Shown here: one piece after another, positions 1 through 64,000 of the stretch
Numbering within the stretch: position 1 is the first letter of the stretch
How the letters are laid out: each line of letters starts with the position of its first letter
From: a virus
IMG/VR virus record: IMGVR_UViG_3300045988_011398
Reading direction: 5' to 3' (one strand)
DNA length: 64,000 nucleotides
The notes under the pieces: generated by a model
What the model was told of the DNA's origin: nothing
What the model saw: the letters and a program-made list of their open reading frames with translations, nothing else
The model's database searches: none
Program-made: the position numbers and the translations under genes

Positions 1-100
1 ATAACTGATTCCTTTGATATTATAAGAGATAAATCTGATATAATATTCATTACCAAAATAAATCCTGATAAGCAAATGTAAGTTTAACAAAAAAAAAAGC

Positions 101-1633
101 ATGAAAGAAGCAATTTTATTAACTGATGGTTACAAGTTGGACCATAGGAGACAGTATCCTGAAGGCACTGAGTATGTGTACTCAAATTGGACACCAAGGA
201 GCTGTGCATACTTTCCTGAGGCTGAAGAAGGAGCTGTGGTATTTGGCATCCAATACTTCATTAAGGAGTATCTGATAAGGCAATTCCAAGAGAACTTCTT
301 CAATCTTCCTAAGGATGTGGCAGTCAAATCTTTCAAGAGGAGAATTGACACATTCTTGGGTGAAGGCAATCAAGTAGGCACAAAGCACATTGAGGAGCTA
401 CATGATTTAGGTTATTTACCTATTAGAATAAAGGCTCTTCCTGAAGGCACATTATGTCCTATCAGAGTACCAGCACTCACATTCATCAACACCCATCCTG
501 ATTTCTTCTGGCTTACTAACTACTTTGAGACTCTTATCTCTACAACTCTATGGTTGCCTATGACAAGTGCAACTACTGCAAGGTTGTATAAGAAGGAGTT
601 GATAAGACATGCAAGAAAGACTGGATTCAAGGATGTAGACCTTAACTTCCTTATACATGACTTCTCTATGAGAGGCATGGCTGGAGTGGAAGCTGCCATT
701 ATGTCAGGTATGGGTCATATGACTTCATTCTGTGGCAGTGAGACTATTCCTGCTATTGGTGCATTGGAGGAATACTACAATGCCAATGCAGAAAGAGAGC
801 TTATTGCAGCTACAATTCCAGCAACAGAGCACAGTGTCATGTGTGCAGGAGGTAAGGAAGATGAATTGGAGACATTCAGAAGACTCATTACTAAGGTATA
901 TCCTACTGGATTTGTATCTATTGTATCTGACACATGGGATTTCTGGAAGGTAATGACAGAATATCTGCCTAAGTTGAAGGATGAAATCCTTGCAAGGGAT
1001 GGTAGATTAGTCATAAGACCTGACAGTGGAGACCCAGTACACATCATTGCAGGATACAAGTATGAGGATTTTGAGACTTGGCAGGAGCAGACAGAGGTAC
1101 AGAACAGAATGAGTAGCACTGCTGAGTGGGTAGGTGCTTATCAAGTTCTGTGGGACATCTTTGGTGGTACTGTCAATGAGAAAGGTTACAAAGTACTCAA
1201 TCCCAAGGTAGGTATCATCTATGGTGATTCCATTACTCTTGAGAGACAGAAGGAAATCTACAAGAGACTTGAAGAAAGAGGATTTGCAGCTACTAATCTT
1301 GTACTTGGTGTAGGCTCATATACATATCAGTATAAGAGCAGGGATTCTCTTGGCTTTGCTATGAAGGCTACTTGGTGTCAGGTTAATGGAGAGGGAAGAG
1401 AAATCTTCAAAGACCCTAAAACTGATAGTGGCACTAAGAAATCTTTGAAGGGGCTAATCAGTGTGGAACTCATGTCTGATGGCACTTACAAGGCTATTGA
1501 CCAAGTAACTCCTCAGCAGGAACAACTGGGTAATCTGGAGACAGTCTTTGAGGATGGCAAACTTCTCAAAGATTGGAGTTTAAGGGATATAAGAAAGAGT
1601 GTAGATGAAAGCATTTTGTCATCCCTTCAATGA
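101..1633 (+). CDS. Nicotinamide phosphoribosyltransferase (NAMPT/NadV) family enzyme; candidate Namat of a NARP1-type pathway
   Basis: 510-aa ORF. N-terminus ILLTDGYKLDHRRQYP matches the NAMPT-family TDSYK..H..QYP signature, and the length is typical of type II PRTases. A-rich leader before the ATG. Confidence 0.85.
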   Translation: MKEAILLTDGYKLDHRRQYPEGTEYVYSNWTPRSCAYFPEAEEGAVVFGIQYFIKEYLIRQFQENFFNLPKDVAVKSFKRRIDTFLGEGNQVGTKHIEELHDLGYLPIRIKALPEGTLCPIRVPALTFINTHPDFFWLTNYFETLISTTLWLPMTSATTARLYKKELIRHARKTGFKDVDLNFLIHDFSMRGMAGVEAAIMSGMGHMTSFCGSETIPAIGALEEYYNANAERELIAATIPATEHSVMCAGGKEDELETFRRLITKVYPTGFVSIVSDTWDFWKVMTEYLPKLKDEILARDGRLVIRPDSGDPVHIIAGYKYEDFETWQEQTEVQNRMSSTAEWVGAYQVLWDIFGGTVNEKGYKVLNPKVGIIYGDSITLERQKEIYKRLEERGFAATNLVLGVGSYTYQYKSRDSLGFAMKATWCQVNGEGREIFKDPKTDSGTKKSLKGLISVELMSDGTYKAIDQVTPQQEQLGNLETVFEDGKLLKDWSLRDIRKSVDESILSSLQ

Positions 1634-2021
1634 TGAAAGGTGTGCTCGCAGGTTATTATGGGAATATCAACATTATGACCACCTTATTGTGGGAATTGAT
1701 TTTGATAATACCATTAAACCTGTGAAGCCTGACAGTTCATGTGAGCCAGTATTGGAGCTATTGAGAAGGTGTTCTAAAGACCCTAAGATAATCTTGTGCC
1801 TCTGGACTATATGCCCAAGAGGAGAAGAGCAGGAGAAGCTTGACTATTGCAAGTCTCAAGGCATCAAGATTGACTATGTGAATGAATCTCCATTTCTAAT
1901 AGGAGAGTGGAAAGGAAAGAAGCAATTCTTTAATGTTCTTCTTGATGATAGAGCAGGCTTGGAAAGTGCTTATAACAACTTAAAATATGTATTAGACAAT
2001 GCAAATACTGAATCTGATTAG
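1605..2021 (+). CDS. Small HAD-superfamily phosphatase, NT5C-like 5'-nucleotidase
   Basis: HAD motif I DxDxT (GIDFDNT, nt 1698-1712) and a C-terminal LLDDR motif resembling NT5C-type deoxyribonucleotidases. Overlaps both neighbours (29 nt and 23 nt). Confidence 0.5.
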   Translation: MKAFCHPFNDERCARRLLWEYQHYDHLIVGIDFDNTIKPVKPDSSCEPVLELLRRCSKDPKIILCLWTICPRGEEQEKLDYCKSQGIKIDYVNESPFLIGEWKGKKQFFNVLLDDRAGLESAYNNLKYVLDNANTESD

Positions 2022-2799
2022 ACCAGAGGACAGTGACATCAAGTATGAGGTTATTCAGTTTCCTGATGGTGAACCTCATATTGTCTTGAAGAGTATCAAC
2101 AGGAAAGATGATGTCACAGTGGTATGTAGGATAGCAAATCCTACAGACTTGTTTATTCTTATGCAGGTGGGTGACATTCTGAATAGACAGGGAATCCTGT
2201 TTGGTTTGGATATTGTCTATCTCATGAGTATGAGAATGGACAGGGTGATAAGCTATGATGAATCCTATTCTCTCAGTGTAGTATCACAGGTAATCAATGA
2301 CATGTTCCCTCAAGCAGTTCATGTACTTGAGCCTCATTCACATAAGGTGCAAGACCTTATAGATGAGTATTGGGGAGATATTAAGCCTCCCATGCCTGAT
2401 TTTGATGGGTATCTTAGAGTATATCCTGATAAAGGAGCTATGCAGAGATATGATGGGAGTGCATCCACTGAGGTACTTTGTAGTAAGGTCAGAGATACTG
2501 AGACTGGCAAATTGTCTGGTTTCAAGATTGAGAATCCTGAAATCTTGGAGGAGTTTGACAAGCCACTTGTAGTAATTGATGACCTTTGTGATGGAGGAGG
2601 TACATTTGCAGGTATTGCCAAAGAACTGAGAAAGGTTGCACCTGACAGAAAATTGTGTATCTATGTAACTCATATGGTCAATCCTAAAGGCATTGTTACC
2701 TTGAGTGAGAATTATGATGAGGTGTACTTCACTAATTCTTACAAGGATTGGGATAATGAGGTACTTCCATCCAATGTAAAAGTAATTAAAGTGGTATGA
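1999..2799 (+). CDS. Ribose-phosphate pyrophosphokinase (Prs) family enzyme; candidate Adps of a NARP1-type pathway
   Basis: N-terminal FPDGE motif and PRPP/PRTase loop VVIDDLCDGGGT (about nt 2568-2603), both typical of Prs-family enzymes. 266 aa. Confidence 0.8.
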   Translation: MQILNLIRPEDSDIKYEVIQFPDGEPHIVLKSINRKDDVTVVCRIANPTDLFILMQVGDILNRQGILFGLDIVYLMSMRMDRVISYDESYSLSVVSQVINDMFPQAVHVLEPHSHKVQDLIDEYWGDIKPPMPDFDGYLRVYPDKGAMQRYDGSASTEVLCSKVRDTETGKLSGFKIENPEILEEFDKPLVVIDDLCDGGGTFAGIAKELRKVAPDRKLCIYVTHMVNPKGIVTLSENYDEVYFTNSYKDWDNEVLPSNVKVIKVV

Positions 2800-2996
2800 A
2801 AACAAGTACAATAAGTAAGCTGGTGGTATGGGTTATCTTATTTATAATCCTACTTAATGTAGGATTTAGTATGATAACAATGCCCAATACAATAGGAAAT
2901 GTGATTGGGTTTCTTATTGTAGTAGCTATAGTGGTTATTTCAATCAAAACAAAGTGTTTAACATCAATTAAATTACAAAGAAAACATGAAAAGTAA
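2796..2996 (+). CDS. Small two-TM membrane protein
   Basis: 66 aa with two hydrophobic helices. ATGA overlap with the upstream gene. Confidence 0.45.
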   Translation: MKTSTISKLVVWVILFIILLNVGFSMITMPNTIGNVIGFLIVVAIVVISIKTKCLTSIKLQRKHEK

Positions 2997-3822
2997 GTTT
3001 ATTACAGGACTTCTGTTCACCTTTATGGTGATGACAAGTATGATGTTCACCTCTTGTGGTTATGAGAGGGTGGATGCTGGTTATGAGGGTATCAAAGTGA
3101 ACCTTTATGGTGATGACAAGGGAGTGGATGACATTACTCTTGTCACTGGTGCAGTATGGTATAATCCTATTACTACTGCTGTGTATGAGTATCCTACATT
3201 TGTACAGACTGTGGACTATGCTCCCTTCAGTATCAATGCCAAAGATGGTAGCTCATTTACAGTAGACCCTACTATCTCCTTGAAGATTGTGGATGGTAAA
3301 TCTGCTGAGGTATTCAAGAAGTATAGGAAAGAGGATATTACCGAGGTTATCAATACAACTCTATACAACTATGTAAGGAATGCTTTCAGAATCCAGTTGA
3401 ATAATTACACTACTGATGAACTGGTAAGCAAGAGAGAAGAGTTTGAGAAAGCCATTGAGGAAAGATTGTCTAAGGAGTTGCTTGCTGAGAATTTTCAATT
3501 GGAGCAAATGACTTCAGGTCTGCAATATCCTCAGACTCTTGTAAATGCTATTGATGCAAAGAATGCAGCAGTTCAAGAAGCTCAGAAAGCACAGAATGAG
3601 GTATTGAAGATTAAGGCAGAAGCTGAGAAGAAGATTGCAGCAGCAGATGGTGAAGCACAGGCTTTGAAAATCAAGGGTGATGCAGAAGCAGAGTATAATA
3701 GAAAGATTGCTGCATCCTTATCTCCTTTGATTGTACAGCAAATGATGCTTGACAAGTGGGATGGTAAATTGCCTGTATATGGCACAGTGCCTACATTATT
3801 CAAAGATATAGCAGGTAAATAG
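2986..3822 (+). CDS. SPFH/band-7 (prohibitin/stomatin-like) lipoprotein
   Basis: N-terminal signal with lipobox-like FTSC. SPFH-like core followed by an Ala/Glu/Lys-rich coiled coil (AQKAQNEVLKIKAEAEKKIAAADGEAQALKIKGDAEAEY), typical of band-7 proteins. Confidence 0.7.
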   Translation: MKSKFITGLLFTFMVMTSMMFTSCGYERVDAGYEGIKVNLYGDDKGVDDITLVTGAVWYNPITTAVYEYPTFVQTVDYAPFSINAKDGSSFTVDPTISLKIVDGKSAEVFKKYRKEDITEVINTTLYNYVRNAFRIQLNNYTTDELVSKREEFEKAIEERLSKELLAENFQLEQMTSGLQYPQTLVNAIDAKNAAVQEAQKAQNEVLKIKAEAEKKIAAADGEAQALKIKGDAEAEYNRKIAASLSPLIVQQMMLDKWDGKLPVYGTVPTLFKDIAGK

Positions 3823-3823
3823 T

Positions 3824-4162
3824 ATGTGGTGGATTATTATAGCTATCATATTTATTCTCACTACTGTCTGTGTACTCAAAGATACTCATGTCAAAGTATA
3901 TGATGGTGGCTACTATGCTAAATTACAAGAGGAGTATGACCTCAAGTTACCTATATGGGCATTACTGCTCATAATACTTGTGTGTCTTATCCCTATTGTA
4001 AACATTATAGCATTTGTAGCTTTCCTTGTTTTCTACATTGTACATGCAGTATGGGACCCCAGAGAATGTGATGGTGAGACTCATGTGTTCTCATTAAATG
4101 GGAATAACTGGGTAACTAAAAGCCTGTTGGCAATAAAAGAAATATTAAACAAGAAGATATGA
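3824..4162 (+). CDS. Membrane protein (about 3 TM), holin-like candidate
   Basis: 112 aa with three hydrophobic segments. Sits immediately upstream of, and ATGA-coupled to, a muramidase-type gene. Confidence 0.4.
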   Translation: MWWIIIAIIFILTTVCVLKDTHVKVYDGGYYAKLQEEYDLKLPIWALLLIILVCLIPIVNIIAFVAFLVFYIVHAVWDPRECDGETHVFSLNGNNWVTKSLLAIKEILNKKI

Positions 4163-4671
4163 AACAAAGAGTATTCAATGTACTCATTTCTCTTGCAGTA
4201 TTAGGTCTGGGGGCTATAGTGCTCTCAGACCACTACAAGGGAGATGACCCACCTCAATATGAGGTGGTGGATGTCAAATTAGTGCAACCAGAGTTTCTGT
4301 TATCAGAAAATCCTGAGGAGGACTTAATTGCTGTAATGAACTATTATGGGGTAAAACACCCTGAAATAGTCTATGCACAAGCAATTCTTGAGACAGGACA
4401 CTTTAGGTCAAAGGTATATAGGGAGTGTAACAATTTGTTCGGTCTGTATAATAGCAGGACTGAAAGCTACTATAAATTTGACCACTGGTCAGAGAGTGTG
4501 GTTGCCTATCTTGACTTCATACAGGACAGATATAAACCTCCGAATGATTATTACAAGTTTTTATCAGATATAGGGTATGCAGAAGACCCTGAGTACATTA
4601 ACAAGTTGAAAAGAATAGTAAATCAATATGACAAAAGAAGAACTACAGATACAGTCTTTATCATTGATTAA
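4159..4671 (+). CDS. Membrane-anchored N-acetylglucosaminidase-domain peptidoglycan hydrolase (candidate endolysin)
   Basis: N-terminal TM/signal anchor (VFNVLISLAVLGLGAIVL). Core AQAILETGHFRS...NNLFG matches the mannosyl-glycoprotein endo-beta-N-acetylglucosaminidase (LytD/FlgJ-type) signature. Confidence 0.7.
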   Translation: MKQRVFNVLISLAVLGLGAIVLSDHYKGDDPPQYEVVDVKLVQPEFLLSENPEEDLIAVMNYYGVKHPEIVYAQAILETGHFRSKVYRECNNLFGLYNSRTESYYKFDHWSESVVAYLDFIQDRYKPPNDYYKFLSDIGYAEDPEYINKLKRIVNQYDKRRTTDTVFIID

Positions 4672-5860
4672 GCGAAGCAATAGAGTTGCATTACAATGGT
4701 GTACAGGATTGGGTAAGAGCAAAATGGCTATTGATATGGCTAATTATCTGGCAGATAAAGAATTTGAGGAGTATGAAGAACCCCTCAATGTGTTATTGGT
4801 AGTTGCAGAAACTGCACATAAGTCCAATTGGAAGATAGAGTTTGATAGGTGGGGATTAAGGACAGACAATGTGGTAATGGAGTGCTATGCTTCATTGAAG
4901 AAGTATAGGAACAGTTATTGGGATTTGGTTATCTTTGATGAAGCCCACCATCTTGGCTCTGATTTGAGGATGGATGTGCTCACTGAACTTCATGCCCAAA
5001 ACATAATTCTGCTATCTGCTACTCTTCCTGACCAAGTAATGCAGGCTGTAACTGGAGTTTTTGGGGAATTTGTTACTTCAAAGGTTACTCTCAAACAGGC
5101 TATTGAGTGGGGAATATTACCAGCTCCCAAAGTTTATCTTATTCCATTGACTCTTGATAGTACATACCCTAATTGTACAATCATAGAGGAGTGGGGTAAG
5201 AAGGAAAAGAGAGTCACTCACAAGTGCAAGTTCCATGAAAGATGGGAGTACTTGAAGAATAAGAACAAGTACCCTAATGTGACACTGGAAATTTCCTGTA
5301 CACAACAACAGAAGTATGATTATCTATCTGACCAATTTGAGTATTGGAGAAGTCAATTCTTTAGAACCAGACAGGAGTTCATCAAGAACAAATGGCTTCA
5401 GGTTGGTTCAAAGAGAAAGAGATTCCTTGGAGAGTCAAAGACAGATGCAGTAAGGCTGTTACTACACAAGATTCAAGATAAGAGGTTTATCTGTTTCTGC
5501 ACAAGTATAGAACAGGCTGAGTTGCTTGGTGGTAAGAATGCAATCCATTCAAAGAAAGACAACTCTTTGGACATCATAGATGACTTCAATACTAAGAGGA
5601 TAGATAATCTATTTGCTGTTGGAATGTTGCAGGAAGGACAGAATCTCACTGATATTGAGGCTGGTGTGATTGTACAACTTGATGGTCAGGAGAGAGCATT
5701 TGTACAGAAGTTTGGGCGTAGCCTAAGGGCTACTGACCCTATTCAGTTCATATTCTATTACAAGGATACAAGAGATACAGAATATCTGGAAAATGTTCTT
5801 GAAGGAATCAATGAGGAGTACATAACTGAAGTTGATAACTTAATAGATTTAGAGCTATGA
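4628..5860 (+). CDS. SNF2/DEAH-type superfamily 2 helicase
   Basis: Motif I CTGLGKSK, motif II FDEAHH, motif III LSATL, motif VI QKFGRSLR. Confidence 0.8.
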   Translation: MTKEELQIQSLSLIKRSNRVALQWCTGLGKSKMAIDMANYLADKEFEEYEEPLNVLLVVAETAHKSNWKIEFDRWGLRTDNVVMECYASLKKYRNSYWDLVIFDEAHHLGSDLRMDVLTELHAQNIILLSATLPDQVMQAVTGVFGEFVTSKVTLKQAIEWGILPAPKVYLIPLTLDSTYPNCTIIEEWGKKEKRVTHKCKFHERWEYLKNKNKYPNVTLEISCTQQQKYDYLSDQFEYWRSQFFRTRQEFIKNKWLQVGSKRKRFLGESKTDAVRLLLHKIQDKRFICFCTSIEQAELLGGKNAIHSKKDNSLDIIDDFNTKRIDNLFAVGMLQEGQNLTDIEAGVIVQLDGQERAFVQKFGRSLRATDPIQFIFYYKDTRDTEYLENVLEGINEEYITEVDNLIDLEL

Positions 5861-6459
5861 CAACAGTATGCTTAAATAAGAAGGCTGCTCAACAGAATGG
5901 CATAACCATAGATGAAGCCTTGTTGATGTTGGTAATACACAATAAGGCTGACTTGGAAAGGGCAGAAAAAGCTTTAATTCAGAAAGGTCTCATAACAGCA
6001 GAAAGGAATGATTTATTCCAGCAAGTAGGCTGGAGACTTACAAACAAAGGCACTGAGGTGCTTGATTCTGTCATTATGGATTCTGATAAAGAGCAGGAGC
6101 CACAGGATAGGTTGATTCAGTTGGCTACAAGACTCAAAGAGATATTTCCTAAAGGCAAGAAAGATGGTACTAACTATTATTGGGCAGATGGAGTAGCCTT
6201 GATTGTGAGGAGACTCAAACTGTTCTTTAAGAAGTATGGTAATAAATTTACTGATGAGCAGATAATTCAGGCAGCAGAGAAATATGTGCAGGGATTCAAT
6301 GGTAATTATCAGTATATGAGATTGCTGAAGTACTTTATCTTCAAAGAGAAGGTTGGTGCAAATGGTGAGGTTGAAGGTGACTCAGAATTAATCAGCTACA
6401 TTGAGAATGCTGGTCAGGAAGAGAATTTAAGAAATGACTGGACTTCAAGTTTGAGTTAG
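5857..6459 (+). CDS. Hypothetical protein (possible wHTH DNA-binding, replication-associated)
   Basis: 200-aa ORF, ATGA-coupled, sitting between two helicase genes. No diagnostic motif recognised. Confidence 0.4.
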   Translation: MTTVCLNKKAAQQNGITIDEALLMLVIHNKADLERAEKALIQKGLITAERNDLFQQVGWRLTNKGTEVLDSVIMDSDKEQEPQDRLIQLATRLKEIFPKGKKDGTNYYWADGVALIVRRLKLFFKKYGNKFTDEQIIQAAEKYVQGFNGNYQYMRLLKYFIFKEKVGANGEVEGDSELISYIENAGQEENLRNDWTSSLS

Positions 6460-6460
6460 T

Positions 6461-7645
6461 ATGAGTACATTTCAAGAAGTCATGCACAATCTTAGGGTTA
6501 GAAAGGAAAGAGTTGAGAAGGGTTTGTACAACTGTATTCCTTTCCCCTTTGTAAGATTTAGAAGATGGGTTCCGGGTATTGAGAAGAAGAAGTTCATAGT
6601 GGTAACAGCCAATCAGAAGATTGGTAAGTCCAAGTTTTGTGACCATTTGTTTATCTATGAACCTTTGTTCTTTGCATTGGAACATTCTGAGATGAGAGTA
6701 AAGGTACTTTATTTTACTTTGGAGATGAGTCCAGAGGAAAAGTATAATGAGTTCCTTTGCCATTTACTGTTCAGATTGGATGGGATAGAAATATCTCCTA
6801 CTGAGCTGAAGAGTACTGACCAAGACCACCCTGTTGATGAGAAGATTCTTGAATTACTTGAGACTGAGAGGTATCAAAGGTATATCAAGGCATTTGAGAA
6901 TATGGTGATATATGTGGATGACCAAAGGAATCCTACAGGAATCAATAAGTACTGTAGGGACTATGCTCTTACACATGGACACTTGAACTTCAGAAAGGAG
7001 ATGAGGAAGGACAAACTGACTGATGAATTGAGAGAGGTTGAGGTAATTGACCCTATCAATCCTTATACACCTGATGACCCTGAGGAGTATAGGATAATCA
7101 TCATAGACAATGCTTCCAACTTGACTAATGAGAGTGGAATGAAGAAGATGGAGACCATTGATAAGATGAGTAAGTATGGCATTACACTCAGAAATCAGTT
7201 GAGCTACATCTTTGTTCTCATTCAACATCAGGCTCAAGCACAAGAAGGCATTGAGAATCAAAAGCTGAATAAGATGAAACCTTCTTCTGATGGTCTTGCA
7301 GATTGTAAAACTACCACAAGAGATGCCAATATGGTCATTGGCTTGTATAGTCCTTTCAAGTATGGTTTGAGAGAGTATGAGGGATATGACATAACCAAGT
7401 TCAGGAATCATATCAGATTCATGGAAATGATTGAAGATAGAGATTATGGTGCTGGTGGTCAGATATGTCCTTTGTTCTTTGATGGTGCAGTAAGTACATT
7501 CAATGAATTACCCAGACCAGAAGATAAGGAGGGATTGCAGCAGGTATATAACTATATTGAATCTCTCAAGGGAAGGAAGACCAATAAGTCTTTCTTTAGT
7601 TTTGCAATTAAAAAGATAGTTGGAAAGTTGCATAGGTGGATTTAA
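6461..7645 (+). CDS. DnaB-like replicative helicase
   Basis: Walker A-like ANQKIGKS and Walker B IIIIDNASNL. RecA-type core with a QHQAQ segment, and size and position as in phage DnaB-family helicases. Confidence 0.65.
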   Translation: MSTFQEVMHNLRVRKERVEKGLYNCIPFPFVRFRRWVPGIEKKKFIVVTANQKIGKSKFCDHLFIYEPLFFALEHSEMRVKVLYFTLEMSPEEKYNEFLCHLLFRLDGIEISPTELKSTDQDHPVDEKILELLETERYQRYIKAFENMVIYVDDQRNPTGINKYCRDYALTHGHLNFRKEMRKDKLTDELREVEVIDPINPYTPDDPEEYRIIIIDNASNLTNESGMKKMETIDKMSKYGITLRNQLSYIFVLIQHQAQAQEGIENQKLNKMKPSSDGLADCKTTTRDANMVIGLYSPFKYGLREYEGYDITKFRNHIRFMEMIEDRDYGAGGQICPLFFDGAVSTFNELPRPEDKEGLQQVYNYIESLKGRKTNKSFFSFAIKKIVGKLHRWI

Positions 7646-7650
7646 TATCA

Positions 7651-7658
7651 TACCTTTG
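7651..7658 (+). promoter_or_regulatory. Bacteroidota-type -7 promoter box TAccTTTG
   Basis: Exact TAnnTTTG match in a 47-bp intergenic gap, about 35 nt upstream of the ATG at 7693. The same tacctttgc string recurs at 31801. Confidence 0.55.
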
Positions 7659-7692
7659 CAAATGTGTTTAATAATGGATAAAACAAAGACAG

Positions 7693-8406
7693 ATGAGTAG
7701 AATTTTAGTGCTTGCAAAGTCAGGTTTTGGTAAGACTTTCAGTATGGGTCAAGTACCTGAGTTGAACCATGTTGGTTTAGACCCCAATGAGACCTATGTA
7801 ATCAGTGTTACCTCAAAGCCTTTGACTTTTCCCAAGAGTAGGGAATTGTACAAGGTAGCACAGAAGGGTAAAGTGGCTACAGGAAACAGGTATATCTCCA
7901 ATAATCCAGAGGAGATAGCAACTCTTCTTGAACAGTTACTTCAAAGTCCATACAAGAATATTGTGGTGGATGACTTCAATTATCTCATGCAGGATTACTA
8001 CATGGATAATGCTCTGAAAGGTGGATGGGATACTCCTAAGAAGATTGGATACTTCATGGGTAAAATCTTCTCTGCTATTGAGAAGTATGGGGATAGTGAT
8101 AAGAATATCATTATCTTGGCTCATGGAGAGGAAGTTCCTCAGCAGGATGGCAGAATCTATCTGAAGATGAAGACCACTGGCAAGATGGTTGATGAGTATG
8201 TAACTCCTGAAGGTAAATTTGATGTTACTCTCGTAGGTAGGTCAAGATTTGATGCAGGTCAGAAGAAGATTGTGAAAGAGTTCATTACCAATGAGGATGA
8301 GTTCACTTCTTCTCCCAAATCTCCTTATGGAATGTTCCCTGAGTTATACATTCCCAATGACCTTGGACTTGTAGTAGCTAAGGTCAATGAGTATTATAAT
8401 GGATAG
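7693..8406 (+). CDS. RecA-fold/AAA ATPase (Sak4-like recombination ATPase)
   Basis: N-terminal Walker A LVLAKSGFGKT and Walker B-like IVVDDF. About 240 aa, typical of phage Sak4/AAA_24 proteins. Confidence 0.6.
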   Translation: MSRILVLAKSGFGKTFSMGQVPELNHVGLDPNETYVISVTSKPLTFPKSRELYKVAQKGKVATGNRYISNNPEEIATLLEQLLQSPYKNIVVDDFNYLMQDYYMDNALKGGWDTPKKIGYFMGKIFSAIEKYGDSDKNIIILAHGEEVPQQDGRIYLKMKTTGKMVDEYVTPEGKFDVTLVGRSRFDAGQKKIVKEFITNEDEFTSSPKSPYGMFPELYIPNDLGLVVAKVNEYYNG

Positions 8407-8656
8407 GAATGAAATCCTTTCATTAACCCGAAAGATTAACTCAGGGTATCTGGGAACTGAAGATATGTTCAGAGTTACAGTAGATTATTGCATTGAGAAA
8501 GGTAAAGATGTGTTGATGTCACAACAATTTGTCATGATTCTATTGAGGTCAGGCAAGATAATGGAACCTTTCTCAATTGCTTTAGAATACTTTCAAAAGA
8601 AGTTTAGCATTTGTACTCTAACAGATGCAAAAGGAAAAGTAATAACAATATTTTAA
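8387..8656 (+). CDS. Hypothetical protein
   Basis: 89-aa ORF filling the gap on the coding strand. No motif recognised. Confidence 0.35.
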   Translation: MSIIMDRNEILSLTRKINSGYLGTEDMFRVTVDYCIEKGKDVLMSQQFVMILLRSGKIMEPFSIALEYFQKKFSICTLTDAKGKVITIF

Positions 8657-8667
8657 TAAAAGAAGAC

Positions 8668-9114
8668 ATGAAAAAGTTTAGTAAATTTGAGATTGCAACT
8701 ATCAAGAGAACTGCACAGAGTGTAAATCCTATGGTATCTAAGAAAGCAAAGCTGAAAGAGCAAATTGATGCTCTTCAGGCTGAGTATGACCAGCTTGATA
8801 CTATGCAGGAGCAGTATGAGGCTTCTATCAAGACCATGACTGGTGGTTATGGTACTGAAGACCTTGTTGAAAAGGTCATTGAGACTACTGGTGCAGTAGA
8901 TAAGAATGGTAAACCTGTAAAGATTACTAAGTATGTACTGAAATATCCTGAGACTGTAATTCCTGTTGCAGCAGAGGATATTGAAGGTGCTACTGCTGAG
9001 CAGGTGGATGACACTGAGACAGCTCCTGAGGTTGAGGTGAAGGCAGGTGAGGAAGCACCTATTGACCCTACCAATCCTTTCAATGAAGTGTCTGGTGAGA
9101 CCTCTGAAGAGTAA
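8668..9114 (+). CDS. Hypothetical coiled-coil protein with acidic tail
   Basis: Start moved to the ATG at 8668 (MKKFSKF...), which avoids overlap with the upstream ORF. Acidic C-terminus. Confidence 0.45.
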   Translation: MKKFSKFEIATIKRTAQSVNPMVSKKAKLKEQIDALQAEYDQLDTMQEQYEASIKTMTGGYGTEDLVEKVIETTGAVDKNGKPVKITKYVLKYPETVIPVAAEDIEGATAEQVDDTETAPEVEVKAGEEAPIDPTNPFNEVSGETSEE

Positions 9115-9146
9115 GAAAAAAACAACAATCAAAATCAATTTTAGAT

Positions 9147-10094
9147 ATGAATAAGAATAATAAAACTAATAAACTGTTCATGGCATTTGCCACTGGTAAG
9201 GAATCCACAGAAGGTAATGTAGTAAAGAGATACATTGGAGTTGCTCCTGTATTTGTACTGGCAGTAAATCCTTCTAAGGCAGAGCTTGAGAAACTGTATG
9301 ACACAGAGCTTGAGAATGCTCCTGAGTATATGGGTGAGACTGAGATTGGTCAGGAAGGTGCTAAGTATAAAGTACCTCAGGTGAGACTTGATTTCATTGT
9401 GCAGACTGACCCTGAGAAGTCTAATGGCATTGACATGAAGACTAAGGTATCTTTCTTCCTTGCTAAGGAGGTAAGATACAACAGAGATGGTAGCAAAGTA
9501 CAGGTAATCAATAAGTATGGTGAGACTACTTGGCTTCCTATTGAGGATGCTAAGGCAGGTAGAGTACCTGAGAGTCTCAGTTGGTTTGAGCCTGCTGACT
9601 TCAGACCTGCATTTATTGGTGAAGAGGAACTCACTGGCTTTATCAAGGCTTATCTGAATATCCCTAACAAGTCTTACAGAAAGAAGAATGGTGAAGTAGT
9701 TGAACTGAAAGACAAGTCTGAGGCAGAAGCAAGACTTGACAAGATTCAGGACTACTTCAAGGGAGATTTCTCTGAGCTGAGAAATGTGATTGCACTTCAG
9801 CCTAAGAATAAGGTTAAGTGTATGTTCGGTGTAAGAACTACTGATGATAATAAGCAGTATCAGGCTGTTTATACTCAGAAGTTCTTGAAGAACAATATCA
9901 CTGATTACAGCAAGCTGGATGAGGAATTGCAGGAGAGAAAGGCTGCTGGTGCTTATCCTACTACAGAGTTCAGTGTGTGTGATTTGAAGGAGTATGCAGT
10001 AGAGTCCACTGATTTCAGTGGTAGTGCAGATGATGGTGATATGCCATTTGATGCACCAAGTACAGGTGCTCCCTCTCCTTGGTTTGGTAAATAA
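9147..10094 (+). CDS. Probable ssDNA-binding protein (T7 gp2.5-like)
   Basis: 315 aa, placed between the recombination ATPase and the primase. Acidic C-terminal tail with aromatic residues (DDGDMPFD...PWFGK), as in gp2.5-type SSBs. Weak call. Confidence 0.45.
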   Translation: MNKNNKTNKLFMAFATGKESTEGNVVKRYIGVAPVFVLAVNPSKAELEKLYDTELENAPEYMGETEIGQEGAKYKVPQVRLDFIVQTDPEKSNGIDMKTKVSFFLAKEVRYNRDGSKVQVINKYGETTWLPIEDAKAGRVPESLSWFEPADFRPAFIGEEELTGFIKAYLNIPNKSYRKKNGEVVELKDKSEAEARLDKIQDYFKGDFSELRNVIALQPKNKVKCMFGVRTTDDNKQYQAVYTQKFLKNNITDYSKLDEELQERKAAGAYPTTEFSVCDLKEYAVESTDFSGSADDGDMPFDAPSTGAPSPWFGK

Positions 10095-10116
10095 TAAAGT
10101 TTGTGAGGCATAAGAT

Positions 10117-11121
10117 ATGGCATTCAGTTCTGGTAAAAGTTCTGTGAGCCTTGAAGACATCCTAAGTAGAGTGACAGAAGCAGATATTCTGTCATACTAC
10201 TTGGGTATCACAGAGGTTCCTTGTATAATTCACTCTCCTCTGAGGGAGGACAGAAGACCATCATTTGGTTTATATTCTATTGATGGCAGGAGAATATTCT
10301 ATACTGATTTATCTACAAGAGATAGAGGAGGTCTGTTTGACCTGCTTGGTCAGATGTGGAATTGCAGTTATAAAGAGGTTCTTGAGAGAGTTAATGAGGA
10401 TATGTCCAAGTTTAAGGTAGGTTCTCATATTAAATCATATACTCCCTGTAATGTGATGACTGCAAACAGTTATAGCAAGACTACTGACCTTCAATGCAAG
10501 GTTAGGGAGTGGAGGAAATATGACATTGAGTACTGGGAATCCTATGGGATAACCTTAAAATGGCTTAAATATGCAGAAGTTTACCCCATATCACATAAGA
10601 TTGTCATAAAAGATGGTCATAAATATGTGTTTGGTGCTGATAGATATGCCTATGCTTATGTGGAGCATAAAGAGGGTAAGGTTACTCTCAAAATTTACCA
10701 ACCATTCAATAAGGATGGTTACAAGTGGAGTAACAAACATGACACATCAGTAATAAGCCTATGGACAAAAGTACCTGAGTATGGGGAGAGAATATGTATC
10801 TGCTCATCTCTCAAGGATGCACTTTGTCTATGGGCTAATACTGGTATTCCTGCTTTGGCTATTCAAGGTGAGGGATACAAAATGAGTGATACTGCTATTA
10901 GTGAACTCAAAAGAAGATACAAGCAAGTATTTATCTTATTTGATAATGATGAAGCTGGTCTCATAGATGGAGAGAAACTGTCAGCATCAACTGGGTTCAC
11001 TAATATAGTATTACCTAAATTTGAAGGAGGGAAGGATATTTCAGACCTGTATCATTCTCTTCAAGACAAAGAAAAGTTCAAAGAAATCATGATAGGTCTG
11101 TTCATTAACAAAAGTGTCTAA
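10117..11121 (+). CDS. DNA primase (degenerate CHC2 finger plus toprim domain)
   Basis: CIIHSPLREDRRPSF resembles the CHC2 primase zinc-finger motif. Toprim motifs ICICSSLKDA and ILFDNDEAG. Confidence 0.7.
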   Translation: MAFSSGKSSVSLEDILSRVTEADILSYYLGITEVPCIIHSPLREDRRPSFGLYSIDGRRIFYTDLSTRDRGGLFDLLGQMWNCSYKEVLERVNEDMSKFKVGSHIKSYTPCNVMTANSYSKTTDLQCKVREWRKYDIEYWESYGITLKWLKYAEVYPISHKIVIKDGHKYVFGADRYAYAYVEHKEGKVTLKIYQPFNKDGYKWSNKHDTSVISLWTKVPEYGERICICSSLKDALCLWANTGIPALAIQGEGYKMSDTAISELKRRYKQVFILFDNDEAGLIDGEKLSASTGFTNIVLPKFEGGKDISDLYHSLQDKEKFKEIMIGLFINKSV

Positions 11122-11141
11122 CATAAAAAAAAAACAATGCA

Positions 11142-11849
11142 ATGGAAGCAAGAAAAATTACAGTTGTTTCTACGAGAAATCAGAAGAAGAGTGTAATCAT
11201 GTCAGCAGCTACTACTTTGGCTGAATTGAAAGCTGACTTGAGACAGAATGGTATTGACTATAATGGTATGACCTTCTATGAAGGTACTTCCAAAGTAGAA
11301 TTGAAGGATGATGCTTCGGTTCTTCCTCATGATGTGCCTTACAAAGGTCAGACTACCAATGAGTTGGTATTCATGCTGACCAATACTAACAAGAAAATCA
11401 GAAGTGGTGCAGATATGAGCAGAGCAGATGCTTATGCTGCAATCAAAGCAAATGGCTTGCAGGAAGAGTGTGTAAAGAGATTTGGCAAGAACTTCACTAT
11501 GTGTAAGACTGCTGACCTTATTGCACTTGTAAATGAGAAGTCTGCACCTGCAAAAGAGCCTGTAAAAGAGACTCCTGCAAAGGAAGAGGAAGTAGCTGAA
11601 ACCAAAAAGGAGGAAGCTAAAGAACAGGCTGGCACTGCTGAGTGTGTAGATACTAAGGCAAGAGCTGCACTCTCCAGACTGCTTACTATCCTCACAGACA
11701 ATGGTACTCTTGAGGATGATGAAGCAGAGGAGATTGAAGACATTCTTGGTGGTAAAGTTGAAGTGGCTGCCTCTGAGGACTACAAGCCTTCTTCTGCATC
11801 TCCTTACTCTGATGATGAGATTGACAGAATGTTTGACTTTGCAAGATAA
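11142..11849 (+). CDS. Hypothetical protein with a ubiquitin-like-looking N-terminal region, SAP-like helices and an acidic tail
   Basis: 235 aa. Residues about 4-95 show a beta-beta-alpha-beta...beta pattern ending KKIRSG. The middle has helix-extended-helix segments, and the Glu/Lys-rich C-terminal half contains ILGG. Confidence 0.4.
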   Translation: MEARKITVVSTRNQKKSVIMSAATTLAELKADLRQNGIDYNGMTFYEGTSKVELKDDASVLPHDVPYKGQTTNELVFMLTNTNKKIRSGADMSRADAYAAIKANGLQEECVKRFGKNFTMCKTADLIALVNEKSAPAKEPVKETPAKEEEVAETKKEEAKEQAGTAECVDTKARAALSRLLTILTDNGTLEDDEAEEIEDILGGKVEVAASEDYKPSSASPYSDDEIDRMFDFAR

Positions 11850-11867
11850 GCAAAGTAGTGTTTAACT

Positions 11868-11909
11868 AATAGGTGGGTGGATAGAAATGTCCCCCACCTA
11901 TTTTTTTTT
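11868..11909 (+). terminator. Rho-independent terminator
   Basis: Stem aataggtggg (11868-11877) pairs with cccacctatt (11893-11902), followed by a T9 run (11901-11909). Confidence 0.8.
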
Positions 11910-11916
11910 ATTCTGT

Positions 11917-13203
11917 ATGAATGAATTAATAGAAAATAAAATAGAGGAACTGCATTCCCTACTTATGGATAAGCCTAATCAAGTGTTGACTATATTCAAT
12001 GACTTCTTTGGTGAGGATAAAGTAGATATGCAGGGATTTATGAGTGTTGATAAACTCAAGTCATGGCTTGATGTAACTCCTATCTCTGAGTATGCCTCAC
12101 GAGAGTCACTTGGTATGAGCAGGGAGGATTACAACACTTATGGAAGGCAGTCCTTAACTGACCTTAGAGGTGAGGTACTTGATTTAGTTCTTAGCCGACT
12201 TTGTAGTGGGTGGGTGGTGGATAGTATAGGACAGAAAAAATTTGGTTCAGGGTTCATACTTGTGCATTTTCCTCATGTGAGAATTACTAATGAGTATAAT
12301 AGATTTGTGGATATTAATCATTTGTATGCAAAGGTTAAGGTACTTCACAATGGCTCAATGAATGGCTATTTTGCTCTTAACAGAGCTGAATATACCTATC
12401 TTCATATTAGTAATGGGTATATGCACTCTCATGTAAGTAGTATTCCTACAAGTGACTTCACTCAGTTTCAGAACCCATGTACAGGAACTGGTCCTATTAA
12501 TGATACTATGTCCAATCTCAGTAGGGAATTTGATTCTGATATATGGAGGTTATTCTGTCTTGAATTGAGCAAGTATGTTGAGGTAGAATCCATTGCAGGA
12601 ACTCCTTATCATAGGTTAGAGAATCTTGGTACTTCAAATATGAGTGCTGGAGAAGGTGTATTCAAAGTAGTTAATCATCTTGACTATTATGGAGATGGTA
12701 TAGAAGGGATGATTAAAGACTTTGTTTCCTACTTTATCAAGCAGGGTAAACTGAAGTTCAACTATGCTAATGGGAGTTATTCCATTGGTATGTCTTTTAC
12801 TGAGTATATGCTTGTAATCAGTAATGAGTTCATTGATTGGTACAATAAGAAGTTCAATAACAAAGAATTGAGATATACCTTTGACACTCTCAAGAGGAAC
12901 AGTGTATTGAAGGAGGGTATCATAGCAAATAATAAAATTTATTATGAAAATTCCCGTCGCAATGTAAATTCATATGCAGCTTACAATGGTAAGAGGATGT
13001 GTACTTTCAAAGGCACAGATGTGCTTATCAATATTGTAGACCTCAATGAAGTGAAGGAGGATAACAAGTCCATCATACTCAATACCAATATAGCATTGTA
13101 CATATTATCAAAAATTCTCCGTGTAATTAATTATAGGTATGGAAAAGCAGAACAAAGAGACCAAGAAGGTAATAGAATTAGTGAAGAAGTCAGATACTTT
13201 TAA
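11917..13203 (+). CDS. Hypothetical protein (428 aa), first gene of the JAB-E1 cassette
   Basis: The ORF-track start at 11887 lies inside the terminator hairpin and T-run, so the start was moved to the ATG at 11917 (MNELIENK...). No family recognised. Contains MHSHV...NPCTGTGP. Confidence 0.55.
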   Translation: MNELIENKIEELHSLLMDKPNQVLTIFNDFFGEDKVDMQGFMSVDKLKSWLDVTPISEYASRESLGMSREDYNTYGRQSLTDLRGEVLDLVLSRLCSGWVVDSIGQKKFGSGFILVHFPHVRITNEYNRFVDINHLYAKVKVLHNGSMNGYFALNRAEYTYLHISNGYMHSHVSSIPTSDFTQFQNPCTGTGPINDTMSNLSREFDSDIWRLFCLELSKYVEVESIAGTPYHRLENLGTSNMSAGEGVFKVVNHLDYYGDGIEGMIKDFVSYFIKQGKLKFNYANGSYSIGMSFTEYMLVISNEFIDWYNKKFNNKELRYTFDTLKRNSVLKEGIIANNKIYYENSRRNVNSYAAYNGKRMCTFKGTDVLINIVDLNEVKEDNKSIILNTNIALYILSKILRVINYRYGKAEQRDQEGNRISEEVRYF

Positions 13204-14386
13204 GCTAATTATACCTGAAGAGGTTGAGAAGAAAATAAGATATATATGCCAGCAAATCTGGAAAGATGAATGGTCTGGCACTCTCTTCTATAAACCAGAA
13301 GGGAGATTTGAAGATGGCACTTTGGCTATCAGATGTGTGGATATTTATGTCATGGACATTGGAACTGCTGCTTATACAGAGTTTGACATGTCTCCTGATG
13401 TAATCAGCTATATGACTGATAATCCTGAGTTGCTTGATTGTCAGATGGGGCTTATTCACTCCCACAATAATATGAGTACTTTCTTCAGTGGCACAGATAC
13501 TGCTACTTTGAAGGAAGAAGGTATGGATAGAAATCACTTTGTATCTTTAATTGTCAATAATGAAGGTACATATACAGCAGCCATTACAAGAAAAGTAAAG
13601 GCTACAAAAACTATCACAGAAAACTTCTCCTATCCTACTTTTGAGGATGAAGAAGTAACAGATACCAAGACTTATACAGTAGAGAGTGAGGAACTTGAGT
13701 GGTTCTATTTGAAGATTGAATTTGAGAGGAGTGGGAGTCCCTTTCAGGAAGAACTCAAGGCAAGACTTGAGGAAATCAAGAAAGCCAAAGCAGAGAAAGC
13801 CAGACAACTTCCACCTAAACAACCTGCATATACTGGTGGGTATGGTAATTGGAAAGGTGGTAAACCTCAGCAAGGCACTTTGTTCCCTGAAGTTGGTAAG
13901 AAAGTGACACAATCTTACACAAGTCAAGTAGGTCCTGCTAATAAGATTGTCAAGAAGAGTGAGGATGAGCTTCCTTTTGATACAGACTATATTGACAATA
14001 AGATTTCTGGTGAAATACCTTATGGTTATATAGAGTTCAATAAGGAAACTATCAAATCACTTGTTCTTCAATTGATTACAGGAAGTATTATTATTCCTAA
14101 TGCAAGCAAGATTGATGTTAAGAAGTGGGCACAGGGTATGGTTCCTCTTTATGAGAGAAGATTTGGTAAAGGTGAGGAAGGAATGAAATTGTTCAAGGCA
14201 TGGGCTGAAGGATATATTGAGTTCCTATGTTGGTTCACTGAAGATGAGGCTCTTGAAGATATGGGATTGGATGATGATGAACTTGCTGCACTATGTGCTC
14301 ATGACATTATTGAAGAGCTTACCAAGTTGCCTGAGAATGTGTATATCAAAGAATACATTGACATTTTAGAAGGATATTTAAGATGA
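13139..14386 (+). CDS. JAB/MPN (JAMM) metalloisopeptidase-domain protein with a C-terminal extension
   Basis: Upstream Glu motif EWSGTLFY plus a complete JAMM motif HSHnnmstffSgtD (nt 13457-13498). About 250 extra C-terminal residues include a Lys/Glu-rich linker. Confidence 0.8.
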   Translation: MEKQNKETKKVIELVKKSDTFKLIIPEEVEKKIRYICQQIWKDEWSGTLFYKPEGRFEDGTLAIRCVDIYVMDIGTAAYTEFDMSPDVISYMTDNPELLDCQMGLIHSHNNMSTFFSGTDTATLKEEGMDRNHFVSLIVNNEGTYTAAITRKVKATKTITENFSYPTFEDEEVTDTKTYTVESEELEWFYLKIEFERSGSPFQEELKARLEEIKKAKAEKARQLPPKQPAYTGGYGNWKGGKPQQGTLFPEVGKKVTQSYTSQVGPANKIVKKSEDELPFDTDYIDNKISGEIPYGYIEFNKETIKSLVLQLITGSIIIPNASKIDVKKWAQGMVPLYERRFGKGEEGMKLFKAWAEGYIEFLCWFTEDEALEDMGLDDDELAALCAHDIIEELTKLPENVYIKEYIDILEGYLR

Positions 14387-15486
14387 ATGAAATAGAAGAA
14401 AGAAATAGCTTAGACCCAGAAGAGGTGGCTCAGAGTGCAACTGAGTCTGATATATCTTATGTAGGTGCTGTACAGCTCAATACAATACTTCTTGGTATAA
14501 GAGAAGGTATTATTCCTACCATTGAGCCTTATGATGAAGCCCCTCACACATACAAGCTGTACTTTAATGATGGGTTTATCCTTTACATTAATGAACATCA
14601 GTACAGTATGATAATTGAGGAAATCAGAAATCATGAAGGCACAGAAGAAGAACTTATTGAATCTCTTCCTGACAGTGAAGATTCTTCCCCTCTTTCAGAA
14701 GAAGAGGAAGAGTTGTTAGCACAGGTAGTGGAGGCAGCACACAATGAAATTCCCACAAACTCTGGCTCACTGCTTATAGATGAGTCTACTTCAAGATTCA
14801 GTTCTGCCATTTGGTATGAAGCAATTCAAAGGAAGACTGTTATACTTGCAGGTGTTGGTGGCATTGGCAGTTATGTGGGCTTCTTATTGGCAAGGATGAA
14901 ACCTGCTGCACTCTTTATTTATGACCCAGATATAGTTGAAACTGTCAATATGTCAGGTCAGTTATATAGTAGAGAAGATGTAGGGAATCCTAAGGTAAGT
15001 GCCCTCTCAGGGATGATTAGTAAGTATTGTGACTACAATAGTGTATTTGCAGTTCCTGAAAGATTTGATGAGTCAAATGATGCTTCTGACATTATGATTT
15101 GTGGCTTTGATAATATGGCTGCAAGAAAGACTTTCTTCAACAAGTGGTTAGACCATGTAAGAGGTAAGTCAGAAGCAGAAAGAGCTAATTGCCTGTATAT
15201 AGATGGAAGATTGGCAGCAGAAGAGTTCCAAGTACTCTGTATCAAAGGAGATGATGAGTTCAATATCAATAGATATGAGAAGGAGTTCTTATTCTCTGAT
15301 ATAGAGGCAGATGCAACAGTTTGTTCATATAAGCAAACTACATTCATGGCTAACATGATTGCATCTGTGATGGTCAATTTATTTGTGAACTTTGTAGCAA
15401 ACCAATGTGAGCCTCTTATTGATAGAGACCTGCCATTCTATACTACATACAGTGCAGAAACTATGTACTATAAAACTGAAGCATAA
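14383..15486 (+). CDS. ThiF/MoeB/E1-like adenylyltransferase with an N-terminal extra domain
   Basis: Rossmann loop ILAGVGGIGSYVG (nt about 14851-14868). Also DPDIVETVNMSGQ, matching the D.D.v..sNl.RQ region with Arg replaced by Gly, and an E1-type DNMAAR motif. An acidic linker separates a domain of about 110 aa at the N-terminus. Confidence 0.8.
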   Translation: MNEIEERNSLDPEEVAQSATESDISYVGAVQLNTILLGIREGIIPTIEPYDEAPHTYKLYFNDGFILYINEHQYSMIIEEIRNHEGTEEELIESLPDSEDSSPLSEEEEELLAQVVEAAHNEIPTNSGSLLIDESTSRFSSAIWYEAIQRKTVILAGVGGIGSYVGFLLARMKPAALFIYDPDIVETVNMSGQLYSREDVGNPKVSALSGMISKYCDYNSVFAVPERFDESNDASDIMICGFDNMAARKTFFNKWLDHVRGKSEAERANCLYIDGRLAAEEFQVLCIKGDDEFNINRYEKEFLFSDIEADATVCSYKQTTFMANMIASVMVNLFVNFVANQCEPLIDRDLPFYTTYSAETMYYKTEA

Positions 15487-16259
15487 TGGAGTATAGCTGG
15501 AGATATGAAAACACTCTGATGAGAGTATTTCTTGGGTGTGATGACACAGCAGTAAGTGATGTGTCTAATACAGAAACTACACTTGACAATCATAATGCCT
15601 TCAACAGATTATTTGTAATTGATGTGTCCTCAGATGAGATTGAGGTTCCTGTCTTTGCAAGGTTTGTTGTAGAGTCTGTGGTTAGGGGCAAGTTAGAGTT
15701 TCCATATATAACTCATACAAGTAAGATAGTCATTCCAATGTATGTGAATACATATAATCAGTCAAGGAGAACTGCTGATAGTATAGTGAATGACTTCTTC
15801 TCAAGAGTAAACTTCAATCAGAGATTGCAAAAAGTTACAACAAACAAAGGGGAAGTATATTATGGGGGCAAGGGAATTATATTGGACAAAGACTTCAATA
15901 TCCTGCTTCTGTGCACCATTGTTTGTAGGAGGATGGAACATAGGGGCAGACAAGTGATGTCTTATTACAAGCCTATGATTCATGTAAGCCCTCAGGTATT
16001 CTTGAGGGGTGAGGGTCTGGTAGACAAGTCCATTCTCAAAAAGATTATTCCTTTCTATGTATCACACAATATTGATTCAGTCAATACTCATGCTTATTTC
16101 AGGAGTGATATTCCTGAAGGAACTAAGCCTCAAATACTGATTGATGATGTAAGTAAGTTCATAGAAAATCCTGCCAAACCAACTCCTCAGAAATGCTCAG
16201 ATGATGTGCTGAATCAAATACTTGCAGATAATGCAGATGATGTGCTGAATCAGTTATGA
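15486..16259 (+). CDS. Hypothetical protein (257 aa) with a duplicated C-terminal tail
   Basis: TAATG-coupled to the E1-like gene and ATGA-coupled to the UDG gene. The C-terminus repeats DDVLNQ twice. Confidence 0.55.
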   Translation: MEYSWRYENTLMRVFLGCDDTAVSDVSNTETTLDNHNAFNRLFVIDVSSDEIEVPVFARFVVESVVRGKLEFPYITHTSKIVIPMYVNTYNQSRRTADSIVNDFFSRVNFNQRLQKVTTNKGEVYYGGKGIILDKDFNILLLCTIVCRRMEHRGRQVMSYYKPMIHVSPQVFLRGEGLVDKSILKKIIPFYVSHNIDSVNTHAYFRSDIPEGTKPQILIDDVSKFIENPAKPTPQKCSDDVLNQILADNADDVLNQL

Positions 16260-16933
16260 CACTTGAAGAGTATTTTGGCAGATGGATGAGGGTAATAGAT
16301 AAGAGGGAACTTGAATCTGTATTGAGCAAACTTGGGCCAGAATATAAGAGAAAACCTATTTGTCCTGCACAAAGTAATGTGTTTAAGGCATTTGAGGTTT
16401 GCCCTTATGATAAGCTCAAGGTTGTAATGTTGGGTCAAGACCCATACCCTCAGAAGGGAGTAGCTACTGGGATATTATTTGGCAATAAGGAGGGGACAAG
16501 AGATGAGGACTTGTCTCCTTCTTTGCAAATAATAAAAGAAGCTGCAATAAATTTTGAAATTCCACATAATTGTATTATCTTTGACCCCACATTAGAGAGT
16601 TGGGCAAAGCAAGGAATTTTGATGATTAATTCAGCTCTCACAGTAGAAATGAACAAGATAGGTTCTCATGTGATGCTGTGGAGACCATTCATAGCAAGTC
16701 TATTGAAGAAACTATCTGAGAATGAGACTGGTATAATTTATGTCTTATTTGGTAAACAGGCTCAGACATTCAAGCCTTATATCAATAAGCAGTTTAATAC
16801 TGTATTGGAGGAGAATCATCCTGCATATTTTGCAAGAACAGGTGAAGCAATGCCACATACAGTATTTGAACAAATCAGTAAACTGACAAAAGGAATGTAT
16901 GGGATGCCAATAACTTGGTATCAAGAATATTAA
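16256..16933 (+). CDS. ung: Uracil-DNA glycosylase (family 1-like)
   Basis: GQDPYP (nt 16433-16450, versus canonical GQDPYH), followed by GVATGILFG and a C-terminal HPAYFA (versus HPSPLS). Confidence 0.75.
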   Translation: MTLEEYFGRWMRVIDKRELESVLSKLGPEYKRKPICPAQSNVFKAFEVCPYDKLKVVMLGQDPYPQKGVATGILFGNKEGTRDEDLSPSLQIIKEAAINFEIPHNCIIFDPTLESWAKQGILMINSALTVEMNKIGSHVMLWRPFIASLLKKLSENETGIIYVLFGKQAQTFKPYINKQFNTVLEENHPAYFARTGEAMPHTVFEQISKLTKGMYGMPITWYQEY

Positions 16934-16954
16934 CTTTCTAAAAATAAAAAGAAA

Positions 16955-17530
16955 ATGGAAAAATTTATTTTGAAAAATGGTAAAGAGGTTAAGATGGGTG
17001 ACAAACTTATCAAGCATGGTGTAGCAGATACTCCCTTTGGTAAAGGGTTTATTATGCAGGAAATCATTGTAAATGAGAAGACTCTGCCTGAACTGATTAA
17101 GGCAGGTGTACTTACTCAGGTAAACTGTGCTCATGGTGCTGATTGTCCTTGCAGACATTGTACAAAGGGTGAAGTTCCTATGGACATGAACTTCTACATT
17201 GAGAAGATTGCAGCCAGACTTGGTTGGAAACCTGAGAAGGTCTATAACTATCTCAATAGTGTGGATTCAATTCTCCCTGCTGCTGCATTCTCTATGGTAC
17301 TCAGAGAGATTGCCATTGAGTTGGACAAGAAGTATGAAGACCACATTGAGAACAGCCCTGAGATTTATGTAATCTCTATGTTGGATGGTAGAATTACAAA
17401 AGCTAACAAGGCTCATATCAAGAACTACAGAAACTTTGCAGCATTCAGAACTATTGAGGATGCAAAGATTGCTTGTAGAATTGTAAAGCCTATTCTGAAA
17501 GAAATGTTCAAGAGTAAAGGTGGAAAGTAA
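16955..17530 (+). CDS. Hypothetical protein
   Basis: 191-aa ORF on the coding strand. Contains a Cys/His cluster (CAHGADCPCRHC). Confidence 0.45.
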   Translation: MEKFILKNGKEVKMGDKLIKHGVADTPFGKGFIMQEIIVNEKTLPELIKAGVLTQVNCAHGADCPCRHCTKGEVPMDMNFYIEKIAARLGWKPEKVYNYLNSVDSILPAAAFSMVLREIAIELDKKYEDHIENSPEIYVISMLDGRITKANKAHIKNYRNFAAFRTIEDAKIACRIVKPILKEMFKSKGGK

Positions 17531-17981
17531 TAACAAGAAAATAAAGGGTGCTACATCCATTGAGTACAATGGCATCAAATTTAAGAGTATCCTTGAATGT
17601 TCTTGTTATAAAAAGCTTGAAGCTGCTGGATTTGACTTCTCCTATGAGAGTGAGAGAATCACTCTCTGGGATGGAGTCAAACTTCAGAATACTCTGGTGT
17701 ATGCTCCTAAGAAGATAAGGGCTGGCAAGTATGGTAAGTTTCTTGAGCTACAGACAAGAGCATTATTGAGTACTACTTATACACCTGATTTTGTGGTTAC
17801 TAAAGGTAATTATAAAATCTATTTTGATGTCAAGGGTAAGGAGAATGATACTTATCCTATCAAGAAGAAAATGTTCCTCAAAACACTTGAGGAAAGGAAT
17901 GATGGGGTAAGATACATATTCTTTGAACCTCATAATGTGAGACAGATGTTGCAAGCTATAGAAATTATCAAAGAACTATGA
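17520..17981 (+). CDS. T7 endonuclease I-like Holliday junction resolvase
   Basis: S.LE...L...GF.F.YE followed by YTPDF ... FDVKG, the endonuclease I PD-(D/E)XK catalytic pattern. Apparent GTG start. Confidence 0.65.
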   Translation: MESNNKKIKGATSIEYNGIKFKSILECSCYKKLEAAGFDFSYESERITLWDGVKLQNTLVYAPKKIRAGKYGKFLELQTRALLSTTYTPDFVVTKGNYKIYFDVKGKENDTYPIKKKMFLKTLEERNDGVRYIFFEPHNVRQMLQAIEIIKEL

Positions 17982-18289
17982 GTGAGCCAGTAGAGAGAAT
18001 AAAGGCATTGATGTGTTCTTTGCCTGAAAGAGACATTCCTTTGGGGCATAAGTTCCTAAATGAGAGAGACTTTGATTCACTGAAAGAGTTAATAGACTCA
18101 GCCATATATAAGGTGAGGAGAAGTTTGAAGAGTGATAATCCGAAAGAAGAGTACCTAAAGGTAAATCTTGAGGATTTGAGTAGATTAAAGTCTGAAGTGG
18201 ATATGTATATTGTTCAGTTGGAAATACCTGAAGATGACATATATAATGAAGGCTTTGATGATTGTGAAATTGAAGAAGAGTTTTATTGA
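17978..18289 (+). CDS. Hypothetical acidic protein
   Basis: 103-aa ORF with ATGA coupling. Confidence 0.4.
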   Translation: MSEPVERIKALMCSLPERDIPLGHKFLNERDFDSLKELIDSAIYKVRRSLKSDNPKEEYLKVNLEDLSRLKSEVDMYIVQLEIPEDDIYNEGFDDCEIEEEFY

Positions 18290-19335
18290 TGGAAAGGAAA
18301 TCATTGTATGACCTTTCTTGGCAAGTAAGTGAAGAAGAGTATAGAGCAGACCCTGCATATTCATATTCCACTATAGCCAGATTTAATAGAGAAGGATTTG
18401 ATAACTTGGATAAGTTGTATGACAAGTTGGAGACCCCATCCCTATTATTTGGCAGTATGGTAGATACACTTCTCACAGATGGTCAGGAAGAGTTTGATAA
18501 AAGATTTGAGGTTGCACAGTTTCCTGCTATCAGTGATAATCTAATCCAAGTGGCAAGAGTATTATTCAATTCATGTCATGAATCTTATAGGAGTATAGAC
18601 CTTATTCCTGATGATATTATTGCCAGTGTTGGAGAAATGTGTGGTTATTATGCTAATCCTAAGTATGCTACATACAGGGTTAAAAAGATTAAGGAGGAGT
18701 GTGCAGAGTATTATAATCTGCTGTTCCTTACTATGGATAAGACTCTTGTTAGTACTGAGGATTACCAAGCTGCACAGGATTGTGTTGATAAGCTAAGAAA
18801 TCACAAGTTCACTAAGTGGTACTTTGAGCCTGACAATCCATTCAATCATGATGTTGAAAGATTTTATCAGCTTAAATTTAAGGGAGAGTGGGAAGGCATT
18901 TCTCTAAGATGTATGGCTGATTTGATTATAGTAGACCACAAGAACAAGGTCATTATACCTTGTGATTTGAAGACTTCCAGTAAGAAAGAATGGAAGTTCC
19001 ACAAATCATTCATTGAGTGGAATTATTGGATTCAAGCCCAGTTGTATTGGTATATAATCAGGCAGAATCTTGATAAGGATGAGGTCTACAAAGACTACAA
19101 GTTACTTGATTACAGGTTTATTGTGATTAGTAGGAACAGTAGAATGCCTTTAGTGTGGATTTATTCTGACACACAAGCAATCACTGATTGTACTTATGGC
19201 TCAAAAGGTCAATATGTGTGCAGGAATTGGAGAGATATAGTGAAGGAACTTCATTATTATCTGACCCATTCTCCAGAGTATCCTATTGGTGTGACTGAGA
19301 CAAATGATATAAGAAGTTGGTTAAATCAGGAGTAA
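18286..19335 (+). CDS. PD-(D/E)XK exonuclease (RecB/Cas4/RecE-like)
   Basis: MADLIIVDHKNKVIIPCDLKTS gives the D...(D/E)xK pattern, followed by QAQLYWY (the QxxxY motif). Confidence 0.65.
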   Translation: MMERKSLYDLSWQVSEEEYRADPAYSYSTIARFNREGFDNLDKLYDKLETPSLLFGSMVDTLLTDGQEEFDKRFEVAQFPAISDNLIQVARVLFNSCHESYRSIDLIPDDIIASVGEMCGYYANPKYATYRVKKIKEECAEYYNLLFLTMDKTLVSTEDYQAAQDCVDKLRNHKFTKWYFEPDNPFNHDVERFYQLKFKGEWEGISLRCMADLIIVDHKNKVIIPCDLKTSSKKEWKFHKSFIEWNYWIQAQLYWYIIRQNLDKDEVYKDYKLLDYRFIVISRNSRMPLVWIYSDTQAITDCTYGSKGQYVCRNWRDIVKELHYYLTHSPEYPIGVTETNDIRSWLNQE

Positions 19336-19342
19336 AGCAAGT

Positions 19343-21502
19343 ATGATAGTAATTAAAAGAGACGGAACAAAAGAGAACTTTGATATTGACAAGATTCAAA
19401 GGGCTGTATATTCAGCATTCAAGGCAGTAGGTAAGCCTATGCCTGACTATCTTGTGAAGATGATTGATTCCTTGTTCTCTCAATTAGAAGGAGATGCTAT
19501 TGGTGTTGAAGAGATTCAAGACAAGATTGAGAACATTCTCATGAATGACAAGTTCTTTGATGTGGCAAAGGCATATATCCTTTACAGGGAGAAACACAAG
19601 CAGGCAAGATTCATTAGAGAGAGGATTGATTATATGGATAAGTATAGTCAGTCCAATGATAATGCAGCTACTTCATCAGAGACAGATGCTAATGCAAATG
19701 TAACTATGAAGAATGTGGCTAATCTTGAAGGAGAAGTGTATAAAACCACTAATAGAATCATTCAGAGACAGAGAATGAAGGATAAGCTAAATGAGATGTT
19801 TCCTGAGGTGGCTAAGAAGTATGAGGAAGATTTGAATCATCACATTATTTACACCCATGATGAAGCTACCACTCCTGTATTGAAACAATACTGTATGGCA
19901 GTAAGTCTATATCCTCTTATGATGGAGGGAGTAGGTAATATTGATGGCATTACACCTTCAGCACCTAATGATTTACAGTCATTCAGTGGTCAAATTACCA
20001 ATCTTGTCTTCTTATTATCCTCACAATGTAAGGGTGCAGTTGCAGTAGGTGAATACTTTATTGCACTGAATTATTATATTGTGAAAGAGTTTGGAGAGAA
20101 ATGGTATGAGAAGCTTGATGAAATTACCACTACTGCACATTGCAAAAAGCAGAGAACCATCAGAAATGCCATATATAAAGCATTCAAGCAGTTTATTTAT
20201 GGTGTAAACCAGCCTGCTGGTAATAGGTCATATCAGAGTCCATTTACCAATGTGTCTTATTATGACCACACATATTTCAATTCACTGTTTGGAGAGTTCA
20301 GCTATCCTGATGGTACTAAACCTCAATGGGAAGCTATAGATTGCCTTCAGAAGATGTTTATGAAGTTCTTCAATAAACTGAGAACCAAACAGATTCTTAC
20401 TTTCCCAGTAGAGACAATGGCTATGGTGTATGACCCAGAGACTAATGATATTATAGATAAGGATTACAAAGACTTTACTGCTGAAATGTATGCAGAAGGT
20501 CACAGTTTCTTTACCTATATATCAGATAGTGCTGACAGTCTTGCATCATGTTGTAGATTAAGGAATGAACTTGCAGAAAATACCTTTAATCCTACATCAG
20601 GTCTTACTGGTGTTATGACAGGTAGCTGTAATGTGATTACCTTGAATATCAATAGGATTGTGCAGGATTGTGATAGGGCTTATGGATTGAAGAGGAATGG
20701 AGGATGGAAAGAAAATACTTCATTTCTTAAAGATTATTTAGTAGATATTCTCCAAAGAGTCTACAAGTATCATATTGCCTTCAAGACAATGTTGTATGAC
20801 CTTGAAGATAAAGGTATGTTTGCAGCTTCAAATGGTGGATATATTCATATCAGCAAGTTGTATAGTACCATTGGTATTAATGGCTTGAATGAGGCTGCAA
20901 GGTTCTTGGGTCTTGAAGTAGGTAATAATCCTGAGTACATTGAGTTCCTGCAACTCATACTTGGAACTATCAAAGAGGAAAACAAGAAGCACTCTATTCA
21001 TGACAGGAAGAGACCATTTCTGTTCAACTCTGAGGTAGTTCCTGCTGAGGGATTAGGAGGCAAGAACTATAGATGGGATTTACAAGATGGATATGTAGTG
21101 CCTGATGATGAGAACCTGTATAACTCATACTTCTATGATGCACATGATGACACCTCAGTACTTGACAAGTTTATTCTTCATGGAAGGCAGACTTATCAAT
21201 TCACTGATGGAGGTAGTGCAGCTCACATCAATCTTGAAGACCATCTGAGTAAGGAGCAATATCTCAAGCTGATAGACTTTGCTATAGCTAATGGAACTAA
21301 CTACTTCACATTTAATATTCCTAATAGTAAGTGTGATGATTGTGGTTACATTACTAAGCATCCTATCACTGAATGTCCAAAGTGTCATAGTAAGAATATC
21401 ACTCAATATACAAGGGTAATTGGGTATCTTAGACCTATTAAGTCCTTTGGTAAGGATAGACAAATAGAAGCAAGTAAAAGAGTTTATAGTAAAAATATTT
21501 AA
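19343..21502 (+). CDS. nrdD: Anaerobic ribonucleoside-triphosphate reductase (class III)
   Basis: N-terminal ATP-cone (VIKRDGTKENFDIDKIQRAV). C-terminal Zn cluster CDDCGY...CPKCHS and glycyl-radical motif RVIGYLRP. Confidence 0.9.
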   Translation: MIVIKRDGTKENFDIDKIQRAVYSAFKAVGKPMPDYLVKMIDSLFSQLEGDAIGVEEIQDKIENILMNDKFFDVAKAYILYREKHKQARFIRERIDYMDKYSQSNDNAATSSETDANANVTMKNVANLEGEVYKTTNRIIQRQRMKDKLNEMFPEVAKKYEEDLNHHIIYTHDEATTPVLKQYCMAVSLYPLMMEGVGNIDGITPSAPNDLQSFSGQITNLVFLLSSQCKGAVAVGEYFIALNYYIVKEFGEKWYEKLDEITTTAHCKKQRTIRNAIYKAFKQFIYGVNQPAGNRSYQSPFTNVSYYDHTYFNSLFGEFSYPDGTKPQWEAIDCLQKMFMKFFNKLRTKQILTFPVETMAMVYDPETNDIIDKDYKDFTAEMYAEGHSFFTYISDSADSLASCCRLRNELAENTFNPTSGLTGVMTGSCNVITLNINRIVQDCDRAYGLKRNGGWKENTSFLKDYLVDILQRVYKYHIAFKTMLYDLEDKGMFAASNGGYIHISKLYSTIGINGLNEAARFLGLEVGNNPEYIEFLQLILGTIKEENKKHSIHDRKRPFLFNSEVVPAEGLGGKNYRWDLQDGYVVPDDENLYNSYFYDAHDDTSVLDKFILHGRQTYQFTDGGSAAHINLEDHLSKEQYLKLIDFAIANGTNYFTFNIPNSKCDDCGYITKHPITECPKCHSKNITQYTRVIGYLRPIKSFGKDRQIEASKRVYSKNI

Positions 21503-21506
21503 TAAT

Positions 21507-21767
21507 ATGGCAAAGAATGAAGTATTAGCAGCAACTGCTACATTAATGACAAGTGAAGATTACAAAGATAGGTTTAAGGCTGAATATATACAGCTTAAAA
21601 ACAGATATGAGGGACTAAAAAGAATGACTGATAATTGGGATAATGGTACTCTTAGTTTCACTCCTACCTGTCCGAGGGCTACATATAATTTTCAGTTGAG
21701 AGCTATGAAGGAGTACCTTGATATTCTTGAGGTAAGAGCTAAGATAGAAGGAATTAATTTAGAGTAG
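21507..21767 (+). CDS. Hypothetical protein
   Basis: 86-aa ORF between nrdD and nrdG. Confidence 0.4.
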   Translation: MAKNEVLAATATLMTSEDYKDRFKAEYIQLKNRYEGLKRMTDNWDNGTLSFTPTCPRATYNFQLRAMKEYLDILEVRAKIEGINLE

Positions 21768-21769
21768 AT

Positions 21770-22252
21770 ATGCTAAAGTATGTAGATGCAAAAGTAGTCT
21801 TTGCTGAAGTTCCAGATGAGGTTACTCTTGCTGTCAATATATCAAATTGTCCATGCCATTGTAAGGGCTGTCATAGCTCTTACTTGGCAGAGGATATTGG
21901 AACTCCTCTTGACGAAGATTCTTTGGTAGAGTTACTACTCAATAATAAAGGTATTACTTGTATAGCCTTCATGGGAGGAGATTCAGACCCAGAATATATT
22001 AACTGGTTAGCTAGTATAATGCGTGACATGAACGATAGTGAACCTGGGAACTGGGCTGATGTAAAGATAGCTTGGTATAGTGGAAGGCAGGAGTTAAGTA
22101 AGGATGTAAACTTGGAGAACTTTGATTATATCAAACTTGGTCCTTATATGGAAGAGTTTGGTCCACTTAACAGTAGGACTACTAATCAAAGAATGTACAA
22201 AGTGCATGACTGTGAATTAGAGGATATAACAAGTAAATTTTGGAAGGAATGA
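21770..22252 (+). CDS. nrdG: Anaerobic RNR activating enzyme (radical SAM)
   Basis: CPCHCKGCHS gives the CxxxCxxC radical-SAM cluster. About 160 aa and adjacent to nrdD. Confidence 0.85.
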   Translation: MLKYVDAKVVFAEVPDEVTLAVNISNCPCHCKGCHSSYLAEDIGTPLDEDSLVELLLNNKGITCIAFMGGDSDPEYINWLASIMRDMNDSEPGNWADVKIAWYSGRQELSKDVNLENFDYIKLGPYMEEFGPLNSRTTNQRMYKVHDCELEDITSKFWKE

Positions 22253-22440
22253 TAAGTATGGTAACACAGGAGTACAGAGAAGGTAATTTGGCAGTAAGGG
22301 CTACTGTTGTTACCTTTCTTTGTATTCCAATATTCAAGTTCAGGAAGACTTCAACAAACAATGTGGCAGTAGGGCAACTTACTCCTATCAAAGAAGTAAC
22401 TAAAGTAAAAGGATTTATAAGACATGAAACTAAAGATTAA
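22249..22440 (+). CDS. Small hypothetical protein
   Basis: Start set to the ATG at 22249, which forms an ATGA overlap with the nrdG stop. One hydrophobic segment. Confidence 0.3.
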
Positions 22441-22957
22441 AGTAAAAGTGCTAACAGAGGGCTGTATGCCTGAAATCAATCCCTCTGGTGATTGGATTGA
22501 CCTTAGGGCTGCTGAAGATATTGAATTAAAAGCTCCCCAAGCTGGAACACTAAAGAGGAAAGTTATCAATGGAGAGGAAGTATCTTATAGGAATGTTACA
22601 TTTGATACTAAGCTGTTCAGCTTAGGTATTGCAATGGAACTGCCCAAGGGCTTTGAGGCTCAGGTACTTCCAAGAAGTAGCACTCCTAAGATGGGCATTA
22701 TACAGCCTAATTCAGAAGCTGTTATAGATAACATCTATAAAGGAAATAATGACATATGGAGATTTTGGGCTACTGCTCTAAGAGACACTACCATCCACAA
22801 GGGAGACAGAATTTGCCAATTTAGAATACAGCTTAGTCAGAAGGCTACTATGTGGCAGAAGCTGAAATGGCTGTTCAGTTCAGGAATTGAACTTGTAGAG
22901 GTAGATGACTTAGGTGATAACAACAGAGGAGGATTTGGTAGCACTGGAGTTAAGTAA
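22424..22957 (+). CDS. dut: dUTP diphosphatase (trimeric dUTPase)
   Basis: Motifs LPRSS, IDNIYKG, GDRICQ and the C-terminal RGGFGSTG. Confidence 0.85.
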
Positions 22958-22981
22958 TAACTGAAAAAAAAAGCATGAAAC

Positions 22982-23470
22982 ATGATTTTAGAGATAATTG
23001 GTGTGGTCATCTTGGTATTGGCAGTAGCATTTATTGCCAATACCATTGATGACATAAGAAAAAGAAACAATAGCAAAATCTCCTTTAAGGAAGCTATGGA
23101 TTTGGTAGAGTTACCTGTTGTAACATTTTATAATGGTGATAAGAAACTGAACTTTCTGCTGGACACAGGGAGTAATGTGTCTTATATCAACAGCTCTATC
23201 ATTCCTCTTCTTGTCCATGAGAAGACTGATAAGGAGATGAATACTATTGGAATTGAAGGCAATAAGGTTAGTAACCAGTTCTGTAAAATGTCTGTGACAT
23301 ATAAGAATCAGGTATTTGAAGAGGAGTTCAGCATTGCTGACTTGGATGAAGCATTCAGTGTGGTAAAGCAGGAGTCTGGAGTTCAGATACATGGTATCTT
23401 GGGAAGCAAGTTCTTCGAGAGATATAAATATGTTCTTGACTTTAAGGAGCTTATAGCATATATTAAGTAA
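22982..23470 (+). CDS. Membrane-anchored retropepsin-like (clan AA) aspartic protease
   Basis: N-terminal TM helix, then FLLDTGSNVSYI (DTGS at nt 23162-23173) and a flap-like IHGILGSKFF. Confidence 0.6.
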   Translation: MILEIIGVVILVLAVAFIANTIDDIRKRNNSKISFKEAMDLVELPVVTFYNGDKKLNFLLDTGSNVSYINSSIIPLLVHEKTDKEMNTIGIEGNKVSNQFCKMSVTYKNQVFEEEFSIADLDEAFSVVKQESGVQIHGILGSKFFERYKYVLDFKELIAYIK

Positions 23471-23739
23471 TGGAGGATATTATCAAATTGCATTCAAGAG
23501 GTGGTGTTAATAATTACCTCAAGAAGATGAAGAGACCAAATGGTGAAGAGTCAAAAACTTATGTAATCAAGACAGATATGCCTACTCTCAGAATGGGGTG
23601 TGTAGAAGAGAAAAGGAAGTTTATTGACCCATCAGGAGGTCCTATGATAGTTGAAGGCTCATTACTTGAAGAAGCCAATGCAGTAGTTAAATCAATTAAC
23701 TTTATTGCTGGATATGGTCATACAATAACATTTGAATGA
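23470..23739 (+). CDS. Hypothetical protein
   Basis: 89-aa ORF with TAATG-type coupling. Confidence 0.4.
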   Translation: MEDIIKLHSRGGVNNYLKKMKRPNGEESKTYVIKTDMPTLRMGCVEEKRKFIDPSGGPMIVEGSLLEEANAVVKSINFIAGYGHTITFE

Positions 23740-26050
23740 TATGATATATTTTGTTACTGGTCAAAGAGAACTATTTGAATTTCCTGATGCCAAATATAAG
23801 TGTATCTCTGTAGAAGAGTCTCTGAAGATATTGGAGCCTCTTCGAGTTGTAGGATTAGATACTGAAACTACAGGTACAGAGATATGGCAGGGTAAGTTGC
23901 TTACCCTTCAATTAGGTAATAAGGAGAATCAAGTGGTGATAGACTGCATGACCACTGATGTCAAGCAGTATAAAGACTATCTTGAAAGTGACAGATTATT
24001 TATCATTCATAATGCAAAGTTTGATTTAAGATGGCTATATAAGGAACATATTGTGGTCAGAAATGTCTATGATACTTATTTAGCTGAAAAGATTCTATAT
24101 CTTGGTTTTCCTCCGGGCATTATCTCCCTCTCTTTGCAGGCTTGTTGTGATAGATATTTGAATGTCTTTCTTGACAAGACTGTGAGAGGGAAGATACATG
24201 TAGGAATGACTGAGGATGTCATAGTTTATGCTGCAAATGATGTAGTATATCTTGAAGATATTATGAACAGTCAATTACCAATCATCAATGCAAGAGGTCA
24301 GAGAGTTGCACTTGATATTGAGAATGAGTTTGTAAGAGTTCTTGCATATATTGAATTTTGTGGTATCAGACTTGACCCTGAGAAGTGGAGAGCTAAGATG
24401 GCTAAGGATGCAGAGAGGCTAAGAATTGCAGAGCAAAAGCTCAATGAGTGGGTAGTTGATTATGTAATGAAGAAGAATGACCCTTCTTTAATTGCAAGCA
24501 ATTATGATTCTCATAAGAAAGGCAAGCCAGCTAAACTTGCAGATAGTGTGTATGTGGTAATACCTGCACCATCACTATTCTCTGAGTTTGATACTGGACC
24601 TCAGTGTATTATTAACTGGAACAGCTCTAAGCAAGTAATCAGATTGTTTGAAGAACTTGGGTTTGACCTATTAGTCAAAGATAAGAAGACAGGCAAGATG
24701 AAAAAGTCTGTAGAGTCTAAGTACATAGAATTACAAGCTGATAAAAGTACTATTGTTCCTTTGTATCTTGAGTATTCAGCAGCCTTCAAGGTAGTAACAT
24801 CTTTTGGTCAGAACTTCCTTGATGCCATTAACCCTGTGACACATAGAATCCACCCAACATTCAATCAAATGATGGATACAGGTAGATTGTCTTGTGGTTC
24901 AGGAGGTAAAGGAAAGGGGGGTAAGACTAAAGATGATGATATTGCAGAGGAGGAAGATGAGAATAAAGATACTACAACTCAATCAAATGATAAGAGTGTC
25001 AATATTCAACAACTTCCTGCTACAGAAGAGACAAGAGCAGCCTTTATCCCTGAGAAGGGACACATGTTGATAGACTGTGATTATGGAGACCAAGAGGGTC
25101 ATGTATTTACAGAACTGTCTGGTGATAAGGAGTGGATTGATTTCTATAATGACCCTAATCAAAGAGATGGACACTCATTTGTAGCTAAGATGTGTTTTCC
25201 CAAAGACCTTGATGGTATTGAGGAAAAAGATGTCAAGAAGATGAGAAAAGACCTCAGAGATTTGGCTAAGAAAGCAAGGTTCTGCTTCAATTATAATGGG
25301 CAGGCTCCTACAATGGCTACTAATTGTAACATTCCTGTAGACTTTGCAACTGAGATTTATAACAACTATTTCAAGAGATTCTATGGTATAGCAGGTTATT
25401 TCAAAGTCCAAAAGAGGGATATGTGGAATAGAGGTTATATCTTGATTTCTAAGATAACTGGACTTAGAGCATATATCTATGACTATCCTATACTGAAAGG
25501 TATAGAGAGGAGGAAGAATGGTATGGAGGATTTCTGGGATATTTACAAAGCTGCAAGAGATAGTGGCAGAGTAATAAATGAAATCCCACCTTCAATCATG
25601 CAGGAGATAGCCAAGAGATTTGCTGAAGGAAAGCCTATTGAGGAAATAGCTGTTAGGTATTCATATAAAGTAAAGAAGGCAGGCAAAGTGGAAGAGAGAT
25701 TCATTGATATTAACAGAGAAACTGTATATGTATCAGTGATGAAACACCTTTGGAAAAGAAAGAGTGCTTCTGATAATCAATCATGCAATTATCCTTCTCA
25801 AGGAACTGCTGCTGCAATGACTAAGATTGCTGGCATTAGATACTTCAACCATCTTGTGAATGATGGGCTTATATTCAAAGTCCTTATTCCTAATGATGTT
25901 CATGATGAATATCTGATTGAGCCACCAACTGAGATTGCAGAGCAGGAAGCCAAGAAGTTAAGTGAATGTATGGAGTATGCAGCAGCAATCTTCTGCAAGA
26001 AGGTGACTATCAAAGCTGTGCCTGAAATAGCAGACCATTGGGTACATTGA
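23732..26050 (+). CDS. Family A DNA polymerase with 3'-5' exonuclease domain
   Basis: Exo I GLDTETTG, Exo II HNAKFDLRWL, Exo III YAANDVVYL. Also TGRLS...NIQQLP, motif A DCDYGDQE, motif B RDLAKKARFCFNYNG and motif C VHDEY. Confidence 0.9.
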   Translation: MNDMIYFVTGQRELFEFPDAKYKCISVEESLKILEPLRVVGLDTETTGTEIWQGKLLTLQLGNKENQVVIDCMTTDVKQYKDYLESDRLFIIHNAKFDLRWLYKEHIVVRNVYDTYLAEKILYLGFPPGIISLSLQACCDRYLNVFLDKTVRGKIHVGMTEDVIVYAANDVVYLEDIMNSQLPIINARGQRVALDIENEFVRVLAYIEFCGIRLDPEKWRAKMAKDAERLRIAEQKLNEWVVDYVMKKNDPSLIASNYDSHKKGKPAKLADSVYVVIPAPSLFSEFDTGPQCIINWNSSKQVIRLFEELGFDLLVKDKKTGKMKKSVESKYIELQADKSTIVPLYLEYSAAFKVVTSFGQNFLDAINPVTHRIHPTFNQMMDTGRLSCGSGGKGKGGKTKDDDIAEEEDENKDTTTQSNDKSVNIQQLPATEETRAAFIPEKGHMLIDCDYGDQEGHVFTELSGDKEWIDFYNDPNQRDGHSFVAKMCFPKDLDGIEEKDVKKMRKDLRDLAKKARFCFNYNGQAPTMATNCNIPVDFATEIYNNYFKRFYGIAGYFKVQKRDMWNRGYILISKITGLRAYIYDYPILKGIERRKNGMEDFWDIYKAARDSGRVINEIPPSIMQEIAKRFAEGKPIEEIAVRYSYKVKKAGKVEERFIDINRETVYVSVMKHLWKRKSASDNQSCNYPSQGTAAAMTKIAGIRYFNHLVNDGLIFKVLIPNDVHDEYLIEPPTEIAEQEAKKLSECMEYAAAIFCKKVTIKAVPEIADHWVH

Positions 26051-26051
26051 T

Positions 26052-26360
26052 ATGGAAACATGGAGAATATTAGTCTTTATAGCAATACTGGCAGTGCTTT
26101 TTATTGGAGCATGGTATGCTATAAAACTTAAAGGAGAAGAGTTAAGAGAGCAATTGTATGTATATCCTAAGAATGGTCATCATTATTTACCACTGTGGAG
26201 TTGTAGGATGAAATGTCCTACAACTGGACAGTGGTTTGATGCACTAATCTATCAGGATTATGACAGTAAACATTTGTATGTCAGAGAGAAGAAAGATTTC
26301 TTTGACAAATTTGTTAAACTCATAGATTGGAAAGATGGAGACAAGAGTGGACAATGTTAA
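26052..26360 (+). CDS. Small membrane protein
   Basis: 102 aa with an N-terminal TM helix. Confidence 0.4.
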   Translation: METWRILVFIAILAVLFIGAWYAIKLKGEELREQLYVYPKNGHHYLPLWSCRMKCPTTGQWFDALIYQDYDSKHLYVREKKDFFDKFVKLIDWKDGDKSGQC

Positions 26361-26586
26361 TCATCCTGAGCATTATACTTCCCATCCAAGTGGTGTTGAG
26401 TGTATTGAAATTACAAGGCATTATTGCTTTGCTATTGGAAATGCAATCAAGTATCTGTGGAGGGCTGGACTCAAGAAGGATGCTTCTCTCTCTGACAATC
26501 AGAAGGAAGTTGAGGACTTGAAGAAAGCTATTTGGTATATTAAGGATAGAATTAAGCAATTAGGAGGAGATGTAGAAGATGCCTAA
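26335..26586 (+). CDS. DUF3310-like phage protein
   Basis: HPEHY...GVECIE...GNAIKYLWRAG matches the DUF3310 signature as remembered. Confidence 0.55.
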   Translation: METRVDNVNHPEHYTSHPSGVECIEITRHYCFAIGNAIKYLWRAGLKKDASLSDNQKEVEDLKKAIWYIKDRIKQLGGDVEDA

Positions 26587-27046
26587 GATAATTTTGTGTA
26601 GAGGAATACAAGGTAGTGGTAAGACTACTTGGGCTAAACAATGGGTGCTTGAAGACCCTGAACATAGAGTAAGATTCAATAATGATGACATCAGAAATAT
26701 GCTTGGTAAGTATTGGGTTCCCAGTAGAGAAGGTCTTGTAAAAGACTTAAAGGATTTATTCTTGTGGAAAGCTATGTCTTATAGATTTGATATTGTTATT
26801 GACAATATGAATCTTAATCCAAAGGAGTTGGAGTACTATGAAAGAGTACTTAATGATTGGAATAATGCTAATGAATATGCTCCCACTGTGATAGGACCTA
26901 AGTATGAATTGGAAATTAAGGATTTCTTCATACCTCTTCAAGACTGTATTGAGAGAGATTCCAAAAGACCTAACCCCATAGGAGAGGAAGTTATTAAGGC
27001 TACTTATGAAAAGTACAAATCCATCTTGGAAGGAGGTGAAAAATGA
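26579..27046 (+). CDS. P-loop kinase, T4 polynucleotide kinase (Pnk) kinase-domain-like
   Basis: ILCRGIQGSGKTTWA P-loop and NNDDIR, resembling the Pnk/AAA_33 Asp-Arg motif. 155 aa with no phosphatase domain. Confidence 0.55.
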   Translation: MPKIILCRGIQGSGKTTWAKQWVLEDPEHRVRFNNDDIRNMLGKYWVPSREGLVKDLKDLFLWKAMSYRFDIVIDNMNLNPKELEYYERVLNDWNNANEYAPTVIGPKYELEIKDFFIPLQDCIERDSKRPNPIGEEVIKATYEKYKSILEGGEK

Positions 27047-27399
27047 CTAATTCAGGTAGACTAATTTATGCAAGCCCTGATAGGAGAGGTTATCATGCCT
27101 CTCCTTCTCCCAAACAAGAGTCTTGGAGAAAGAGAGTTAATCTTCTTTGGAGAATCAAAGGAATGATAATTCCTATGGATGCACCAATGACTAAGGAAGA
27201 GAAAGAGAAACTCTCACAAGCCCAGACTCTTATGAGAGAAGTAATCAAGGACTTCACAAAGAGTAGTGTTGCCCTTGGATTCAATGCAGTAAACAGGTGC
27301 TACTATTGTGGCAAGCCTGCTGTGACCATTGATGACAGAGGGCATTATGTATGTGAAGAATGTAAGAACAAATATGCGAGAGTATTGAATATGTCATAA
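27043..27399 (+). CDS. Hypothetical zinc-ribbon protein
   Basis: C-terminal CYYCG...CEEC. Confidence 0.4.
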   Translation: MTNSGRLIYASPDRRGYHASPSPKQESWRKRVNLLWRIKGMIIPMDAPMTKEEKEKLSQAQTLMREVIKDFTKSSVALGFNAVNRCYYCGKPAVTIDDRGHYVCEECKNKYARVLNMS

Positions 27400-27602
27400 T
27401 GAGACAGTACACACAGAAAGAGTTCATCAGGATAGTAGAGAAGAATGGCTTTCACTATGATAGGCATAATGGGAGCCATGCTATCTATGTCAATGATGGA
27501 GGGAGGCACATCAGCATTCCTCATAATCTTGAGTGTGTAATTGCTCGAAGACTGATAAAGGAAAATAACTTGGACATTAACTTAAAAAAAAAAGTAAAAT
27601 GA
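27399..27602 (+). CDS. hicA: HicA-family mRNA interferase toxin
   Basis: 67 aa. KEFIRIVEKNGFHYDRHNGSHAIY...ISIPHN...RRLIKE matches the HicA/YcfA dsRBD-like toxin pattern (GSH..Y). Confidence 0.75.
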   Translation: MRQYTQKEFIRIVEKNGFHYDRHNGSHAIYVNDGGRHISIPHNLECVIARRLIKENNLDINLKKKVK

Positions 27603-27952
27603 CTGAAAGTGGATATTATCCCCCCGGTGCAGAGCATAGCCCTAATGCACCTTGGAATCAAGAAGAACTCCCTGAAAGGGAGATTGAAGTAACTGTATCT
27701 GTGACACTTAGTAAGACTGTCAAGATAAAAGTGTCTGACTACACCATTACTGACTCTGGCAAGGATGAAGATGGTGATTACTTTGAGGATGTGGACTATT
27801 CTGATTGTGACCTAAAGGGGGCAGTTGAAGAGCAGATTACATTACCTCAAAATGCTTGGGATTACATAGCTCCTAAGTCAAAGAAAGAGGTACAAGCTAT
27901 CTTTGATTTGAAGGGGTGGAATGTTGATGAAATGGAAGTTATACCAGAATAA
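27599..27952 (+). CDS. Hypothetical acidic protein
   Basis: 117 aa, ATGA-coupled to hicA. N-terminal YYPPGAEHSPNAPWN motif is seen in other small phage proteins. Not recognisably HicB. Confidence 0.4.
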   Translation: MTESGYYPPGAEHSPNAPWNQEELPEREIEVTVSVTLSKTVKIKVSDYTITDSGKDEDGDYFEDVDYSDCDLKGAVEEQITLPQNAWDYIAPKSKKEVQAIFDLKGWNVDEMEVIPE

Positions 27953-27966
27953 AAGGAGGAAATAAT

Positions 27967-28125
27967 ATGAGTAAACAATCTGAAAATTTCAAGAAGCTGG
28001 TAAAAGGAAACCCTATTGGTTCCATTACTACAGCTATTAATATGCTTCAATCTTCTGTGAAGAATGAGCTTATGAAAGAGTTCGGAGTATCTACTGTAGA
28101 AGAATTGGCTTTCAAACTGAAGTAG
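27967..28125 (+). CDS. Small hypothetical protein (52 aa)
   Basis: Below the ORF-track cutoff. Its ATG is preceded by AAGGAGG (27953-27959), and it fills an otherwise empty 170-nt gap. Confidence 0.35.
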   Translation: MSKQSENFKKLVKGNPIGSITTAINMLQSSVKNELMKEFGVSTVEELAFKLK

Positions 28126-28126
28126 T

Positions 28127-28924
28127 ATGGTAGATAACTTTGAACTAATCAAGTCTATGTTCTACTTCAATGAGGCAAATGATATGTTCTTTCATTGCCA
28201 AATTGTACAGAGGGCAAAAGACCATAAGGGAGAGAAGGTAAGAGAAGGTGCAATCAAGACTTACTTTATAAGAAGTGCTGAACATCTTATGAGAGTAAAA
28301 GATGAAATCATTCTCCTATGTGAGCACTACAAGGCAAGGGCATACATTAATGTTGCAGGAAAGGATTTTAGTGCATTACAATCTTTGATGCTTGTGAAAC
28401 TTGCAAGTGACATTCATCAAGGTCTTGTAAGAAATCCAAGAAAGTGTCTCAATAGTGCAGCAGGTGAACTCAAATCAAGGATGCCTAAGTGGATTGTAGA
28501 TGTAGATGATGTGTCACTAAAGAACTCTATCAAGGAGAAACTCTTTGAGTTGTATGTAGAGGCTTGGAGGAGGAAAGGTTCTGATATTTCAGTAGAAGCA
28601 CTTAAAGAAGTGGAGGATAGTTATATCTATGCTGAAGTGCCTACTAAACAAGGAATCCATCTTATTGTAAAGCCTTTCAATACTAAGGCATTCAGTGAAG
28701 TATTTCCTGATGTGGATGTTCATAAGAACTCTATGGGCACTATGCTGTATTACCCAAATAACTTGGATAGACCTATATATTGCTGTAGTCAATGCGGAGG
28801 AACTAACATTCAAGTGCAGGCATGGGTTAATGCCAATACCAATGAGTATGTAGATGACATTGGTGAGGGTGAATGCTGGTGTGAGAATTGTCAAAAGCAT
28901 ACTACAATAAGAGAGATAAAATGA
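28127..28924 (+). CDS. Hypothetical protein with C-terminal zinc ribbon
   Basis: 265 aa. C-terminal CCSQCGG...CWCENC. Confidence 0.45.
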   Translation: MVDNFELIKSMFYFNEANDMFFHCQIVQRAKDHKGEKVREGAIKTYFIRSAEHLMRVKDEIILLCEHYKARAYINVAGKDFSALQSLMLVKLASDIHQGLVRNPRKCLNSAAGELKSRMPKWIVDVDDVSLKNSIKEKLFELYVEAWRRKGSDISVEALKEVEDSYIYAEVPTKQGIHLIVKPFNTKAFSEVFPDVDVHKNSMGTMLYYPNNLDRPIYCCSQCGGTNIQVQAWVNANTNEYVDDIGEGECWCENCQKHTTIREIK

Positions 28925-29142
28925 AGAAGTTATTGATTTTGATGGTTGCAGTTCTTATGTCTGCATGTTGTAGTAAGCCATCTTCCAATCATGATACTCA
29001 ATATAATCAGTATCAAGTGATTGATGAGAATGGTAAATGGGTTACATATAAGATAGATGATACACACTTCTTATGTGTTCCCAACTACAATGCAGACAAA
29101 GGAGCTGTTCCAGTAATGTTAGAAGTAAAGAAGGAGAGATGA
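28921..29142 (+). CDS. Small secreted lipoprotein
   Basis: Start set to the ATG at 28921 (ATGA overlap). MKKLLILMVAVLMSAC is a signal peptide plus lipobox. Confidence 0.6.
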   Translation: MKKLLILMVAVLMSACCSKPSSNHDTQYNQYQVIDENGKWVTYKIDDTHFLCVPNYNADKGAVPVMLEVKKER

Positions 29143-29387
29143 AGCTGATTAAGTTATATGCAGATTGATGTGGACCTTGTAAGGTCTTGGAGAAGATGTT
29201 GAAAGACCACAATATTGAGCATGAAAGTGTGAATATTGATTCACCAGATGGTGAAGGACTTTCAATTAAACATAGTGTGCGGGCTATTCCCACACTATTA
29301 GTGTTGGATGAAAATGATAATTTGGTCAGGAAGATGACAGGATTACCTGCTACTCCTACAGATTTAACAAAGTTTGTATATGAGTGA
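29139..29387 (+). CDS. Thioredoxin with an in-frame TGA at the Trp codon of WCGPC (recoded, leaky, or a recent pseudogene)
   Basis: ATG at 29139 (ATGA overlap). Reads MKLIKLYAD-TGA-CGPCK...VRAIPTL. The TGA at 29166-29168 falls exactly where WCGPC requires Trp, and the cis-Pro loop IPT is present. The ORF track only reports the downstream fragment 29187-29387. Confidence 0.7.
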
Positions 29388-29958
29388 AATTGTTAGATTA
29401 GACCAAGTAACAAGTTGGAAGAGAGCTTTGAATGCTGCAAGAAGGACTATTGGTAAAGCACCATTAGCCAAAGAGCCTTCAAAGTCTTGGGAAGCAAAGA
29501 TGCTCCTTGCTGAGCATAGTCCAATTAGGTTAGTAGAATTTGATTGGACATGGAAGGACATCATGCAGTGGGTCACTACTCATCTTGTAAGACACCATGA
29601 AGGCTGTGAGAAGTTTGTCCATAGCCAGAGAGGAGATAGGAGAGTATTGCCTGTCCCAAGAAATGAATTACCTCAAGGTGCTCCTAATGATATGGATATG
29701 ACAGCCAATGCTCAGGCTATTATAAACATATCAAGAAAGAGACTGTGTTCTTGTGCTTCTAAAGAAACCAGAGAAGCATGGAAACAAGTAGTAGAGGCTA
29801 TTAGGAAGGTAGACCCAGTATTAGCTGATAAATGTGTTCCTGAATGTCTGTATAGAGGATTCTGTCCTGAGTTTATGAACCCTTGTGGGTATTCTAAAAC
29901 TAAGAAATTTGAAGAGGATTTGCAGAGATACAGAAACACAGATTATGAGCAGGAGTAA
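29380..29958 (+). CDS. thyX: ThyX-like flavin-dependent thymidylate synthase (short, RHH variant)
   Basis: EHSP ... RHHegcekfvhSqR fits the ThyX motif RHR-x7/8-S with the third Arg replaced by His. The first true ATG is at 29380. Confidence 0.55.
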   Translation: MSEIVRLDQVTSWKRALNAARRTIGKAPLAKEPSKSWEAKMLLAEHSPIRLVEFDWTWKDIMQWVTTHLVRHHEGCEKFVHSQRGDRRVLPVPRNELPQGAPNDMDMTANAQAIINISRKRLCSCASKETREAWKQVVEAIRKVDPVLADKCVPECLYRGFCPEFMNPCGYSKTKKFEEDLQRYRNTDYEQE

Positions 29959-29975
29959 TTCCTGCTTTTTTTTTT
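29948..29975 (+). terminator. Rho-independent terminator
   Basis: Stem agcagga/tcctgct with loop gtaat, followed by a T10 run. Overlaps the thyX stop. Confidence 0.75.
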
Positions 29976-30003
29976 GTGATAAACAATTAAAAAGAAAAAG
30001 GAT

Positions 30004-30249
30004 ATGGCAATTTTTAGTAATGGTAAGGCTACTGTAGCAAAGGCTACATTTGCAGAGAGACTCAGCAGTGTAAAGGCTATGTTTCAGACTGCACACAATC
30101 AGGCATCTGCATTGAATGATGAGATGCAGAAAGAGATTGAAACAAAGCAGGCTCAGATTGAGTCTATTAATGCTCAAATAAAGGAGATTAGTATTACTCA
30201 GGAAGAGACTAAGAGATTTATGTCCAACTTAGAAAAGTTTATTAAATGA
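30004..30249 (+). CDS. Small coiled-coil protein
   Basis: 81 aa with heptad-like Gln/Glu/Lys-rich sequence. Confidence 0.4.
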   Translation: MAIFSNGKATVAKATFAERLSSVKAMFQTAHNQASALNDEMQKEIETKQAQIESINAQIKEISITQEETKRFMSNLEKFIK

Positions 30250-31007
30250 GAACAGGATTAGTTAAACCCAAAGTAAAAGAAAGCACTACTACATCATCAG
30301 ATGGCAGGCTTGACATGGTGATTGCATTTGATACTACTGGCTCCATGAGAAGTTACATTGATGCAGTCAAGGAGCATGTGAAGGTGCTGATTCCTAAACT
30401 CTTCAAACAGAATCCTGATTTGAGGATAGGAATAGTGGCTTTTGGTGACTATTGTGATATGCCAAGCAAAGATAGATTTGGTAAGGCATATCAAGTATGT
30501 GAGCTTACTGATAATGAGAATAGACTTATAGAGTTCATCACTAAGGCACAGGACACAAATGGGGGTGATGGAGATGAGTTCTATGAGCTTGTTATCAAGA
30601 AGATAGTAGAAGAGACTAATTGGAGAGAAGGTTCTACCAAAGCAGTTCTTCTTATTGCAGATGCAGAACCACATAGGGTAGGATATAGCTACAGTGATAG
30701 AGTAGTTAATAATCAAATTGATTGGAGAGAAGAGGCTAAGAAAGCTGCTGAGAAAGGAATCAAGTTTGATACATTGACTATAAATAAAACTGGGTGGTAT
30801 AAAGAACTCTCAAGTACTACTAATGGTGTAAGTGCTCCATTTAGTACAAGCTCAAAGACTTCACAACTTGTTGAAGCTGCTGCATTGGCAAGAGGAGGAG
30901 AAAAGACAAGAGGTCTTTATAAGGCTACTATGGATAGCTTTGAAGCAAGTGGTGATACTGAAATGACTGCTGTATATGCAGCCTATTCAAAAGAAGTAAT
31001 ATCTTAA
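30246..31007 (+). CDS. von Willebrand factor A (vWA) domain protein
   Basis: MIDAS-like VIAFDTTGSM and LLIADAEPH, typical vWA strands. Confidence 0.7.
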   Translation: MRTGLVKPKVKESTTTSSDGRLDMVIAFDTTGSMRSYIDAVKEHVKVLIPKLFKQNPDLRIGIVAFGDYCDMPSKDRFGKAYQVCELTDNENRLIEFITKAQDTNGGDGDEFYELVIKKIVEETNWREGSTKAVLLIADAEPHRVGYSYSDRVVNNQIDWREEAKKAAEKGIKFDTLTINKTGWYKELSSTTNGVSAPFSTSSKTSQLVEAAALARGGEKTRGLYKATMDSFEASGDTEMTAVYAAYSKEVIS

Positions 31008-31019
31008 AACAATAAAAAC

Positions 31020-31646
31020 ATGAAAGTAAATCTTGCAGAAATTGAAGTAGGTGACATCTTCTCAGAAGAGTCCCATTACATTGTAAAAGAAGTAAAGAAG
31101 GATAGTGTTGTATTTGAACATCTTGAAAGTGGGAAGACTGTAAGTCTGAGCAATGAGTATGTTCATAATATGCTCAATACTTCTGACCAGTATGAAAGAG
31201 AAGTAAAAGTTACTAAGGAAGATAAGAAAGATGGTACTCCGGGTATAAGAACTATCTTTGAAGGTATCAAATCTTCTGAGGTATTCACTGTAGTCTTCAA
31301 GAAACAGGATAAAGCCAAGACTAAGAAACAGTTTGAGGCTGAGAGAGAGGCTCAGAGAGTTGAGGCTATTGCCCTGATTGATAAGGCTAAGAAGCAGAAG
31401 AAGTCTATGGCTGTAGCCTATAAGGAAGCTCTTGAGTTCATTCAGAATAATCCTGTAAAGGACTATATTGAAGGTGAGGATAGAGTACTGAGAGGTTACA
31501 AGATGCAGTTTGTCTCAAGAGATGGTAAATACAAGTGTATGGACATGGATATTGAGAGAACTGAGAAGGAGACAGGTGAAAGATTGGTGAACATCAATAC
31601 AATCTCTCAGCTTATCTACAATGGAGTGAAGTATGTGGTAGAGTAA
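31020..31646 (+). CDS. Hypothetical protein (possible repeated small beta-barrel modules)
   Basis: 208 aa with a Lys-rich central helix. Confidence 0.4.
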   Translation: MKVNLAEIEVGDIFSEESHYIVKEVKKDSVVFEHLESGKTVSLSNEYVHNMLNTSDQYEREVKVTKEDKKDGTPGIRTIFEGIKSSEVFTVVFKKQDKAKTKKQFEAEREAQRVEAIALIDKAKKQKKSMAVAYKEALEFIQNNPVKDYIEGEDRVLRGYKMQFVSRDGKYKCMDMDIERTEKETGERLVNINTISQLIYNGVKYVVE

Positions 31647-31693
31647 ATCTCTGCTATTTACTATCTCTTCTTGACAATATTAAGAGATTTTCT

Positions 31694-31725
31694 AAGGGAG
31701 ATAGCAATATCTCCCTTATTTCTTT
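31694..31725 (+). terminator. Rho-independent terminator
   Basis: Stem aagggagata (31694-31703) pairs with tatctccctt (31708-31717), loop gcaa, then a T-rich tail. Confidence 0.75.
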
Positions 31726-31800
31726 ATACCATAATTAGTAATCAAATTAACTGGTGACAACTTTTATACTTAATATCTTGGTTTATTAAGGATAAATACT

Positions 31801-31808
31801 TACCTTTG
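31801..31808 (+). promoter_or_regulatory. Bacteroidota-type -7 promoter box TAccTTTG
   Basis: Exact TAnnTTTG match 28 nt upstream of the ATG at 31837, in the largest intergenic gap (190 bp). Confidence 0.55.
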
Positions 31809-31836
31809 CTGTTGTTTTATTTAACAAGGATATTAT

Positions 31837-34800
31837 ATGAATAATTGCTTAGTAACAACTAAAGAGATTAGGGATTTAGCTAAGAAGTTACAGGGTGAGA
31901 CTGAGGAATCTGTAAAGGGTCTTGTAGCTTTGTGGCAAAAAGAGAATAATAAATCTATTGAAGAGTATCCTACTGCAAAAGAACTTAATGATTTCAGATT
32001 TAAGCTTAGGAATGCAGATGTAACAGAGATGCTTGATGAGGCATTATCCTCTTCATTTGATACTCCTAAGGTCTCTTCCATTGAAGAGCAGGCTAAGGTT
32101 GATTTAGACTTTGACCCAAGAACAAGAAGGGATAGAGTTACTTTGATTGCAAGATTCTTCAGTAATGAGGTAGACAAGGCATTACAGGAAATGAATGATT
32201 CCATTAACAAGAGAATGGACACTGTTTCTGATGAAGAAAGATTGCAATTACAGAAGGAACTAAGTTCCCTTGACAGATTTACTGTCATAAAGAAGTACAC
32301 TCCTGCTGGATTGTTTAGTAGAGTATTGGATATATTCCAATCCTATATTAATGATACAGAGGAGAACAGAGTGAAGGTTGAATTGGATAAAATCAATTCA
32401 GCTAAAGGTGCAGACAAATATTCTGATGAGCAGAAATTAGCTGCTGCAAAGAAGAAAGCTGCATATAAGGAACAAGCCTATAGAAAGGTTGTTGATAACT
32501 TCAAACCTCTGGCAGAAGAAGCAAGTACATTGCTTGTGATGACAGAAGGAATTAGGATTGACCCGAACTACATTGCTCCTAAAGATGCCAACTTGAATGA
32601 TGATACTCCTGAAGGAGATAGTGAACTTGATGAGCAAGCTGATGATTATAATAAGGAAGAGACTTTCAAGGATGGTTGGATGACCAACTTTAGACAAGTA
32701 AGTTCCCATGAATCATTATCTCAAGCAGTAAGAAAGGTCATTAGACAAGTACCTAAATTGGATTATAGAGGAAAGTATGAGAAAGATGACTTAGGATTCA
32801 CAAGATATTTGGATGCTGATTATGTCCATGCAACTTTCATTGATAAGTTGAGGGATATGATTACCTCTGAAGATATGATTCCTCTTATACAGGAGCTTGA
32901 AAAGAACAAGCCTTGGGTAAAGCAAGTAACAAAGCTTTTACAAGGTAATGAAACACTGTTCTCTCAGTTCTACCAAGACTTCAGAAAGGACTTCATGCCT
33001 TACTGGATTCAGAAGAAAAAGATGATGCCTGATGGTACATTCAAGATGCAGACTATTGCTATTAATAAGCCTGAAGGTGTATATTATCTTCTTGATGCTT
33101 GGAGAGATAACTATGAGAATGGTATTCAACTTGATGATGATAGTGTATATGAGAAGAATGGAGATATAAATATTGAAAATGCTGAGAAAGGTCTCAAGTG
33201 GGTTGAAACCCTAAATAACAAATTCTCCAATCTTGATACTGAGGCAAGATTGAAACTTCTTGAAGAGGATAGGATTTGGAATACTATCCTAAAGTTGTTG
33301 AATATGATTGGTATTGATGCCAATCCTTCAGTATTGAAGAATGCACTTACAGATATTAAAACCTCTGATACAATCAAGTTCACTGACCCTATCATGCTTC
33401 TATTACCTCAATTGAATGTAATATTCAGTGGTATTAAGAAGGGTGATATAAAGTCTGAGACAAGAGAAGATGGAACAGAGAAGAGGGGGGACTTAATCAA
33501 TACATTTGGCTCTGCTTACAACATGATTGCAAGTATGATGGCTAATGTAACTGAAGATGCTATTGAAAGTAGTGTTAGAGAGAATGATAAGTCCTATTAC
33601 TCTCATGTTACCCCTAATTACCTTGGGAAGTTGATTAAACAACTCAAGAATGTAAGAGGAGACAAGAAGAGATTTGAGGAGTTCATTAATACTGAGTTTA
33701 AGCAGTATGAGTGGTTCTTCAAGGATGGAAGATGGAGAAGTGATTGGTTGGAGCAACTTGTCAATTCTGAGGAAATGAGAAGAGGTCTAAGTCATAAAGT
33801 GGTGTTGAACTCTGATAAAGTGGACTATACCAACTGGGATGATTTGGATTACACATTAGCACTTCTTACTGAATACTGGGGAGACCCAGAAGATAGTAGA
33901 ACAAGTGTAAAGTGGGCTTGGTATCATGTTCCTATTCTTTCAGACTCTCCTTCTGCTGAGTTCATCAGATTCAGAAAGTATGTCAGTGGGGTTGAATATG
34001 ATGAAAATGGAAACAAGCTGACTTATGATGATATTATTCTTGATAAACTGACTGATTTAGTCAATCAAGAATATGACAGAATAATGCTTGTCAGAGCAAG
34101 AGATGAGGAGCTTCAAAATGGTAATCCAAACATCTCTCCTATAGCAAACTATGATATTGTCAGAAAGAAGGATGGAAGTATTAAGAGTATAGGTGGAGCT
34201 GAGTTCAAGTTCTTACCTGCACTTAACTCCATTAGATATGATAATGGAGAGACATTCCTTGACAGATTAAGTAGGTTGAGTAGAGAGGGAAGTGGTGCTG
34301 AGTTGAAGGATTTTATCAGAGGTGCTCTTAGAGAAGTCATGGATAATGGTTTTGAAGAAGCATATAGAGATTGGGTAAGAATTGGTCTGCTTGATGAACT
34401 GCCAAATGGAAGATATAAATATCTGCCTTTTGCAGGGCAAGCACAGCAGAACTCAAGGACTGCAAAATCTCTTATTAAGGCTAAAGAGATTCTTGGCACT
34501 ACTCTATGGACTACTGATATGGAGTTATTGCTAAGAGACTATAACAATAATGCCCCAGTAGATGATAGAGTAGCTGCAAACCTATTTCAACAGATAAGGG
34601 ATATGGTTACTCAAAAGGCTACAAGAGGTGATATTACAAAGCAGGAAGCTGACAGTATCAATAGAAACCTTGTAGTAAAGAACAATGCAAAAGCTGCATT
34701 GAGAGAGTACTACTGGAATAGTAAATTAGCCACTTCTCAAATCATTGAACTGACTACTACTGATTTGGCATTCTATAAGAATGTAGAGGACTTTCAAAAG

Positions 34801-37800
34801 AGATATAAGGAGGTTCATGCCCCTGCTCTTAGAATGAATACCAAAGCAACTTATAAGGGTGAGAGAATTGGTAGAGATTGGGAAAGAACTATTTACTTGA
34901 TGGATGATGAGATTACCTCTTCTGTACTAAGTGACATTGAAACAGTTCTTGATGAAAGAGTCAAGAGAGGTGAAATGACCAAGACAGATAGAGATAATAT
35001 TGTCAATAAGTTTAAGGCAGTTAATGTTGCAGATGCACAGGCTTATAGAAGTCTAAGCTCTTATAGAGCAATACTTGGTATGTCAGGTCAATGGACAGAT
35101 GAAATGGAGCAAGCATATAACAATTTCAAGAATGGTACTTGGAACATTGCTGACTTCAATATCATCTGGCAGACTAAGAAACCTTATGTATATACTCAAG
35201 TCAATAATATGAGTGGTGTACAAGGTCATACAGGCATAAAGACTCCTGTACAGCATAAGAACTCTGAGTTCCTATTACTTGCTATGCACGAATTAATTGC
35301 TGGACCTCTTGGCAAGTCAAGCAAGCTAAGAGCCATCAATGAGTTCATGGAAGAGAATAACATTGATGTAGTTCAATTTGAGTCTACTACTAAAGTTGGT
35401 AAGCAAGGGATTATTGACCTTAACCAAGTCAATGATTTCAAGCAGGTGAAAGAAGTCTTGAAGAGTGCCACTACACAAGATGGTGTGGAGAATCCTAATG
35501 TAGTTCATAAAGTGAGCTATGAGGATTATGGTATTCAGACTGCAACTCCTGAACATGCTATTGATGCTGTACAGCTTGTAGGTACTCAGATTAGAAAGTT
35601 GATTACTGCTGATATTGCACCAGATGCTATTATTGAGGTTGATGGTAAAAAGATGACCAAGCAAGAATGGCTGGATTTATATAATGCTATTAACACTGAA
35701 AACATCCTTCAGGCATTCAGGGATGTAGATGATATATTCAAAGACCCTAAGAAGGTAGAGGAGATACTACTTGAAGAGATTAGAGGTAATCAGAGATATG
35801 GAATTGACATGATGAGAGCATGTACTCTTAATGAGAATGGTCAGTTCAATATTCCATTATTTGACCCTGTACAATCTCAGAGAGTGCAGACCCTTTTGAA
35901 TAGTATCATCAAGAGCAGAATTACCAAGCAGAAGATTAGAGGTGGAGCATTGATTCAGGTATCTGATTATGGCTTGACTGATGAACTTCATGTGGTATTT
36001 GAAGGAGAAGGTGAGAACAAGAGAATCAAGTATCTTGAGTGTTATATGCCAGCTTATTCAAGAGAGTTCTATGAGCCTCTTATGAAGGAAGGAACTCATG
36101 AACTTGACATCAACAAGTTGCCTGAAGACCTTAGAAAGTTGATTGGCTATAGAGTTCCAACAGAGGATAAGTATTCAATGGCTCCTCTGTATATCAAGGG
36201 ATTCTTACCTCAACAGAATGGTTCTGCAATTATGCTTCCTGCTGAGATTACTACTCTATCAGGTTCAGACTTTGATGTGGATAAAATGTACATCATGTTG
36301 CCTGAATTTAAGGTAGAGAAGTTTGATTTCAGAAGAGCAAAGCAGGATTTCAAAGGTGAGCAAAGAATACTTGATGAATTGGCTTCTCTATTCAGAGAAG
36401 GCAGCCTGATGGATGACTTTGCAAATGCACCTGTAGAGTTTAAGGAATGGTTCAGAGAGAACAAGGAGAAGTACAGACTTGCTACACCTAAGATTAGGAA
36501 AGTAAAGTATGACTTTAATAAAGCCCCACAAGAGAATAGTCTTGAAGCAAGAAATAACTTGATGATAGATATGATGTGGGGAGTTTTGACAAATGCAGAT
36601 ACAGCTTCTAAGATTCTTAACCCCGGTGGTTTTGATTATCAGAAGAAGGCTGCAAGAATTGTCAGTATCCTTAGTTCAAGTTATGAATCAGATTTGAGAA
36701 GGGATTTGAATATTCCTAATGGTCCAGTTATCACTAAGTTAGTTTCAATGGATTTGGAAGAACTTGACAAACTTGCTGAAAGAACTAAGAGAAAACTTGA
36801 CCCTATCTCTCCAAGAACTCAGGTACAACTTCACCAACAGAATATGACTGGTGCAAAGCTGATTGGTATATATGCAAACCATAATGCAAACCATGCTTTG
36901 ATGCAGCATACTGAATTAGGTCTTGATGTGGAAAATGGCTCATTTGTATTGAATGGAAAGAGACTTACATCCCTACATGATATTATGAATAGAGACAAAG
37001 AGTTCATATCAAAGAATAATGCAGGTTTCTTGGCTGCATCTGTGGATAATGTGAAAGACCCTGTGTTGGCTGGTATTAACCAGAACACATTTACTGCTGA
37101 TGCCTCTATGCTTCTTTCAAGACTTGGTTACAATCCTGTTGAGATAGGTCTGCTTATGGCACAACCTATTATCATGGATATTACTCAGGCTTATTTCAGA
37201 GAAAGCAGAGAAGGTAAAGGTAAGGACACTGTGATTGATGAAATCCTTGTAGAATATAAGAAGAAGGCTGCAATGATGGAAGAAGTTACTTATGATAACT
37301 ATAAGAATAATGACTTCCTAATTGAAGACCTTGCCAACAACATCCTTATTGCAAAGGAAATGGCAGGCATTATAAGTGCCCATCAGACTTCTGATTACAG
37401 TAAGGTTGAGTTCTATAAGAAACAAGTTGCTGTAGGATTCCTATTTAAGAGAATAATGAGAACTGCTGATAGTCTTGGTCAGCTTGTACAAGCTACAAGG
37501 TCTGATACTCAAGGTGGTGCAGCAGGTCCAACTATTGCTGATACAAAGCTCAAAATCCAAAAGGTTCAAGACTTCTTGAAAGATATGGAGGAGAATGACA
37601 AGTTCCCACTTGTAGGGGCAGATGTAATCAGTGACAGTATTTCTCTTAATGATGACATTGACAACATAAGAGAGCAATTGCTTGCAAGTAAATTGCCTTT
37701 TTTACAGGCATTCTACACACTTGGATTGAAGCAATCAGAGAGAATGCTAAGCAAGTATTTCCCTCAATTCACTGAGTCATTTGATGAAGTGGTTGATGTT

Positions 37801-39027
37801 CTTAGAAACATGACAAAGACAGGTAGATTAAATGTGAAGACTATGAATAGTATTTACAATGATTTGCTTGCTTACATAATGTCTAAGACAGATTTCTTTG
37901 GTGCAGAACCTGATTGGAGTTCAGTAGATGAGAATGGTAATCCTACAAAGATGATTACATCTGCTGACAAGAGAAGGGACTTCATCAATAATTTCCCAAC
38001 TTACTTCAAGAAAGTGGTTGCAGAGAATGAGGATATAGCTGACCTTGAGTTTATTAAGAGACTTAGAGTGATAAGGGCAAATGATACAAATCCTGTGGAT
38101 ACTGTAGTATTCAAGAATGTTGGTCAGTTAAGTCCTACTCTAAGAGAAAGATATATGAGAGACTGGGCTTCTCTATTATATATGAGTAACCCAGAAGCTC
38201 AAAAACTTGCTCTTAATCTATTCAGATGCAGCTTCTACAGAAATGGCTTTGCATTTGGTCCTTCCACATTTATTCACTTGGCTCCTGTAGCTGTAAGAAA
38301 TGCAGTTCCAGAGTACATTGAAACACTGAGAAGTCTCCTTACATCTGAGGATGATTACAGTAACTTTGTTGAACAGTATATCTATAATCACCTTGATAAT
38401 AGAAAGCTTGTTCCTGAAGTTCCTGATGATGCCTCAACATCATTCATAGGTGAAGACAATGAAATAAAAGATGAAGTCACATTTGTAATAGATGAAAATG
38501 CCAACTTTGGTGATAAAAAGGTTGTCAAGAAGAGAATAGATACACCTGATGGTCCTGTATATGATTTCTTTGATTTCATTGCAAGAAGAAACAGAGGTAA
38601 CTATGTTTATTACAGATTGACTACAGACAGAGTTGATGAGTCTAATGTGGCAGTCTATAGGAGAATTGAGCCACTTGGATTTAGAAACAGTTTCATTGAA
38701 TATGAATATGGCAAGGAAGCAAGTGAGATGACTTCTGTAATTGAGAAGAATAGTAAGGACTATAATCCTAATCCTAATGTTGATTATGAGGCATTTGCTT
38801 CATTTGAAACTCCTCAAATGACAGAAGAAGACTTGGCTTATTCTGAGATATATAGAGAGGCATTCAGTGAGGATGCTTTAAGACAGGCTTATGGAGACAT
38901 TTATGGTGCTCCCCTTGAAATGCCACAAGGTTCTGAAAATGATGTGACATCTATTCAGCCTAATATGGATTACAAGGATGAGAATGGTGATAATATTTGT
39001 GGTGCAACAACTTTATATAGCTTATAA
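31837..39027 (+). CDS. crAss-like virion-packaged DNA-dependent RNA polymerase (two-DPBB, phi14:2 gp66-like)
   Basis: 2396-aa ORF. SGSDFDVDKMY carries a DxDxD metal-binding motif (nt 36268-36282). Giant size and position next to other giant virion protein genes match Crassvirales. Confidence 0.7.
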   Translation: MNNCLVTTKEIRDLAKKLQGETEESVKGLVALWQKENNKSIEEYPTAKELNDFRFKLRNADVTEMLDEALSSSFDTPKVSSIEEQAKVDLDFDPRTRRDRVTLIARFFSNEVDKALQEMNDSINKRMDTVSDEERLQLQKELSSLDRFTVIKKYTPAGLFSRVLDIFQSYINDTEENRVKVELDKINSAKGADKYSDEQKLAAAKKKAAYKEQAYRKVVDNFKPLAEEASTLLVMTEGIRIDPNYIAPKDANLNDDTPEGDSELDEQADDYNKEETFKDGWMTNFRQVSSHESLSQAVRKVIRQVPKLDYRGKYEKDDLGFTRYLDADYVHATFIDKLRDMITSEDMIPLIQELEKNKPWVKQVTKLLQGNETLFSQFYQDFRKDFMPYWIQKKKMMPDGTFKMQTIAINKPEGVYYLLDAWRDNYENGIQLDDDSVYEKNGDINIENAEKGLKWVETLNNKFSNLDTEARLKLLEEDRIWNTILKLLNMIGIDANPSVLKNALTDIKTSDTIKFTDPIMLLLPQLNVIFSGIKKGDIKSETREDGTEKRGDLINTFGSAYNMIASMMANVTEDAIESSVRENDKSYYSHVTPNYLGKLIKQLKNVRGDKKRFEEFINTEFKQYEWFFKDGRWRSDWLEQLVNSEEMRRGLSHKVVLNSDKVDYTNWDDLDYTLALLTEYWGDPEDSRTSVKWAWYHVPILSDSPSAEFIRFRKYVSGVEYDENGNKLTYDDIILDKLTDLVNQEYDRIMLVRARDEELQNGNPNISPIANYDIVRKKDGSIKSIGGAEFKFLPALNSIRYDNGETFLDRLSRLSREGSGAELKDFIRGALREVMDNGFEEAYRDWVRIGLLDELPNGRYKYLPFAGQAQQNSRTAKSLIKAKEILGTTLWTTDMELLLRDYNNNAPVDDRVAANLFQQIRDMVTQKATRGDITKQEADSINRNLVVKNNAKAALREYYWNSKLATSQIIELTTTDLAFYKNVEDFQKRYKEVHAPALRMNTKATYKGERIGRDWERTIYLMDDEITSSVLSDIETVLDERVKRGEMTKTDRDNIVNKFKAVNVADAQAYRSLSSYRAILGMSGQWTDEMEQAYNNFKNGTWNIADFNIIWQTKKPYVYTQVNNMSGVQGHTGIKTPVQHKNSEFLLLAMHELIAGPLGKSSKLRAINEFMEENNIDVVQFESTTKVGKQGIIDLNQVNDFKQVKEVLKSATTQDGVENPNVVHKVSYEDYGIQTATPEHAIDAVQLVGTQIRKLITADIAPDAIIEVDGKKMTKQEWLDLYNAINTENILQAFRDVDDIFKDPKKVEEILLEEIRGNQRYGIDMMRACTLNENGQFNIPLFDPVQSQRVQTLLNSIIKSRITKQKIRGGALIQVSDYGLTDELHVVFEGEGENKRIKYLECYMPAYSREFYEPLMKEGTHELDINKLPEDLRKLIGYRVPTEDKYSMAPLYIKGFLPQQNGSAIMLPAEITTLSGSDFDVDKMYIMLPEFKVEKFDFRRAKQDFKGEQRILDELASLFREGSLMDDFANAPVEFKEWFRENKEKYRLATPKIRKVKYDFNKAPQENSLEARNNLMIDMMWGVLTNADTASKILNPGGFDYQKKAARIVSILSSSYESDLRRDLNIPNGPVITKLVSMDLEELDKLAERTKRKLDPISPRTQVQLHQQNMTGAKLIGIYANHNANHALMQHTELGLDVENGSFVLNGKRLTSLHDIMNRDKEFISKNNAGFLAASVDNVKDPVLAGINQNTFTADASMLLSRLGYNPVEIGLLMAQPIIMDITQAYFRESREGKGKDTVIDEILVEYKKKAAMMEEVTYDNYKNNDFLIEDLANNILIAKEMAGIISAHQTSDYSKVEFYKKQVAVGFLFKRIMRTADSLGQLVQATRSDTQGGAAGPTIADTKLKIQKVQDFLKDMEENDKFPLVGADVISDSISLNDDIDNIREQLLASKLPFLQAFYTLGLKQSERMLSKYFPQFTESFDEVVDVLRNMTKTGRLNVKTMNSIYNDLLAYIMSKTDFFGAEPDWSSVDENGNPTKMITSADKRRDFINNFPTYFKKVVAENEDIADLEFIKRLRVIRANDTNPVDTVVFKNVGQLSPTLRERYMRDWASLLYMSNPEAQKLALNLFRCSFYRNGFAFGPSTFIHLAPVAVRNAVPEYIETLRSLLTSEDDYSNFVEQYIYNHLDNRKLVPEVPDDASTSFIGEDNEIKDEVTFVIDENANFGDKKVVKKRIDTPDGPVYDFFDFIARRNRGNYVYYRLTTDRVDESNVAVYRRIEPLGFRNSFIEYEYGKEASEMTSVIEKNSKDYNPNPNVDYEAFASFETPQMTEEDLAYSEIYREAFSEDALRQAYGDIYGAPLEMPQGSENDVTSIQPNMDYKDENGDNICGATTLYSL

Positions 39028-39030
39028 GAT

Positions 39031-42000
39031 ATGGCAAGAAATTGTGCAATTATCCCTCAAGTAAGAAACAATAAAGGTCAGGTAGTAGACAGCAAGCTCT
39101 TTAAGGGCTTGCTTGCCTACACTGGCAATAATAGGTCAGAAGCTACCAGACTTTATTTGATTACTAAGAGTAGTGAGTTTATTAAGAATTGGAATCCAAG
39201 GCTAACTCTTGATGAAAACAATGAACCTACATTGAGAAGTCTTCTACAAAAGACCAATCTTAGTGATGTTATTCCTGAGTCAAAAGTACTTGAAAGACTC
39301 AATAGGGAAATAGGGTACTATAAGAGGGGAATGGATAGACCTGCTCTTTGGGTAAATAATGATGAGAACTATCAGAAGTTACTACAGAAGGCAATCTCAT
39401 TCAATCAAACCTCAGATTTCAGGGATGACTATGTAGCTAAGATTATTAAGATTCAGGACACTGAATCTCCAAGAATCTTCATAGGAGTAAAGGTTGAGAA
39501 GAGAAACAGGCTTAACTCAATTGATGCTGACAAAATGGCATATAATGCCAATCTTAATAGTAGATTAAGAGACATTTTGGCAGCTAATGGCATTGCAATA
39601 GGTGCTCTTACAGACCTTGAGAAGAGAATGGGAATCAATGGTGTAACTGACTTTGATGTGGCAAGAACTGCTGCTAATGGAATGATTGAGATGATTAGAT
39701 TGGCTAATGGTATTGAAGGAGAAAAAGCTCTTCCTGAAGAGTTTGCCCACTTTGCTATTGAGGCAATGGGAGAGTCCCCCCTTATCAATAGATTGATTAA
39801 TAATCTCAGTTCAAGTGGTCTTATAGGTGAAATACTTGGTGATGAGTATGAGACCTACAATACTCTCTACAAAGGTGATACTGCAAAGTTAGCTAAAGAA
39901 GCAGCAGGTAAATTACTTGCAAAGCACTTATTGAAGTCAGAGCCTATAGGACAGAAACCCTACAAGAATTTATTAGAGAGAGTAATCTCAGCTATTAAAT
40001 CCTTCTTCAAGACAATGAATGCCAACCAGATACAAAAGGCTATGTATGAAGTAGACAAAGACTTTGGCAGGCTGGCAAGAGATATTCTCAATGGTAGAAT
40101 GGATGAAGAGATAAATGTGGGGAACATTAATTCCTCTGGCTTATTCTATCAGACCAATGAAAGAGTTCAAAGGGATAGAAGGCTATTGCAGGACATCATG
40201 AATAATGAGTTGAAGAGGCTCAAGATTTATGAGAAGAGAAATCCTAATAGCCAATTCAGTGCCAACCAAAGACTTCTTATTGACAGGCTTGAGCTTGAAT
40301 TAGCTGACAATAATGAAGTTGAGGGAATCTATGCTTTCCTTGATAATGCTCTTGAAGAATTACAGAAGGTAAGCAGTAGGCTTGAGGTGCTAAGAAACAC
40401 TCCAGCCACTAATGCAAATGAAAGGGCTTCTGTATTGAGAGATGTGAGAAATTACATGTACTCATATAAGAATATCATTGAGGATATAAGAAAGGCATTG
40501 GTAGATGAGGAAAGATACACTGATAATAGATATGGTCAGAGAGTCAGAGTAGCATTGGATAATGCTTCTATTTTGATTGGAGACCTATTTGTTAAGTACA
40601 ATGATGTTTCTATGCCTCTATTTGTGGACTTCATTAAGCCATTTGTAGGAGAAAATATCATGATACCTTTTGGTAAGTTCAAGGGTAAAGTGATTAAGGC
40701 TGAGGATTTAGTGAAGATGGCTGATGAGGATATTTCCTTCTTTGACAGATGGCTTGATAGTATGGCAGATTCTTCTGACTATATGTTGAAAGTAATGGAC
40801 CAAGCTGTCAAGAAGAGTAAGGAACAGGCAAGATTGAGGACTATTGATGTAATGAAACAATTACAGGCTGCCACTATTAAACTTGAAAAGGCTGGTATTA
40901 AGAATACTGACTGGATGTTTGAGAGGGACAGCAAGGGTAATTTAAGTGGTAATTACATCTCTGAAATCAATCAAGCCTTGTTCAAGGAGAAAGTAAGGGA
41001 AATGTTCAAATCTCTTAATGAGAAGTATGGAAAGAACCCTGTTGGTGAAAATGCTGAGAAGTATAAGAAAGAAAGACAGGCTTGGTTTGATGCCAATATG
41101 GAAATAGTCAATGGTAAGAAAGTACCTAAGATGTCAATCTATGGTAATAAGCAATACCAAAGACTGAATGCAGCTCAGAAAGAGTATTATGATACAGTGA
41201 TGAACATTAAGTCCCAGTTGGATTCTTATTTGCCTGAGAAGTACACTACACTTACTAATGCTGTCAAGATAAGAAAGGACTTGCTTGAGAGGGTCAAGTC
41301 ATCTGATGGTGTGAGGTCAGGGGCAAAGCAGATATGGGAAAGTATCAAGGATGAGTTTATTAGAAGGACTGATGATGTGGACTTTGGAGACAGAGCCACA
41401 GTGAAGGACTTTGAAGGCAATGAGGTACAGACTCTTCCTATATACTTTACTAAACTGAAAGAGGGAGAAAGTGCAAATGACCTGTCTACTGACATTGTAA
41501 GTACTCTCACAGCCTATGCTGCAATGGCTAATGACTTTGATGAAATGAACAAGGTTATTGATGTGCTTGAGTTAGGCAGAGACTTACTAAGAGAAAGGCA
41601 AGTAATTCAAACTCAAGGAGGTAAGCCACTTGTAGAGAAGTTTAAGGCAGTAGGTAGAAAGGTTGAGAGTAAATTAACAAAAGAAGGAGAAGCTACAAGA
41701 TTTGTCCAAAGACTGAATGACTTCTTTGAAATGCAAGTATATGGAAGATACATGGCAGATGAAGGTACATTTGGTAAGACAAATATTGATAAGGGTAAAG
41801 TCGCTAACTTTGTAAATAGAGTTACTTCTATGAACAACTTAGCACTCAATGTTCTTTCAGGTATTTCCAATATAGCTACTGGTAAAGTGATGATGAGAAT
41901 TGAGTCATTTGCTGGTGAGTTCTTCAATGAGAAGAATACAATTACTGCTGATAGGATATATGGTCAATCTCTTCCTGCATATCTTGCTGAAATAGGTAAT

Positions 42001-43068
42001 AGAGTAAAGACAAGTAAACTTGCTCTATGGGATGAATTGTTCAATGTGATGCAAGAGTATGAGCAGGATGTCAGAGAAGTGAACTTTGATAGGAAGACTT
42101 GGTTCAGTAGAATGTTTGGCGCATCTACATTATTCTTTATGAACAATGCGGGTGAACATTGGATGCAGAACAGAACCTCTTTAGCCTTAGCTGATGCCTA
42201 TAAGATGAAAGCACCTAATGGTAAGATTGTCAGTCTATGGGATGCTATGGAAGTAGTTCCTATTGATAAGAATAATAAGAAAGCTGGTGCTAAACTTCAA
42301 TTGAAGCAAGGTTATACAAAGGCTGATGGCTCTGCATTTACACAGGATGACATTATCAAGTTCAGTAGAAGAAGTGCAGCAATCAATCAGAGAATGCACG
42401 GTATTTACAATAAGGCTGATAGGTCAGCAGTACAAAGATTGGCTATTGGTAGAATGGGTATGATGTTCAGAAAATGGATTAAACCATCTCTGAATAGAAG
42501 ATTCAAGTCAGCTACTTATAACTATGATTTGGATGCTTGGACTGAAGGTTATTATAGAACAAGTGGTAGATTCCTGTTACAACTTGCAAGAGATTTGAGA
42601 GAAACTCAATTTAATCTTGCTGCAAGGTGGAAAGAGCTTACCCCTACTGAGAAGGCTAACATAAGAAGAGCATTGACTGAGACAGGTCACTTCTTGGCAG
42701 TAATGGCTATTATTGGTCTCATTGAGTGGTCTGATGATAAGGATAGACCTTGGTTAGTGAGGATGGCTGAATATCAAGCAAGAAGATTGTACACTGAATT
42801 AGGTGCTATGATACCCGGCAAACCTATGATTTCAGAAGGTTTGAAGATTATCAAATCACCTGCTGCTGGTGTGAATACAATTGAGAATATGCTTGATTTA
42901 ACTAAACTGCTTAATCCTTGGAACTACATGGATGAATTACAGTCTGGTAGATATGAAGGACACAGTACTGCATACAAGTCATTCTTTGAATCTCCTATAA
43001 TTCCTATGAACAGGACTATTTATAGAGGATTGCATCCTGAGACTGGTATTCCATTCTTCAAGCAATAA
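39031..43068 (+). CDS. Large virion/ejected protein of the RNAP gene block
   Basis: 1345-aa ORF directly following the RNAP gene. Coiled-coil rich, with a hydrophobic helix near the C-terminus. No catalytic motif recognised. Confidence 0.45.
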   Translation: MARNCAIIPQVRNNKGQVVDSKLFKGLLAYTGNNRSEATRLYLITKSSEFIKNWNPRLTLDENNEPTLRSLLQKTNLSDVIPESKVLERLNREIGYYKRGMDRPALWVNNDENYQKLLQKAISFNQTSDFRDDYVAKIIKIQDTESPRIFIGVKVEKRNRLNSIDADKMAYNANLNSRLRDILAANGIAIGALTDLEKRMGINGVTDFDVARTAANGMIEMIRLANGIEGEKALPEEFAHFAIEAMGESPLINRLINNLSSSGLIGEILGDEYETYNTLYKGDTAKLAKEAAGKLLAKHLLKSEPIGQKPYKNLLERVISAIKSFFKTMNANQIQKAMYEVDKDFGRLARDILNGRMDEEINVGNINSSGLFYQTNERVQRDRRLLQDIMNNELKRLKIYEKRNPNSQFSANQRLLIDRLELELADNNEVEGIYAFLDNALEELQKVSSRLEVLRNTPATNANERASVLRDVRNYMYSYKNIIEDIRKALVDEERYTDNRYGQRVRVALDNASILIGDLFVKYNDVSMPLFVDFIKPFVGENIMIPFGKFKGKVIKAEDLVKMADEDISFFDRWLDSMADSSDYMLKVMDQAVKKSKEQARLRTIDVMKQLQAATIKLEKAGIKNTDWMFERDSKGNLSGNYISEINQALFKEKVREMFKSLNEKYGKNPVGENAEKYKKERQAWFDANMEIVNGKKVPKMSIYGNKQYQRLNAAQKEYYDTVMNIKSQLDSYLPEKYTTLTNAVKIRKDLLERVKSSDGVRSGAKQIWESIKDEFIRRTDDVDFGDRATVKDFEGNEVQTLPIYFTKLKEGESANDLSTDIVSTLTAYAAMANDFDEMNKVIDVLELGRDLLRERQVIQTQGGKPLVEKFKAVGRKVESKLTKEGEATRFVQRLNDFFEMQVYGRYMADEGTFGKTNIDKGKVANFVNRVTSMNNLALNVLSGISNIATGKVMMRIESFAGEFFNEKNTITADRIYGQSLPAYLAEIGNRVKTSKLALWDELFNVMQEYEQDVREVNFDRKTWFSRMFGASTLFFMNNAGEHWMQNRTSLALADAYKMKAPNGKIVSLWDAMEVVPIDKNNKKAGAKLQLKQGYTKADGSAFTQDDIIKFSRRSAAINQRMHGIYNKADRSAVQRLAIGRMGMMFRKWIKPSLNRRFKSATYNYDLDAWTEGYYRTSGRFLLQLARDLRETQFNLAARWKELTPTEKANIRRALTETGHFLAVMAIIGLIEWSDDKDRPWLVRMAEYQARRLYTELGAMIPGKPMISEGLKIIKSPAAGVNTIENMLDLTKLLNPWNYMDELQSGRYEGHSTAYKSFFESPIIPMNRTIYRGLHPETGIPFFKQ

Positions 43069-43076
43069 GATAAGGA

Positions 43077-43120
43077 TAAAAAGAAAGGGAAGTAGATTAA
43101 GTTCTACTTCCCTTTTTCTT
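43077..43120. terminator. Bidirectional rho-independent terminator between convergent blocks
   Basis: Stem gggaagtaga (43087-43096) pairs with tctacttccc (43103-43112). An A-run lies on the left and a T-run on the right. Confidence 0.8.
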
Positions 43121-43150
43121 TCTCCTTTATAAAAAATTTCACCCTACTGA

Positions 43151-46100
43151 TTAAAGAGCTATACATTTAACTGCTTGGTCTCTCTCTTGTTGTGAGACTG
43201 CATCAAACTTCTCTTGTGTCCATCCCTTATTCAATAGGGATTCTTGTATCTCAGCATCTAATGACTCAAATGATGTAGTATCTTGCTTTTTTGATTCTCT
43301 CATTTGACTTAGTGAAGGTACTTTATAATTACTTGATGAGTACTTTCCTTCATTGATATTTCTGTAATAATCAATCAAGTGGGGTCTCATGTTATTCCAA
43401 TTAGTAACCTTAGCAAATAAGTCTTTGAAGAAATCAAGAATCTTTCTACCAATACCTCTATTCCCTCTGGTCATTACATACTCTCTGAATCCTTCTGCCA
43501 TATCCTCTTCAAGAGAGGCATCATCTTTATTACCATACATTTCCTTAGCCTCAGCCAATAATGCTTGTCTCTCATTATTGTCAAGAAGAAGTTGAAATAC
43601 TGCATGGAAGGCTTCATGGTAAGTAGTACCCTCAGCAGCTATATCAGATAAAGTAATTATGCCATTATTGAATTGTCCCCAAGCCAATGCTCCTTGATTT
43701 CCAACTCTAATAAGACCCTTTATTACTCTTACCCTATCATTATCAGATAATTGAGGAAGGACTTTCTTTATCCAAGCAAGTTCCTTTTCTTGATTCCAAG
43801 TACCTCTTGTCTCATCATCTACCCTTCTCAAACTACCCAAATCCAAGTCATCCTCAAATTCATCATCATTCTCATTTACTGCTTGTTCTGCTTGTGCAGC
43901 CTTAGCTGCCCCAGACTCAGTAGGAGTAGATAATATAGTGGCAGGAGTCTCAGTTTTAGGTGCTTCTACTACAGGAGCAGATGAAGGGTCAAATATGAGA
44001 GTCTTCTCATTTGACATATCTACCACTCTTTGAGGATTACCATTAAGCATCTTCTTGATAGTATCCTTAGCCTGCTGCTCAGTCATGGTCATTGGGTCAT
44101 TCTTGATAAGAGTAATTGAATTACCATTAGGGAATACTGCCATGTATGAATTACTTGCAACATGGGCTTCTTCACCTTGTCTACCAAATCCCTTAGTTAT
44201 AGTAGGTATCTTAGCCATATACACCTCAACACCATTCACTTTACCAATAGGAGTTAGATAACTCTTGTGTAATTTACCATCTCTTACAAAATAACCTACC
44301 TTACTATCTTCAAGACTATATTCAGGAAGCACATCATTAACAGGGTCTTGTGTTTCAAGAGCACTATTAAAGACTGGTACTGTTGAGTTAGTAGGAGTAG
44401 GTTCACTTGCCTTTACAGCACCTACTAATGGTACATTAACAGCAGGATTATAGGTTATCATTATACCCTTCTCCTTTGTTACTCCATCAACAACATCCTT
44501 ATTATAGTTAAGAACAAATGGTAGAACAGCAAGTGTAGTGATAGGAGTATGATATTGAGACTCAAACAGATTCTTATATGCAGACAATTGTAGAGTATAG
44601 TAATCCTTAGCACTCATTCTTTGAGTAGCTGAAGGGCTGGTGAAGTAATTCACTCTATGACCATATCTGTCTGTGAAATCATAGAAGCTATATCTGCTTG
44701 TCTTTACATCATATATCCTGAAGTTTCCATCTGCATCTACTGAAAGAATATCAACCTCACCTGCAACTCTTGTCCCATCAGCATACTTCTGGAATAGTAC
44801 AATGTTATTGGTTAGGAATCTTTCACCTCTTGCCTCAATGTTAGACCTGATTTCTGTAAGTGAGGCAATCAAATCTGTGAAAGCTTTCTCACTCATATTA
44901 TCAGGCTTTACAGGAGTATCATTTGATGTAAAGAAGTTTCTAATCACACTATCCACAGCAGTACCAGCATTTAAGGCTCTTTGTGAGTTAGTGCCAGACA
45001 TACTGTCTCTTATGATGTTTACAATAGTATCTCTACTTCTTGCATCAATCTTACCACTGAATGCACTTAAATCAACCTTCCAATGATTACCTAAGTACTT
45101 CAAGTAGTTATTGTACTGAGTAACATTATCTGCCAATTGAGACAATCTTACTCTTATATCTTTAAGAGCATCAGTTTGCTTCTTTGATTCAATCCAATTA
45201 CTTCCTAATCTGCTGTGTACTCTTTCATACTTATGGTACTGACCATCTTCCTCAAGTATATAATAGAACTCACCATCAGTTCTTGTCTTATCTACTTTCT
45301 TCTGATTCTCAGCTATCTGAGCTATGACTTTCTTACTGTCTCCTACAGTTCTTTCTCTACCAGCAATCTTATCCTTAACCTCTTGAGCTTCTTTACCTGT
45401 CAAGTATTTCTGAGTTCCTCTATCCAATACCTGACCACTTGGTAACAGGATTTTATTATTCCATATCAAAGAACCATTAGTAGCATCACCAAAGTTAGCA
45501 CTTGCCCAAGCTAAATCACTGATTAACTGAGCATTCTTAGGATATACCCTTTGATTGTTACTACCATATATAACACCAGTAGTCAAATCTACTCCATAAG
45601 TAGCACCATCAACAACTACCTTAGTACCTGTAATAACACCCTCAGTCCCACCTACAGGAGTTTCTATCTTCCTTGTAGTATCTGGAGTTACAGATGCAGG
45701 GTTTATAGCCTGATGTAAATTACCTTCCACATCAAAGTAGTCAGTAGTAAACCAGCTACTTATCACTCTTGCATCAGAGATATTTGATGTAAGTACATTA
45801 GAATTGATAAGTACATTGTTATATCCACCTCTATTCAACATACCAAGATTCACCTGAATAGGTAGATTGAAGTCAAGAAGGATTTCACTTATCTCCTTTG
45901 ATACATCCTCAATACTCTTTGAGGCAGGCTCTGTTTGTACCTCTTCATTTCCTGTAATAGAGAATAGAGTGTTTTGGTCCCACTTCTCAGTTAAGAATAC
46001 TGTCTTTACAGTCTCCTTTCTTATTCTCTTGCCATCTTTCTCCTCATATATCTCATTACCTTGAGCATCTCTTTGCACCTTAGTAAATCTAATACCATTA

Positions 46101-49100
46101 CCTGAGTCAGATGTAAACCAGTCAATGTGCAAATCTCCAGTATAAAGATTGGTTGCAAGAGACTTGACTGCATTATTCAAATCATCCTCACTCAATGAAT
46201 TAGCAAGTGCATCAATGGACTCTTGTATATTCTTATATACCTGAGTACTTTGTACTTCAACATCCTCAGGATTAAACTCAGTTTTGTTGAAGTGCTTTAC
46301 TCTTACAGCAGCAGGTGAATACTTACCAGCAGCATTAGGTATAAGAAGATACATTCTACCCTCCTTTTGAGCCATATCTACTGGCTTGATAATAAGACTA
46401 TCATCCAATCTACCATTAGTAGCCAATGTACCATTCTTGATTATACCAAAGATAGGTGCTCTGCCCTCTCCTGATACATTAGGTATATTAGCCAAGCTTC
46501 TTTCCTCTGTGCTATAAGGTATTCTACCTACCATTACTTGTGACACTCTTGTAGTAGGAGTAGCAATAAATCTCTTACTCTTATCACTTCTCTGTGCAAA
46601 CTCAGCTTTTATCTTCTCTTCAAGACCAGCCAGACCCTCATATCTATCTACTGAATAGTCAGATTCATCAAGGCTACCTACAATCTGGTTATTTCTTCTA
46701 TCTACAATAAAGATTGTATGGTCATTGAACTCAGGGTCAATCATAAATCCAAGCTCATCACCTGCCTTCAGATTACCTTCATTCACATAAGTAAATGCAC
46801 CATTATCTCTTAGATAGTTATATAACTCATCAAAGTTTACACCTTTCTCTCTTTCAGCAGCTACTACATTGAATGGTCTAAAATCTCCTTCCTTACTTGC
46901 CTGAATATGCAACTCAGGTATTGAAGGTCTGTAGTAGGGTCTTCTACTCTTTTGCTTGCTGTCAAGTGATTGTGGGGTTTCAACTCTATTATTAGTTTCC
47001 TTATTCTCATCCTTTACTTGAGTTGCAGTTACATTACCTACAGGAGGTTCATAAGTAACCACAGGAAGACCCTCAGTGCTAACTGGAGGAATAGTAGAAG
47101 TACCACTATCACCTGTAGTATCTTTTGTAGGAGCCTTGGGATTTGGCTTGCCCTTTTCTCTTAGTGTCCTATAATCTTGTGAGAATCTATCCTTAAATCT
47201 ATTCTCATTGTTGATTTGATTCATTGCTCTAAGAAGTGCATACTGAGCTTCTTGGAATTTAACAGCATTCTCCTCTGGTGTTAAATTATCATCATACAGA
47301 GCATCTGCATTATCAACATATATAGAGTTAGGATTTGCTATCTCATTTAGATTAGAGGAGTTCTCAAATTGGTCTTGAAGTAGTTTAAGAGCATCTGCCT
47401 TGACAGCAGGACTTTCATCAAGAGAATTAATTGCTCTTTGCACATCTGTGTTGTAGGCATTTACTTCCCTATAATTCTTAGCCATCTCATTACCTTCATC
47501 TTCAAGAGATTTAAGTGTCTCTTCTCTTGTAGCAGCATCCTCTTCCTCATTAAGAGCCTGTCTGAACTCAGATAAGTTAGTGGCTGAGAGTAGTCTGCTC
47601 TTCAGATTATCAGACTTTTTCTTAGCTTCTTCCTTAGCAATGTTCTCAGTAGATGAGACTATATCTTCTTGGAGCTTAGCAGGATTCTCAAGATATTCCT
47701 TTAGCTTAGTATTATATTTACCAGTAGCATCTACTAATTTCACAATATCATCAATCTTCTCATTGAATGCTTGTGCATCATCAGCAGTTACTCCACTAAG
47801 AGGACTCTCTATTACTGACTTGATTCCCTCTACTAACTTGGGGTCACTTGACAAGAGATAAGCAAAAGTCTTATCATCAAGACCTCTTACAGTCTCAAGA
47901 ATAGACATATTCTTCCTTATCTGTCTCTCATTCTTATCAGCAGAATTATACAAATCAGACAATCCTGCATGAGCCTTACCTTCCTCAGTCTTGATTGAAT
48001 TGTACATATCAGCAAGCTGAGACATACTTCCAAGCACTGTACCAATAGTAGGCTTTACTTCACTTGAAAGTTGATTAGCCCTATCTTGCCAATTACCAAT
48101 TTGAGACTTCAACCAAGTCAATTCCTCAAGTTGCTCATCACTTAATTGCTGACCAGTTCTTACATCAATATCATCCTTAATCTTAGTATAGTTAGTGATA
48201 GTATTAAGCATTTCATCTCTTGTCTGAGTCAGCTTATCTATCATTTCCTGCTTTCCCTCAGGAGTACTGTACATAGGATTACCATTCTTATCAATGAATG
48301 GACCAACCTTAGCTTCCTTACCATTTTCATCAGTTATAGTAGAAGTAGTATTTTCTACTATTGATGCAAGGTTCTCATCAGAAGTGTCATAGGCAGAATT
48401 AATGAGAGTAGTTAAATCTTCAAGTTTACCTGCATTATCAAACATTGCAATGTCAGAAATCAACTGAGCATGTTCAGCATTCTTGAACTCAAACTCATCA
48501 TTGTTTTCTACAGCTTGGTTCATATCATTCTGATACTTATTATGTCTGATAAGACCTTGATAGTAATTTATGAACTCAGGAGATTGAACCCTCTCATTCA
48601 TATAATTAGCTATCTCATTCTCTCTATTCATCTTGTCTCTATACTCTCTGAACTCACCAATAGTTCCACCTTCAAGAGTAACAGGAGATTGTAATCTACC
48701 TTCACTACTTCTTATCCCTCTGAACCTTGGCATACCAAGAGCACCAGTAAGAGTACCAATAAAGAACTCCTCCCATGATGAACCATCATTCACTGTCTCA
48801 TTAATACCTTGAGCAAAGGATTTCATCCAACTCAGTGTCTCCTGCTCAGCCTGTGAGTCTATCTTGGCTTTGTAGAAGTTATTTACATCATCCTCATAGT
48901 AATTACCAAATATTCTACTTGCTGCACCTTGTGAAATTTCCTCAAGACCCTCAGAAAGAGGACTCAAAGTAGCTCTTGCAATTCCCTTACCTGTAGTTCT
49001 TCCTGTAGTATATTCTCCTGCCTTACCAACTATGTTGGTTGCTTTTCTTGCAGTCTTGAAGCCATTGGCATACATTCTACCAAACTGAATAAGGTTAGAT

Positions 49101-50065
49101 GCAGTAAGAATAGGTATATTCATAAGCAGGTCTGCATTACCCATCTTTAGTCTGTCTTCAGTTAATTTACCAAGAGTAGCTTCATAATTGGCATTCTCTT
49201 GTGCAATCATTCTATTGTGCATCTCAGGGCCCAAGTACATACCATCAATAGCTTGAAGTCTTGCAGTATGCTGGTCATCAAGTTGAGTCTTATGTAGATT
49301 AAACCAGTCTGTAGAATTGTTCAATGCCTCTATTCTACCTTCATTCACAGCAGAGACAGTAGCACCTACACTTGATGTTACAATAGCAGGTGCTCTGGAA
49401 GACTTAGCTATAGCACCTATAATCTGAGGCAACTTTGTAGCTTTTAGCCCTGCACCTACAACACCACCACCATAGAATGCACCAACAGTGAAACCTAAGT
49501 TCTTTATGAACTTGTCCCCTAAGAAATTGGCAGTGAATATGTTTTCATACCAAGGTTCATTTCTCTCAGCATCAGTATAATAGTTAGGAAGTGCTTCCTC
49601 AGACCACTCATTAATAGATTGCATTGCTTTGCTAAATGGGTTATCCCATAGGGCAGAACCTCTACCCTCTGCAATAGCTTGTGCTCCACCAAGTACCAAC
49701 CCTAATGTACCATCAAGGAATGTAGTACCTGCAAGAATTACACCCTTAGCCAAACCTGCACCAATCTGTGCATACCAAGGCTGTAATTCTCTTCTTGTAT
49801 TAGCCAAGTTATCAAGTTGTGTAGCTGAGGTAATATCTTCATCAAACATACTGTCATTGACCCCAACAAAGCCTATATCCTGTCTTGGAGTTGCAGTTCT
49901 GTTGATTTCCTGCATTGTACCTCTATAGTCTCTGGCAAGACCAAGAATAGAGGTATCAATATTGATACCCCTTTCTCTTAGTCTATTAATACCATCCAGA
50001 CCTCTCAAACCTCCAGTCCCTTGTGTAGAAGGGTCTTGTATTTGTTGATTATCTGCTGCTGCCAT
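43151..50065 (-). CDS. Giant polyvalent virion/ejection protein with a RecB-like PD-(D/E)XK nuclease motif set and a zincin (HExxH) domain
   Basis: 2304 aa. Gly-rich hydrophobic N-terminal segments and long coiled coils. GEVDILSVDADGNFRIYDVKTS (nt about 44703-44762) is followed by YTLQLSAY. YHEAFH lies near the C-terminus (nt 43604-43618). Confidence 0.55.
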   Translation of the reverse strand: MAAADNQQIQDPSTQGTGGLRGLDGINRLRERGINIDTSILGLARDYRGTMQEINRTATPRQDIGFVGVNDSMFDEDITSATQLDNLANTRRELQPWYAQIGAGLAKGVILAGTTFLDGTLGLVLGGAQAIAEGRGSALWDNPFSKAMQSINEWSEEALPNYYTDAERNEPWYENIFTANFLGDKFIKNLGFTVGAFYGGGVVGAGLKATKLPQIIGAIAKSSRAPAIVTSSVGATVSAVNEGRIEALNNSTDWFNLHKTQLDDQHTARLQAIDGMYLGPEMHNRMIAQENANYEATLGKLTEDRLKMGNADLLMNIPILTASNLIQFGRMYANGFKTARKATNIVGKAGEYTTGRTTGKGIARATLSPLSEGLEEISQGAASRIFGNYYEDDVNNFYKAKIDSQAEQETLSWMKSFAQGINETVNDGSSWEEFFIGTLTGALGMPRFRGIRSSEGRLQSPVTLEGGTIGEFREYRDKMNRENEIANYMNERVQSPEFINYYQGLIRHNKYQNDMNQAVENNDEFEFKNAEHAQLISDIAMFDNAGKLEDLTTLINSAYDTSDENLASIVENTTSTITDENGKEAKVGPFIDKNGNPMYSTPEGKQEMIDKLTQTRDEMLNTITNYTKIKDDIDVRTGQQLSDEQLEELTWLKSQIGNWQDRANQLSSEVKPTIGTVLGSMSQLADMYNSIKTEEGKAHAGLSDLYNSADKNERQIRKNMSILETVRGLDDKTFAYLLSSDPKLVEGIKSVIESPLSGVTADDAQAFNEKIDDIVKLVDATGKYNTKLKEYLENPAKLQEDIVSSTENIAKEEAKKKSDNLKSRLLSATNLSEFRQALNEEEDAATREETLKSLEDEGNEMAKNYREVNAYNTDVQRAINSLDESPAVKADALKLLQDQFENSSNLNEIANPNSIYVDNADALYDDNLTPEENAVKFQEAQYALLRAMNQINNENRFKDRFSQDYRTLREKGKPNPKAPTKDTTGDSGTSTIPPVSTEGLPVVTYEPPVGNVTATQVKDENKETNNRVETPQSLDSKQKSRRPYYRPSIPELHIQASKEGDFRPFNVVAAEREKGVNFDELYNYLRDNGAFTYVNEGNLKAGDELGFMIDPEFNDHTIFIVDRRNNQIVGSLDESDYSVDRYEGLAGLEEKIKAEFAQRSDKSKRFIATPTTRVSQVMVGRIPYSTEERSLANIPNVSGEGRAPIFGIIKNGTLATNGRLDDSLIIKPVDMAQKEGRMYLLIPNAAGKYSPAAVRVKHFNKTEFNPEDVEVQSTQVYKNIQESIDALANSLSEDDLNNAVKSLATNLYTGDLHIDWFTSDSGNGIRFTKVQRDAQGNEIYEEKDGKRIRKETVKTVFLTEKWDQNTLFSITGNEEVQTEPASKSIEDVSKEISEILLDFNLPIQVNLGMLNRGGYNNVLINSNVLTSNISDARVISSWFTTDYFDVEGNLHQAINPASVTPDTTRKIETPVGGTEGVITGTKVVVDGATYGVDLTTGVIYGSNNQRVYPKNAQLISDLAWASANFGDATNGSLIWNNKILLPSGQVLDRGTQKYLTGKEAQEVKDKIAGRERTVGDSKKVIAQIAENQKKVDKTRTDGEFYYILEEDGQYHKYERVHSRLGSNWIESKKQTDALKDIRVRLSQLADNVTQYNNYLKYLGNHWKVDLSAFSGKIDARSRDTIVNIIRDSMSGTNSQRALNAGTAVDSVIRNFFTSNDTPVKPDNMSEKAFTDLIASLTEIRSNIEARGERFLTNNIVLFQKYADGTRVAGEVDILSVDADGNFRIYDVKTSRYSFYDFTDRYGHRVNYFTSPSATQRMSAKDYYTLQLSAYKNLFESQYHTPITTLAVLPFVLNYNKDVVDGVTKEKGIMITYNPAVNVPLVGAVKASEPTPTNSTVPVFNSALETQDPVNDVLPEYSLEDSKVGYFVRDGKLHKSYLTPIGKVNGVEVYMAKIPTITKGFGRQGEEAHVASNSYMAVFPNGNSITLIKNDPMTMTEQQAKDTIKKMLNGNPQRVVDMSNEKTLIFDPSSAPVVEAPKTETPATILSTPTESGAAKAAQAEQAVNENDDEFEDDLDLGSLRRVDDETRGTWNQEKELAWIKKVLPQLSDNDRVRVIKGLIRVGNQGALAWGQFNNGIITLSDIAAEGTTYHEAFHAVFQLLLDNNERQALLAEAKEMYGNKDDASLEEDMAEGFREYVMTRGNRGIGRKILDFFKDLFAKVTNWNNMRPHLIDYYRNINEGKYSSSNYKVPSLSQMRESKKQDTTSFESLDAEIQESLLNKGWTQEKFDAVSQQERDQAVKCIAL

Positions 50066-50067
50066 AT

Positions 50068-51753
50068 TTATTCCTCTTTACTAAATGTATTACTTTGTCT
50101 CTTCTCAAGAGTATTGTACCTCTTATAGAATGCTTCCATAGTAGCATCAATAAGTGTGGTAGCCAACTCATCTTCTCCATTTTCCAAAGCTACTTTAATA
50201 GCCTGCTGTGCTCTACTGAATGTTCTGTTCTGGTCATCAAGCAATTCAGTATCAAGTATTGCTGACCTTGTTTTACCTTTACTATCAGTAGAATTGATAA
50301 TGAATCCCAAATCAGGGTCAAAATCTATATCAGCATCTGATGTGAAGTAATTATTCAAATCTTCAATATCTACCTCATCACCCTTCTTATTATCATCAAG
50401 TTCCCATAGACCAGTGCTATTAGACCTTCTATAATATGACCTTGTATTCTCTTTCAATACCTGAGTTATCAAGTCACTCTGAGTGATATTAGGCTTATAA
50501 GAAAAAGCTCTTACTGCACTACTTCTAATATCATTTTCAAGTTTTTGGGCAAGCTCTCCAAGATTACCTCCTGTCAATACACCGTCTGTTAGGGTATAAC
50601 TTACATTTCCATATCTTTTTGATAACTCAGTTAATTTTTCTCTGTAAGGATAGTATGTTTCCTGCCTTGTAGGTCCTGTGCCAGTGTCTATCCAGAAATT
50701 AGTCATTGGGTCAGGATTTATCAAGTGAGGCTCTCTTACTGTCCTTGTAGATGCTTGGTCAAGTAAAGCTGGATTAGCCAGTACCTCTCTTAATACTTGC
50801 AGGTCAGTATTCATTTGAGTAGTCTTCTTGTCACCATCTACAGTAGTTTTAGGAACAGCTCTATAATAGAGTCTTGCTTTCTCTTCTGCCTCTTTTGCAG
50901 CTCTGGCTCTTGCCTCTTTATTTCTTGCAAGTTGGTCTTGCATTGCATAGTCATAAGCCTTATTAGACTGTATCTGATATTGAGTCTCTCCTACTGCATT
51001 CCATAGTCCTTGTCTTGCATATTCATAAGCTCTATTAAGAGTGGCTTGGTCTCCCCAGCTTGATATATTTGAGCTACCTACTGCATCCTCAACAATACCT
51101 TTTAATACTGAAGAAGCATTAGGGTCATTCTGCAATACCTGAATAATCTCTTCAGGTCTATATCCCTTCTGCATGATAGTTTCAAAGTACTGATTACCAA
51201 GAATAGTTCTCCACTTTCTTGGATTATCTCTCATTTCCTTAGCCAAGTTCTGAGCAGCAGTCCCTACTTGTTTTGCAAGAGTGGCACCTGAATATGATTG
51301 ATATGTAAGTTGAGGATTCTTAATCAAATCATCAAGACTGAGCATAGAGGCATTCCTATCAAACATAAGTGTGTTATCCTGTGCCAACAACTTTCTTTGC
51401 TCATCAATCAATTCCTGTCTTCTCTTATATGCCTGTTCTATAGGGACTATATCACTTGAGTATCTTTGCTTCATTCTCAGCATATTCTGTCTACTTGCAG
51501 GAGTAAGACCCTCTCTTGCTAATTGACCAGCCTGTTCCTCAAGGTCATTTGAATATGTCTTGTACATCTTGTAAGCATAAGGGTCAGTCTGCTCATTAGC
51601 CATTTCATCCCATACATTAGCCTTAGTTGCCAACTCAGCATATTCATTCTCAACTTCCTGATGTGCCAATGTTGCCATTTGTACTGGCTGAAGCATCTCT
51701 GCATAAGAGAAAGGTTTGAATTTACTATTTACTACAATATAATTTGCTGCCAT
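50068..51753 (-). CDS. Internal virion/ejection protein candidate
   Basis: 561-aa ORF packed between two other large late genes. No motif recognised. Confidence 0.4.
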   Translation of the reverse strand: MAANYIVVNSKFKPFSYAEMLQPVQMATLAHQEVENEYAELATKANVWDEMANEQTDPYAYKMYKTYSNDLEEQAGQLAREGLTPASRQNMLRMKQRYSSDIVPIEQAYKRRQELIDEQRKLLAQDNTLMFDRNASMLSLDDLIKNPQLTYQSYSGATLAKQVGTAAQNLAKEMRDNPRKWRTILGNQYFETIMQKGYRPEEIIQVLQNDPNASSVLKGIVEDAVGSSNISSWGDQATLNRAYEYARQGLWNAVGETQYQIQSNKAYDYAMQDQLARNKEARARAAKEAEEKARLYYRAVPKTTVDGDKKTTQMNTDLQVLREVLANPALLDQASTRTVREPHLINPDPMTNFWIDTGTGPTRQETYYPYREKLTELSKRYGNVSYTLTDGVLTGGNLGELAQKLENDIRSSAVRAFSYKPNITQSDLITQVLKENTRSYYRRSNSTGLWELDDNKKGDEVDIEDLNNYFTSDADIDFDPDLGFIINSTDSKGKTRSAILDTELLDDQNRTFSRAQQAIKVALENGEDELATTLIDATMEAFYKRYNTLEKRQSNTFSKEE

Positions 51754-51754
51754 A

Positions 51755-54259
51755 TTACTTACCTTTTCTTATAGTTAAATAACCTCCCTTAGCTTTCTTC
51801 TTTCCCTTAGCTTTATTAGCAGCATCTCTTACTACCTTCTTCTCAGCCTCACTCAAATCCTCATAACCATTCTTATAAGTTATTCTACCACTACTGTCAA
51901 TAGAATAGTAGAGTGCAGGATTTGTTTGAATCATATTTCTGCTGAACTCTTCTCTACCTATCTCACCAAGTGAGTCAAACAGATTAGTAAGATTAGCTGC
52001 TCTACCAGCAGAAGACCTTGCATCAGCTTGGTCTCTTAATTGAGCCTGTGTGGTTCTTGCCTGCAATCTCAATTTATCATTTGCCTGATTAGCTATGCTT
52101 GCTTTAAGACCCATTTCAGAATTGAACTGATTAGTTCCTCTATTGAATGTCTCAACCTCTTTTCTTTGATTGAAGTTGTATTCCTCAGCCTGTCTTGCAA
52201 GGTCTCCTAATACATTCTGAGCATTATAGTCTGCTGCCAATAAACCTGCTAATGCAGTAGCTCTGTTACCACCTGATTGATTTACTATTGCTCTTCTTGT
52301 TGCACCTGCTTGTGCATTTAGCTTGTTTATATAATAGTTTCTATCTAATGGTCTGTAAGTTAAATAATTACCAATAGGAGTAAATTCTACATTGGTTAAA
52401 TTGTCCACTGCACTACCTACCAAGTCAGCATTACCATAGTCAGGACTATTAGTCCATTCCAGTGCATCAGTCAATACACCAAGACCTGCTCCTACTGCTG
52501 GGGCATATCTCAACCATGTAAGTCCCCTACCTTGTCTTGAAGAGTTAGTATTTGGGTCTTCTGTGTCAGTATCACTTCCTGCATCACCTGTAATGGCAGA
52601 TGGATTGAATTGAATAGGCTTAATATTTTCATCCATCCATCTCTCAGCAGGAGTTCTTGTATCAACCAAAGAAGGAACTTCAAGATTGAAACTTGCTGTT
52701 CTTTCTTCAGGGGTCATCATACTGTAAGGCTTTTGGAAAGCAGGAAGTTCATAAGTAGGAACAACCCCTTGTCTCTGTAATGTTCTTAACCATCTTTCTT
52801 GTGGAGTATAGAACTGAAGAAGATTAGGTTCATCACCCTCACCATCATACTTTCTGCCTATCTTACCACCATGTGCATACTTATTACCTCCTCTGTTCTC
52901 TTCCATTCTCACTTGTTCCTGAGCTTGTTGCAATCTTGTCATTGCACTCATCAATCCTCTTTTACTGATAGGGTCATTAGGTCTTTCAGAAGATTCTTTA
53001 CTTAACCTCTCTGCTATATCAGCAAATGAGTGGTCTGCATAAGTGGTAGGAAGATTATGTGCTGCAAGTAATCCACCTGTAGCAAATAGTCTATTGCTGA
53101 ATACATAGTTATTGAACTTAACCTCACCTTGCTCAACAAGATTAGGAGTACCATCAGGAGCTACACCCATAGGTACACCTTCCATAGGATTCTCTTCATG
53201 AGTACCACCATTACCTATGATAGTAACCCCATTAGAAAAGTCTCCACCATGCTGACCTATATTAGGAACTGAGGTATATAGATTACCTCCTTCATCATAT
53301 AGATAACCACCAAAAGCATGATGCCACTTTCTTGCATTAGCAGCAAATGTGGCTCTCTTTCTTACAGCAGCACTCTTACTTCTCTTGCCTCTTGCAATAC
53401 ATTCAGATGTGACCTTTCCACCACAGTAGTCAGTGAACTTACCTCTATTAGCCTTCTTGATATGTATCTTACCTCCTTTAGCAAATACAGCAAGCTCTGG
53501 TGTCTCAAATGAGTTGGGCATTGAAGACATCTTATATTTACTCATAGCACTTAATTGTTTGTTATATAAGTCCTCTTTGGCAAGCTCATAATCAATAGCC
53601 CCACTGCCAAAGATATTTATAGGACCTCCATAAGCAGAGAAGTTAGCAAGCATATTAAGGTCATTTTGTGTATCAATATTTCCAGCCTTATCTTCCAATG
53701 CAACCATATTCTTTTCATTAGCTGCATTTATCTGCTTATTGAATTTCTTAGCTTTCTTCTTAGCTTTGCTATTACCACTAATCCAGCCTGCAATAGAACT
53801 ACCCAGACCAACCACACCACCCACAATAGCACCAATAGGTCCACCTACAGAAGCACCTGCTGCTGCACCTGAACCTGCTGCACCAATAGTATTGCCAATT
53901 CTCTGACCAGTGCTTCCTCCTCTAATATCCTTCCAAGATATATTCTCCATTGGGGAAAACATTCCCCATTCACTCATCAGGTCATCATTATTATTGGCTT
54001 GTACTGTGTATGTCTGTGCTTGCTTTATTTCTCCTTCAAGGTCAGAGGTGTCAGCTATTTGGGCATTTTGAATGCCAGCATTTACTATTGTGCCTACTGC
54101 TGAACCTATTCCTCCAATGGTACTTCCTAAATTCTGACCACTGAAAGCACTTTGAGCTGAGGACTTAGCCTGCTGACCCCAAGTCTGCTTAGTGTCTCCA
54201 CCATCTGCAAAGAGATTAAGAGTTCTATTAGACTTTCTTATAATCTTTTTCTTAGCCAT
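51755..54259 (-). CDS. Glycine-zipper-rich virion/ejection protein candidate
   Basis: 834 aa. The N-terminal third contains GxxxG-rich hydrophobic stretches (GGIGSAVGTIV; GAAGSGAAAGASVGGPIGAIVGGVVGLGSSIAGW). Confidence 0.4.
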   Translation of the reverse strand: MAKKKIIRKSNRTLNLFADGGDTKQTWGQQAKSSAQSAFSGQNLGSTIGGIGSAVGTIVNAGIQNAQIADTSDLEGEIKQAQTYTVQANNNDDLMSEWGMFSPMENISWKDIRGGSTGQRIGNTIGAAGSGAAAGASVGGPIGAIVGGVVGLGSSIAGWISGNSKAKKKAKKFNKQINAANEKNMVALEDKAGNIDTQNDLNMLANFSAYGGPINIFGSGAIDYELAKEDLYNKQLSAMSKYKMSSMPNSFETPELAVFAKGGKIHIKKANRGKFTDYCGGKVTSECIARGKRSKSAAVRKRATFAANARKWHHAFGGYLYDEGGNLYTSVPNIGQHGGDFSNGVTIIGNGGTHEENPMEGVPMGVAPDGTPNLVEQGEVKFNNYVFSNRLFATGGLLAAHNLPTTYADHSFADIAERLSKESSERPNDPISKRGLMSAMTRLQQAQEQVRMEENRGGNKYAHGGKIGRKYDGEGDEPNLLQFYTPQERWLRTLQRQGVVPTYELPAFQKPYSMMTPEERTASFNLEVPSLVDTRTPAERWMDENIKPIQFNPSAITGDAGSDTDTEDPNTNSSRQGRGLTWLRYAPAVGAGLGVLTDALEWTNSPDYGNADLVGSAVDNLTNVEFTPIGNYLTYRPLDRNYYINKLNAQAGATRRAIVNQSGGNRATALAGLLAADYNAQNVLGDLARQAEEYNFNQRKEVETFNRGTNQFNSEMGLKASIANQANDKLRLQARTTQAQLRDQADARSSAGRAANLTNLFDSLGEIGREEFSRNMIQTNPALYYSIDSSGRITYKNGYEDLSEAEKKVVRDAANKAKGKKKAKGGYLTIRKGK

Positions 54260-54277
54260 ATCACATTAATTTGATTA

Positions 54278-54285
54278 CAAAGGTA
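54278..54285 (-). promoter_or_regulatory. Bacteroidota-type -7 promoter box TAccTTTG (minus strand)
   Basis: The reverse complement of caaaggta is TAccTTTG. It lies about 19 nt upstream of the ATG at 54259. Confidence 0.5.
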
Positions 54286-54318
54286 AGTAATTATATTGAG
54301 ATTACCAACCCTTTATGT

Positions 54319-54361
54319 AAAAAAGTAAGGGTGAGCAAATGAAATTATTTACTCACCCTTA
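54319..54361 (-). terminator. Rho-independent terminator (minus strand)
   Basis: Stem taagggtgag (54326-54335) pairs with ctcaccctta (54352-54361). A T6 run follows on the minus strand (54319-54324), just after the stop at 54368. Confidence 0.75.
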
Positions 54362-54367
54362 AATATA

Positions 54368-57300
54368 CTATTCAAAATAGTGTACTATCATATCATGAAG
54401 CACAGTCTTATTTGTATTCTCACCTTCCATTGACAACTTAATATATAGCCAAGGGTTCCTCATTCTATCCCTACCATTAGTGCTGGCTCTTGGTATATTA
54501 GCTCTCCATATTCTGAACTTCTTCTTTAACTCAGAAGGTCTTCCAAGTATGTTATTGAGAGTTGCAGTACCAGTTTGGTACTCATTCCAAGTAGTCAAAG
54601 TATCAAATGTAGTATTAAGTAAAGTACTTCCATTCCATGAATCTGCCCTAAATTCAATATTATTGAATATCTTGTCCTCTGGCATATCAGGGTTAGCTAT
54701 CACAGTAGTATAAAATGGTTGGTACTTATTGAAGAACATATTGTAATTGCCTTCATTATGCAACCATGCTTTATATATTGTACCCCCCTTAGCAGTGTTA
54801 AGAGCTATTCCTCTATCTTCAAGATTGATAAAATATGGCATGTGCTCATAACTATAGAATGAGGTAAACTGAGCAACAGGCTCAGAAAATGCAAGACACT
54901 CATCTTTTGATATAAAGAACACATCTCCATTTACCTTATCATAGTAAGTTACAAACCCATTGAAATCTACAGGGTTCCAAATATTAATACCAGTAGATTT
55001 AGCATTTATCCATGAGTGGAATCCTAATCTATCAGATAGATTATCTAATTTACCATTAAATAGGAATATACCCTTAGTAGTATCATCTATAAAGTAAATG
55101 CCATTAGAGGTTTCACACATTGACCATTTATTAGCACATCCTATCTTATCTGATAAATATCTCTTACCATTGACTTTACCACTGTTAGCTATCTCAATAG
55201 GAACTCCTTCAGTTGAAGTAATCTGCATATTTTCATTGTACAGAATCTGACTTATGCCTCTATCTTGAAAAGCAATGAGAGTATTATTAAATCTTCTTAT
55301 TGCTCTCACATCTCCCTTGTCTCCATCAAGGTCAAGAGTAGATGCTAATGTGATATTAGTCCATGTGTCAATTAATTCTCCAGCAGTCTTGGTCTTAGTC
55401 CATGTGATTGAGTTGTGGAAATTATCCAGATTCAATTTATTTGGATTGACTGTTCTGTAATTGAAGAAATTATTCTGTTGGCTATATACATCATTCATCA
55501 AGTTGAAGTTAGTAGGAGTTACAGCAAAGTTATTTGTCTGTCCTCTATTCCTATCATATCTTCCATCAATGTTTACTCTTGTTTCACACATGAATGATAC
55601 AATATCAGTAATGGCATTCTGGTCTTCAAGAGTAAATGGATAGGTCTTCAGGTGGTCATATCTCTGATAATATGTGTCTCCCTCAGTCCATGTTATAGCA
55701 ACACTACTCTTAACACCATTAGTGTCATTTATTAATGACACAGGGTCTCCACATGGAAGCCATTGATTATTTTCAAATGCTTCCTCAGTCTGACCTCCGA
55801 ACCTGTTAGTAACCTCTGGATTGTATATCTCACCTAACCACAACCACCCATATTCAATAGAATATCCATTGAATGAGCCATTTAGATTAGATAGTGGAAT
55901 ATCAAGAATACTCTGATAAGTACCTGCACATACCTTATTCTTATCCCAAAAGGCATGTTGTCCAGATGATATGCTTCCAGCAACATTTACATTCCATAAT
56001 TCTGTAGTAGAAGGGTATGATATGTCACCATCTTTAATGGTTGGTAAAATACATTGGTAGTGGTTCTCAGTAAAATTCAAAGCAATGACAGCATGAGGAG
56101 TTGATTTGTACTTCATTCTAACAGGGTCTACACCAGTAACTTGGTCTGTAAATCTACCATCAATCTGTATATAATTACCACTGAATAAGGAGTGTGCATT
56201 AGTGTCAGCATTCTGTACTCCAGTAGTCATTATAGGGTATCCTTCTTTCTTATCTCCTATTCTTGATATATTGATAATTTTATCTACATTACCATAGTAG
56301 TTTATATCCCCTAATCCAGAGTTCTTTTGGGCAGGCAGTCTTACAAGTGAGACTTCATCAGAATCAAACACTACAATACCTGACACACCTGTCTTATATC
56401 CACTTCCCTCTCTATAGAAATTATATACACTTCCTGAGTCCAAGAAATAAGTATTGTAAGAAAATCTCATATTTGAAATCTTCTTTTTATCAAGCATAGC
56501 AGGTCTGTATCCATCTGTAGCCCATTTCTTATTATTCAAAGAACCATTTCTGTGGAATGGATATACAACAAATCCTGTTGTATAGTGGTTTGAGTTTCCT
56601 GTATCTTTCTTGTAATCAGATAATTCATCAAACCAGAATCCACCAGACATCAATCCTCTCCATCCAAATCTTGATATATTCTCAGAACTTACAGGCTCTT
56701 TGTAGAATCCCGGAGCTACCTCACTACTATCATAGTAGTTGTTAGCTGGTGTGGAGGTTTGAATATCAATATCTCCAATGAATGCTGTAAGTGGAACCAT
56801 TCCTACAATCCTTAATTGCAGTCCTGAGGTATCTATACTTCTTACATTATTATCAAACTCTATATCTGGAGAGTGTAATGTAACAATAGATTGGTCTATA
56901 TAGAAATTCTCAGCATTTTGAGATACCCAAGCATTTACATCTGCTTCAGATGCAGTATCTGATACACTTGGCTTGCTTGGTGGATTCCATATACATTGTA
57001 TTTCAGCATTTCTTTCACTATTTGAAGGTATTGGGTGTAGGTGTCTGAACTCAGCCCAAGCTCCTTTATTTGGCAATTCCATTATAAATGGAGTGCCATC
57101 ATAATTCACATTGGTTCTGCTATTACTCATTACTCCTGCTCTTGAATTAGGAGTAGGGTCATGTAGTGGACCATTTTCTCTATCCCACCAGTCACCACCC
57201 CATTTTCCTGAAGAGTCCTGAGTATAGTGGTGAGCCTTATATTCATCAAATGGAGCATTTGCCCTTATAAACCAAGATGATTGGGCAAATGGGGAATTAC

Positions 57301-59116
57301 CTTGTCTATCCCCTACATTAAATACAGTAGGACATAGAATACCCTGACATATACACTCTCTATCAGTTAGAGAGGGATATACTACTACAGGTCTTACTCT
57401 TATGTATCCCTGATTGACCAATCTATTTATTATAGATTTATCACTCAGTGTATAAGATGCAACAGGCAGATACACACTTGAACCACTTATATAACTACAT
57501 TGAACATGTTGTGTATTCCTTACATCATTAATCCATATTGGTTCTGACCACTTTCCACTTACATGCTGGAACTGAACACCAAACCTATATGTCTCCAAAT
57601 ATTTGAAAGTCTTAATCTTGTATGAGTTAAGCTTTAATTGGTTATCATAAGGATAATATCCCAATGGCTGTGGTGGGGTTAGATATTTTGTTGGGTAGCC
57701 TACACTTGTAAATGTAACTGTCTTACCTCTGAAGAAGTTTCTTACTGTACTGTCTATCAACTTTCTCTTCAAAGTTATGTCACCTAAGAACAATGTATTA
57801 TCTTTTTGAGCCATTGTTCCAAATACCACTTCTTCTCCTCCAACATACAGTAATTCCGTAGGGTCTATAGTATCTCCTGATGTTCCATTGTCTGTATAAG
57901 ATACTTTGCCCTTTGTATATAGATAAGTAGTCATCTCTGTTCTATCTGTGTAATATATAATCGCAGTACCTCTACTTGTTACACTTATATACGCAGTTTT
58001 ACTTCCATTTATATACATATAATCTCTATCTGGAAATCTAATGTATCTATAAGCAGAGCCTGCAAGATTCCAAGAATTTACAGAAGGGGAAGTTGAGTCT
58101 GGTGTTATTGATGATAGTGGAACATATGCACCTTGTGATATGTTATATACTTCAATATTATCAGCAATAGCATACTTATTCCATTCTGTCATAGAATATG
58201 TAGTAGCTCCAGCAGGAGGAGCCAAATCTACCACTCTTTTAACTGTAGGCACAGCATCTATTGAAGTCCTGTATATTGAGTATATCCTTATATAGTCAAA
58301 ACTTTTATCAACATTATCTATTACAATACTGAAGCTATTTCCAACTTTATCTTCTGGACTTGCCCCTCTATTATTGTAAGATATATAGTATAATGGGGAT
58401 GTATAAAATATATTACTCTCCTGTCCATATTTATCAAAATATGTAAAAGCATATTGTATAACTCCCGGACTGAATGTACCATTTGCCACAATATTTCTAT
58501 CTATTGTAATAGTCTCTTGCAGCTTTAGTTTTCTTGTAAAGTTAAATGAGTTATCATTCCATTTACTAATCACATCTGAAGCTGCTGCAACATTAATAAC
58601 TCTTGGTTGATTAAGCCCATCTGTCCAATATATCTTTTTTATTTCTTGGTTTTCATAGAAGGATATAGTCTCAATAGGGTATCTGTAATCAAAGTCAAGC
58701 TGACCTCTATATATTCTTGTGCCAGATAAAGTAGTGCCATTGAACCATAGCTTATATATTCTGTCATCTATGTCACTATCTATATCAATAGTAAACTCCT
58801 CACTTGTAATATTATCAACTGTATCAACAGTTGGAGTAATATCTTCTACTGTCCTTGCAGTGTCATCCCCAGCAGTGAATATGATAAGCTCATCATCTAT
58901 TAGGGCTTGTCCAATAGGTATTCCCTTCAAAGAACTGCCAATACCACTTATATTTGCAAGTTTATTACCCTTTTCATTTACTATACTAAGCAGAGTACTC
59001 TCATCAGTAGGCATAATTCTGACATTCTTATTCTCATAAGCATACTCAGGATTAAATGCTGAGGCACTCAAGTCTCTCTGCATTCCTTTCACTTTGAATT
59101 GAATTTGCTTCTGCAT
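54368..59116 (-). CDS. Large tail structural protein (ring, muzzle or nozzle-type candidate)
   Basis: 1582-aa beta-rich ORF (Asn/Gly/Tyr/Trp-rich) in the late block, downstream of the head genes. Confidence 0.45.
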   Translation of the reverse strand: MQKQIQFKVKGMQRDLSASAFNPEYAYENKNVRIMPTDESTLLSIVNEKGNKLANISGIGSSLKGIPIGQALIDDELIIFTAGDDTARTVEDITPTVDTVDNITSEEFTIDIDSDIDDRIYKLWFNGTTLSGTRIYRGQLDFDYRYPIETISFYENQEIKKIYWTDGLNQPRVINVAAASDVISKWNDNSFNFTRKLKLQETITIDRNIVANGTFSPGVIQYAFTYFDKYGQESNIFYTSPLYYISYNNRGASPEDKVGNSFSIVIDNVDKSFDYIRIYSIYRTSIDAVPTVKRVVDLAPPAGATTYSMTEWNKYAIADNIEVYNISQGAYVPLSSITPDSTSPSVNSWNLAGSAYRYIRFPDRDYMYINGSKTAYISVTSRGTAIIYYTDRTEMTTYLYTKGKVSYTDNGTSGDTIDPTELLYVGGEEVVFGTMAQKDNTLFLGDITLKRKLIDSTVRNFFRGKTVTFTSVGYPTKYLTPPQPLGYYPYDNQLKLNSYKIKTFKYLETYRFGVQFQHVSGKWSEPIWINDVRNTQHVQCSYISGSSVYLPVASYTLSDKSIINRLVNQGYIRVRPVVVYPSLTDRECICQGILCPTVFNVGDRQGNSPFAQSSWFIRANAPFDEYKAHHYTQDSSGKWGGDWWDRENGPLHDPTPNSRAGVMSNSRTNVNYDGTPFIMELPNKGAWAEFRHLHPIPSNSERNAEIQCIWNPPSKPSVSDTASEADVNAWVSQNAENFYIDQSIVTLHSPDIEFDNNVRSIDTSGLQLRIVGMVPLTAFIGDIDIQTSTPANNYYDSSEVAPGFYKEPVSSENISRFGWRGLMSGGFWFDELSDYKKDTGNSNHYTTGFVVYPFHRNGSLNNKKWATDGYRPAMLDKKKISNMRFSYNTYFLDSGSVYNFYREGSGYKTGVSGIVVFDSDEVSLVRLPAQKNSGLGDINYYGNVDKIINISRIGDKKEGYPIMTTGVQNADTNAHSLFSGNYIQIDGRFTDQVTGVDPVRMKYKSTPHAVIALNFTENHYQCILPTIKDGDISYPSTTELWNVNVAGSISSGQHAFWDKNKVCAGTYQSILDIPLSNLNGSFNGYSIEYGWLWLGEIYNPEVTNRFGGQTEEAFENNQWLPCGDPVSLINDTNGVKSSVAITWTEGDTYYQRYDHLKTYPFTLEDQNAITDIVSFMCETRVNIDGRYDRNRGQTNNFAVTPTNFNLMNDVYSQQNNFFNYRTVNPNKLNLDNFHNSITWTKTKTAGELIDTWTNITLASTLDLDGDKGDVRAIRRFNNTLIAFQDRGISQILYNENMQITSTEGVPIEIANSGKVNGKRYLSDKIGCANKWSMCETSNGIYFIDDTTKGIFLFNGKLDNLSDRLGFHSWINAKSTGINIWNPVDFNGFVTYYDKVNGDVFFISKDECLAFSEPVAQFTSFYSYEHMPYFINLEDRGIALNTAKGGTIYKAWLHNEGNYNMFFNKYQPFYTTVIANPDMPEDKIFNNIEFRADSWNGSTLLNTTFDTLTTWNEYQTGTATLNNILGRPSELKKKFRIWRANIPRASTNGRDRMRNPWLYIKLSMEGENTNKTVLHDMIVHYFE

Positions 59117-59119
59117 AGC

Positions 59120-59812
59120 TTATTGTAATTTTAATCTTTCCTTTGTACCATTGTTTCTGAACCCTGTTCTGTGTTCAGTATCTCTAAGTAATAGAGTCCT
59201 CCATGAATTATAGAATGACTCTGCCTTGTCAATAGACAATCTATTAAATTCAGTCTGGCAATCACCAACTGCCCAAGCATACTCCTGTTGCACATTCTGT
59301 AACACAGCAGGATTTATCTTTCCTAAATCAAACAGTATTGTGAACCACTGTTTCTTAATATACAGCTCCAATGCTCTTGTGAAACTACTATTGTCAGGAA
59401 GAAGAGGATAGCCTTCTGAGTCTGTAGCAATAGCTTCATAGGACAGCTCAATCTCTCCCTTTTCAATAGAAGTGTATATCATATTGCCTTGAATCTTATA
59501 TGTCAAATCAGCAAGTTCTCTGCCACAATTACCCTTACATTCACTCATATGAAATGAGTCTGAAGAATATCTAAAGGCTGGTCCACCTGCTTTTCTGACT
59601 TGAATCATCTGATAGTAATCACAAGGAAGCATGGCTCTATACTTTTCAACTTCTACTATCTCTGTTTTCTCCATGAACATATTAGGAACACCTACTATTC
59701 TCATGAAATCTACAGTATAGTCAATAGCAGTCTCAAGAGATATATCCTGCATAAGAGGATGTCTCATTATCTTATCCAAGATAAGTCTTACATTTGTATA
59801 TTGTTCTGCCAT
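59120..59812 (-). CDS. Virion structural protein (hypothetical)
   Basis: 230-aa ORF in the late block. Confidence 0.4.
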   Translation of the reverse strand: MAEQYTNVRLILDKIMRHPLMQDISLETAIDYTVDFMRIVGVPNMFMEKTEIVEVEKYRAMLPCDYYQMIQVRKAGGPAFRYSSDSFHMSECKGNCGRELADLTYKIQGNMIYTSIEKGEIELSYEAIATDSEGYPLLPDNSSFTRALELYIKKQWFTILFDLGKINPAVLQNVQQEYAWAVGDCQTEFNRLSIDKAESFYNSWRTLLLRDTEHRTGFRNNGTKERLKLQ

Positions 59813-59823
59813 ATTTGAATAGT

Positions 59824-60390
59824 TTATATTGTGAAAGCATCTAACTTTCCTTCTTTAATATTCTGTTTTAATCTTCTCTTTAACTCTCTATTAACATCAA
59901 ATTGATAGAAAGTCTTGTTAGTAAACTCTGCTACATTTCTATTGTAGTAGACTTTATATATCTCTTTCTCCTCGACTTTAATGAGTGTTTTATTCTTATA
60001 GGATTCCTCGTCTTCATACCAGAGCTTGAGAGTCCTATCCCAATCAATGGGCAAATTAGTTCTGATTTTCTTACCATGTACAGTTATTCTTGCTTCATAT
60101 TTTCTTATCTCAAGTCTACCCAGTCTATGTGGCAAAGTAATATCTTCTCCATTTATTAATGCTTCACCAAGCAATTCATTTACTCTTCTAATAATAGAGA
60201 AGTATTGTGACTCAGTAAGTACATACTTATGCTCTTTAGGTCTATTCTTTCTGTAGTACTTAAAACCATCATAGACTCCATAAGAGTTCTTCACTTTATG
60301 TGTTCTTGGTTCATTAACCCTCTTAATAGAATTAATGAACCCCAAGAACCCTTTATCTAACTCTTCCTGACAATGTTTTATCTCTCCCAT
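59824..60390 (-). CDS. IHF/HU-like DNA-binding protein of the crAss structural module
   Basis: LTESQYFSIIRRVNELLGEALINGEDITLPHRLGRLEIRK resembles the HU/IHF helix-helix then G..V.L..lG.f.v arm pattern. Crass-like phages are known to carry an IHF-like gene in this module. Confidence 0.45.
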   Translation of the reverse strand: MGEIKHCQEELDKGFLGFINSIKRVNEPRTHKVKNSYGVYDGFKYYRKNRPKEHKYVLTESQYFSIIRRVNELLGEALINGEDITLPHRLGRLEIRKYEARITVHGKKIRTNLPIDWDRTLKLWYEDEESYKNKTLIKVEEKEIYKVYYNRNVAEFTNKTFYQFDVNRELKRRLKQNIKEGKLDAFTI

Positions 60391-60396
60391 ATTTCA

Positions 60397-61089
60397 TTAT
60401 TTCCTTGTCAGCTTATTCACCAAATCATCTTTAGCATTATTTTCCTCATCATCAGGCTTATAAACTGGTCCAGCAAGCTCCTTTACTACAAGCTCAATTA
60501 ATGGTGGAACCAGTGCATCCTCAATAGGGAATGTCCTGTCTACAGGGTCACATATAGTCTCACCATTATCATCTGGGCATTGTAAATCAGATGCTTGCAT
60601 AGAGTCCTGAAATATACCTGTAAACTTGGCTTTCTCAAGATACAGATATTGGGGATTGAATGACTTGAAATACAGGTAATTATCAGGTCCTATTGAACAA
60701 TATATTATATTCTGTAGGAACTTATTGTAACCTACATATCTCATTCTATCTCTACTTACATAGGTAATTTCCCCTTGATAGTAGTCAAGAGGATATACTC
60801 TTGGAGTACCTATCTGCATTAAGAATGGAATCTTCTCCTTACTTCTTAGGTATGTACCCCCCTCACAAGGTTCTCCTGATATGGCAGGTACTTGTATAAG
60901 GTCAAGGCAAATAGTCTGATAATTACTCTCAGGTATCTGCTTCTTAATATCTGAGTACCTCTGCTTCAATAGGAAAGTTCTGTACTTATTTAGTAGAAAC
61001 ATTACATGGTCTTCAGTGAATTGTGCATCATCAGATGACAGTTTCAATTCATCAAGTACCATATAGGTTAATTCTTTATATGTGCTCAT
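60397..61089 (-). CDS. Virion structural protein (hypothetical)
   Basis: 230-aa ORF in the late block. Confidence 0.4.
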   Translation of the reverse strand: MSTYKELTYMVLDELKLSSDDAQFTEDHVMFLLNKYRTFLLKQRYSDIKKQIPESNYQTICLDLIQVPAISGEPCEGGTYLRSKEKIPFLMQIGTPRVYPLDYYQGEITYVSRDRMRYVGYNKFLQNIIYCSIGPDNYLYFKSFNPQYLYLEKAKFTGIFQDSMQASDLQCPDDNGETICDPVDRTFPIEDALVPPLIELVVKELAGPVYKPDDEENNAKDDLVNKLTRK

Positions 61090-61125
61090 ATCTTTACTAT
61101 TAGTTATAACTAAAAATCCTCACTG

Positions 61126-61133
61126 CAAAGATA
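61126..61133 (-). promoter_or_regulatory. Bacteroidota-type -7 promoter box TAtcTTTG (minus strand)
   Basis: The reverse complement of caaagata is TAtcTTTG. It lies about 37 nt upstream of the ATG at 61089, inside an imperfect hairpin (61114-61162). Confidence 0.4.
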
Positions 61134-61196
61134 AGCAAAATATATCTAAGCAGCAAGGATTTTACTATTTTTCTGTCAGTAGTATTAGTTTAATTG

Positions 61197-61472
61197 TTAT
61201 ACAGTTCTACCACTACAGGTTACAGAGGCATTTGATATATACTCTGGATAAGGTATTAAGCAAGTAGAACCATATAGACAATATAGTGACTTATGAATGG
61301 TCATATACTCCTCTTCAGTTATAAATGACTTGCAGTCACTATCCAATAGCTCTTGTATGAATATAAGCATTAGAAGTCTATCAACATCTGCATAACTCTT
61401 ATATCCAAACTTTGACAAGGCATTGAAATACCTTTCAAGTGATGTATTAACCAATTCCTCCATAACAACCAC
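61197..61472 (-). CDS. Small hypothetical protein
   Basis: 91-aa ORF in the late block. Confidence 0.35.
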   Translation of the reverse strand: MVVMEELVNTSLERYFNALSKFGYKSYADVDRLLMLIFIQELLDSDCKSFITEEEYMTIHKSLYCLYGSTCLIPYPEYISNASVTCSGRTV

Positions 61473-62010
61473 ATTTACTTGTTACCACATCCTTTTTAAG
61501 ACCTCTGAAGAACTTCTCCCAATACTTTATTGCTTGGGTATAATGACCTGTTCTAACTGCAAGTTGAAGTGCTTTCAACTGTAATATGAAATTGATGAAT
61601 CCTTTAGGAGTGGCACACTCTTTTTCCAATTCCTTGATATAACCAAAGGCTTGTTGGTACAAAGGATATAGTGCTATCACAACCCCAAGGGTTAGTATAT
61701 TATCTTCACCACAAGGTGTACTTATAGCAGGTGTACCCTTTGTTTTAACCCATACAAAGAACATGTTGTCAAGAAGAGATGGTAATAGGTCTCCTATCCC
61801 AAGTTCTAATCTTACAGTTTTATTATCTCCTGCAAGTGTGTTTGTGTATGCTACATTACTACTTGGACCACTATCAATAAAAGTATCTTGAGTGTCTATT
61901 GATATAGTATCAATGTACACATTTTCATAGTACACAGAGCCCTTTACAGATACATCAATTATAAGCTTAGTGCCTTCAGGATTGATTCTTAACTCATTAA
62001 ATTGTACCAT
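61447..62010 (-). CDS. Virion protein (hypothetical; head-associated candidate)
   Basis: 187-aa ORF immediately downstream of the probable capsid gene. Confidence 0.4.
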   Translation of the reverse strand: MVQFNELRINPEGTKLIIDVSVKGSVYYENVYIDTISIDTQDTFIDSGPSSNVAYTNTLAGDNKTVRLELGIGDLLPSLLDNMFFVWVKTKGTPAISTPCGEDNILTLGVVIALYPLYQQAFGYIKELEKECATPKGFINFILQLKALQLAVRTGHYTQAIKYWEKFFRGLKKDVVTSKCGCYGGIG

Positions 62011-62021
62011 AGTATCTTATT

Positions 62022-62056
62022 TATAAAATAAAAGGGAGACTTTGTAGGTCTCCCTT
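62022..62056 (-). terminator. Rho-independent terminator after the capsid gene (minus strand)
   Basis: Stem aagggagac (62032-62040) pairs with gtctccctt (48-56), followed on the minus strand by a T-rich tract. Confidence 0.7.
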
Positions 62057-62070
62057 CATTGGTTTTATCT

Positions 62071-63120
62071 TTAGTCACCAGCAGAAGCATCCAATGCTTT
62101 AATTGATAGACCAGTAGCAGTGTTGATTGCTGAAATAATGTCATTAGCCAGATTGTTGCTTGCTTGATTATTAGCACCAATCTTAGGAACTACAATAGTA
62201 ATATCCTTCTCTGACTTCTGAACTGACTCATTAGGACCTACATAGGCATAATGAATATCAATAACATTGTACTTGCTATCAGGATTAACAAGATACTTGG
62301 TTCTGATTACATTAGGGAATCCTACCATTCTGTAAACATCACCTCTTTCACCCATGCAGAAGTACTCAAGGTCTGCAATCTTGTGACCATCAGGAATGCT
62401 GCTTGTAGAAGCAACTTGCTTTACAGTACCCCAGATTCTCTCATCACCATTAGCAGTGATTGTGTCAGGCTGTAGTGTAAAATTCACAGGAGTCTGTTCC
62501 ATTACACCAAGAATCCACTCTTGAGGTGCTTCCTCAATTACAATACCAGTATAAGTACCAGTCAAAGTACTTTCCTTAGTATCTTTAGTTACCTCTGTAG
62601 GTGTACCTGCTACAGTACCTGCATCTGTACCTCCTGTTTCAAGATAGAACTTCAATAGACCTTCCTCTTCTCTGCTGAAGTTCTTTACTAAAGATAGAGC
62701 AAGAGTCTTGTAGAAATCTGAAGCAGTCATACCTGCAACTGCATGAACCATACCATACTTGAAGTATTGGTCTTCCTCTGACAAGCCAATGTAGTTTCTG
62801 AAAGCAATTCTCAAGATGTAATCTTGACCTGCTACAGGAGCCCCACCATTGACACTTGCATCAAGAGTTAACTTGTACTTAGCTAAGTCATGTGCCAAGT
62901 CATCAGCATCAGTTGCCTTTGCATACAAGATGTTCTTGATGTCAATCAAATCACTTCTTGTCATGCCACCAGCACCCATATACTCAAAGTACAGATGAGT
63001 CTTAGCTGTATCAGCCTTTACTGCAATAGAGCCTGCTGCATCAGTTGTAATCACATTAGGAGTTTTTAATGCTTCTGCTACATAAAGCTGTCTTACTTGA
63101 TTTGTACTAAATGTTGCCAT
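62071..63120 (-). CDS. Probable major capsid protein
   Basis: 349 aa. Position in the late block, its own terminator, and Ala/Gly/Thr-rich composition. N-terminus MATFSTNQVRQLYV resembles capsid N-termini as remembered. No search was run. Confidence 0.5.
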   Translation of the reverse strand: MATFSTNQVRQLYVAEALKTPNVITTDAAGSIAVKADTAKTHLYFEYMGAGGMTRSDLIDIKNILYAKATDADDLAHDLAKYKLTLDASVNGGAPVAGQDYILRIAFRNYIGLSEEDQYFKYGMVHAVAGMTASDFYKTLALSLVKNFSREEEGLLKFYLETGGTDAGTVAGTPTEVTKDTKESTLTGTYTGIVIEEAPQEWILGVMEQTPVNFTLQPDTITANGDERIWGTVKQVASTSSIPDGHKIADLEYFCMGERGDVYRMVGFPNVIRTKYLVNPDSKYNVIDIHYAYVGPNESVQKSEKDITIVVPKIGANNQASNNLANDIISAINTATGLSIKALDASAGD

Positions 63121-63152
63121 TTTAATTTAATATTAAATTATACAATTGTTTG

Positions 63153-63863
63153 TTACTTACCTGCACTTGGAGCTTTACTGAGGATAGCCAATTTGACTGC
63201 CTTTTCAAGTATTGCCCTGTGTATTACAGGATTCAATTTACATTCTGTTTTCTCACTTATCTTATTGATAGATAAGTTATCAGGTAAATCAGTCAGTATA
63301 ATAGGGTCAGGTCTTGCAATGTATCTCACAAGATACCTGTCTATATTATACTCTGATACTATTTCTACTATCCCATTACCATTGTCCAATCTTAATGCTC
63401 TTCTCTTATTTGAGCCTCTAAAAGGATTACCAGATATTCTGAAATAGTCATCTTGTGAAATAGGTATCACTGATATTTCCTCTCCATTCATACATCCTAA
63501 TCTACTATCTTCAAGACCAGCAGATTCATAAGTGATGAACCATAAGTCTTCAGGTAGTTCAAAGAATATAGAAGTCTTGGATAGTCCTACATAACCTGTT
63601 TTCTTTTCAGTAGTAGTATAAGTCTTAATCAAATCACTCAAGTATCTTCTGACTTCCTCAGTCTTCTCAAATGAGTCTCCAAGTGGATTCTTACCACTAT
63701 AAAGGTCAATGACTATTTCCTCCTGTGCCTTTGTCAAGAACACTGACTTCTCATATTCATCAAGTTCAATAGTAGAGGGATTTTCTCCTTTGCCAAACTT
63801 ATCAATTACTGAATAACTGTTCAGTAAAGTGTCAAACTCATTAGAAAATTCTTCAGTTGTCAT
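63153..63863 (-). CDS. Virion structural protein, paralog of the upstream partial gene
   Basis: 236 aa. Its C-terminus TECKLNPVIHRAILEKAVKLA parallels TECELDPILHPEILQRAVELA of the next gene. Confidence 0.45.
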   Translation of the reverse strand: MTTEEFSNEFDTLLNSYSVIDKFGKGENPSTIELDEYEKSVFLTKAQEEIVIDLYSGKNPLGDSFEKTEEVRRYLSDLIKTYTTTEKKTGYVGLSKTSIFFELPEDLWFITYESAGLEDSRLGCMNGEEISVIPISQDDYFRISGNPFRGSNKRRALRLDNGNGIVEIVSEYNIDRYLVRYIARPDPIILTDLPDNLSINKISEKTECKLNPVIHRAILEKAVKLAILSKAPSAGK

Positions 63864-64000
63864 TATTCACTTCTTTGACCAAGTTCTACTATGTTCTTTA
63901 TATCACCAGTATATGCTGCCTTAGCAAGTTCCACTGCTCTCTGTAGTATCTCTGGATGAAGAATTGGGTCTAACTCACATTCTGTAACAGTAGTCAATCC
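63863..64000 (-). CDS. C-terminal fragment of a structural protein, truncated by the window edge
   Basis: Hand translation gives GLTTVTECELDPILHPEILQRAVELAKAAYTGDIKNIVELGQRSE-stop. TAATG overlap with the downstream start at 63863. Confidence 0.5.
   Translation of the reverse strand, partial: GLTTVTECELDPILHPEILQRAVELAKAAYTGDIKNIVELGQRSE

Follow-up and report, generated by a model that had tools for sequence, protein, structure and literature searches.

A crAss-like phage of gut Bacteroides (Crassvirales, Steigviridae, Asinivirinae) carries the two enzyme genes of the NAD+ reconstitution pathway NARP1 in one cassette with a third gene, for a predicted phosphatase of the HAD fold, lodged between them. 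We set at about one half the probability of our overall reading, namely that this is a NARP1 cassette whose HAD protein dephosphorylates phospho-ADP-ribose (phospho-ADPR) in place of Adpp, the Macro-domain phosphatase of NARP1-AP operons. NAD+ depletion is among the commonest anti-phage strategies of bacteria, and phages counter it mainly through NARP1. NARP1 itself was already known here because the nearest relatives, cr85_1 and DAC15, have orthologues in the published NARP1 Tables S1/S2, where they are recorded as Namat- or Adps-associated (Osterman 2024, 10.1101/2024.02.11.579819). What is new is the HAD-type phosphatase in the operon; the literature that is readable without subscription yielded no description of a HAD-type NARP1 accessory.

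Table 1. Positions of the three cassette genes and their overlaps in the 64,000-nt window.
Feature	Coordinates	Strand	Details
Namat ORF	101..1633	+	510 aa; ORF listing
HAD ORF	1605..2021	+	138 aa; GIDFDNTI ... LLDDR; ORF listing
Adps ORF	1999..2799	+	266 aa; ORF listing
Namat 3' end / HAD 5' end overlap	1605..1633	+	29 nt
HAD 3' end / Adps 5' end overlap	1999..2021	+	23 nt

The window, by which we mean the whole 64-kb stretch of DNA analysed, belongs to a genome of approximately 97 kb, of which ~33 kb (about a third) lies outside it. The three open reading frames (ORFs) are co-directional and each occupies a different frame; the ORF listing bears out both the layout and the two overlaps described in the initial annotation (Table 1). 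Comparable overlaps between the ends of Namat and HAD-type genes occur in DAC15, cr126_1 and cr111_1, and overlapping ends are also found in a cassette that bears a Macro gene (L130). From these overlaps, co-translation or translational coupling of the three genes is plausible.

Sequence comparison places the first gene in the Namat clade (NAMPT-family nicotinamide ADP-ribose transferase), which provides the second step of NARP1. Identification of this NAMPT-like gene as Namat had been proposed beforehand and is upheld by phmmer searches of the PDB, in which it matched 9W5X/9W5W, the crystallised SPbetaL1 Namat (PMC12774641), over its full length with 540 bits (E 5e-161), against 226 bits for human NAMPT. 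Other matches were to Pfam NAPRTase (1.5e-38) and NAMPT_N (4.6e-10), phrog_448 (1e-201) and NCBIfam PRK09198 (4e-170). The catalytic His ('HDFSMRG') and the equivalent of R306 ('VIRPDS') are kept, and the aromatic residues F392/Y396 of the selectivity-clamp helix are represented by Y/Y ('GSYTYQY'). R40 of the clamp loop is not conserved, being Ala here; the loop that carries it was called variable by the authors of the SPbetaL1 Namat study (PMC12774641).

The last gene, separated from Namat by a single gene, is assigned on similar grounds to the Adps clade (Prs-family ADP-ribose pyrophosphokinase), which provides the first step of the pathway. When this Prs-like protein was compared by blastp with both candidate families it sided with Adps, scoring 56-104 bits against Adps-clade proteins (Osterman Table S1) and 29.6 against E. 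coli Prs. It matches phrog_619 'ribose-phosphate pyrophosphokinase' (2e-51), and no NCBIfam Prs model reaches its cut-off, all scoring far lower. The motifs 'EPHS', 'K.RD..TG' and 'DDLCDGGxTF' are common to the protein and the Adps clade, whereas crAss-type Adps has 'YLMSMRMDR' in contrast to the 'PY(A/S)R(Q/M)DR' of most Adps and Prs proteins. Identity is 76% with MT774390_00114 of cr85_1 and 50% with MT074136_00099 of DAC15, both of which are tabled as 'Namat within 10 genes: Yes' (Osterman 2024, 10.1101/2024.02.11.579819). An estimate of dN/dS for Adps was unreliable, probably through indel misalignment, and was left out of the results.

The statement in the initial annotation that no NMNAT is visible in the window agrees with a motif scan, G.[FY].P.H.GH being found nowhere in its six-frame ORFs; cr85_1, the closest relative, has a complete genome in which NMNAT, NadD and NadR are likewise not annotated. 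Many genes of the phage analysed here are hypothetical. Two other NAD+ pathways were considered and rejected: NARP2 (NAMPT + NMNAT), given that the NAMPT homologue is of Namat type and paired with Adps and that no NMNAT motif was found in the window, and the unrelated NARP3 (PnuC-like transporter + NadR-like enzyme), the components of which are absent from the locus. The NARP1 reading is supported by the placement of the two enzymes in the Namat and Adps clades, by relatives in the published tables and by the lack of an NMNAT signature in the window.

The middle ORF is a genuine gene: purifying selection on it is strong (pN 0.048, pS 0.71, measured against relatives with 82%-identical DNA), and its predicted start (MKAFCHPFN) agrees with the N-termini of homologues, of which there are 72 in a set of 5.8 billion proteins; the family profile recovers 1273 cluster representatives at E<=1e-3 among 1.84 billion. 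The ORF has no Pfam match at E<=0.1; it matches phrog_1238 (6e-11) and, far below cut-off (21.9 bits, 1.7e-4, against a cut-off of 165), the NCBIfam BT0820 HAD model (NF046079). In PHROG and RefSeq the family carries the erroneous label 'phosphoheptose isomerase'. HAD motifs I (D32-F-D34-N-T36), II (T69), III (K106) and IV (D114-D115-R) are conserved in family alignments of 26 and 18 sequences and align to BT0820, and DxDxT is intact in ~120 of 127 family ORFs. An AF2 model (pLDDT 87.4, pTM 0.82) has alternating strands and helices and no cap domain, and its significant Foldseek matches are all HAD proteins (T6P phosphatase, 2OBB, YhjK, KdsC, Pnkp1); among viral proteins it matches 'HAD-like' entries with TM 0.73-0.80. 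Motifs and model together identify the 138-residue protein as a predicted capless (C0) HAD-fold phosphatase, as had been proposed from sequence for the protein wedged between the outer genes. The further description 'NT5C-like' did not hold, there being no match to PF06941 or any other Pfam model and no cap; the nearest family is of the capless BT0820 type. A PDB search with the single HAD sequence returned only noise (designed repeat proteins, a cytidylyltransferase); with the family profile, the best match was 2OBB (BT_0820, E 1.2e-3), and Foldseek matches of the model to solved structures reach a TM of only ~0.4. Because similarity to solved HAD structures is this weak, no substrate specificity can be transferred from them. 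A second HAD paralogue, suggested by gp044 of cr85_1 ('phosphoheptose isomerase/polynucleotide kinase'), is absent from the window, where positions 26675-26959 encode a homologue of the non-HAD C-terminal part of gp044 only.

The arrangement had been regarded as an unusual feature; it is instead a widely conserved three-gene cassette, present in several phage lineages. NARP1 genes lie within 5 kb in 57 of the 80 IMG/VR loci found with the HAD profile, and 52 of these have the order Namat>HAD>Adps. HAD also accompanies NARP1 genes in Bacillus phage Kida (Adps>Namat>HAD), in Phass-1 and Lak-B5 (HAD>Adps) and in Tenacibaculum PTm1 (HAD>Namat), and four of six randomly sampled distant representatives adjoin Adps and/or Namat. 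A scan of 185,579 species genomes gave four HAD matches; as all four are the phage cassette Namat>HAD>Adps on MAG contigs, the scan supplies no bacterial context for the HAD relatives. Where the family occurs in other settings, these too centre on NAD/ADPR, and include NUDIX>Namat>NADAR>HAD>Adps, a SIR2 neighbour (L058) and a DUF4326 neighbour. Outside NARP1, HAD occurs in 20 IMG/VR loci of one lineage (judged over 5 kb), in megaphage LR756503 and on short YopX contigs. Long family members are fused to DUF4406, Nuc_deoxyri_tr2 or GIY-YIG domains, and the nucleoside 2-deoxyribosyltransferase-like fusions among them point to nucleotide substrates; a search of family members for HAD-Namat or HAD-Adps fusions found none. 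The HAD gene is easily lost in close relatives (cr85_1, L098-L106), and is hence dispensable for NARP1.

The position of the HAD gene is occupied in other phages by a different phosphatase. In NARP1-AP, the operon consists of Adps, the Macro phosphatase Adpp and Namat, and Adpp has demonstrated activity as an ADPR-1''-P phosphatase; the aRES protein lets bacteria escape NARP1 by way of ADPR-1''-P, and some phages answer with the Macro phosphatase (Osterman 2026, 10.64898/2026.01.28.702374). Among 80 loci found with the Adps of the window, 31 have HAD and 16 a Macro ORF, and none has both. These Macro ORFs, which belong to a sister clade, sit exactly between Namat and Adps and match an HMM of published NARP1-AP Adpp at E 1e-28 to 1e-31 (Pfam Macro, 1.2e-8); neither the window nor any of the 80 loci found with the HAD profile has a Macro or Adpp HMM match. 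A HAD-bearing cassette (L051) and the Macro-bearing L130 have nucleotide identities of 91% in Namat and 71% in Adps, and only their middle segments, of 384 nt and 475 nt, are unrelated. The Macro clade is monophyletic in the Adps tree, indicating that the exchange of HAD for Macro was a single event, and a single exchange could mean a general insertion slot for accessory genes instead of equivalence; a mycobacteriophage NARP1 operon likewise has an inserted gene, for the RyDEP glycosidase. Published Macro-Adpp operons come from Vibrio, Pseudomonas and Acinetobacter phages and none from Bacillus or Bacteroides phages, and aRES proteins are listed in Bacteroidetes including B. thetaiotaomicron, as well as in Prevotella, Tenacibaculum and Bacillus cereus. 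The initial annotation had called the role of the phosphatase open; it is less so now, since HAD and Adpp-like Macro genes alternate in one slot, and from this positional replacement and the complementary distribution we infer its substrate and a role against aRES.

In the mechanism that we propose, Adps and Namat would behave as their characterised homologues do: Adps would make ADPR-PP from ATP and ADP-ribose, Namat would join ADPR-PP and nicotinamide to give NAD+, and the pair would thereby reverse NAD+ cleavage by TIR, SIR2 and SEFIR-type defences. The HAD protein, a predicted phosphatase, most likely strips the phosphate from phospho-ADPR that NARP1 cannot use, yielding ADPR; foremost among the candidate substrates is ADPR-1''-phosphate, which aRES and other RES-domain NAD+ phosphorylases generate. 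It would probably be a non-homologous stand-in for the Macro-domain Adpp of NARP1-AP. There is an even chance, in our estimation, that the phage-restricted capless HAD family is an independent, non-homologous solution to the task of Adpp, the conversion of phospho-ADPR to ADPR for NARP1.

Of the other explanations, the best surviving is that HAD feeds NARP1 from another phosphorylated NAD-derived molecule, such as 2'-phospho-ADPR (from NADases cleaving NADP+), NADP+, or the hydrolysis products of ADPR-1'',2''-cyclic phosphate, which arises through spontaneous decay of ADPR-PP and also through Tpt1 or sirtuin-type removal of RNA 2'-phosphate. The linkage of HAD to NARP1 would support this equally; ADPR-cP is seen as an Adps by-product, the NADAR and NUDIX genes found alongside HAD suggest that ADPR derivatives are funnelled more broadly, and HADs near phage sirtuins (compare L058) have been proposed to process ADPr>P (Iyer et al. 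2022). We nevertheless consider it unlikely, if well short of negligible, since where HAD is replaced in its slot, the replacement is a Macro gene similar to Adpp, which is active on ADPR-1''-P, and no known defence has been shown to make these other substrates in quantity.

It is improbable that the substrate of HAD is NMN, a dNMP or a mononucleotide signal such as m6dAMP, which would make the enzyme a nucleotide 5'- or 3'-phosphatase, either MisB-like or adjusting nucleotide pools, instead of one that acts on an ADPR derivative. The family fusions to DUF4406 and Nuc_deoxyri_tr2, both of which are domains of nucleoside deoxyribosyltransferase type, would suit such an activity, as would viral Foldseek matches labelled 5'-nucleotidase, acid phosphatase and PNKP phosphatase. 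Furthermore, a HAD phosphatase, MisB of the Metis system, degrades m6dAMP, the NAD+ depletion by Metis is beyond NARP1 repair, and NMN is made from PRPP as a side reaction of Namat. However, capless HADs usually act on large substrates, the protein matches neither NT5C nor PF13419 nor other Pfam nucleotidase models, and a nucleotide phosphatase leaves unexplained both why the gene so often sits tightly between Namat and Adps and why a Macro gene resembling Adpp can take its place.

A role as kinetic helper, in which HAD hydrolyses PPi or clears a dead-end product and so pulls the reaction ADPR-PP + Nam -> NAD+ + PPi, is very doubtful. HAD-family inorganic pyrophosphatases such as BT2127 exist and the HAD gene overlaps both enzyme genes, but pyrophosphatase is already abundant in the hosts, the NARP1 of many phages works without HAD, the Macro domains found in its stead are not pyrophosphatases, and the cap that encloses small substrates in known HAD enzymes is missing, which would also tell against PPi. 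Ordinary salvage, in which Prs makes PRPP, NAMPT makes NMN and an NMNAT from the host, or an unseen one from the phage, finishes the synthesis (NARP2-like) while HAD is a passenger, for instance an end-healing phosphatase like that of T4 Pnkp, draws on the PRPP-dependent NMN synthesis retained by Namat enzymes, on the part of the genome beyond the window and on annotators who name some HAD homologues 'polynucleotide kinase', but is most improbable given the clade placement of both enzymes, the classing of relatives as 'Adps-associated' and not Nmnat-associated (Osterman et al.), the NMNAT results in cr85_1 and the window, and the recurrence of HAD-NARP1 linkage in unrelated phage families.

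Should the phospho-ADPR reading be true, NARP1-AP would exist in a second form, found in crAss-like phages, Lak megaphages and Bacillus herelleviruses, and phages would have overcome this stage of the arms race at least twice. The solution would reach the dominant human gut phages (crAss-like, Lak) and those of Bacillus, which lack the Macro solution, and would imply that, in Bacteroidota and Bacillus, defence by RES-type NAD+ phosphorylases, or by some undiscovered NAD+-depleting system with another phospho-ADPR as its product, is important. A nameless HAD family would gain a name and a testable function, and the gene could serve as a marker for predicting gut phages able to overcome RES-type defences.

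Compared with known systems, the cassette resembles NARP1 as described (Osterman 2024) in having Adps-clade and Namat-clade genes in one co-directional cluster of a lytic phage, and differs in that Namat comes first and Adps last, with a third gene embedded by overlapping ends. The BT0820 family (NF046079; 2OBB) shares with the phage HAD a length of ~140 aa, a capless Rossmannoid core and the elements DFDxT, LW(S/T), K and DDR; the phage family differs in an extra N-terminal helix that bears a near-invariant Arg-Leu, with His6 and Phe8 present in its gut-phage clade. BT0820 offers no known substrate, and the phage protein scores far under the cut-off of that family. The T4 Pnkp 3'-phosphatase and other phage capless HADs are alike in DxDxT ... 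DDR and in lacking a cap, some HAD homologues are annotated as polynucleotide kinase, and Pnkp1 and PNKP-phosphatase are weak fold matches; unlike T4 Pnkp, the protein here has no kinase domain, is only weakly similar, and stands in a context of NAD reconstitution instead of RNA repair. RyDEP in the DyoEdafos NARP1 operon (10.64898/2026.05.28.727677) is also an embedded accessory enzyme, making linear ADPR for Adps and Namat, but it is a glycosidase acting on 2'cADPR/3'cADPR, not a phosphatase, and its fold is unrelated to HAD. NARP1-AP is likewise a three-gene operon with a small phosphatase gene between the core enzymes, and a sister gut-phage clade has an Adpp-like Macro gene in the very slot held here by HAD. 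The two phosphatases are not homologous, one having the HAD fold and the other the Macro fold (PF14519, PF01661 or PF20016; a Poa1p homologue), and their hosts are complementary, with HAD in phages of Bacteroidota and Bacillus and Macro in phages of Vibrio, Pseudomonas and Acinetobacter.

The window begins with three co-directional genes, each in a different frame, which overlap by 29 nt (Namat/HAD) and 23 nt (HAD/Adps). Both the ORF coordinates and the overlaps agree exactly with the three overlapping genes described in the initial annotation, and the overlaps suggest that translation of the three may be coupled. Best DNA matches to the window are cr85_1, an uncultured Kahnovirus phage (84.5% across Namat), and the B. 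thetaiotaomicron phages DAC15 and DAC17, and the window is part of a crAss-like phage genome. The 3' end of the cassette is joined by a 4-nt ATGA overlap to a gene for a 66-aa membrane protein (window 2796-4671 region), beyond which lie genes for an SPFH/Band-7 protein (2986-3822), a second small membrane protein and a glucosaminidase-domain protein (4159-4671); the SPFH neighbour is also present in cr126_1. The signs of both GC and AT skew flip at ~43 kb (window about 42000-44000), consistent with a boundary between oppositely transcribed gene blocks, which is typical of crAss-like genomes.

Cassette genes and gene orders in the window and in other phages
Phage or locus	Feature or gene order	Coordinates	Strand	Length or note
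Window	Namat (NAMPT-family)	101-1633	+	510 aa
Window	HAD phosphatase	1605-2021	+	138 aa
Window	Adps (divergent Prs-family)	1999-2799	+	266 aa
L130 (IMG/VR locus)	Namat	1957-3519
L130	Macro	3498-4010
L130	Adps	3998-4807
cr126_1, cr111_1, DAC15	Namat>HAD>Adps			overlapping ends
Bacillus phage Kida	Adps>Namat>HAD
Phass-1	isochorismatase/nicotinamidase>Prs>NAMPT>HAD
Lak-B5	HAD>Adps
Tenacibaculum PTm1	HAD>Namat

The outer gene pair had been read as NARP1, the pathway by which Adps and Namat rebuild NAD+, and on sequence comparison this is very probably correct, being supported by the Namat and Adps comparisons, by the published listing of relatives and by the lack of an NMNAT signature in the window or in the cr85_1 annotation. 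Namat matches Pfam NAPRTase (1.5e-38) and NAMPT_N, phrog_448 (1e-201) and NCBIfam PRK09198 (4e-170), and aligns over its full length, at 540 bits (E 5e-161), with the structures of SPbetaL1 Namat described by Lan et al. (PMC12774641; PDB 9W5X and 9W5W), compared with ~226 bits for human and other NAMPTs. Catalytic R306 ('VIRPDS'), among the residues shown to be important in that study, is kept, as is the catalytic His ('HDFSMRG'); the clamp-helix aromatics F392/Y396 are Tyr/Tyr ('GSYTYQY'), and R40 is replaced by Ala in the clamp loop, which those authors describe as variable. Adps matches phrog_619 (2e-51), with all NCBIfam Prs models far under cut-off. When aligned with both Prs and Adps, as the initial annotation had proposed, it sides with the latter, scoring 56-104 bits to phage Adps-clade proteins (Osterman et al., Table S1) against 29.6 bits to E. 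coli Prs, and carrying the Adps-clade motifs 'EPHS', 'K.RD..TG' and 'DDLCDGGxTF', of which the Prs forms are 'DLHA', 'DKRRP' and 'DDMIDTGGT'. It is 76% identical to MT774390_00114 of cr85_1 and 50% to MT074136_00099 of DAC15, both listed in Table S1 of Osterman et al. with 'Namat within 10 genes: Yes', while their Table S2 labels the cr85_1 Namat 'Adps-associated'; NARP1 by itself is already known from these tables for the lineage of the window phage. As first noted, no six-frame ORF of the 64-kb window contains an NMNAT signature motif, and no NMNAT, NadD or NadR is annotated across the complete cr85_1 genome. NARP3 (PnuC plus NadR) was checked and is unrelated to this locus. By homology to the characterised enzymes, Adps would convert ADPR and ATP to ADPR-PP, which Namat would combine with nicotinamide to give NAD+.

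The middle protein has no Pfam match; it matches phrog_1238 (6e-11) and gives a weak match to the NCBIfam BT0820 HAD-phosphatase model. The PHROG label, 'phosphoheptose isomerase', recurs in RefSeq and looks like a misnomer for this HAD family. Across an alignment of 26 homologues, motif I (D32-F-D34-N-T36), motif III (K106), motif IV (L-D114-D115-R-A-G-L-E-S) and H6, F8 and R16 of the N-terminal helix are unvarying, and the Thr/Ser of motif II is kept at position 69; when Bacillus, Lak, Phass-1, Tenacibaculum and other sequences are added, F33, D34, T36, N93, D114, D115 and G118 are still invariant. Among 127 family ORFs, motif I takes the forms DFDNT (88), DYDNT (29), DFDDT (2) and DFDHT (1), with EFDDT in Tenacibaculum PTm1 only. 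Judged by these motifs, the protein is shown to have the full set of catalytic features expected of a Mg-dependent HAD phosphomonoesterase. Its AF2 model (pLDDT 87.4, pTM 0.82) has no cap insertion, and the top Foldseek matches in the PDB are all HAD phosphatases (trehalose-6-P phosphatase, BT_0820 (2OBB), YhjK, Pnkp1 and KdsC), at low TM scores of ~0.4; viral models labelled 'HAD-like' match at TM 0.73-0.80, and the best PDB match of the family profile is again 2OBB (E 1.2e-3). Motifs I-IV, the model and the Foldseek matches uphold the HAD part of the original 'HAD/NT5C-like' assignment, and the NT5C-like part is not supported. Strong purifying selection is evident from the non-overlapping part of the gene, where pN is 0.048 and pS 0.71 against relatives at 82% nucleotide identity. 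We regard this as a real gene for a predicted, active-looking capless HAD phosphatase.

Our analyses show genetic coupling of the HAD gene with NARP1 across several phage families that are unrelated to one another. A tblastn search found the protein in 85 INPHARED phage records, comprising 54 Bacillus phages (Bastillevirinae) and 15 Lak megaphages of Prevotella, the others being several crAss-like phages, Tenacibaculum phage, Phass-1, and one phage each of Aeromonas and Vibrio. In 57 of the 80 IMG/VR loci that the HAD profile brought up, NARP1 genes lie within 5 kb of the HAD gene, and in 52 of those 57 the order is exactly Namat>HAD>Adps; the three-gene cassette is widespread. Among 185,579 prokaryotic species, represented by one genome each, there were four hits, all on MAG contigs with Namat>HAD>Adps, so that the family is restricted to phages at the stringency used. 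With an exhaustive HMM search the family grew to 1273 cluster representatives (E<=1e-3). Six unfused ones were taken from different parts of this list, and four of them adjoin Adps and/or Namat, one within a five-gene NUDIX>Namat>NADAR>HAD>Adps cassette (L181/L182 1283-4985), a NARP1 operon with three ADP-ribose-related accessory genes. In Phass-1 (L006 893-4408, code 15), the isochorismatase-family gene ahead of Prs is annotated as a nicotinamidase, and this gene set may point to a nicotinate-based form of the pathway.

The position of the HAD gene is, at other loci, occupied by a gene resembling a known accessory. Osterman et al. 2026 (bioRxiv 10.64898/2026.01.28.702374) reported that the RES-domain defence aRES splits NAD+ into nicotinamide and ADPR-1''-phosphate, which NARP1 cannot use, and that a Macro-domain phosphatase, Adpp, which restores ADPR, is encoded in 15% of NARP1 operons, a combination they named NARP1-AP. 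Their assayed operon was Adps-Adpp-Namat of Vibrio phage Gary, and the Macro genes of their Table S1 come from Vibrio, Pseudomonas, Acinetobacter and Pseudoalteromonas phages only, with none from Bacillus or Bacteroides phages. The window Adps served as query to collect 80 IMG/VR loci, in which HAD, Adps and Adpp-type Macro genes were sought by HMM; the Macro HMM came from five published Adpp sequences. HAD was present in 31 loci and a Macro ORF in 16 (E values of 1e-28 to 1e-31, with an additional Pfam Macro match of 1.2e-8 for one of them), the two never occurring together in these 80, and in about 13 Namat directly abuts Adps. In the Macro loci the Macro gene fills precisely the place between Namat and Adps, and the gene ends overlap; at one locus (L133 1956-4010), a single 685-aa open frame fuses Namat in frame to an Adpp-like Macro domain. 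None of the 80 HAD-retrieved loci gave a Macro match. Between L051, a HAD locus, and L130, a Macro locus, nucleotide identity is 91% in Namat and 71% in Adps, and the middle segments of 384 nt and 475 nt are the sole unrelated parts, which indicates a clean in-situ swap. Neighbour joining of 105 unique Adps sequences places HAD-bearing cassettes throughout the clade and the Macro-bearing ones in one group nested among them, and the middle gene has been lost here and there among the relatives closest to the window.

The cassette also varies by loss and breakage. L096 1-4700 (IMGVR_UViG_3300045988_004437), the counterpart of window 1-2800, is 97.5% identical from window position 2104 onward and is without Namat and HAD; its ORF 3797-4699 fuses an unrelated 69-aa N-terminus to Adps residues 35-266, and the locus is a naturally occurring product of deletion or recombination. 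In two pairs of close crAss-like contigs (L107 and L117, L121 and L122), one member has cleanly lost Namat (about 1.7 kb) or Namat plus HAD (about 2.5 kb) and keeps an orphan Adps, and Namat is absent within 4 kb in 20 of the 80 Adps loci. Elsewhere Namat is broken into two or three ORF pieces 0.2-1.2 kb apart (L095 2850-5617; L129, L139-L142, L145, L148; L001 4352-5872), and the cr85_1 annotation divides it into two CDSs. Introns, homing-endonuclease insertions or frameshifts could account for the inserts. The cr85_1 cassette is without an embedded HAD; near DNA polymerase I this phage has gp044 (L177 17703-18224; 173 aa), whose N-terminal half is closely like BT0820 (MIIAVDFDGT...), and window 26675-26959 encodes a homologue of its C-terminal, non-HAD part only. 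Some 20 IMG/VR loci, from one lineage of 150-215 kb phage contigs (L058 2278-7004 and about 19 similar, within L050-L078), have a HAD homologue with no NARP1 gene within 5 kb, its neighbours being a reverse transcriptase, a SIR2-family gene (Pfam 1e-55), two radical-SAM genes and an SprT-like gene. Three HAD proteins (P0076, P0133, P0148), on short phage contigs without NARP1 genes, are fused to DUF4406, Nuc_deoxyri_tr2 (nucleoside 2-deoxyribosyltransferase-like) or GIY-YIG nuclease domains.

From its sequence and setting, we put the probability that the HAD protein is an active phosphatase functionally tied to NARP1 at roughly 0.8. The enzyme would dephosphorylate a phospho-ADPR to supply ADPR; the most likely substrate would be ADPR-1''-P made by RES-type NAD+ phosphorylases, which we hold at even odds. 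Catalogued aRES proteins occur in Bacteroidetes, including B. thetaiotaomicron, as well as in Prevotella, Tenacibaculum and Bacillus cereus, the same host groups as those of the HAD-carrying phages. Against this, the HAD/Macro swap is a single evolutionary event and NARP1 operons accept other accessory genes, e.g. the RyDEP glycosidase, and a shared slot is no proof of shared function. A sizeable part of the HAD family, moreover, is located outside NARP1. In one IMG/VR lineage just one gene separates it from a member of the SIR2 family; for HADs linked to sirtuins, Iyer et al. 2022 suggested a role in processing RNA ends or ADPr>P. Further family members adjoin YopX or DUF4326. For these reasons four alternatives stay alive. 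The substrate may be a different phospho-ADPR, such as 2'-P-ADPR, NADP+ or decay products of ADPR-cP, or the enzyme may be a mononucleotide phosphatase, possibly a mimic of MisB of Metis, or a pyrophosphatase. It may also be an unrelated end-healing enzyme.

A search of openly accessible literature found no description of a HAD-type NARP1 accessory, which is undescribed yet widespread. On the preferred reading, that of ADPR-1''-P dephosphorylation, the HAD enzyme would be an analogue of Adpp, and the embedded phosphatase most likely defines a second form of NARP1-AP. In gut-phage relatives an Adpp-like Macro gene takes the slot between Namat and Adps that the HAD gene fills here; the phosphatase of the window has a HAD fold and is non-homologous to the Macro-domain Adpp of NARP1-AP.

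What the first reader, a model, noticed from the sequence alone, without database searches (positions are those of the whole stretch)
11917..16259. Phage-encoded JAB/MPN plus ThiF/E1-like cassette flanked by two unknown genes: a candidate ubiquitin-like conjugation or deconjugation system
Two adjacent, ATGA-coupled genes carry the two enzymatic hallmarks of prokaryotic ubiquitin-like systems.
- One gene has a complete JAMM isopeptidase motif: E..G.L upstream, then HSH-x7-S-xx-D at nt 13457-13498.
- The other has an E1/ThiF adenylation domain: GVGGIG loop at 14851-14868 and a DNMAAR motif. The usual RQ arginine finger reads GQ.
- A 428-aa and a 257-aa protein with no family I can recognise bracket them. 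All four are chained by overlapping stop/start codons, which suggests one functional unit.

JAB plus E1 pairs define bacterial Bil (ISG15-like) and type II CBASS Cap2/Cap3 defence modules and the PRTRC cassettes of conjugative elements. I am not aware of them as a described feature of crAss-like phages. Three readings are possible:
- The phage runs its own Ubl-like conjugation on a host or virion target.
- The JAB protein strips host Bil or CBASS conjugates as a counter-defence.
- The E1-like enzyme does a non-Ubl adenylation chemistry.
Basis: partly seen in the sequence, partly recalled or inferred. Interest (0 to 1): 0.85.

Follow-up and report, generated by a model that had tools for sequence, protein, structure and literature searches.

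The report
Phage-encoded ubiquitin-like protein activation cassette
One family of abundant gut (crAss-like) phages carries, inside its DNA-replication genes, what looks like its own ubiquitin-style tagging kit: a ubiquitin-fold protein made as a precursor, an activating enzyme, a trimming/removing protease and an unknown fourth partner, so far annotated only as 'thiamine biosynthesis' and 'metalloprotease'.

Summary
The region 13139-15486 encodes a JAB/JAMM protein with an intact, invariant E…HSH-x7-S-xx-D motif. It also encodes a minimal ThiF/E1 adenylation enzyme (Pfam 2.7e-15), whose closest solved relative is UBA5.

The gene just upstream (11142-11849) starts with an 89-residue ubiquitin-fold domain. 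AlphaFold gives pLDDT of about 90, and the Foldseek hits are ubiquitin, SUMO, DIX and DWNN. The domain ends in a flexible tail with an invariant K-x-[IV]-[KR]-S-G.

In related phages the gene is split exactly after that Gly by a homing endonuclease. In one lineage it is reduced to a free 89-aa protein ending …SGI.

The Ubl domain and the 428-aa protein each occur in 74 of 50,697 phage records, with the same organism breakdown. The E1 occurs in 83 records whose breakdown includes those groups. These are gut Steigviridae including crAss001 gp79-76, Flavobacterium Fipvunavirus and Dulem virus 41.

No E2 fold was found. The 428-aa protein is a large phage-only family with enzyme-like invariant residues and an unknown fold.

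The best reading is a phage-core system of Ubl processing, activation and probably conjugation. Its target is unknown. I found no description of it in the literature I could search.

The parts
11142..11408 (+). Ubiquitin-like beta-grasp domain (aa 1-89 of the 235-aa protein, the crAss001 gp79 homologue), ending in K84-K-I-R-S88-G89.
   Evidence: AF2 gives the order beta-beta-alpha-beta-(beta-beta)-beta with pLDDT of about 90 and a tail (aa 82-90) at about 61. Foldseek PDB hits are the Mpe1 UBL, DIX, TINCR Ubl, ubiquitin and SUMO1, with probability near 1.0 and TM to target up to 0.71. BFVD hits are homologues followed by giant-virus ubiquitin/Rad23/SUMO-like proteins. K84, S88 and G89 are invariant in 22 diverse sequences.
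11409..11849 (+). C-terminal extension of the Ubl precursor (aa 90-235). It has a three-helix SAP/HeH-like module (94-133), a disordered Lys/Glu-rich linker (135-169), further helices, and an acidic tip …YSDDEIDRMFDFAR.
   Evidence: AF2. Two homologues give weak Pfam SAP hits. It is a separate ORF in L033 and L095, and is absent within 4 kb in L096/L097. Any DNA-binding or replisome-docking role is inference only.
11869..11910 (+). Intrinsic-terminator hairpin plus U9, between the Ubl gene and the enzyme genes.
   Evidence: Folding energy is -23.8 kcal/mol with z -5.0. A hairpin plus T-run sits at the same place in 53 of 56 distinct related intergenic sequences, with different stem sequences, including Fpv3.
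11917..13203 (+). 428-aa protein of unknown fold (the crAss001 gp78 homologue). It is an obligate partner of the cassette with enzyme-like invariant residues.
   Evidence: Invariant over 101 representatives: N125, Y168, S171, H172, C188, G190, G192, P193, E216, E224, S225, G228 and P230. Near-invariant: E126, R156 and H170. The family has 2101 clusters at 50% identity. It occurs in 74 phage records, the same number and organism breakdown as the Ubl domain. It has no family or structure match.
13139..14386 (+). JAB/JAMM (MPN+) metallopeptidase domain (about aa 20-160), a linker and a conserved helical C-terminal domain (about aa 290-415). This is the crAss001 gp77 homologue.
   Evidence: The motif E44…H107-S-H109-x7-S117-x2-D120 is invariant. 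See also Pfam Prok-JAB, PADLOC JAB and PDB JAMM1/CSN5/Rpn11-like.
13457..13498 (+). The JAMM zinc-site motif HSH-x7-S-xx-D.
14383..15486 (+). Minimal ThiF/MoeB/UBA5-type E1 adenylation enzyme (core aa ~130-367) with a variable acidic N-terminal extension. This is the crAss001 gp76 homologue.
   Evidence: Pfam ThiF scores 2.7e-15 and PDB UBA5 scores 2.7e-16. Conserved residues are R138, G157xGGxG162, D181, K204, D243-N-x3-R248 and C314.
15322..15324 (+). Cys314 of the E1 (motif T-x-C-S-Y-K-Q-T-T), a candidate catalytic or thioester cysteine.
   Evidence: It is conserved in the crAss-like phages, Fpv3 and Dulem virus 41. Its equivalence to MoeB C187, ThiF C184 or UBA5 C250 rests on my own alignment from memory. 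HMMER alignments stop at the DNxxxR motif.
15486..16259 (+). 257-aa protein of unknown function (the crAss001 gp75 homologue). It is translationally coupled to the E1 and to UDG, and is possibly lineage-specific.
   Evidence: It is syntenic in all Steigviridae-like loci. Only P55, Y125 and G130 are invariant. It has no family or PDB match. Homology to the positional equivalents in Fpv3 and Dulem virus 41 is unproven.

Best explanation
This is a phage-encoded ubiquitin-like protein (Ubl) system that belongs to the core middle (replication) gene block of gut Steigviridae and their relatives.

Shown from sequence and structure prediction:
- Gene 11142-11849 encodes a ubiquitin-fold domain with a flexible tail ending in an invariant Ser-Gly, followed by a dispensable C-terminal extension.
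- Behind a conserved terminator lie translationally coupled genes. They encode a 428-aa protein of unknown fold, a JAMM metallopeptidase with an intact active-site motif, and a minimal UBA5/ThiF-like E1 with an intact nucleotide loop, Mg/ATP residues and a conserved Cys.

Inferred mechanism:
1. The JAB protein cuts the precursor directly after Gly89. In the lineages with a free Ubl it removes only the last one or two residues. This is what BubCD does to BubAB and what DUBs do to ubiquitin-fusion precursors.
2. The E1, probably a homodimer, adenylates the exposed Gly89 carboxylate and may take it onto Cys314.
3. The Ubl is passed to lysines of an unknown phage or host target. Transfer could be direct, as in E2-independent archaeal sampylation, or go through the 428-aa protein acting as a non-UBC transfer or specificity factor, with invariant Cys188 and His170/His172 as candidate residues.
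4. The JAB enzyme can also reverse the modification.

The fixed position among primase, UDG, nucleases and ribonucleotide reductase, the vertical inheritance, and E1 conservation equal to that of primase and UDG all point to a role in the phage's own replication or host-takeover programme. They do not suggest a swappable anti-defence gene.
For: Ubl:
- AF2 predicts a beta-grasp domain. Foldseek hits are ubiquitin, SUMO, DIX and DWNN and viral ubiquitin-like proteins.
- K84, S88 and G89 are invariant in 22 diverse sequences.
- The gene is split exactly after SG by an HNH homing endonuclease in L033 and L095, with the C-terminal part kept as its own ORF.
- 33 cluster representatives end at most 3 residues after the Gly.
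- A lineage on 93-107 kb contigs has a free 89-aa Ubl ending …ASGI, no C-terminal part within 4 kb, and still keeps the JAB gene.

Enzymes:
- E1 family membership and conserved catalytic residues.
- The invariant JAMM motif.

Linkage:
- The Ubl domain and the 428-aa protein each occur in 74 of 50,697 phage records, with identical organism breakdowns. The E1 occurs in 83 records whose breakdown includes those groups, plus unrelated lone E1s.
- The gene order is the same in about 80 IMG/VR loci, in Flavobacterium phage Fpv3 and in Dulem virus 41.
- The genes are translationally coupled.
- Against crAss001, the E1 core is 68% identical, the same as primase and UDG.

Precedent:
- JAB cleavage of a Ubl-fusion precursor right after the conserved Gly is shown for type I Bub (PMC11601596).
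- The same cleavage was predicted for lambda TAPI/TAPK (PMC1779556).
- The replication block of crAss001 is transcribed as middle genes (PMC8375218).
Against: - No E2/UBC fold was detected in any cassette protein.
- The AF2 model of the 428-aa protein failed in its conserved core, so the transfer step is guesswork.
- The E1 lacks the Arg of the NxxRQ motif (Gly192), which contacts ATP phosphates in MoeB-type enzymes. It also has no CxxC zinc motifs. Adenylation activity is therefore not assured.
- The Ubl ends in Ser-Gly, not Gly-Gly.
- No target, conjugate or cleavage product has been observed. Everything after the fold and motif assignments is inference.
- JAB plus E1 plus a small beta-grasp protein also defines sulfur-carrier pathways.
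- The JAB domain scores below Pfam's threshold and its fold was not modelled here.
Confidence: 0.6

Rival explanations
1. Sulfur-carrier system. The Ubl is adenylated by the E1 and converted to a C-terminal thiocarboxylate, as happens with ThiS/ThiF, MoaD/MoeB, CysO/Mec and TtuB/TtuC. The sulfur is then used, perhaps by the 428-aa protein, to thiolate a nucleotide, tRNA or cofactor during phage replication. JAB only exposes the Gly.
For: - The best NCBIfam hits of the E1 are ThiF/MoeB-type models.
- The E1 is a minimal single-domain enzyme with a Cys that I place at the ThiF C184 / MoeB C187 position (by-eye alignment from memory).
- JAB peptidases process sulfur carriers in known pathways (PMC1779556).
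- The cassette sits among nucleotide-metabolism genes.
- The 428-aa protein has an invariant Cys.
Against: - All ThiF/MoeB model scores are far below their cut-offs, for example 65 against 159 bits. The closest solved relative is UBA5, a protein-conjugation E1.
- The window region and its crAss001 counterpart contain no rhodanese domain, cysteine desulfurase, PP-loop ATPase, or ThiG/MoaE-type acceptor.
- The tail ends in Ser-Gly rather than the near-universal Gly-Gly of sulfur carriers (my own knowledge).
- A Ubl fused to a large extension is typical of conjugation-type precursors.
Confidence: 0.13
2. Counter-defence. The JAB protein strips host Ubl conjugates (Bil-type) or cGAS conjugates (type II CBASS). 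Alternatively the phage Ubl and E1 act as decoys or competitors for a host ubiquitin-like immune pathway.
For: - Bacterial Ubl/E1/JAB systems known so far act in anti-phage immunity, and Bil tags a phage tail protein (PMC11601596).
- The E1 core gives weak PADLOC Cap2 hits, and the JAB domain gives weak PADLOC JAB hits.
- JAB is kept even where the Ubl needs only one residue removed.
Against: - The cassette is a vertically inherited, positionally fixed part of the replication block across deep phage lineages, and its E1 is as conserved as primase and UDG. Anti-defence genes are usually sporadic and fast-evolving (general knowledge).
- A deconjugase alone would not need its own Ubl precursor, E1 and 428-aa partner in strict co-occurrence.
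- The PADLOC matches cover only the generic adenylation core.
- Whether the Bacteroides or Flavobacterium hosts carry Bil or type II CBASS was not tested.
Confidence: 0.1
3. Non-Ubl adenylation chemistry. The E1-like enzyme modifies a peptide, nucleotide or RNA, as MccB, PaaA and TcdA do. The neighbouring beta-grasp protein and JAB are functionally unrelated or only structural.
For: - With the single sequence, the best solved relatives are MccB and UBA5, followed by TcdA and PaaA.
- The unusual Gly in NMSGQ may mean altered chemistry.
- Lone E1 homologues occur in Xanthomonas, Acinetobacter and Moraxella phages without the partner genes.
Against: - The E1 occurs in the same phage groups as a ubiquitin-fold protein with an invariant terminal Gly, and lies beside a JAMM peptidase.
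- With a family profile, UBA5 becomes the top hit at 2.7e-16.
- MccB and PaaA have a peptide-clamp N-terminal domain. Here the N-terminal extension is variable and often absent.
Confidence: 0.07
4. Ordinary thiamine-biosynthesis ThiF plus an unrelated metalloprotease, as the public annotations say.
For: The GenBank product names for crAss001 gp76 and gp77 and their copies.
Against: - ThiF equivalog models score far below their cut-offs.
- There is no ThiS/ThiG/ThiH/ThiC context.
- The gene order and co-occurrence with the Ubl and JAB are conserved.
Confidence: 0.02

Closest known systems
Type I Bub (6E/DUF6527) operons: BubAB Ubl-E2 fusion, BubCD JAB-E1 fusion, BubE protease
   Same: In Bub, the Ubl is made as a fusion precursor and is cut by the system's own JAB immediately after a conserved Gly. 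JAB lies directly upstream of, or fused to, a single-domain E1 (PMC11601596). BubCD is among the PDB relatives of the phage E1 (3e-6).
   Different: - Bub is bacterial and linked to defence. This cassette is a core phage module.
- Here the fused partner is a helical, acidic, SAP-like extension, not an E2.
- There is no DUF6527 protein.
- The phage E1 keeps a conserved Cys, whereas Bub works through Tyr/Ser oxyesters.
- The 428-aa family has no Bub counterpart.
Bil (bacterial ISG15-like) systems: BilA Ubl, BilB E2, BilC JAB, BilD E1
   Same: Both combine a Ubl, a JAB and an E1 with one further protein in a four-gene unit.
   Different: [quoted passage not shown] The phage E1 core is about 230 aa with one domain.
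- No UBC E2 was detected here.
Archaeal sampylation (SAMP / UbaA / HvJAMM1) and Thermus TtuB/TtuC
   Same: Both have a small beta-grasp modifier, a single minimal E1 and a JAMM protease, and conjugation proceeds without any E2 (my own knowledge; the SAMP1/HvJAMM1 paper is listed). The UbaA model gives a weak hit to the phage E1.
   Different: - SAMPs end in Gly-Gly, double as sulfur carriers and are cellular.
- There is no 428-aa or 257-aa partner.
- The UbaA model score is far below its cut-off (25.6 against 450 bits).
UFM1 / UBA5
   Same: UBA5 is the closest solved relative of the phage E1 (2.7e-16). It is a minimal homodimeric E1 whose Cys lies in the adenylation domain. UFM1 ends in a single Gly after removal of a two-residue extension (my own knowledge), which resembles the SG+2 forms seen here.
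   Different: UFM1/UBA5 is eukaryotic and has a dedicated E2 (UFC1) and E3. Its trimming proteases are Cys proteases, not JAMM.
Type II CBASS Cap2 (E2-E1) / Cap3 (JAB)
   Same: Both pair an E1 with a JAB. The E1 core gives PADLOC Cap2 hits at 1e-9 and PDB Cap2 hits at 1e-8.
   Different: There is no CD-NTase and no E2 domain. The matches cover only the adenylation core. In CBASS the substrate is the cGAS-like enzyme's own C-terminus, not a Ubl.
PRTRC cassettes of conjugative elements
   Same: Both have a ThiF-related and a JAB-related (PRTRC_A) protein on a mobile element. Bacteroidota hosts carry such cassettes (my own knowledge).
   Different: The NCBIfam scores are far below the cut-offs: PRTRC_ThiF 35.9 against 144.75, and PRTRC_A 13.7 against 101.8. 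No other PRTRC protein and no ParB was matched.
Lambda/T1 tail assembly proteins TAPI (Ubl) and TAPK (JAB+NlpC/P60)
   Same: This is the only previously described phage pairing of a Ubl bearing a C-terminal Gly and an extra C-terminal domain with a JAB peptidase predicted to cut after that Gly (PMC1779556).
   Different: It is a tail-assembly module with no E1 and unrelated sequences, and it lies in the structural gene block rather than the replication block.
Eukaryotic ubiquitin-fusion precursors (Ub-ribosomal protein fusions, polyubiquitin)
   Same: The modifier is synthesised fused to an unrelated protein and is released by a deubiquitinase (textbook knowledge).
   Different: The extension here is not a ribosomal protein, and it is dispensable in some lineages.

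Membership tests
ThiF/MoeB/E1 adenylation superfamily | Rossmann-type adenylation domain recognised by the family profile above the curated threshold | tested here: met
   Pfam PF00899 scores 56.6 bits against a cut-off of 28.1, E 2.7e-15. A profile search of the PDB finds 70 E1-family chains, with UBA5 best at 2.7e-16.
ThiF/MoeB/E1 adenylation superfamily | GxGxxG nucleotide loop, acidic residue after beta-2, conserved Lys, and the DNxxxR Mg/ATP motif | tested here: met
   G157xGGxG162, D181, K204 and D243-N-x3-R248 are conserved across crAss-like, Fpv3, Dulem virus 41 and Xanthomonas phage E1s.
ThiF/MoeB/E1 adenylation superfamily | Arg of the N[LM]xRQ motif | tested here: not met
   The motif reads NMSG192Q. 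The Gly is nearly invariant in the phage family, while MccB has NLTRQ and UBA5 has NMNRL. The consequence for activity is unknown.
ThiF/MoeB/E1 adenylation superfamily | Catalytic or acyl-acceptor Cys after the adenylation core | tested here: inconclusive
   C314 is conserved. Its structural equivalence to ThiF C184, MoeB C187 or UBA5 C250 rests on a by-eye alignment from memory. HMMER alignments end at position 128 of the profile.
ThiF proper (thiamine biosynthesis) | Equivalog-level score and ThiS/ThiG context | tested here: not met
   PRK08644 scores 65.5 against 159 bits, TIGR02354 scores 53 against 152, and TIGR02356 scores 36 against 275. There are no thi genes nearby.
JAB/JAMM (MPN+) metallopeptidases | Motif E … H-x-H-x7-S-x2-D | tested here: met
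   E44, H107, H109, S117 and D120 are invariant in 21 sequences of 29-75% identity.
JAB/JAMM (MPN+) metallopeptidases | Family profile above the curated threshold, or an MPN fold | tested here: inconclusive
   Pfam Prok-JAB scores 21 bits against a cut-off of 25. PDB JAMM1 scores 0.033, CSN5 0.29 and Rpn11-like 0.67 with the profile. PADLOC JAB scores 0.012.
Ubiquitin-like modifiers | Beta-grasp fold | tested here: met
   AF2 gives pLDDT of about 90 for aa 1-81 with ubiquitin's strand order. The top 50 PDB hits are nearly all ubiquitin-superfold proteins, most with probability 0.9-1.0 and TM to target up to 0.71. There is no sequence-level match to any Pfam Ubl family.
Ubiquitin-like modifiers | Flexible C-terminal tail ending in Gly that is exposed by processing | tested here: met
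   S88-G89 are invariant and the tail has pLDDT 61. Natural ORFs stop 1-2 residues after the Gly, and one lineage has a free Ubl. Cleavage itself has not been observed.
Ubiquitin-like modifiers | Covalent attachment to targets | not testable with these tools
   This needs biochemistry or proteomics.
E2 / UBC fold enzymes | A UBC-fold protein with a catalytic Cys (or Ser) in the cassette | tested here: not met
   - No Pfam UBC or Prok-E2 hit for any cassette protein, nor for 101 members of the 428-aa family.
- hhalign against a five-member E2 profile gives probability 0.1% for the 428-aa family and 0.2% for the 257-aa family.
- The AF2 model of the 428-aa core was unusable, so a very divergent E2 is not excluded.
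Bil system | BilD-type E1 (IAD-AAD-CYS) plus a BilB E2 | tested here: not met
   The E1 has a single adenylation domain of about 230 aa, and no E2 was found. The Bil definition is taken from PMC11601596.
Type II CBASS | CD-NTase plus a Cap2 E2-E1 fusion plus Cap3 | tested here: not met
   PADLOC hits cover only about profile positions 330-460 of Cap2, which is the E1 core. The region has no nucleotidyltransferase.
PRTRC cassette | PRTRC_ThiF, PRTRC A-F and a ParB-related protein above the NCBIfam cut-offs | tested here: not met
   The scores are 35.9 against 144.75 and 13.7 against 101.8, with no other PRTRC model hit.
Type I Bub | Ubl-E2 fusion, JAB-E1 fusion and a DUF6527 Ser-His protease | tested here: not met
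   The fused extension is helical and disordered, not UBC. JAB and E1 are separate genes. There is no PF20137 hit. Only the logic of the processing step is shared.

The most novel reading that the evidence does not exclude
Gut Steigviridae and related phages run a self-contained, virus-encoded ubiquitin-like conjugation pathway during genome replication. A previously unrecognised Ubl family is made as a fusion precursor. It is activated by a UBA5-like minimal E1 and handed on by the 428-aa protein. That protein would be a new, non-UBC class of Ubl-transfer or ligase enzyme, with an invariant His-x-His…Cys constellation. The Ubl ends up on replisome or host proteins, and the JAMM enzyme both matures the Ubl and erases the mark.
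Probability: 0.3. Interest if true: 0.92.

Novelty: new variant of a known kind. Interest (0 to 1): 0.8.

Why it matters
Ubiquitin-like conjugation in prokaryotes has so far been described as cellular. It appears in sulfur transfer, in archaeal sampylation, and most recently in anti-phage immunity (CBASS, Bil, Bub). Here the virus itself carries a full-looking kit of modifier precursor, activating enzyme and JAMM protease. The kit is a conserved core module of one of the most abundant phage families of the human gut, including the cultured model crAss001 (gp79-gp75).

Three things follow.
- It makes directly testable whether phages use protein tagging to run replication or take over the host.
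- It supplies an unrecognised Ubl family that only structure prediction reveals, together with a large phage-only protein family (2101 clusters) that may be a new kind of transfer enzyme.
- It corrects widespread annotation as 'thiamine biosynthesis protein'.

A concrete proteomic handle exists. In the window phage and its relatives with …[KR]-S-G, trypsin would leave a Ser-Gly remnant (+144.053 Da) on modified lysines.

Tried and rejected
Dead ends:
- A near-identical DNA search in INPHARED found nothing.
- The first homologue search with the full 235-aa protein returned only relatives above 90% identity and was of little use for modelling.
- AF2 of the 428-aa protein, using a 54-sequence alignment, gave a confident N-terminal helical domain only (aa 1-115). 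The conserved core had pLDDT below 50. Foldseek on that model gave nothing, with best E 0.6 and probability 0.05.
- Profile searches with the 428-aa family (24 and 101 sequences) and the 257-aa family against PDB sequences found nothing. Scans of the 428-aa family members against Pfam, and of the window 428-aa and 257-aa proteins against Pfam, NCBIfam, PHROGs and PADLOC, found no annotated family.
- The Xanthomonas jumbo-phage E1 neighbourhood (an 892-aa ORF and a 70-aa ORF) shows no homology to the cassette partners.
- The HMMER alignments to solved E1s stop before the Cys region, so C314 could not be placed objectively.

Ideas tested and rejected:
- The 428-aa core is a second, degenerate JAB/MPN domain, because of its shared 'HSH' motif. 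hhalign against the phage JAB profile gives probability 0.5%.
- The 428-aa or 257-aa protein is a recognisable E2. hhalign against an E2 profile gives probabilities of 0.1-0.2%.
- The E1 N-terminal extension is a hidden domain of the system. It is variable, acidic, and absent in Fpv3 and Dulem virus 41.
- The cassette has cellular relatives. The GTDB-wide scan returned only four hits, all in MAG contigs, and I read them as mis-binned phage contigs.
- The cassette is a member of PRTRC, Bil or CBASS. Defining features were tested and not met.

Literature searches linking crAss-like phages, Crassvirales, crAss001 or Flavobacterium phages with ThiF, JAB or ubiquitin found nothing relevant. A 2023 Crassvirales review does not contain the words ThiF, thiamine, metalloprotease or ubiquitin.

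Full report
**What the window is.** The 64-kb window is a crAss-like phage. It has no near-identical DNA relative among 50,697 deposited phage genomes. Its proteins are collinear with the replication block of Bacteroides phage crAss001, gp82 to gp69 (Steigviridae, Asinivirinae). The plus-strand genes around the finding are listed below.

| Coordinates | Product | crAss001 homologue |
|---|---|---|
| 9147-10094 | 315-aa protein | gp81 |
| 10117-11121 | Toprim primase | gp80 |
| 11142-11849 | 235-aa protein | gp79 |
| 11917-13203 | 428-aa protein | gp78 |
| 13139-14386 | JAB protein | gp77 |
| 14383-15486 | E1 | gp76 |
| 15486-16259 | 257-aa protein | gp75 |
| 16256-16933 | UDG | gp74 |

Downstream come an endonuclease, a PD-(D/E)XK exonuclease and an anaerobic ribonucleotide reductase. 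In crAss001 this block is transcribed as 'middle' genes, 10-30 min after infection (PMC8375218).

**The observation: JAB.** The JAB protein has E44-W-S-G-T-L and H107-S-H-x7-S117-x2-D120 (nt 13457-13498). These residues are invariant in 21 homologues that are only 29-75% identical. Profile evidence is weak but points one way:
- Pfam Prok-JAB scores E 3.3e-4, which is below the gathering score.
- PADLOC JAB scores 0.012.
- PDB hits are JAMM1, CSN5 and an Rpn11-like protein.

**The observation: E1.** The E1 is a secure member of the ThiF/E1 superfamily, with Pfam E 2.7e-15 above threshold.
- With a family profile, the best solved relative is UBA5 at 2.7e-16, ahead of PaaA, MccB, Uba1, TcdA, ThiF, MoeB, Cap2 and BubCD.
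- R138, the GxGGxG loop, D181, K204, D243-N-x3-R248 and C314 are conserved from the crAss-like phages to Flavobacterium phage Fpv3 and Dulem virus 41.
Gly192 sits where MccB and UBA5 have Arg.
- That position is the NxxRQ motif. The N-terminal Arg (R138) is intact.

**The observation: gene junctions.** Three junctions are tight overlaps: ATGA, TAATG and ATGA. The junction between the 428-aa gene and the JAB gene is a 65-nt overlap. The conserved N-terminus of the JAB protein supports that start. The last ATGA couples the 257-aa gene to UDG.

**The missing piece: a ubiquitin-like precursor.** In 22 diverse homologues this domain ends in an invariant K-x-[IV]-[KR]-S-G.
- AlphaFold, run on a 101-sequence alignment, folds residues 1-81 with pLDDT of about 90 in the order β-β-α-β-(β-β)-β.
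- The tail (aa 82-90) is flexible, with pLDDT 61.
- After it come a three-helix module, a disordered Lys/Glu-rich stretch and more helices.
- Foldseek against the PDB returns almost only ubiquitin-superfold proteins: the Mpe1 UBL/DWNN, DIX, the TINCR Ubl, ubiquitin and SUMO1. Probabilities are near 1.0 and TM to the target reaches 0.71.
- Against predicted viral structures it returns its own homologues and then giant-virus ubiquitin, Rad23 and SUMO-like proteins.
- No Pfam Ubl family sees the domain at the sequence level.

**Natural experiments at the Ser-Gly.** In a cr106_1-like phage (L033) the gene is broken exactly after …KKIKSG. The N-terminal ORF ends SGKF. An HNH homing-endonuclease gene follows, and the C-terminal part continues as its own ORF. 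The same layout occurs in L095, where the ORF ends SGIC. Among metagenomic proteins, 33 cluster representatives stop at most 3 residues after the Gly. Their tails are KF, IC, IY, KC and others, and several sit on contigs of 92-101 kb. One lineage on 93-107 kb contigs (L096, L097) has only a free 89-aa protein ending …ASGI.
- It is followed after 68 nt by the 428-aa gene.
- No C-terminal part lies within 4 kb.
- The JAB, E1 and 257-aa-like genes are all present.

So the β-grasp domain is the functional unit and the extension is dispensable. The boundary is precisely the Gly. This is what one expects if the JAB enzyme releases a modifier with a C-terminal Gly. Exactly that processing is shown biochemically for BubAB/BubCD (PMC11601596) and was predicted for lambda TAPI/TAPK (PMC1779556).

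**Linkage of the parts.** In the phage genome collection the Ubl domain and the 428-aa protein are each found in 74 records, with identical organism breakdowns:
- 29 Bacteroides crAss-like isolates
- 29 Flavobacterium psychrophilum phages
- 12 uncultured crAss records
- bajarodcaudo virus, Kehishuvirus, Kolpuevirus and Dulem virus 41, one record each

The E1 is found in 83 records whose breakdown includes those same groups. The remainder are lone E1s in Xanthomonas, Acinetobacter and Moraxella phages, which lack the partners. All of about 80 IMG/VR loci keep the order primase, Ubl, 428-aa, JAB, E1, 257-aa, UDG.
- Fpv3 keeps the block Ubl, 428-aa, JAB, E1 even though UDG sits elsewhere.
- Dulem virus 41 has a compact version with a 235-aa E1 and a Ubl ending …KKVSSG.
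- The 257-aa protein cannot be shown to be homologous to the gene in the same position in Fpv3 or Dulem virus 41. I therefore count it as a lineage-specific fifth member.
- Against crAss001 the E1 core is 68% identical, as conserved as primase and UDG. The 428-aa, JAB and 257-aa proteins are 34-46% identical.

The family looks phage-only. A GTDB-wide scan found four hits, all in MAG contigs, which I read as mis-binned phage contigs.

**The 428-aa protein.** This is the main unknown.
- It is a large family: 1927 hits in the word-indexed search and 2101 clusters at 50% identity in the exhaustive search.
- It has a variable helical N-terminal domain and a conserved core.
- The core carries N125/E126, R156, Y168-x-H170-S171-H172, C188-x-G-x-G-P, E216 and E224-S225-x2-G-x-P. 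These residues are invariant or nearly so over 101 representatives, and are kept in Fpv3 and Dulem virus 41.
- That pattern looks enzymatic. Nothing recognises it, however: not Pfam, NCBIfam, PHROG annotation, PADLOC or PDB sequences.
- Profile-profile comparison rejects a relationship to the phage JAB domain and to eukaryotic E2s.
- AlphaFold failed on the core and the fold search was empty.

Its strict co-occurrence with the Ubl and E1 makes it a component of the system. Calling it an E2/E3 analogue is a hypothesis only.

**How it most likely works.**
- Shown: the folds and motifs of the Ubl, E1 and JAB, their linkage, and the domain boundary at Gly89.
- Inferred: JAB cuts after Gly89. The E1 adenylates Gly89 and perhaps forms a thioester at C314. 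The Ubl is then transferred to lysines of unknown phage or host proteins, either directly as in E2-free sampylation or via the 428-aa protein. JAB also deconjugates.

A strong intrinsic terminator lies between the Ubl gene and the enzyme genes (ΔG -23.8 kcal/mol, z -5.0). It is positionally conserved in 53 of 56 distinct related sequences, with different stems. This would let the modifier be made in excess over its enzymes. That reading is my inference.

**Rival explanations.**
- Sulfur carrier. The cassette contains no sulfur-mobilising or acceptor enzyme, and the E1 is closest to UBA5. The idea cannot be excluded without chemistry.
- Counter-defence. The cassette is a deep, vertically inherited core module with its own modifier, which does not fit this reading well.
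- MccB/TcdA-like non-Ubl chemistry. The Ubl and JAB linkage argues against it.
- The deposited name 'thiamine biosynthesis protein'. The evidence contradicts it.

**Comparison with known systems.**
- In processing logic the cassette works most like type I Bub.
- In E1 type it is closest to UFM1/UBA5.
- In its minimal enzyme set it is closest to archaeal sampylation.
- It is not a member of Bil, type II CBASS, PRTRC or Bub. Defining features of each were tested and not met.
- The only earlier phage Ubl-JAB pairing I know of, lambda TAPI/TAPK, lacks an E1 and belongs to tail assembly.

**Novelty.** I found no paper in the searchable library that links Crassvirales, crAss001 or the Flavobacterium phages to ThiF, JAB or ubiquitin-like systems. 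A 2023 review of the order mentions none of these words. Subscription-only papers could not be searched. I therefore rate this a new variant of a known kind. It is virus-encoded and part of the core genome. It has an unrecognised Ubl family made as a fusion precursor, a minimal E1 with an unusual Gly, no detectable E2, and a new obligate partner family.

**Verdict.**
- Observation: confirmed.
- Interpretation: supported and extended upstream.
- Mechanism: partly inferred. My confidence is about 0.6 for a Ubl processing/activation/conjugation system, and somewhat higher that the Ubl, E1 and JAB act together in some way.
- Interest: 0.8.

Noticed in passing
window 11869-11910: A strong intrinsic terminator (hairpin plus U9; dG -23.8 kcal/mol, z -5.0) lies between the Ubl gene and the enzyme genes. 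A hairpin plus T-run sits at the same position in 53 of 56 distinct related intergenic sequences, with quite different stem sequences, including Flavobacterium phage Fpv3. The consensus terminator scan missed it.
   Followed up: yes
L033 3134-3649; L095 4291-4803: An HNH/NUMOD4 homing-endonuclease gene is inserted exactly after the Ser-Gly codons of the Ubl gene in related phages, splitting it into a 91-92-aa Ubl ORF and a separate C-terminal ORF. The different two-residue tails (KF, IC, KC, IY and others) suggest either repeated events or divergence.
   Followed up: partly
L095 6566-8276: The JAB gene of a related phage is interrupted at the HSH…S catalytic motif by a 298-aa ORF with a faint LAGLIDADG hit. 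This could be an intron or an intein-like insertion. In other loci the UDG hit is only a 103-aa fragment about 1.2 kb further downstream than usual (L062, L067, L069, L072, L073). In L010 the JAB hit is a truncated 302-aa ORF starting about 1.3 kb after the end of the 428-aa gene.
   Followed up: no
window 11715-11849 (aa ~190-235 of the 235-aa protein): The Ubl precursor ends in a conserved acidic tip, …YSDDEIDxMFDF, which resembles the C-terminal protein-docking tips of single-stranded DNA-binding proteins. Residues 94-133 form a SAP/HeH-like three-helix module. This hints at a replisome or DNA link for the extension.
   Followed up: no
window 101-1633: This ORF is a 510-aa nicotinamide phosphoribosyltransferase (Pfam NAPRTase 1.5e-38, NAMPT_N 4.6e-10), an NAD-salvage enzyme encoded by the phage. 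An SPFH/Band 7 protein (2986-3822) and a glucosaminidase (4159-4671) lie nearby.
   Followed up: no
L004 2265-6515 (Xanthomonas phage PhiXhv-15): A jumbo phage has a distantly related minimal E1 (28% identity) flanked by an 892-aa ORF, a 70-aa ORF and a 228-aa ORF. None of them is detectably related to the crAss-type partners. The 70-aa ORF was not checked for a Ubl fold.
   Followed up: partly
window 42000-44000: GC and AT skew change sign where the gene orientation flips. Plus-strand genes run to 43068 and minus-strand genes start at 43151. The flip lies between two giant ORFs: 39031-43068 (1345 aa) and 43151-50065 (2304 aa, minus strand). A third giant ORF (31837-39027, 2396 aa) lies upstream. 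These are probably the virion RNA polymerase and large structural proteins typical of crAss-like phages.
   Followed up: no
window 14383-14760 (E1 aa 1-125): The E1 N-terminal extension varies greatly between relatives, so that whole E1 proteins range from 225 to 472 aa. It is acidic and of low complexity (…EGTEEELIESLPDSEDSSPLSEEEEE…), and is absent in Fpv3 and Dulem virus 41.
   Followed up: partly
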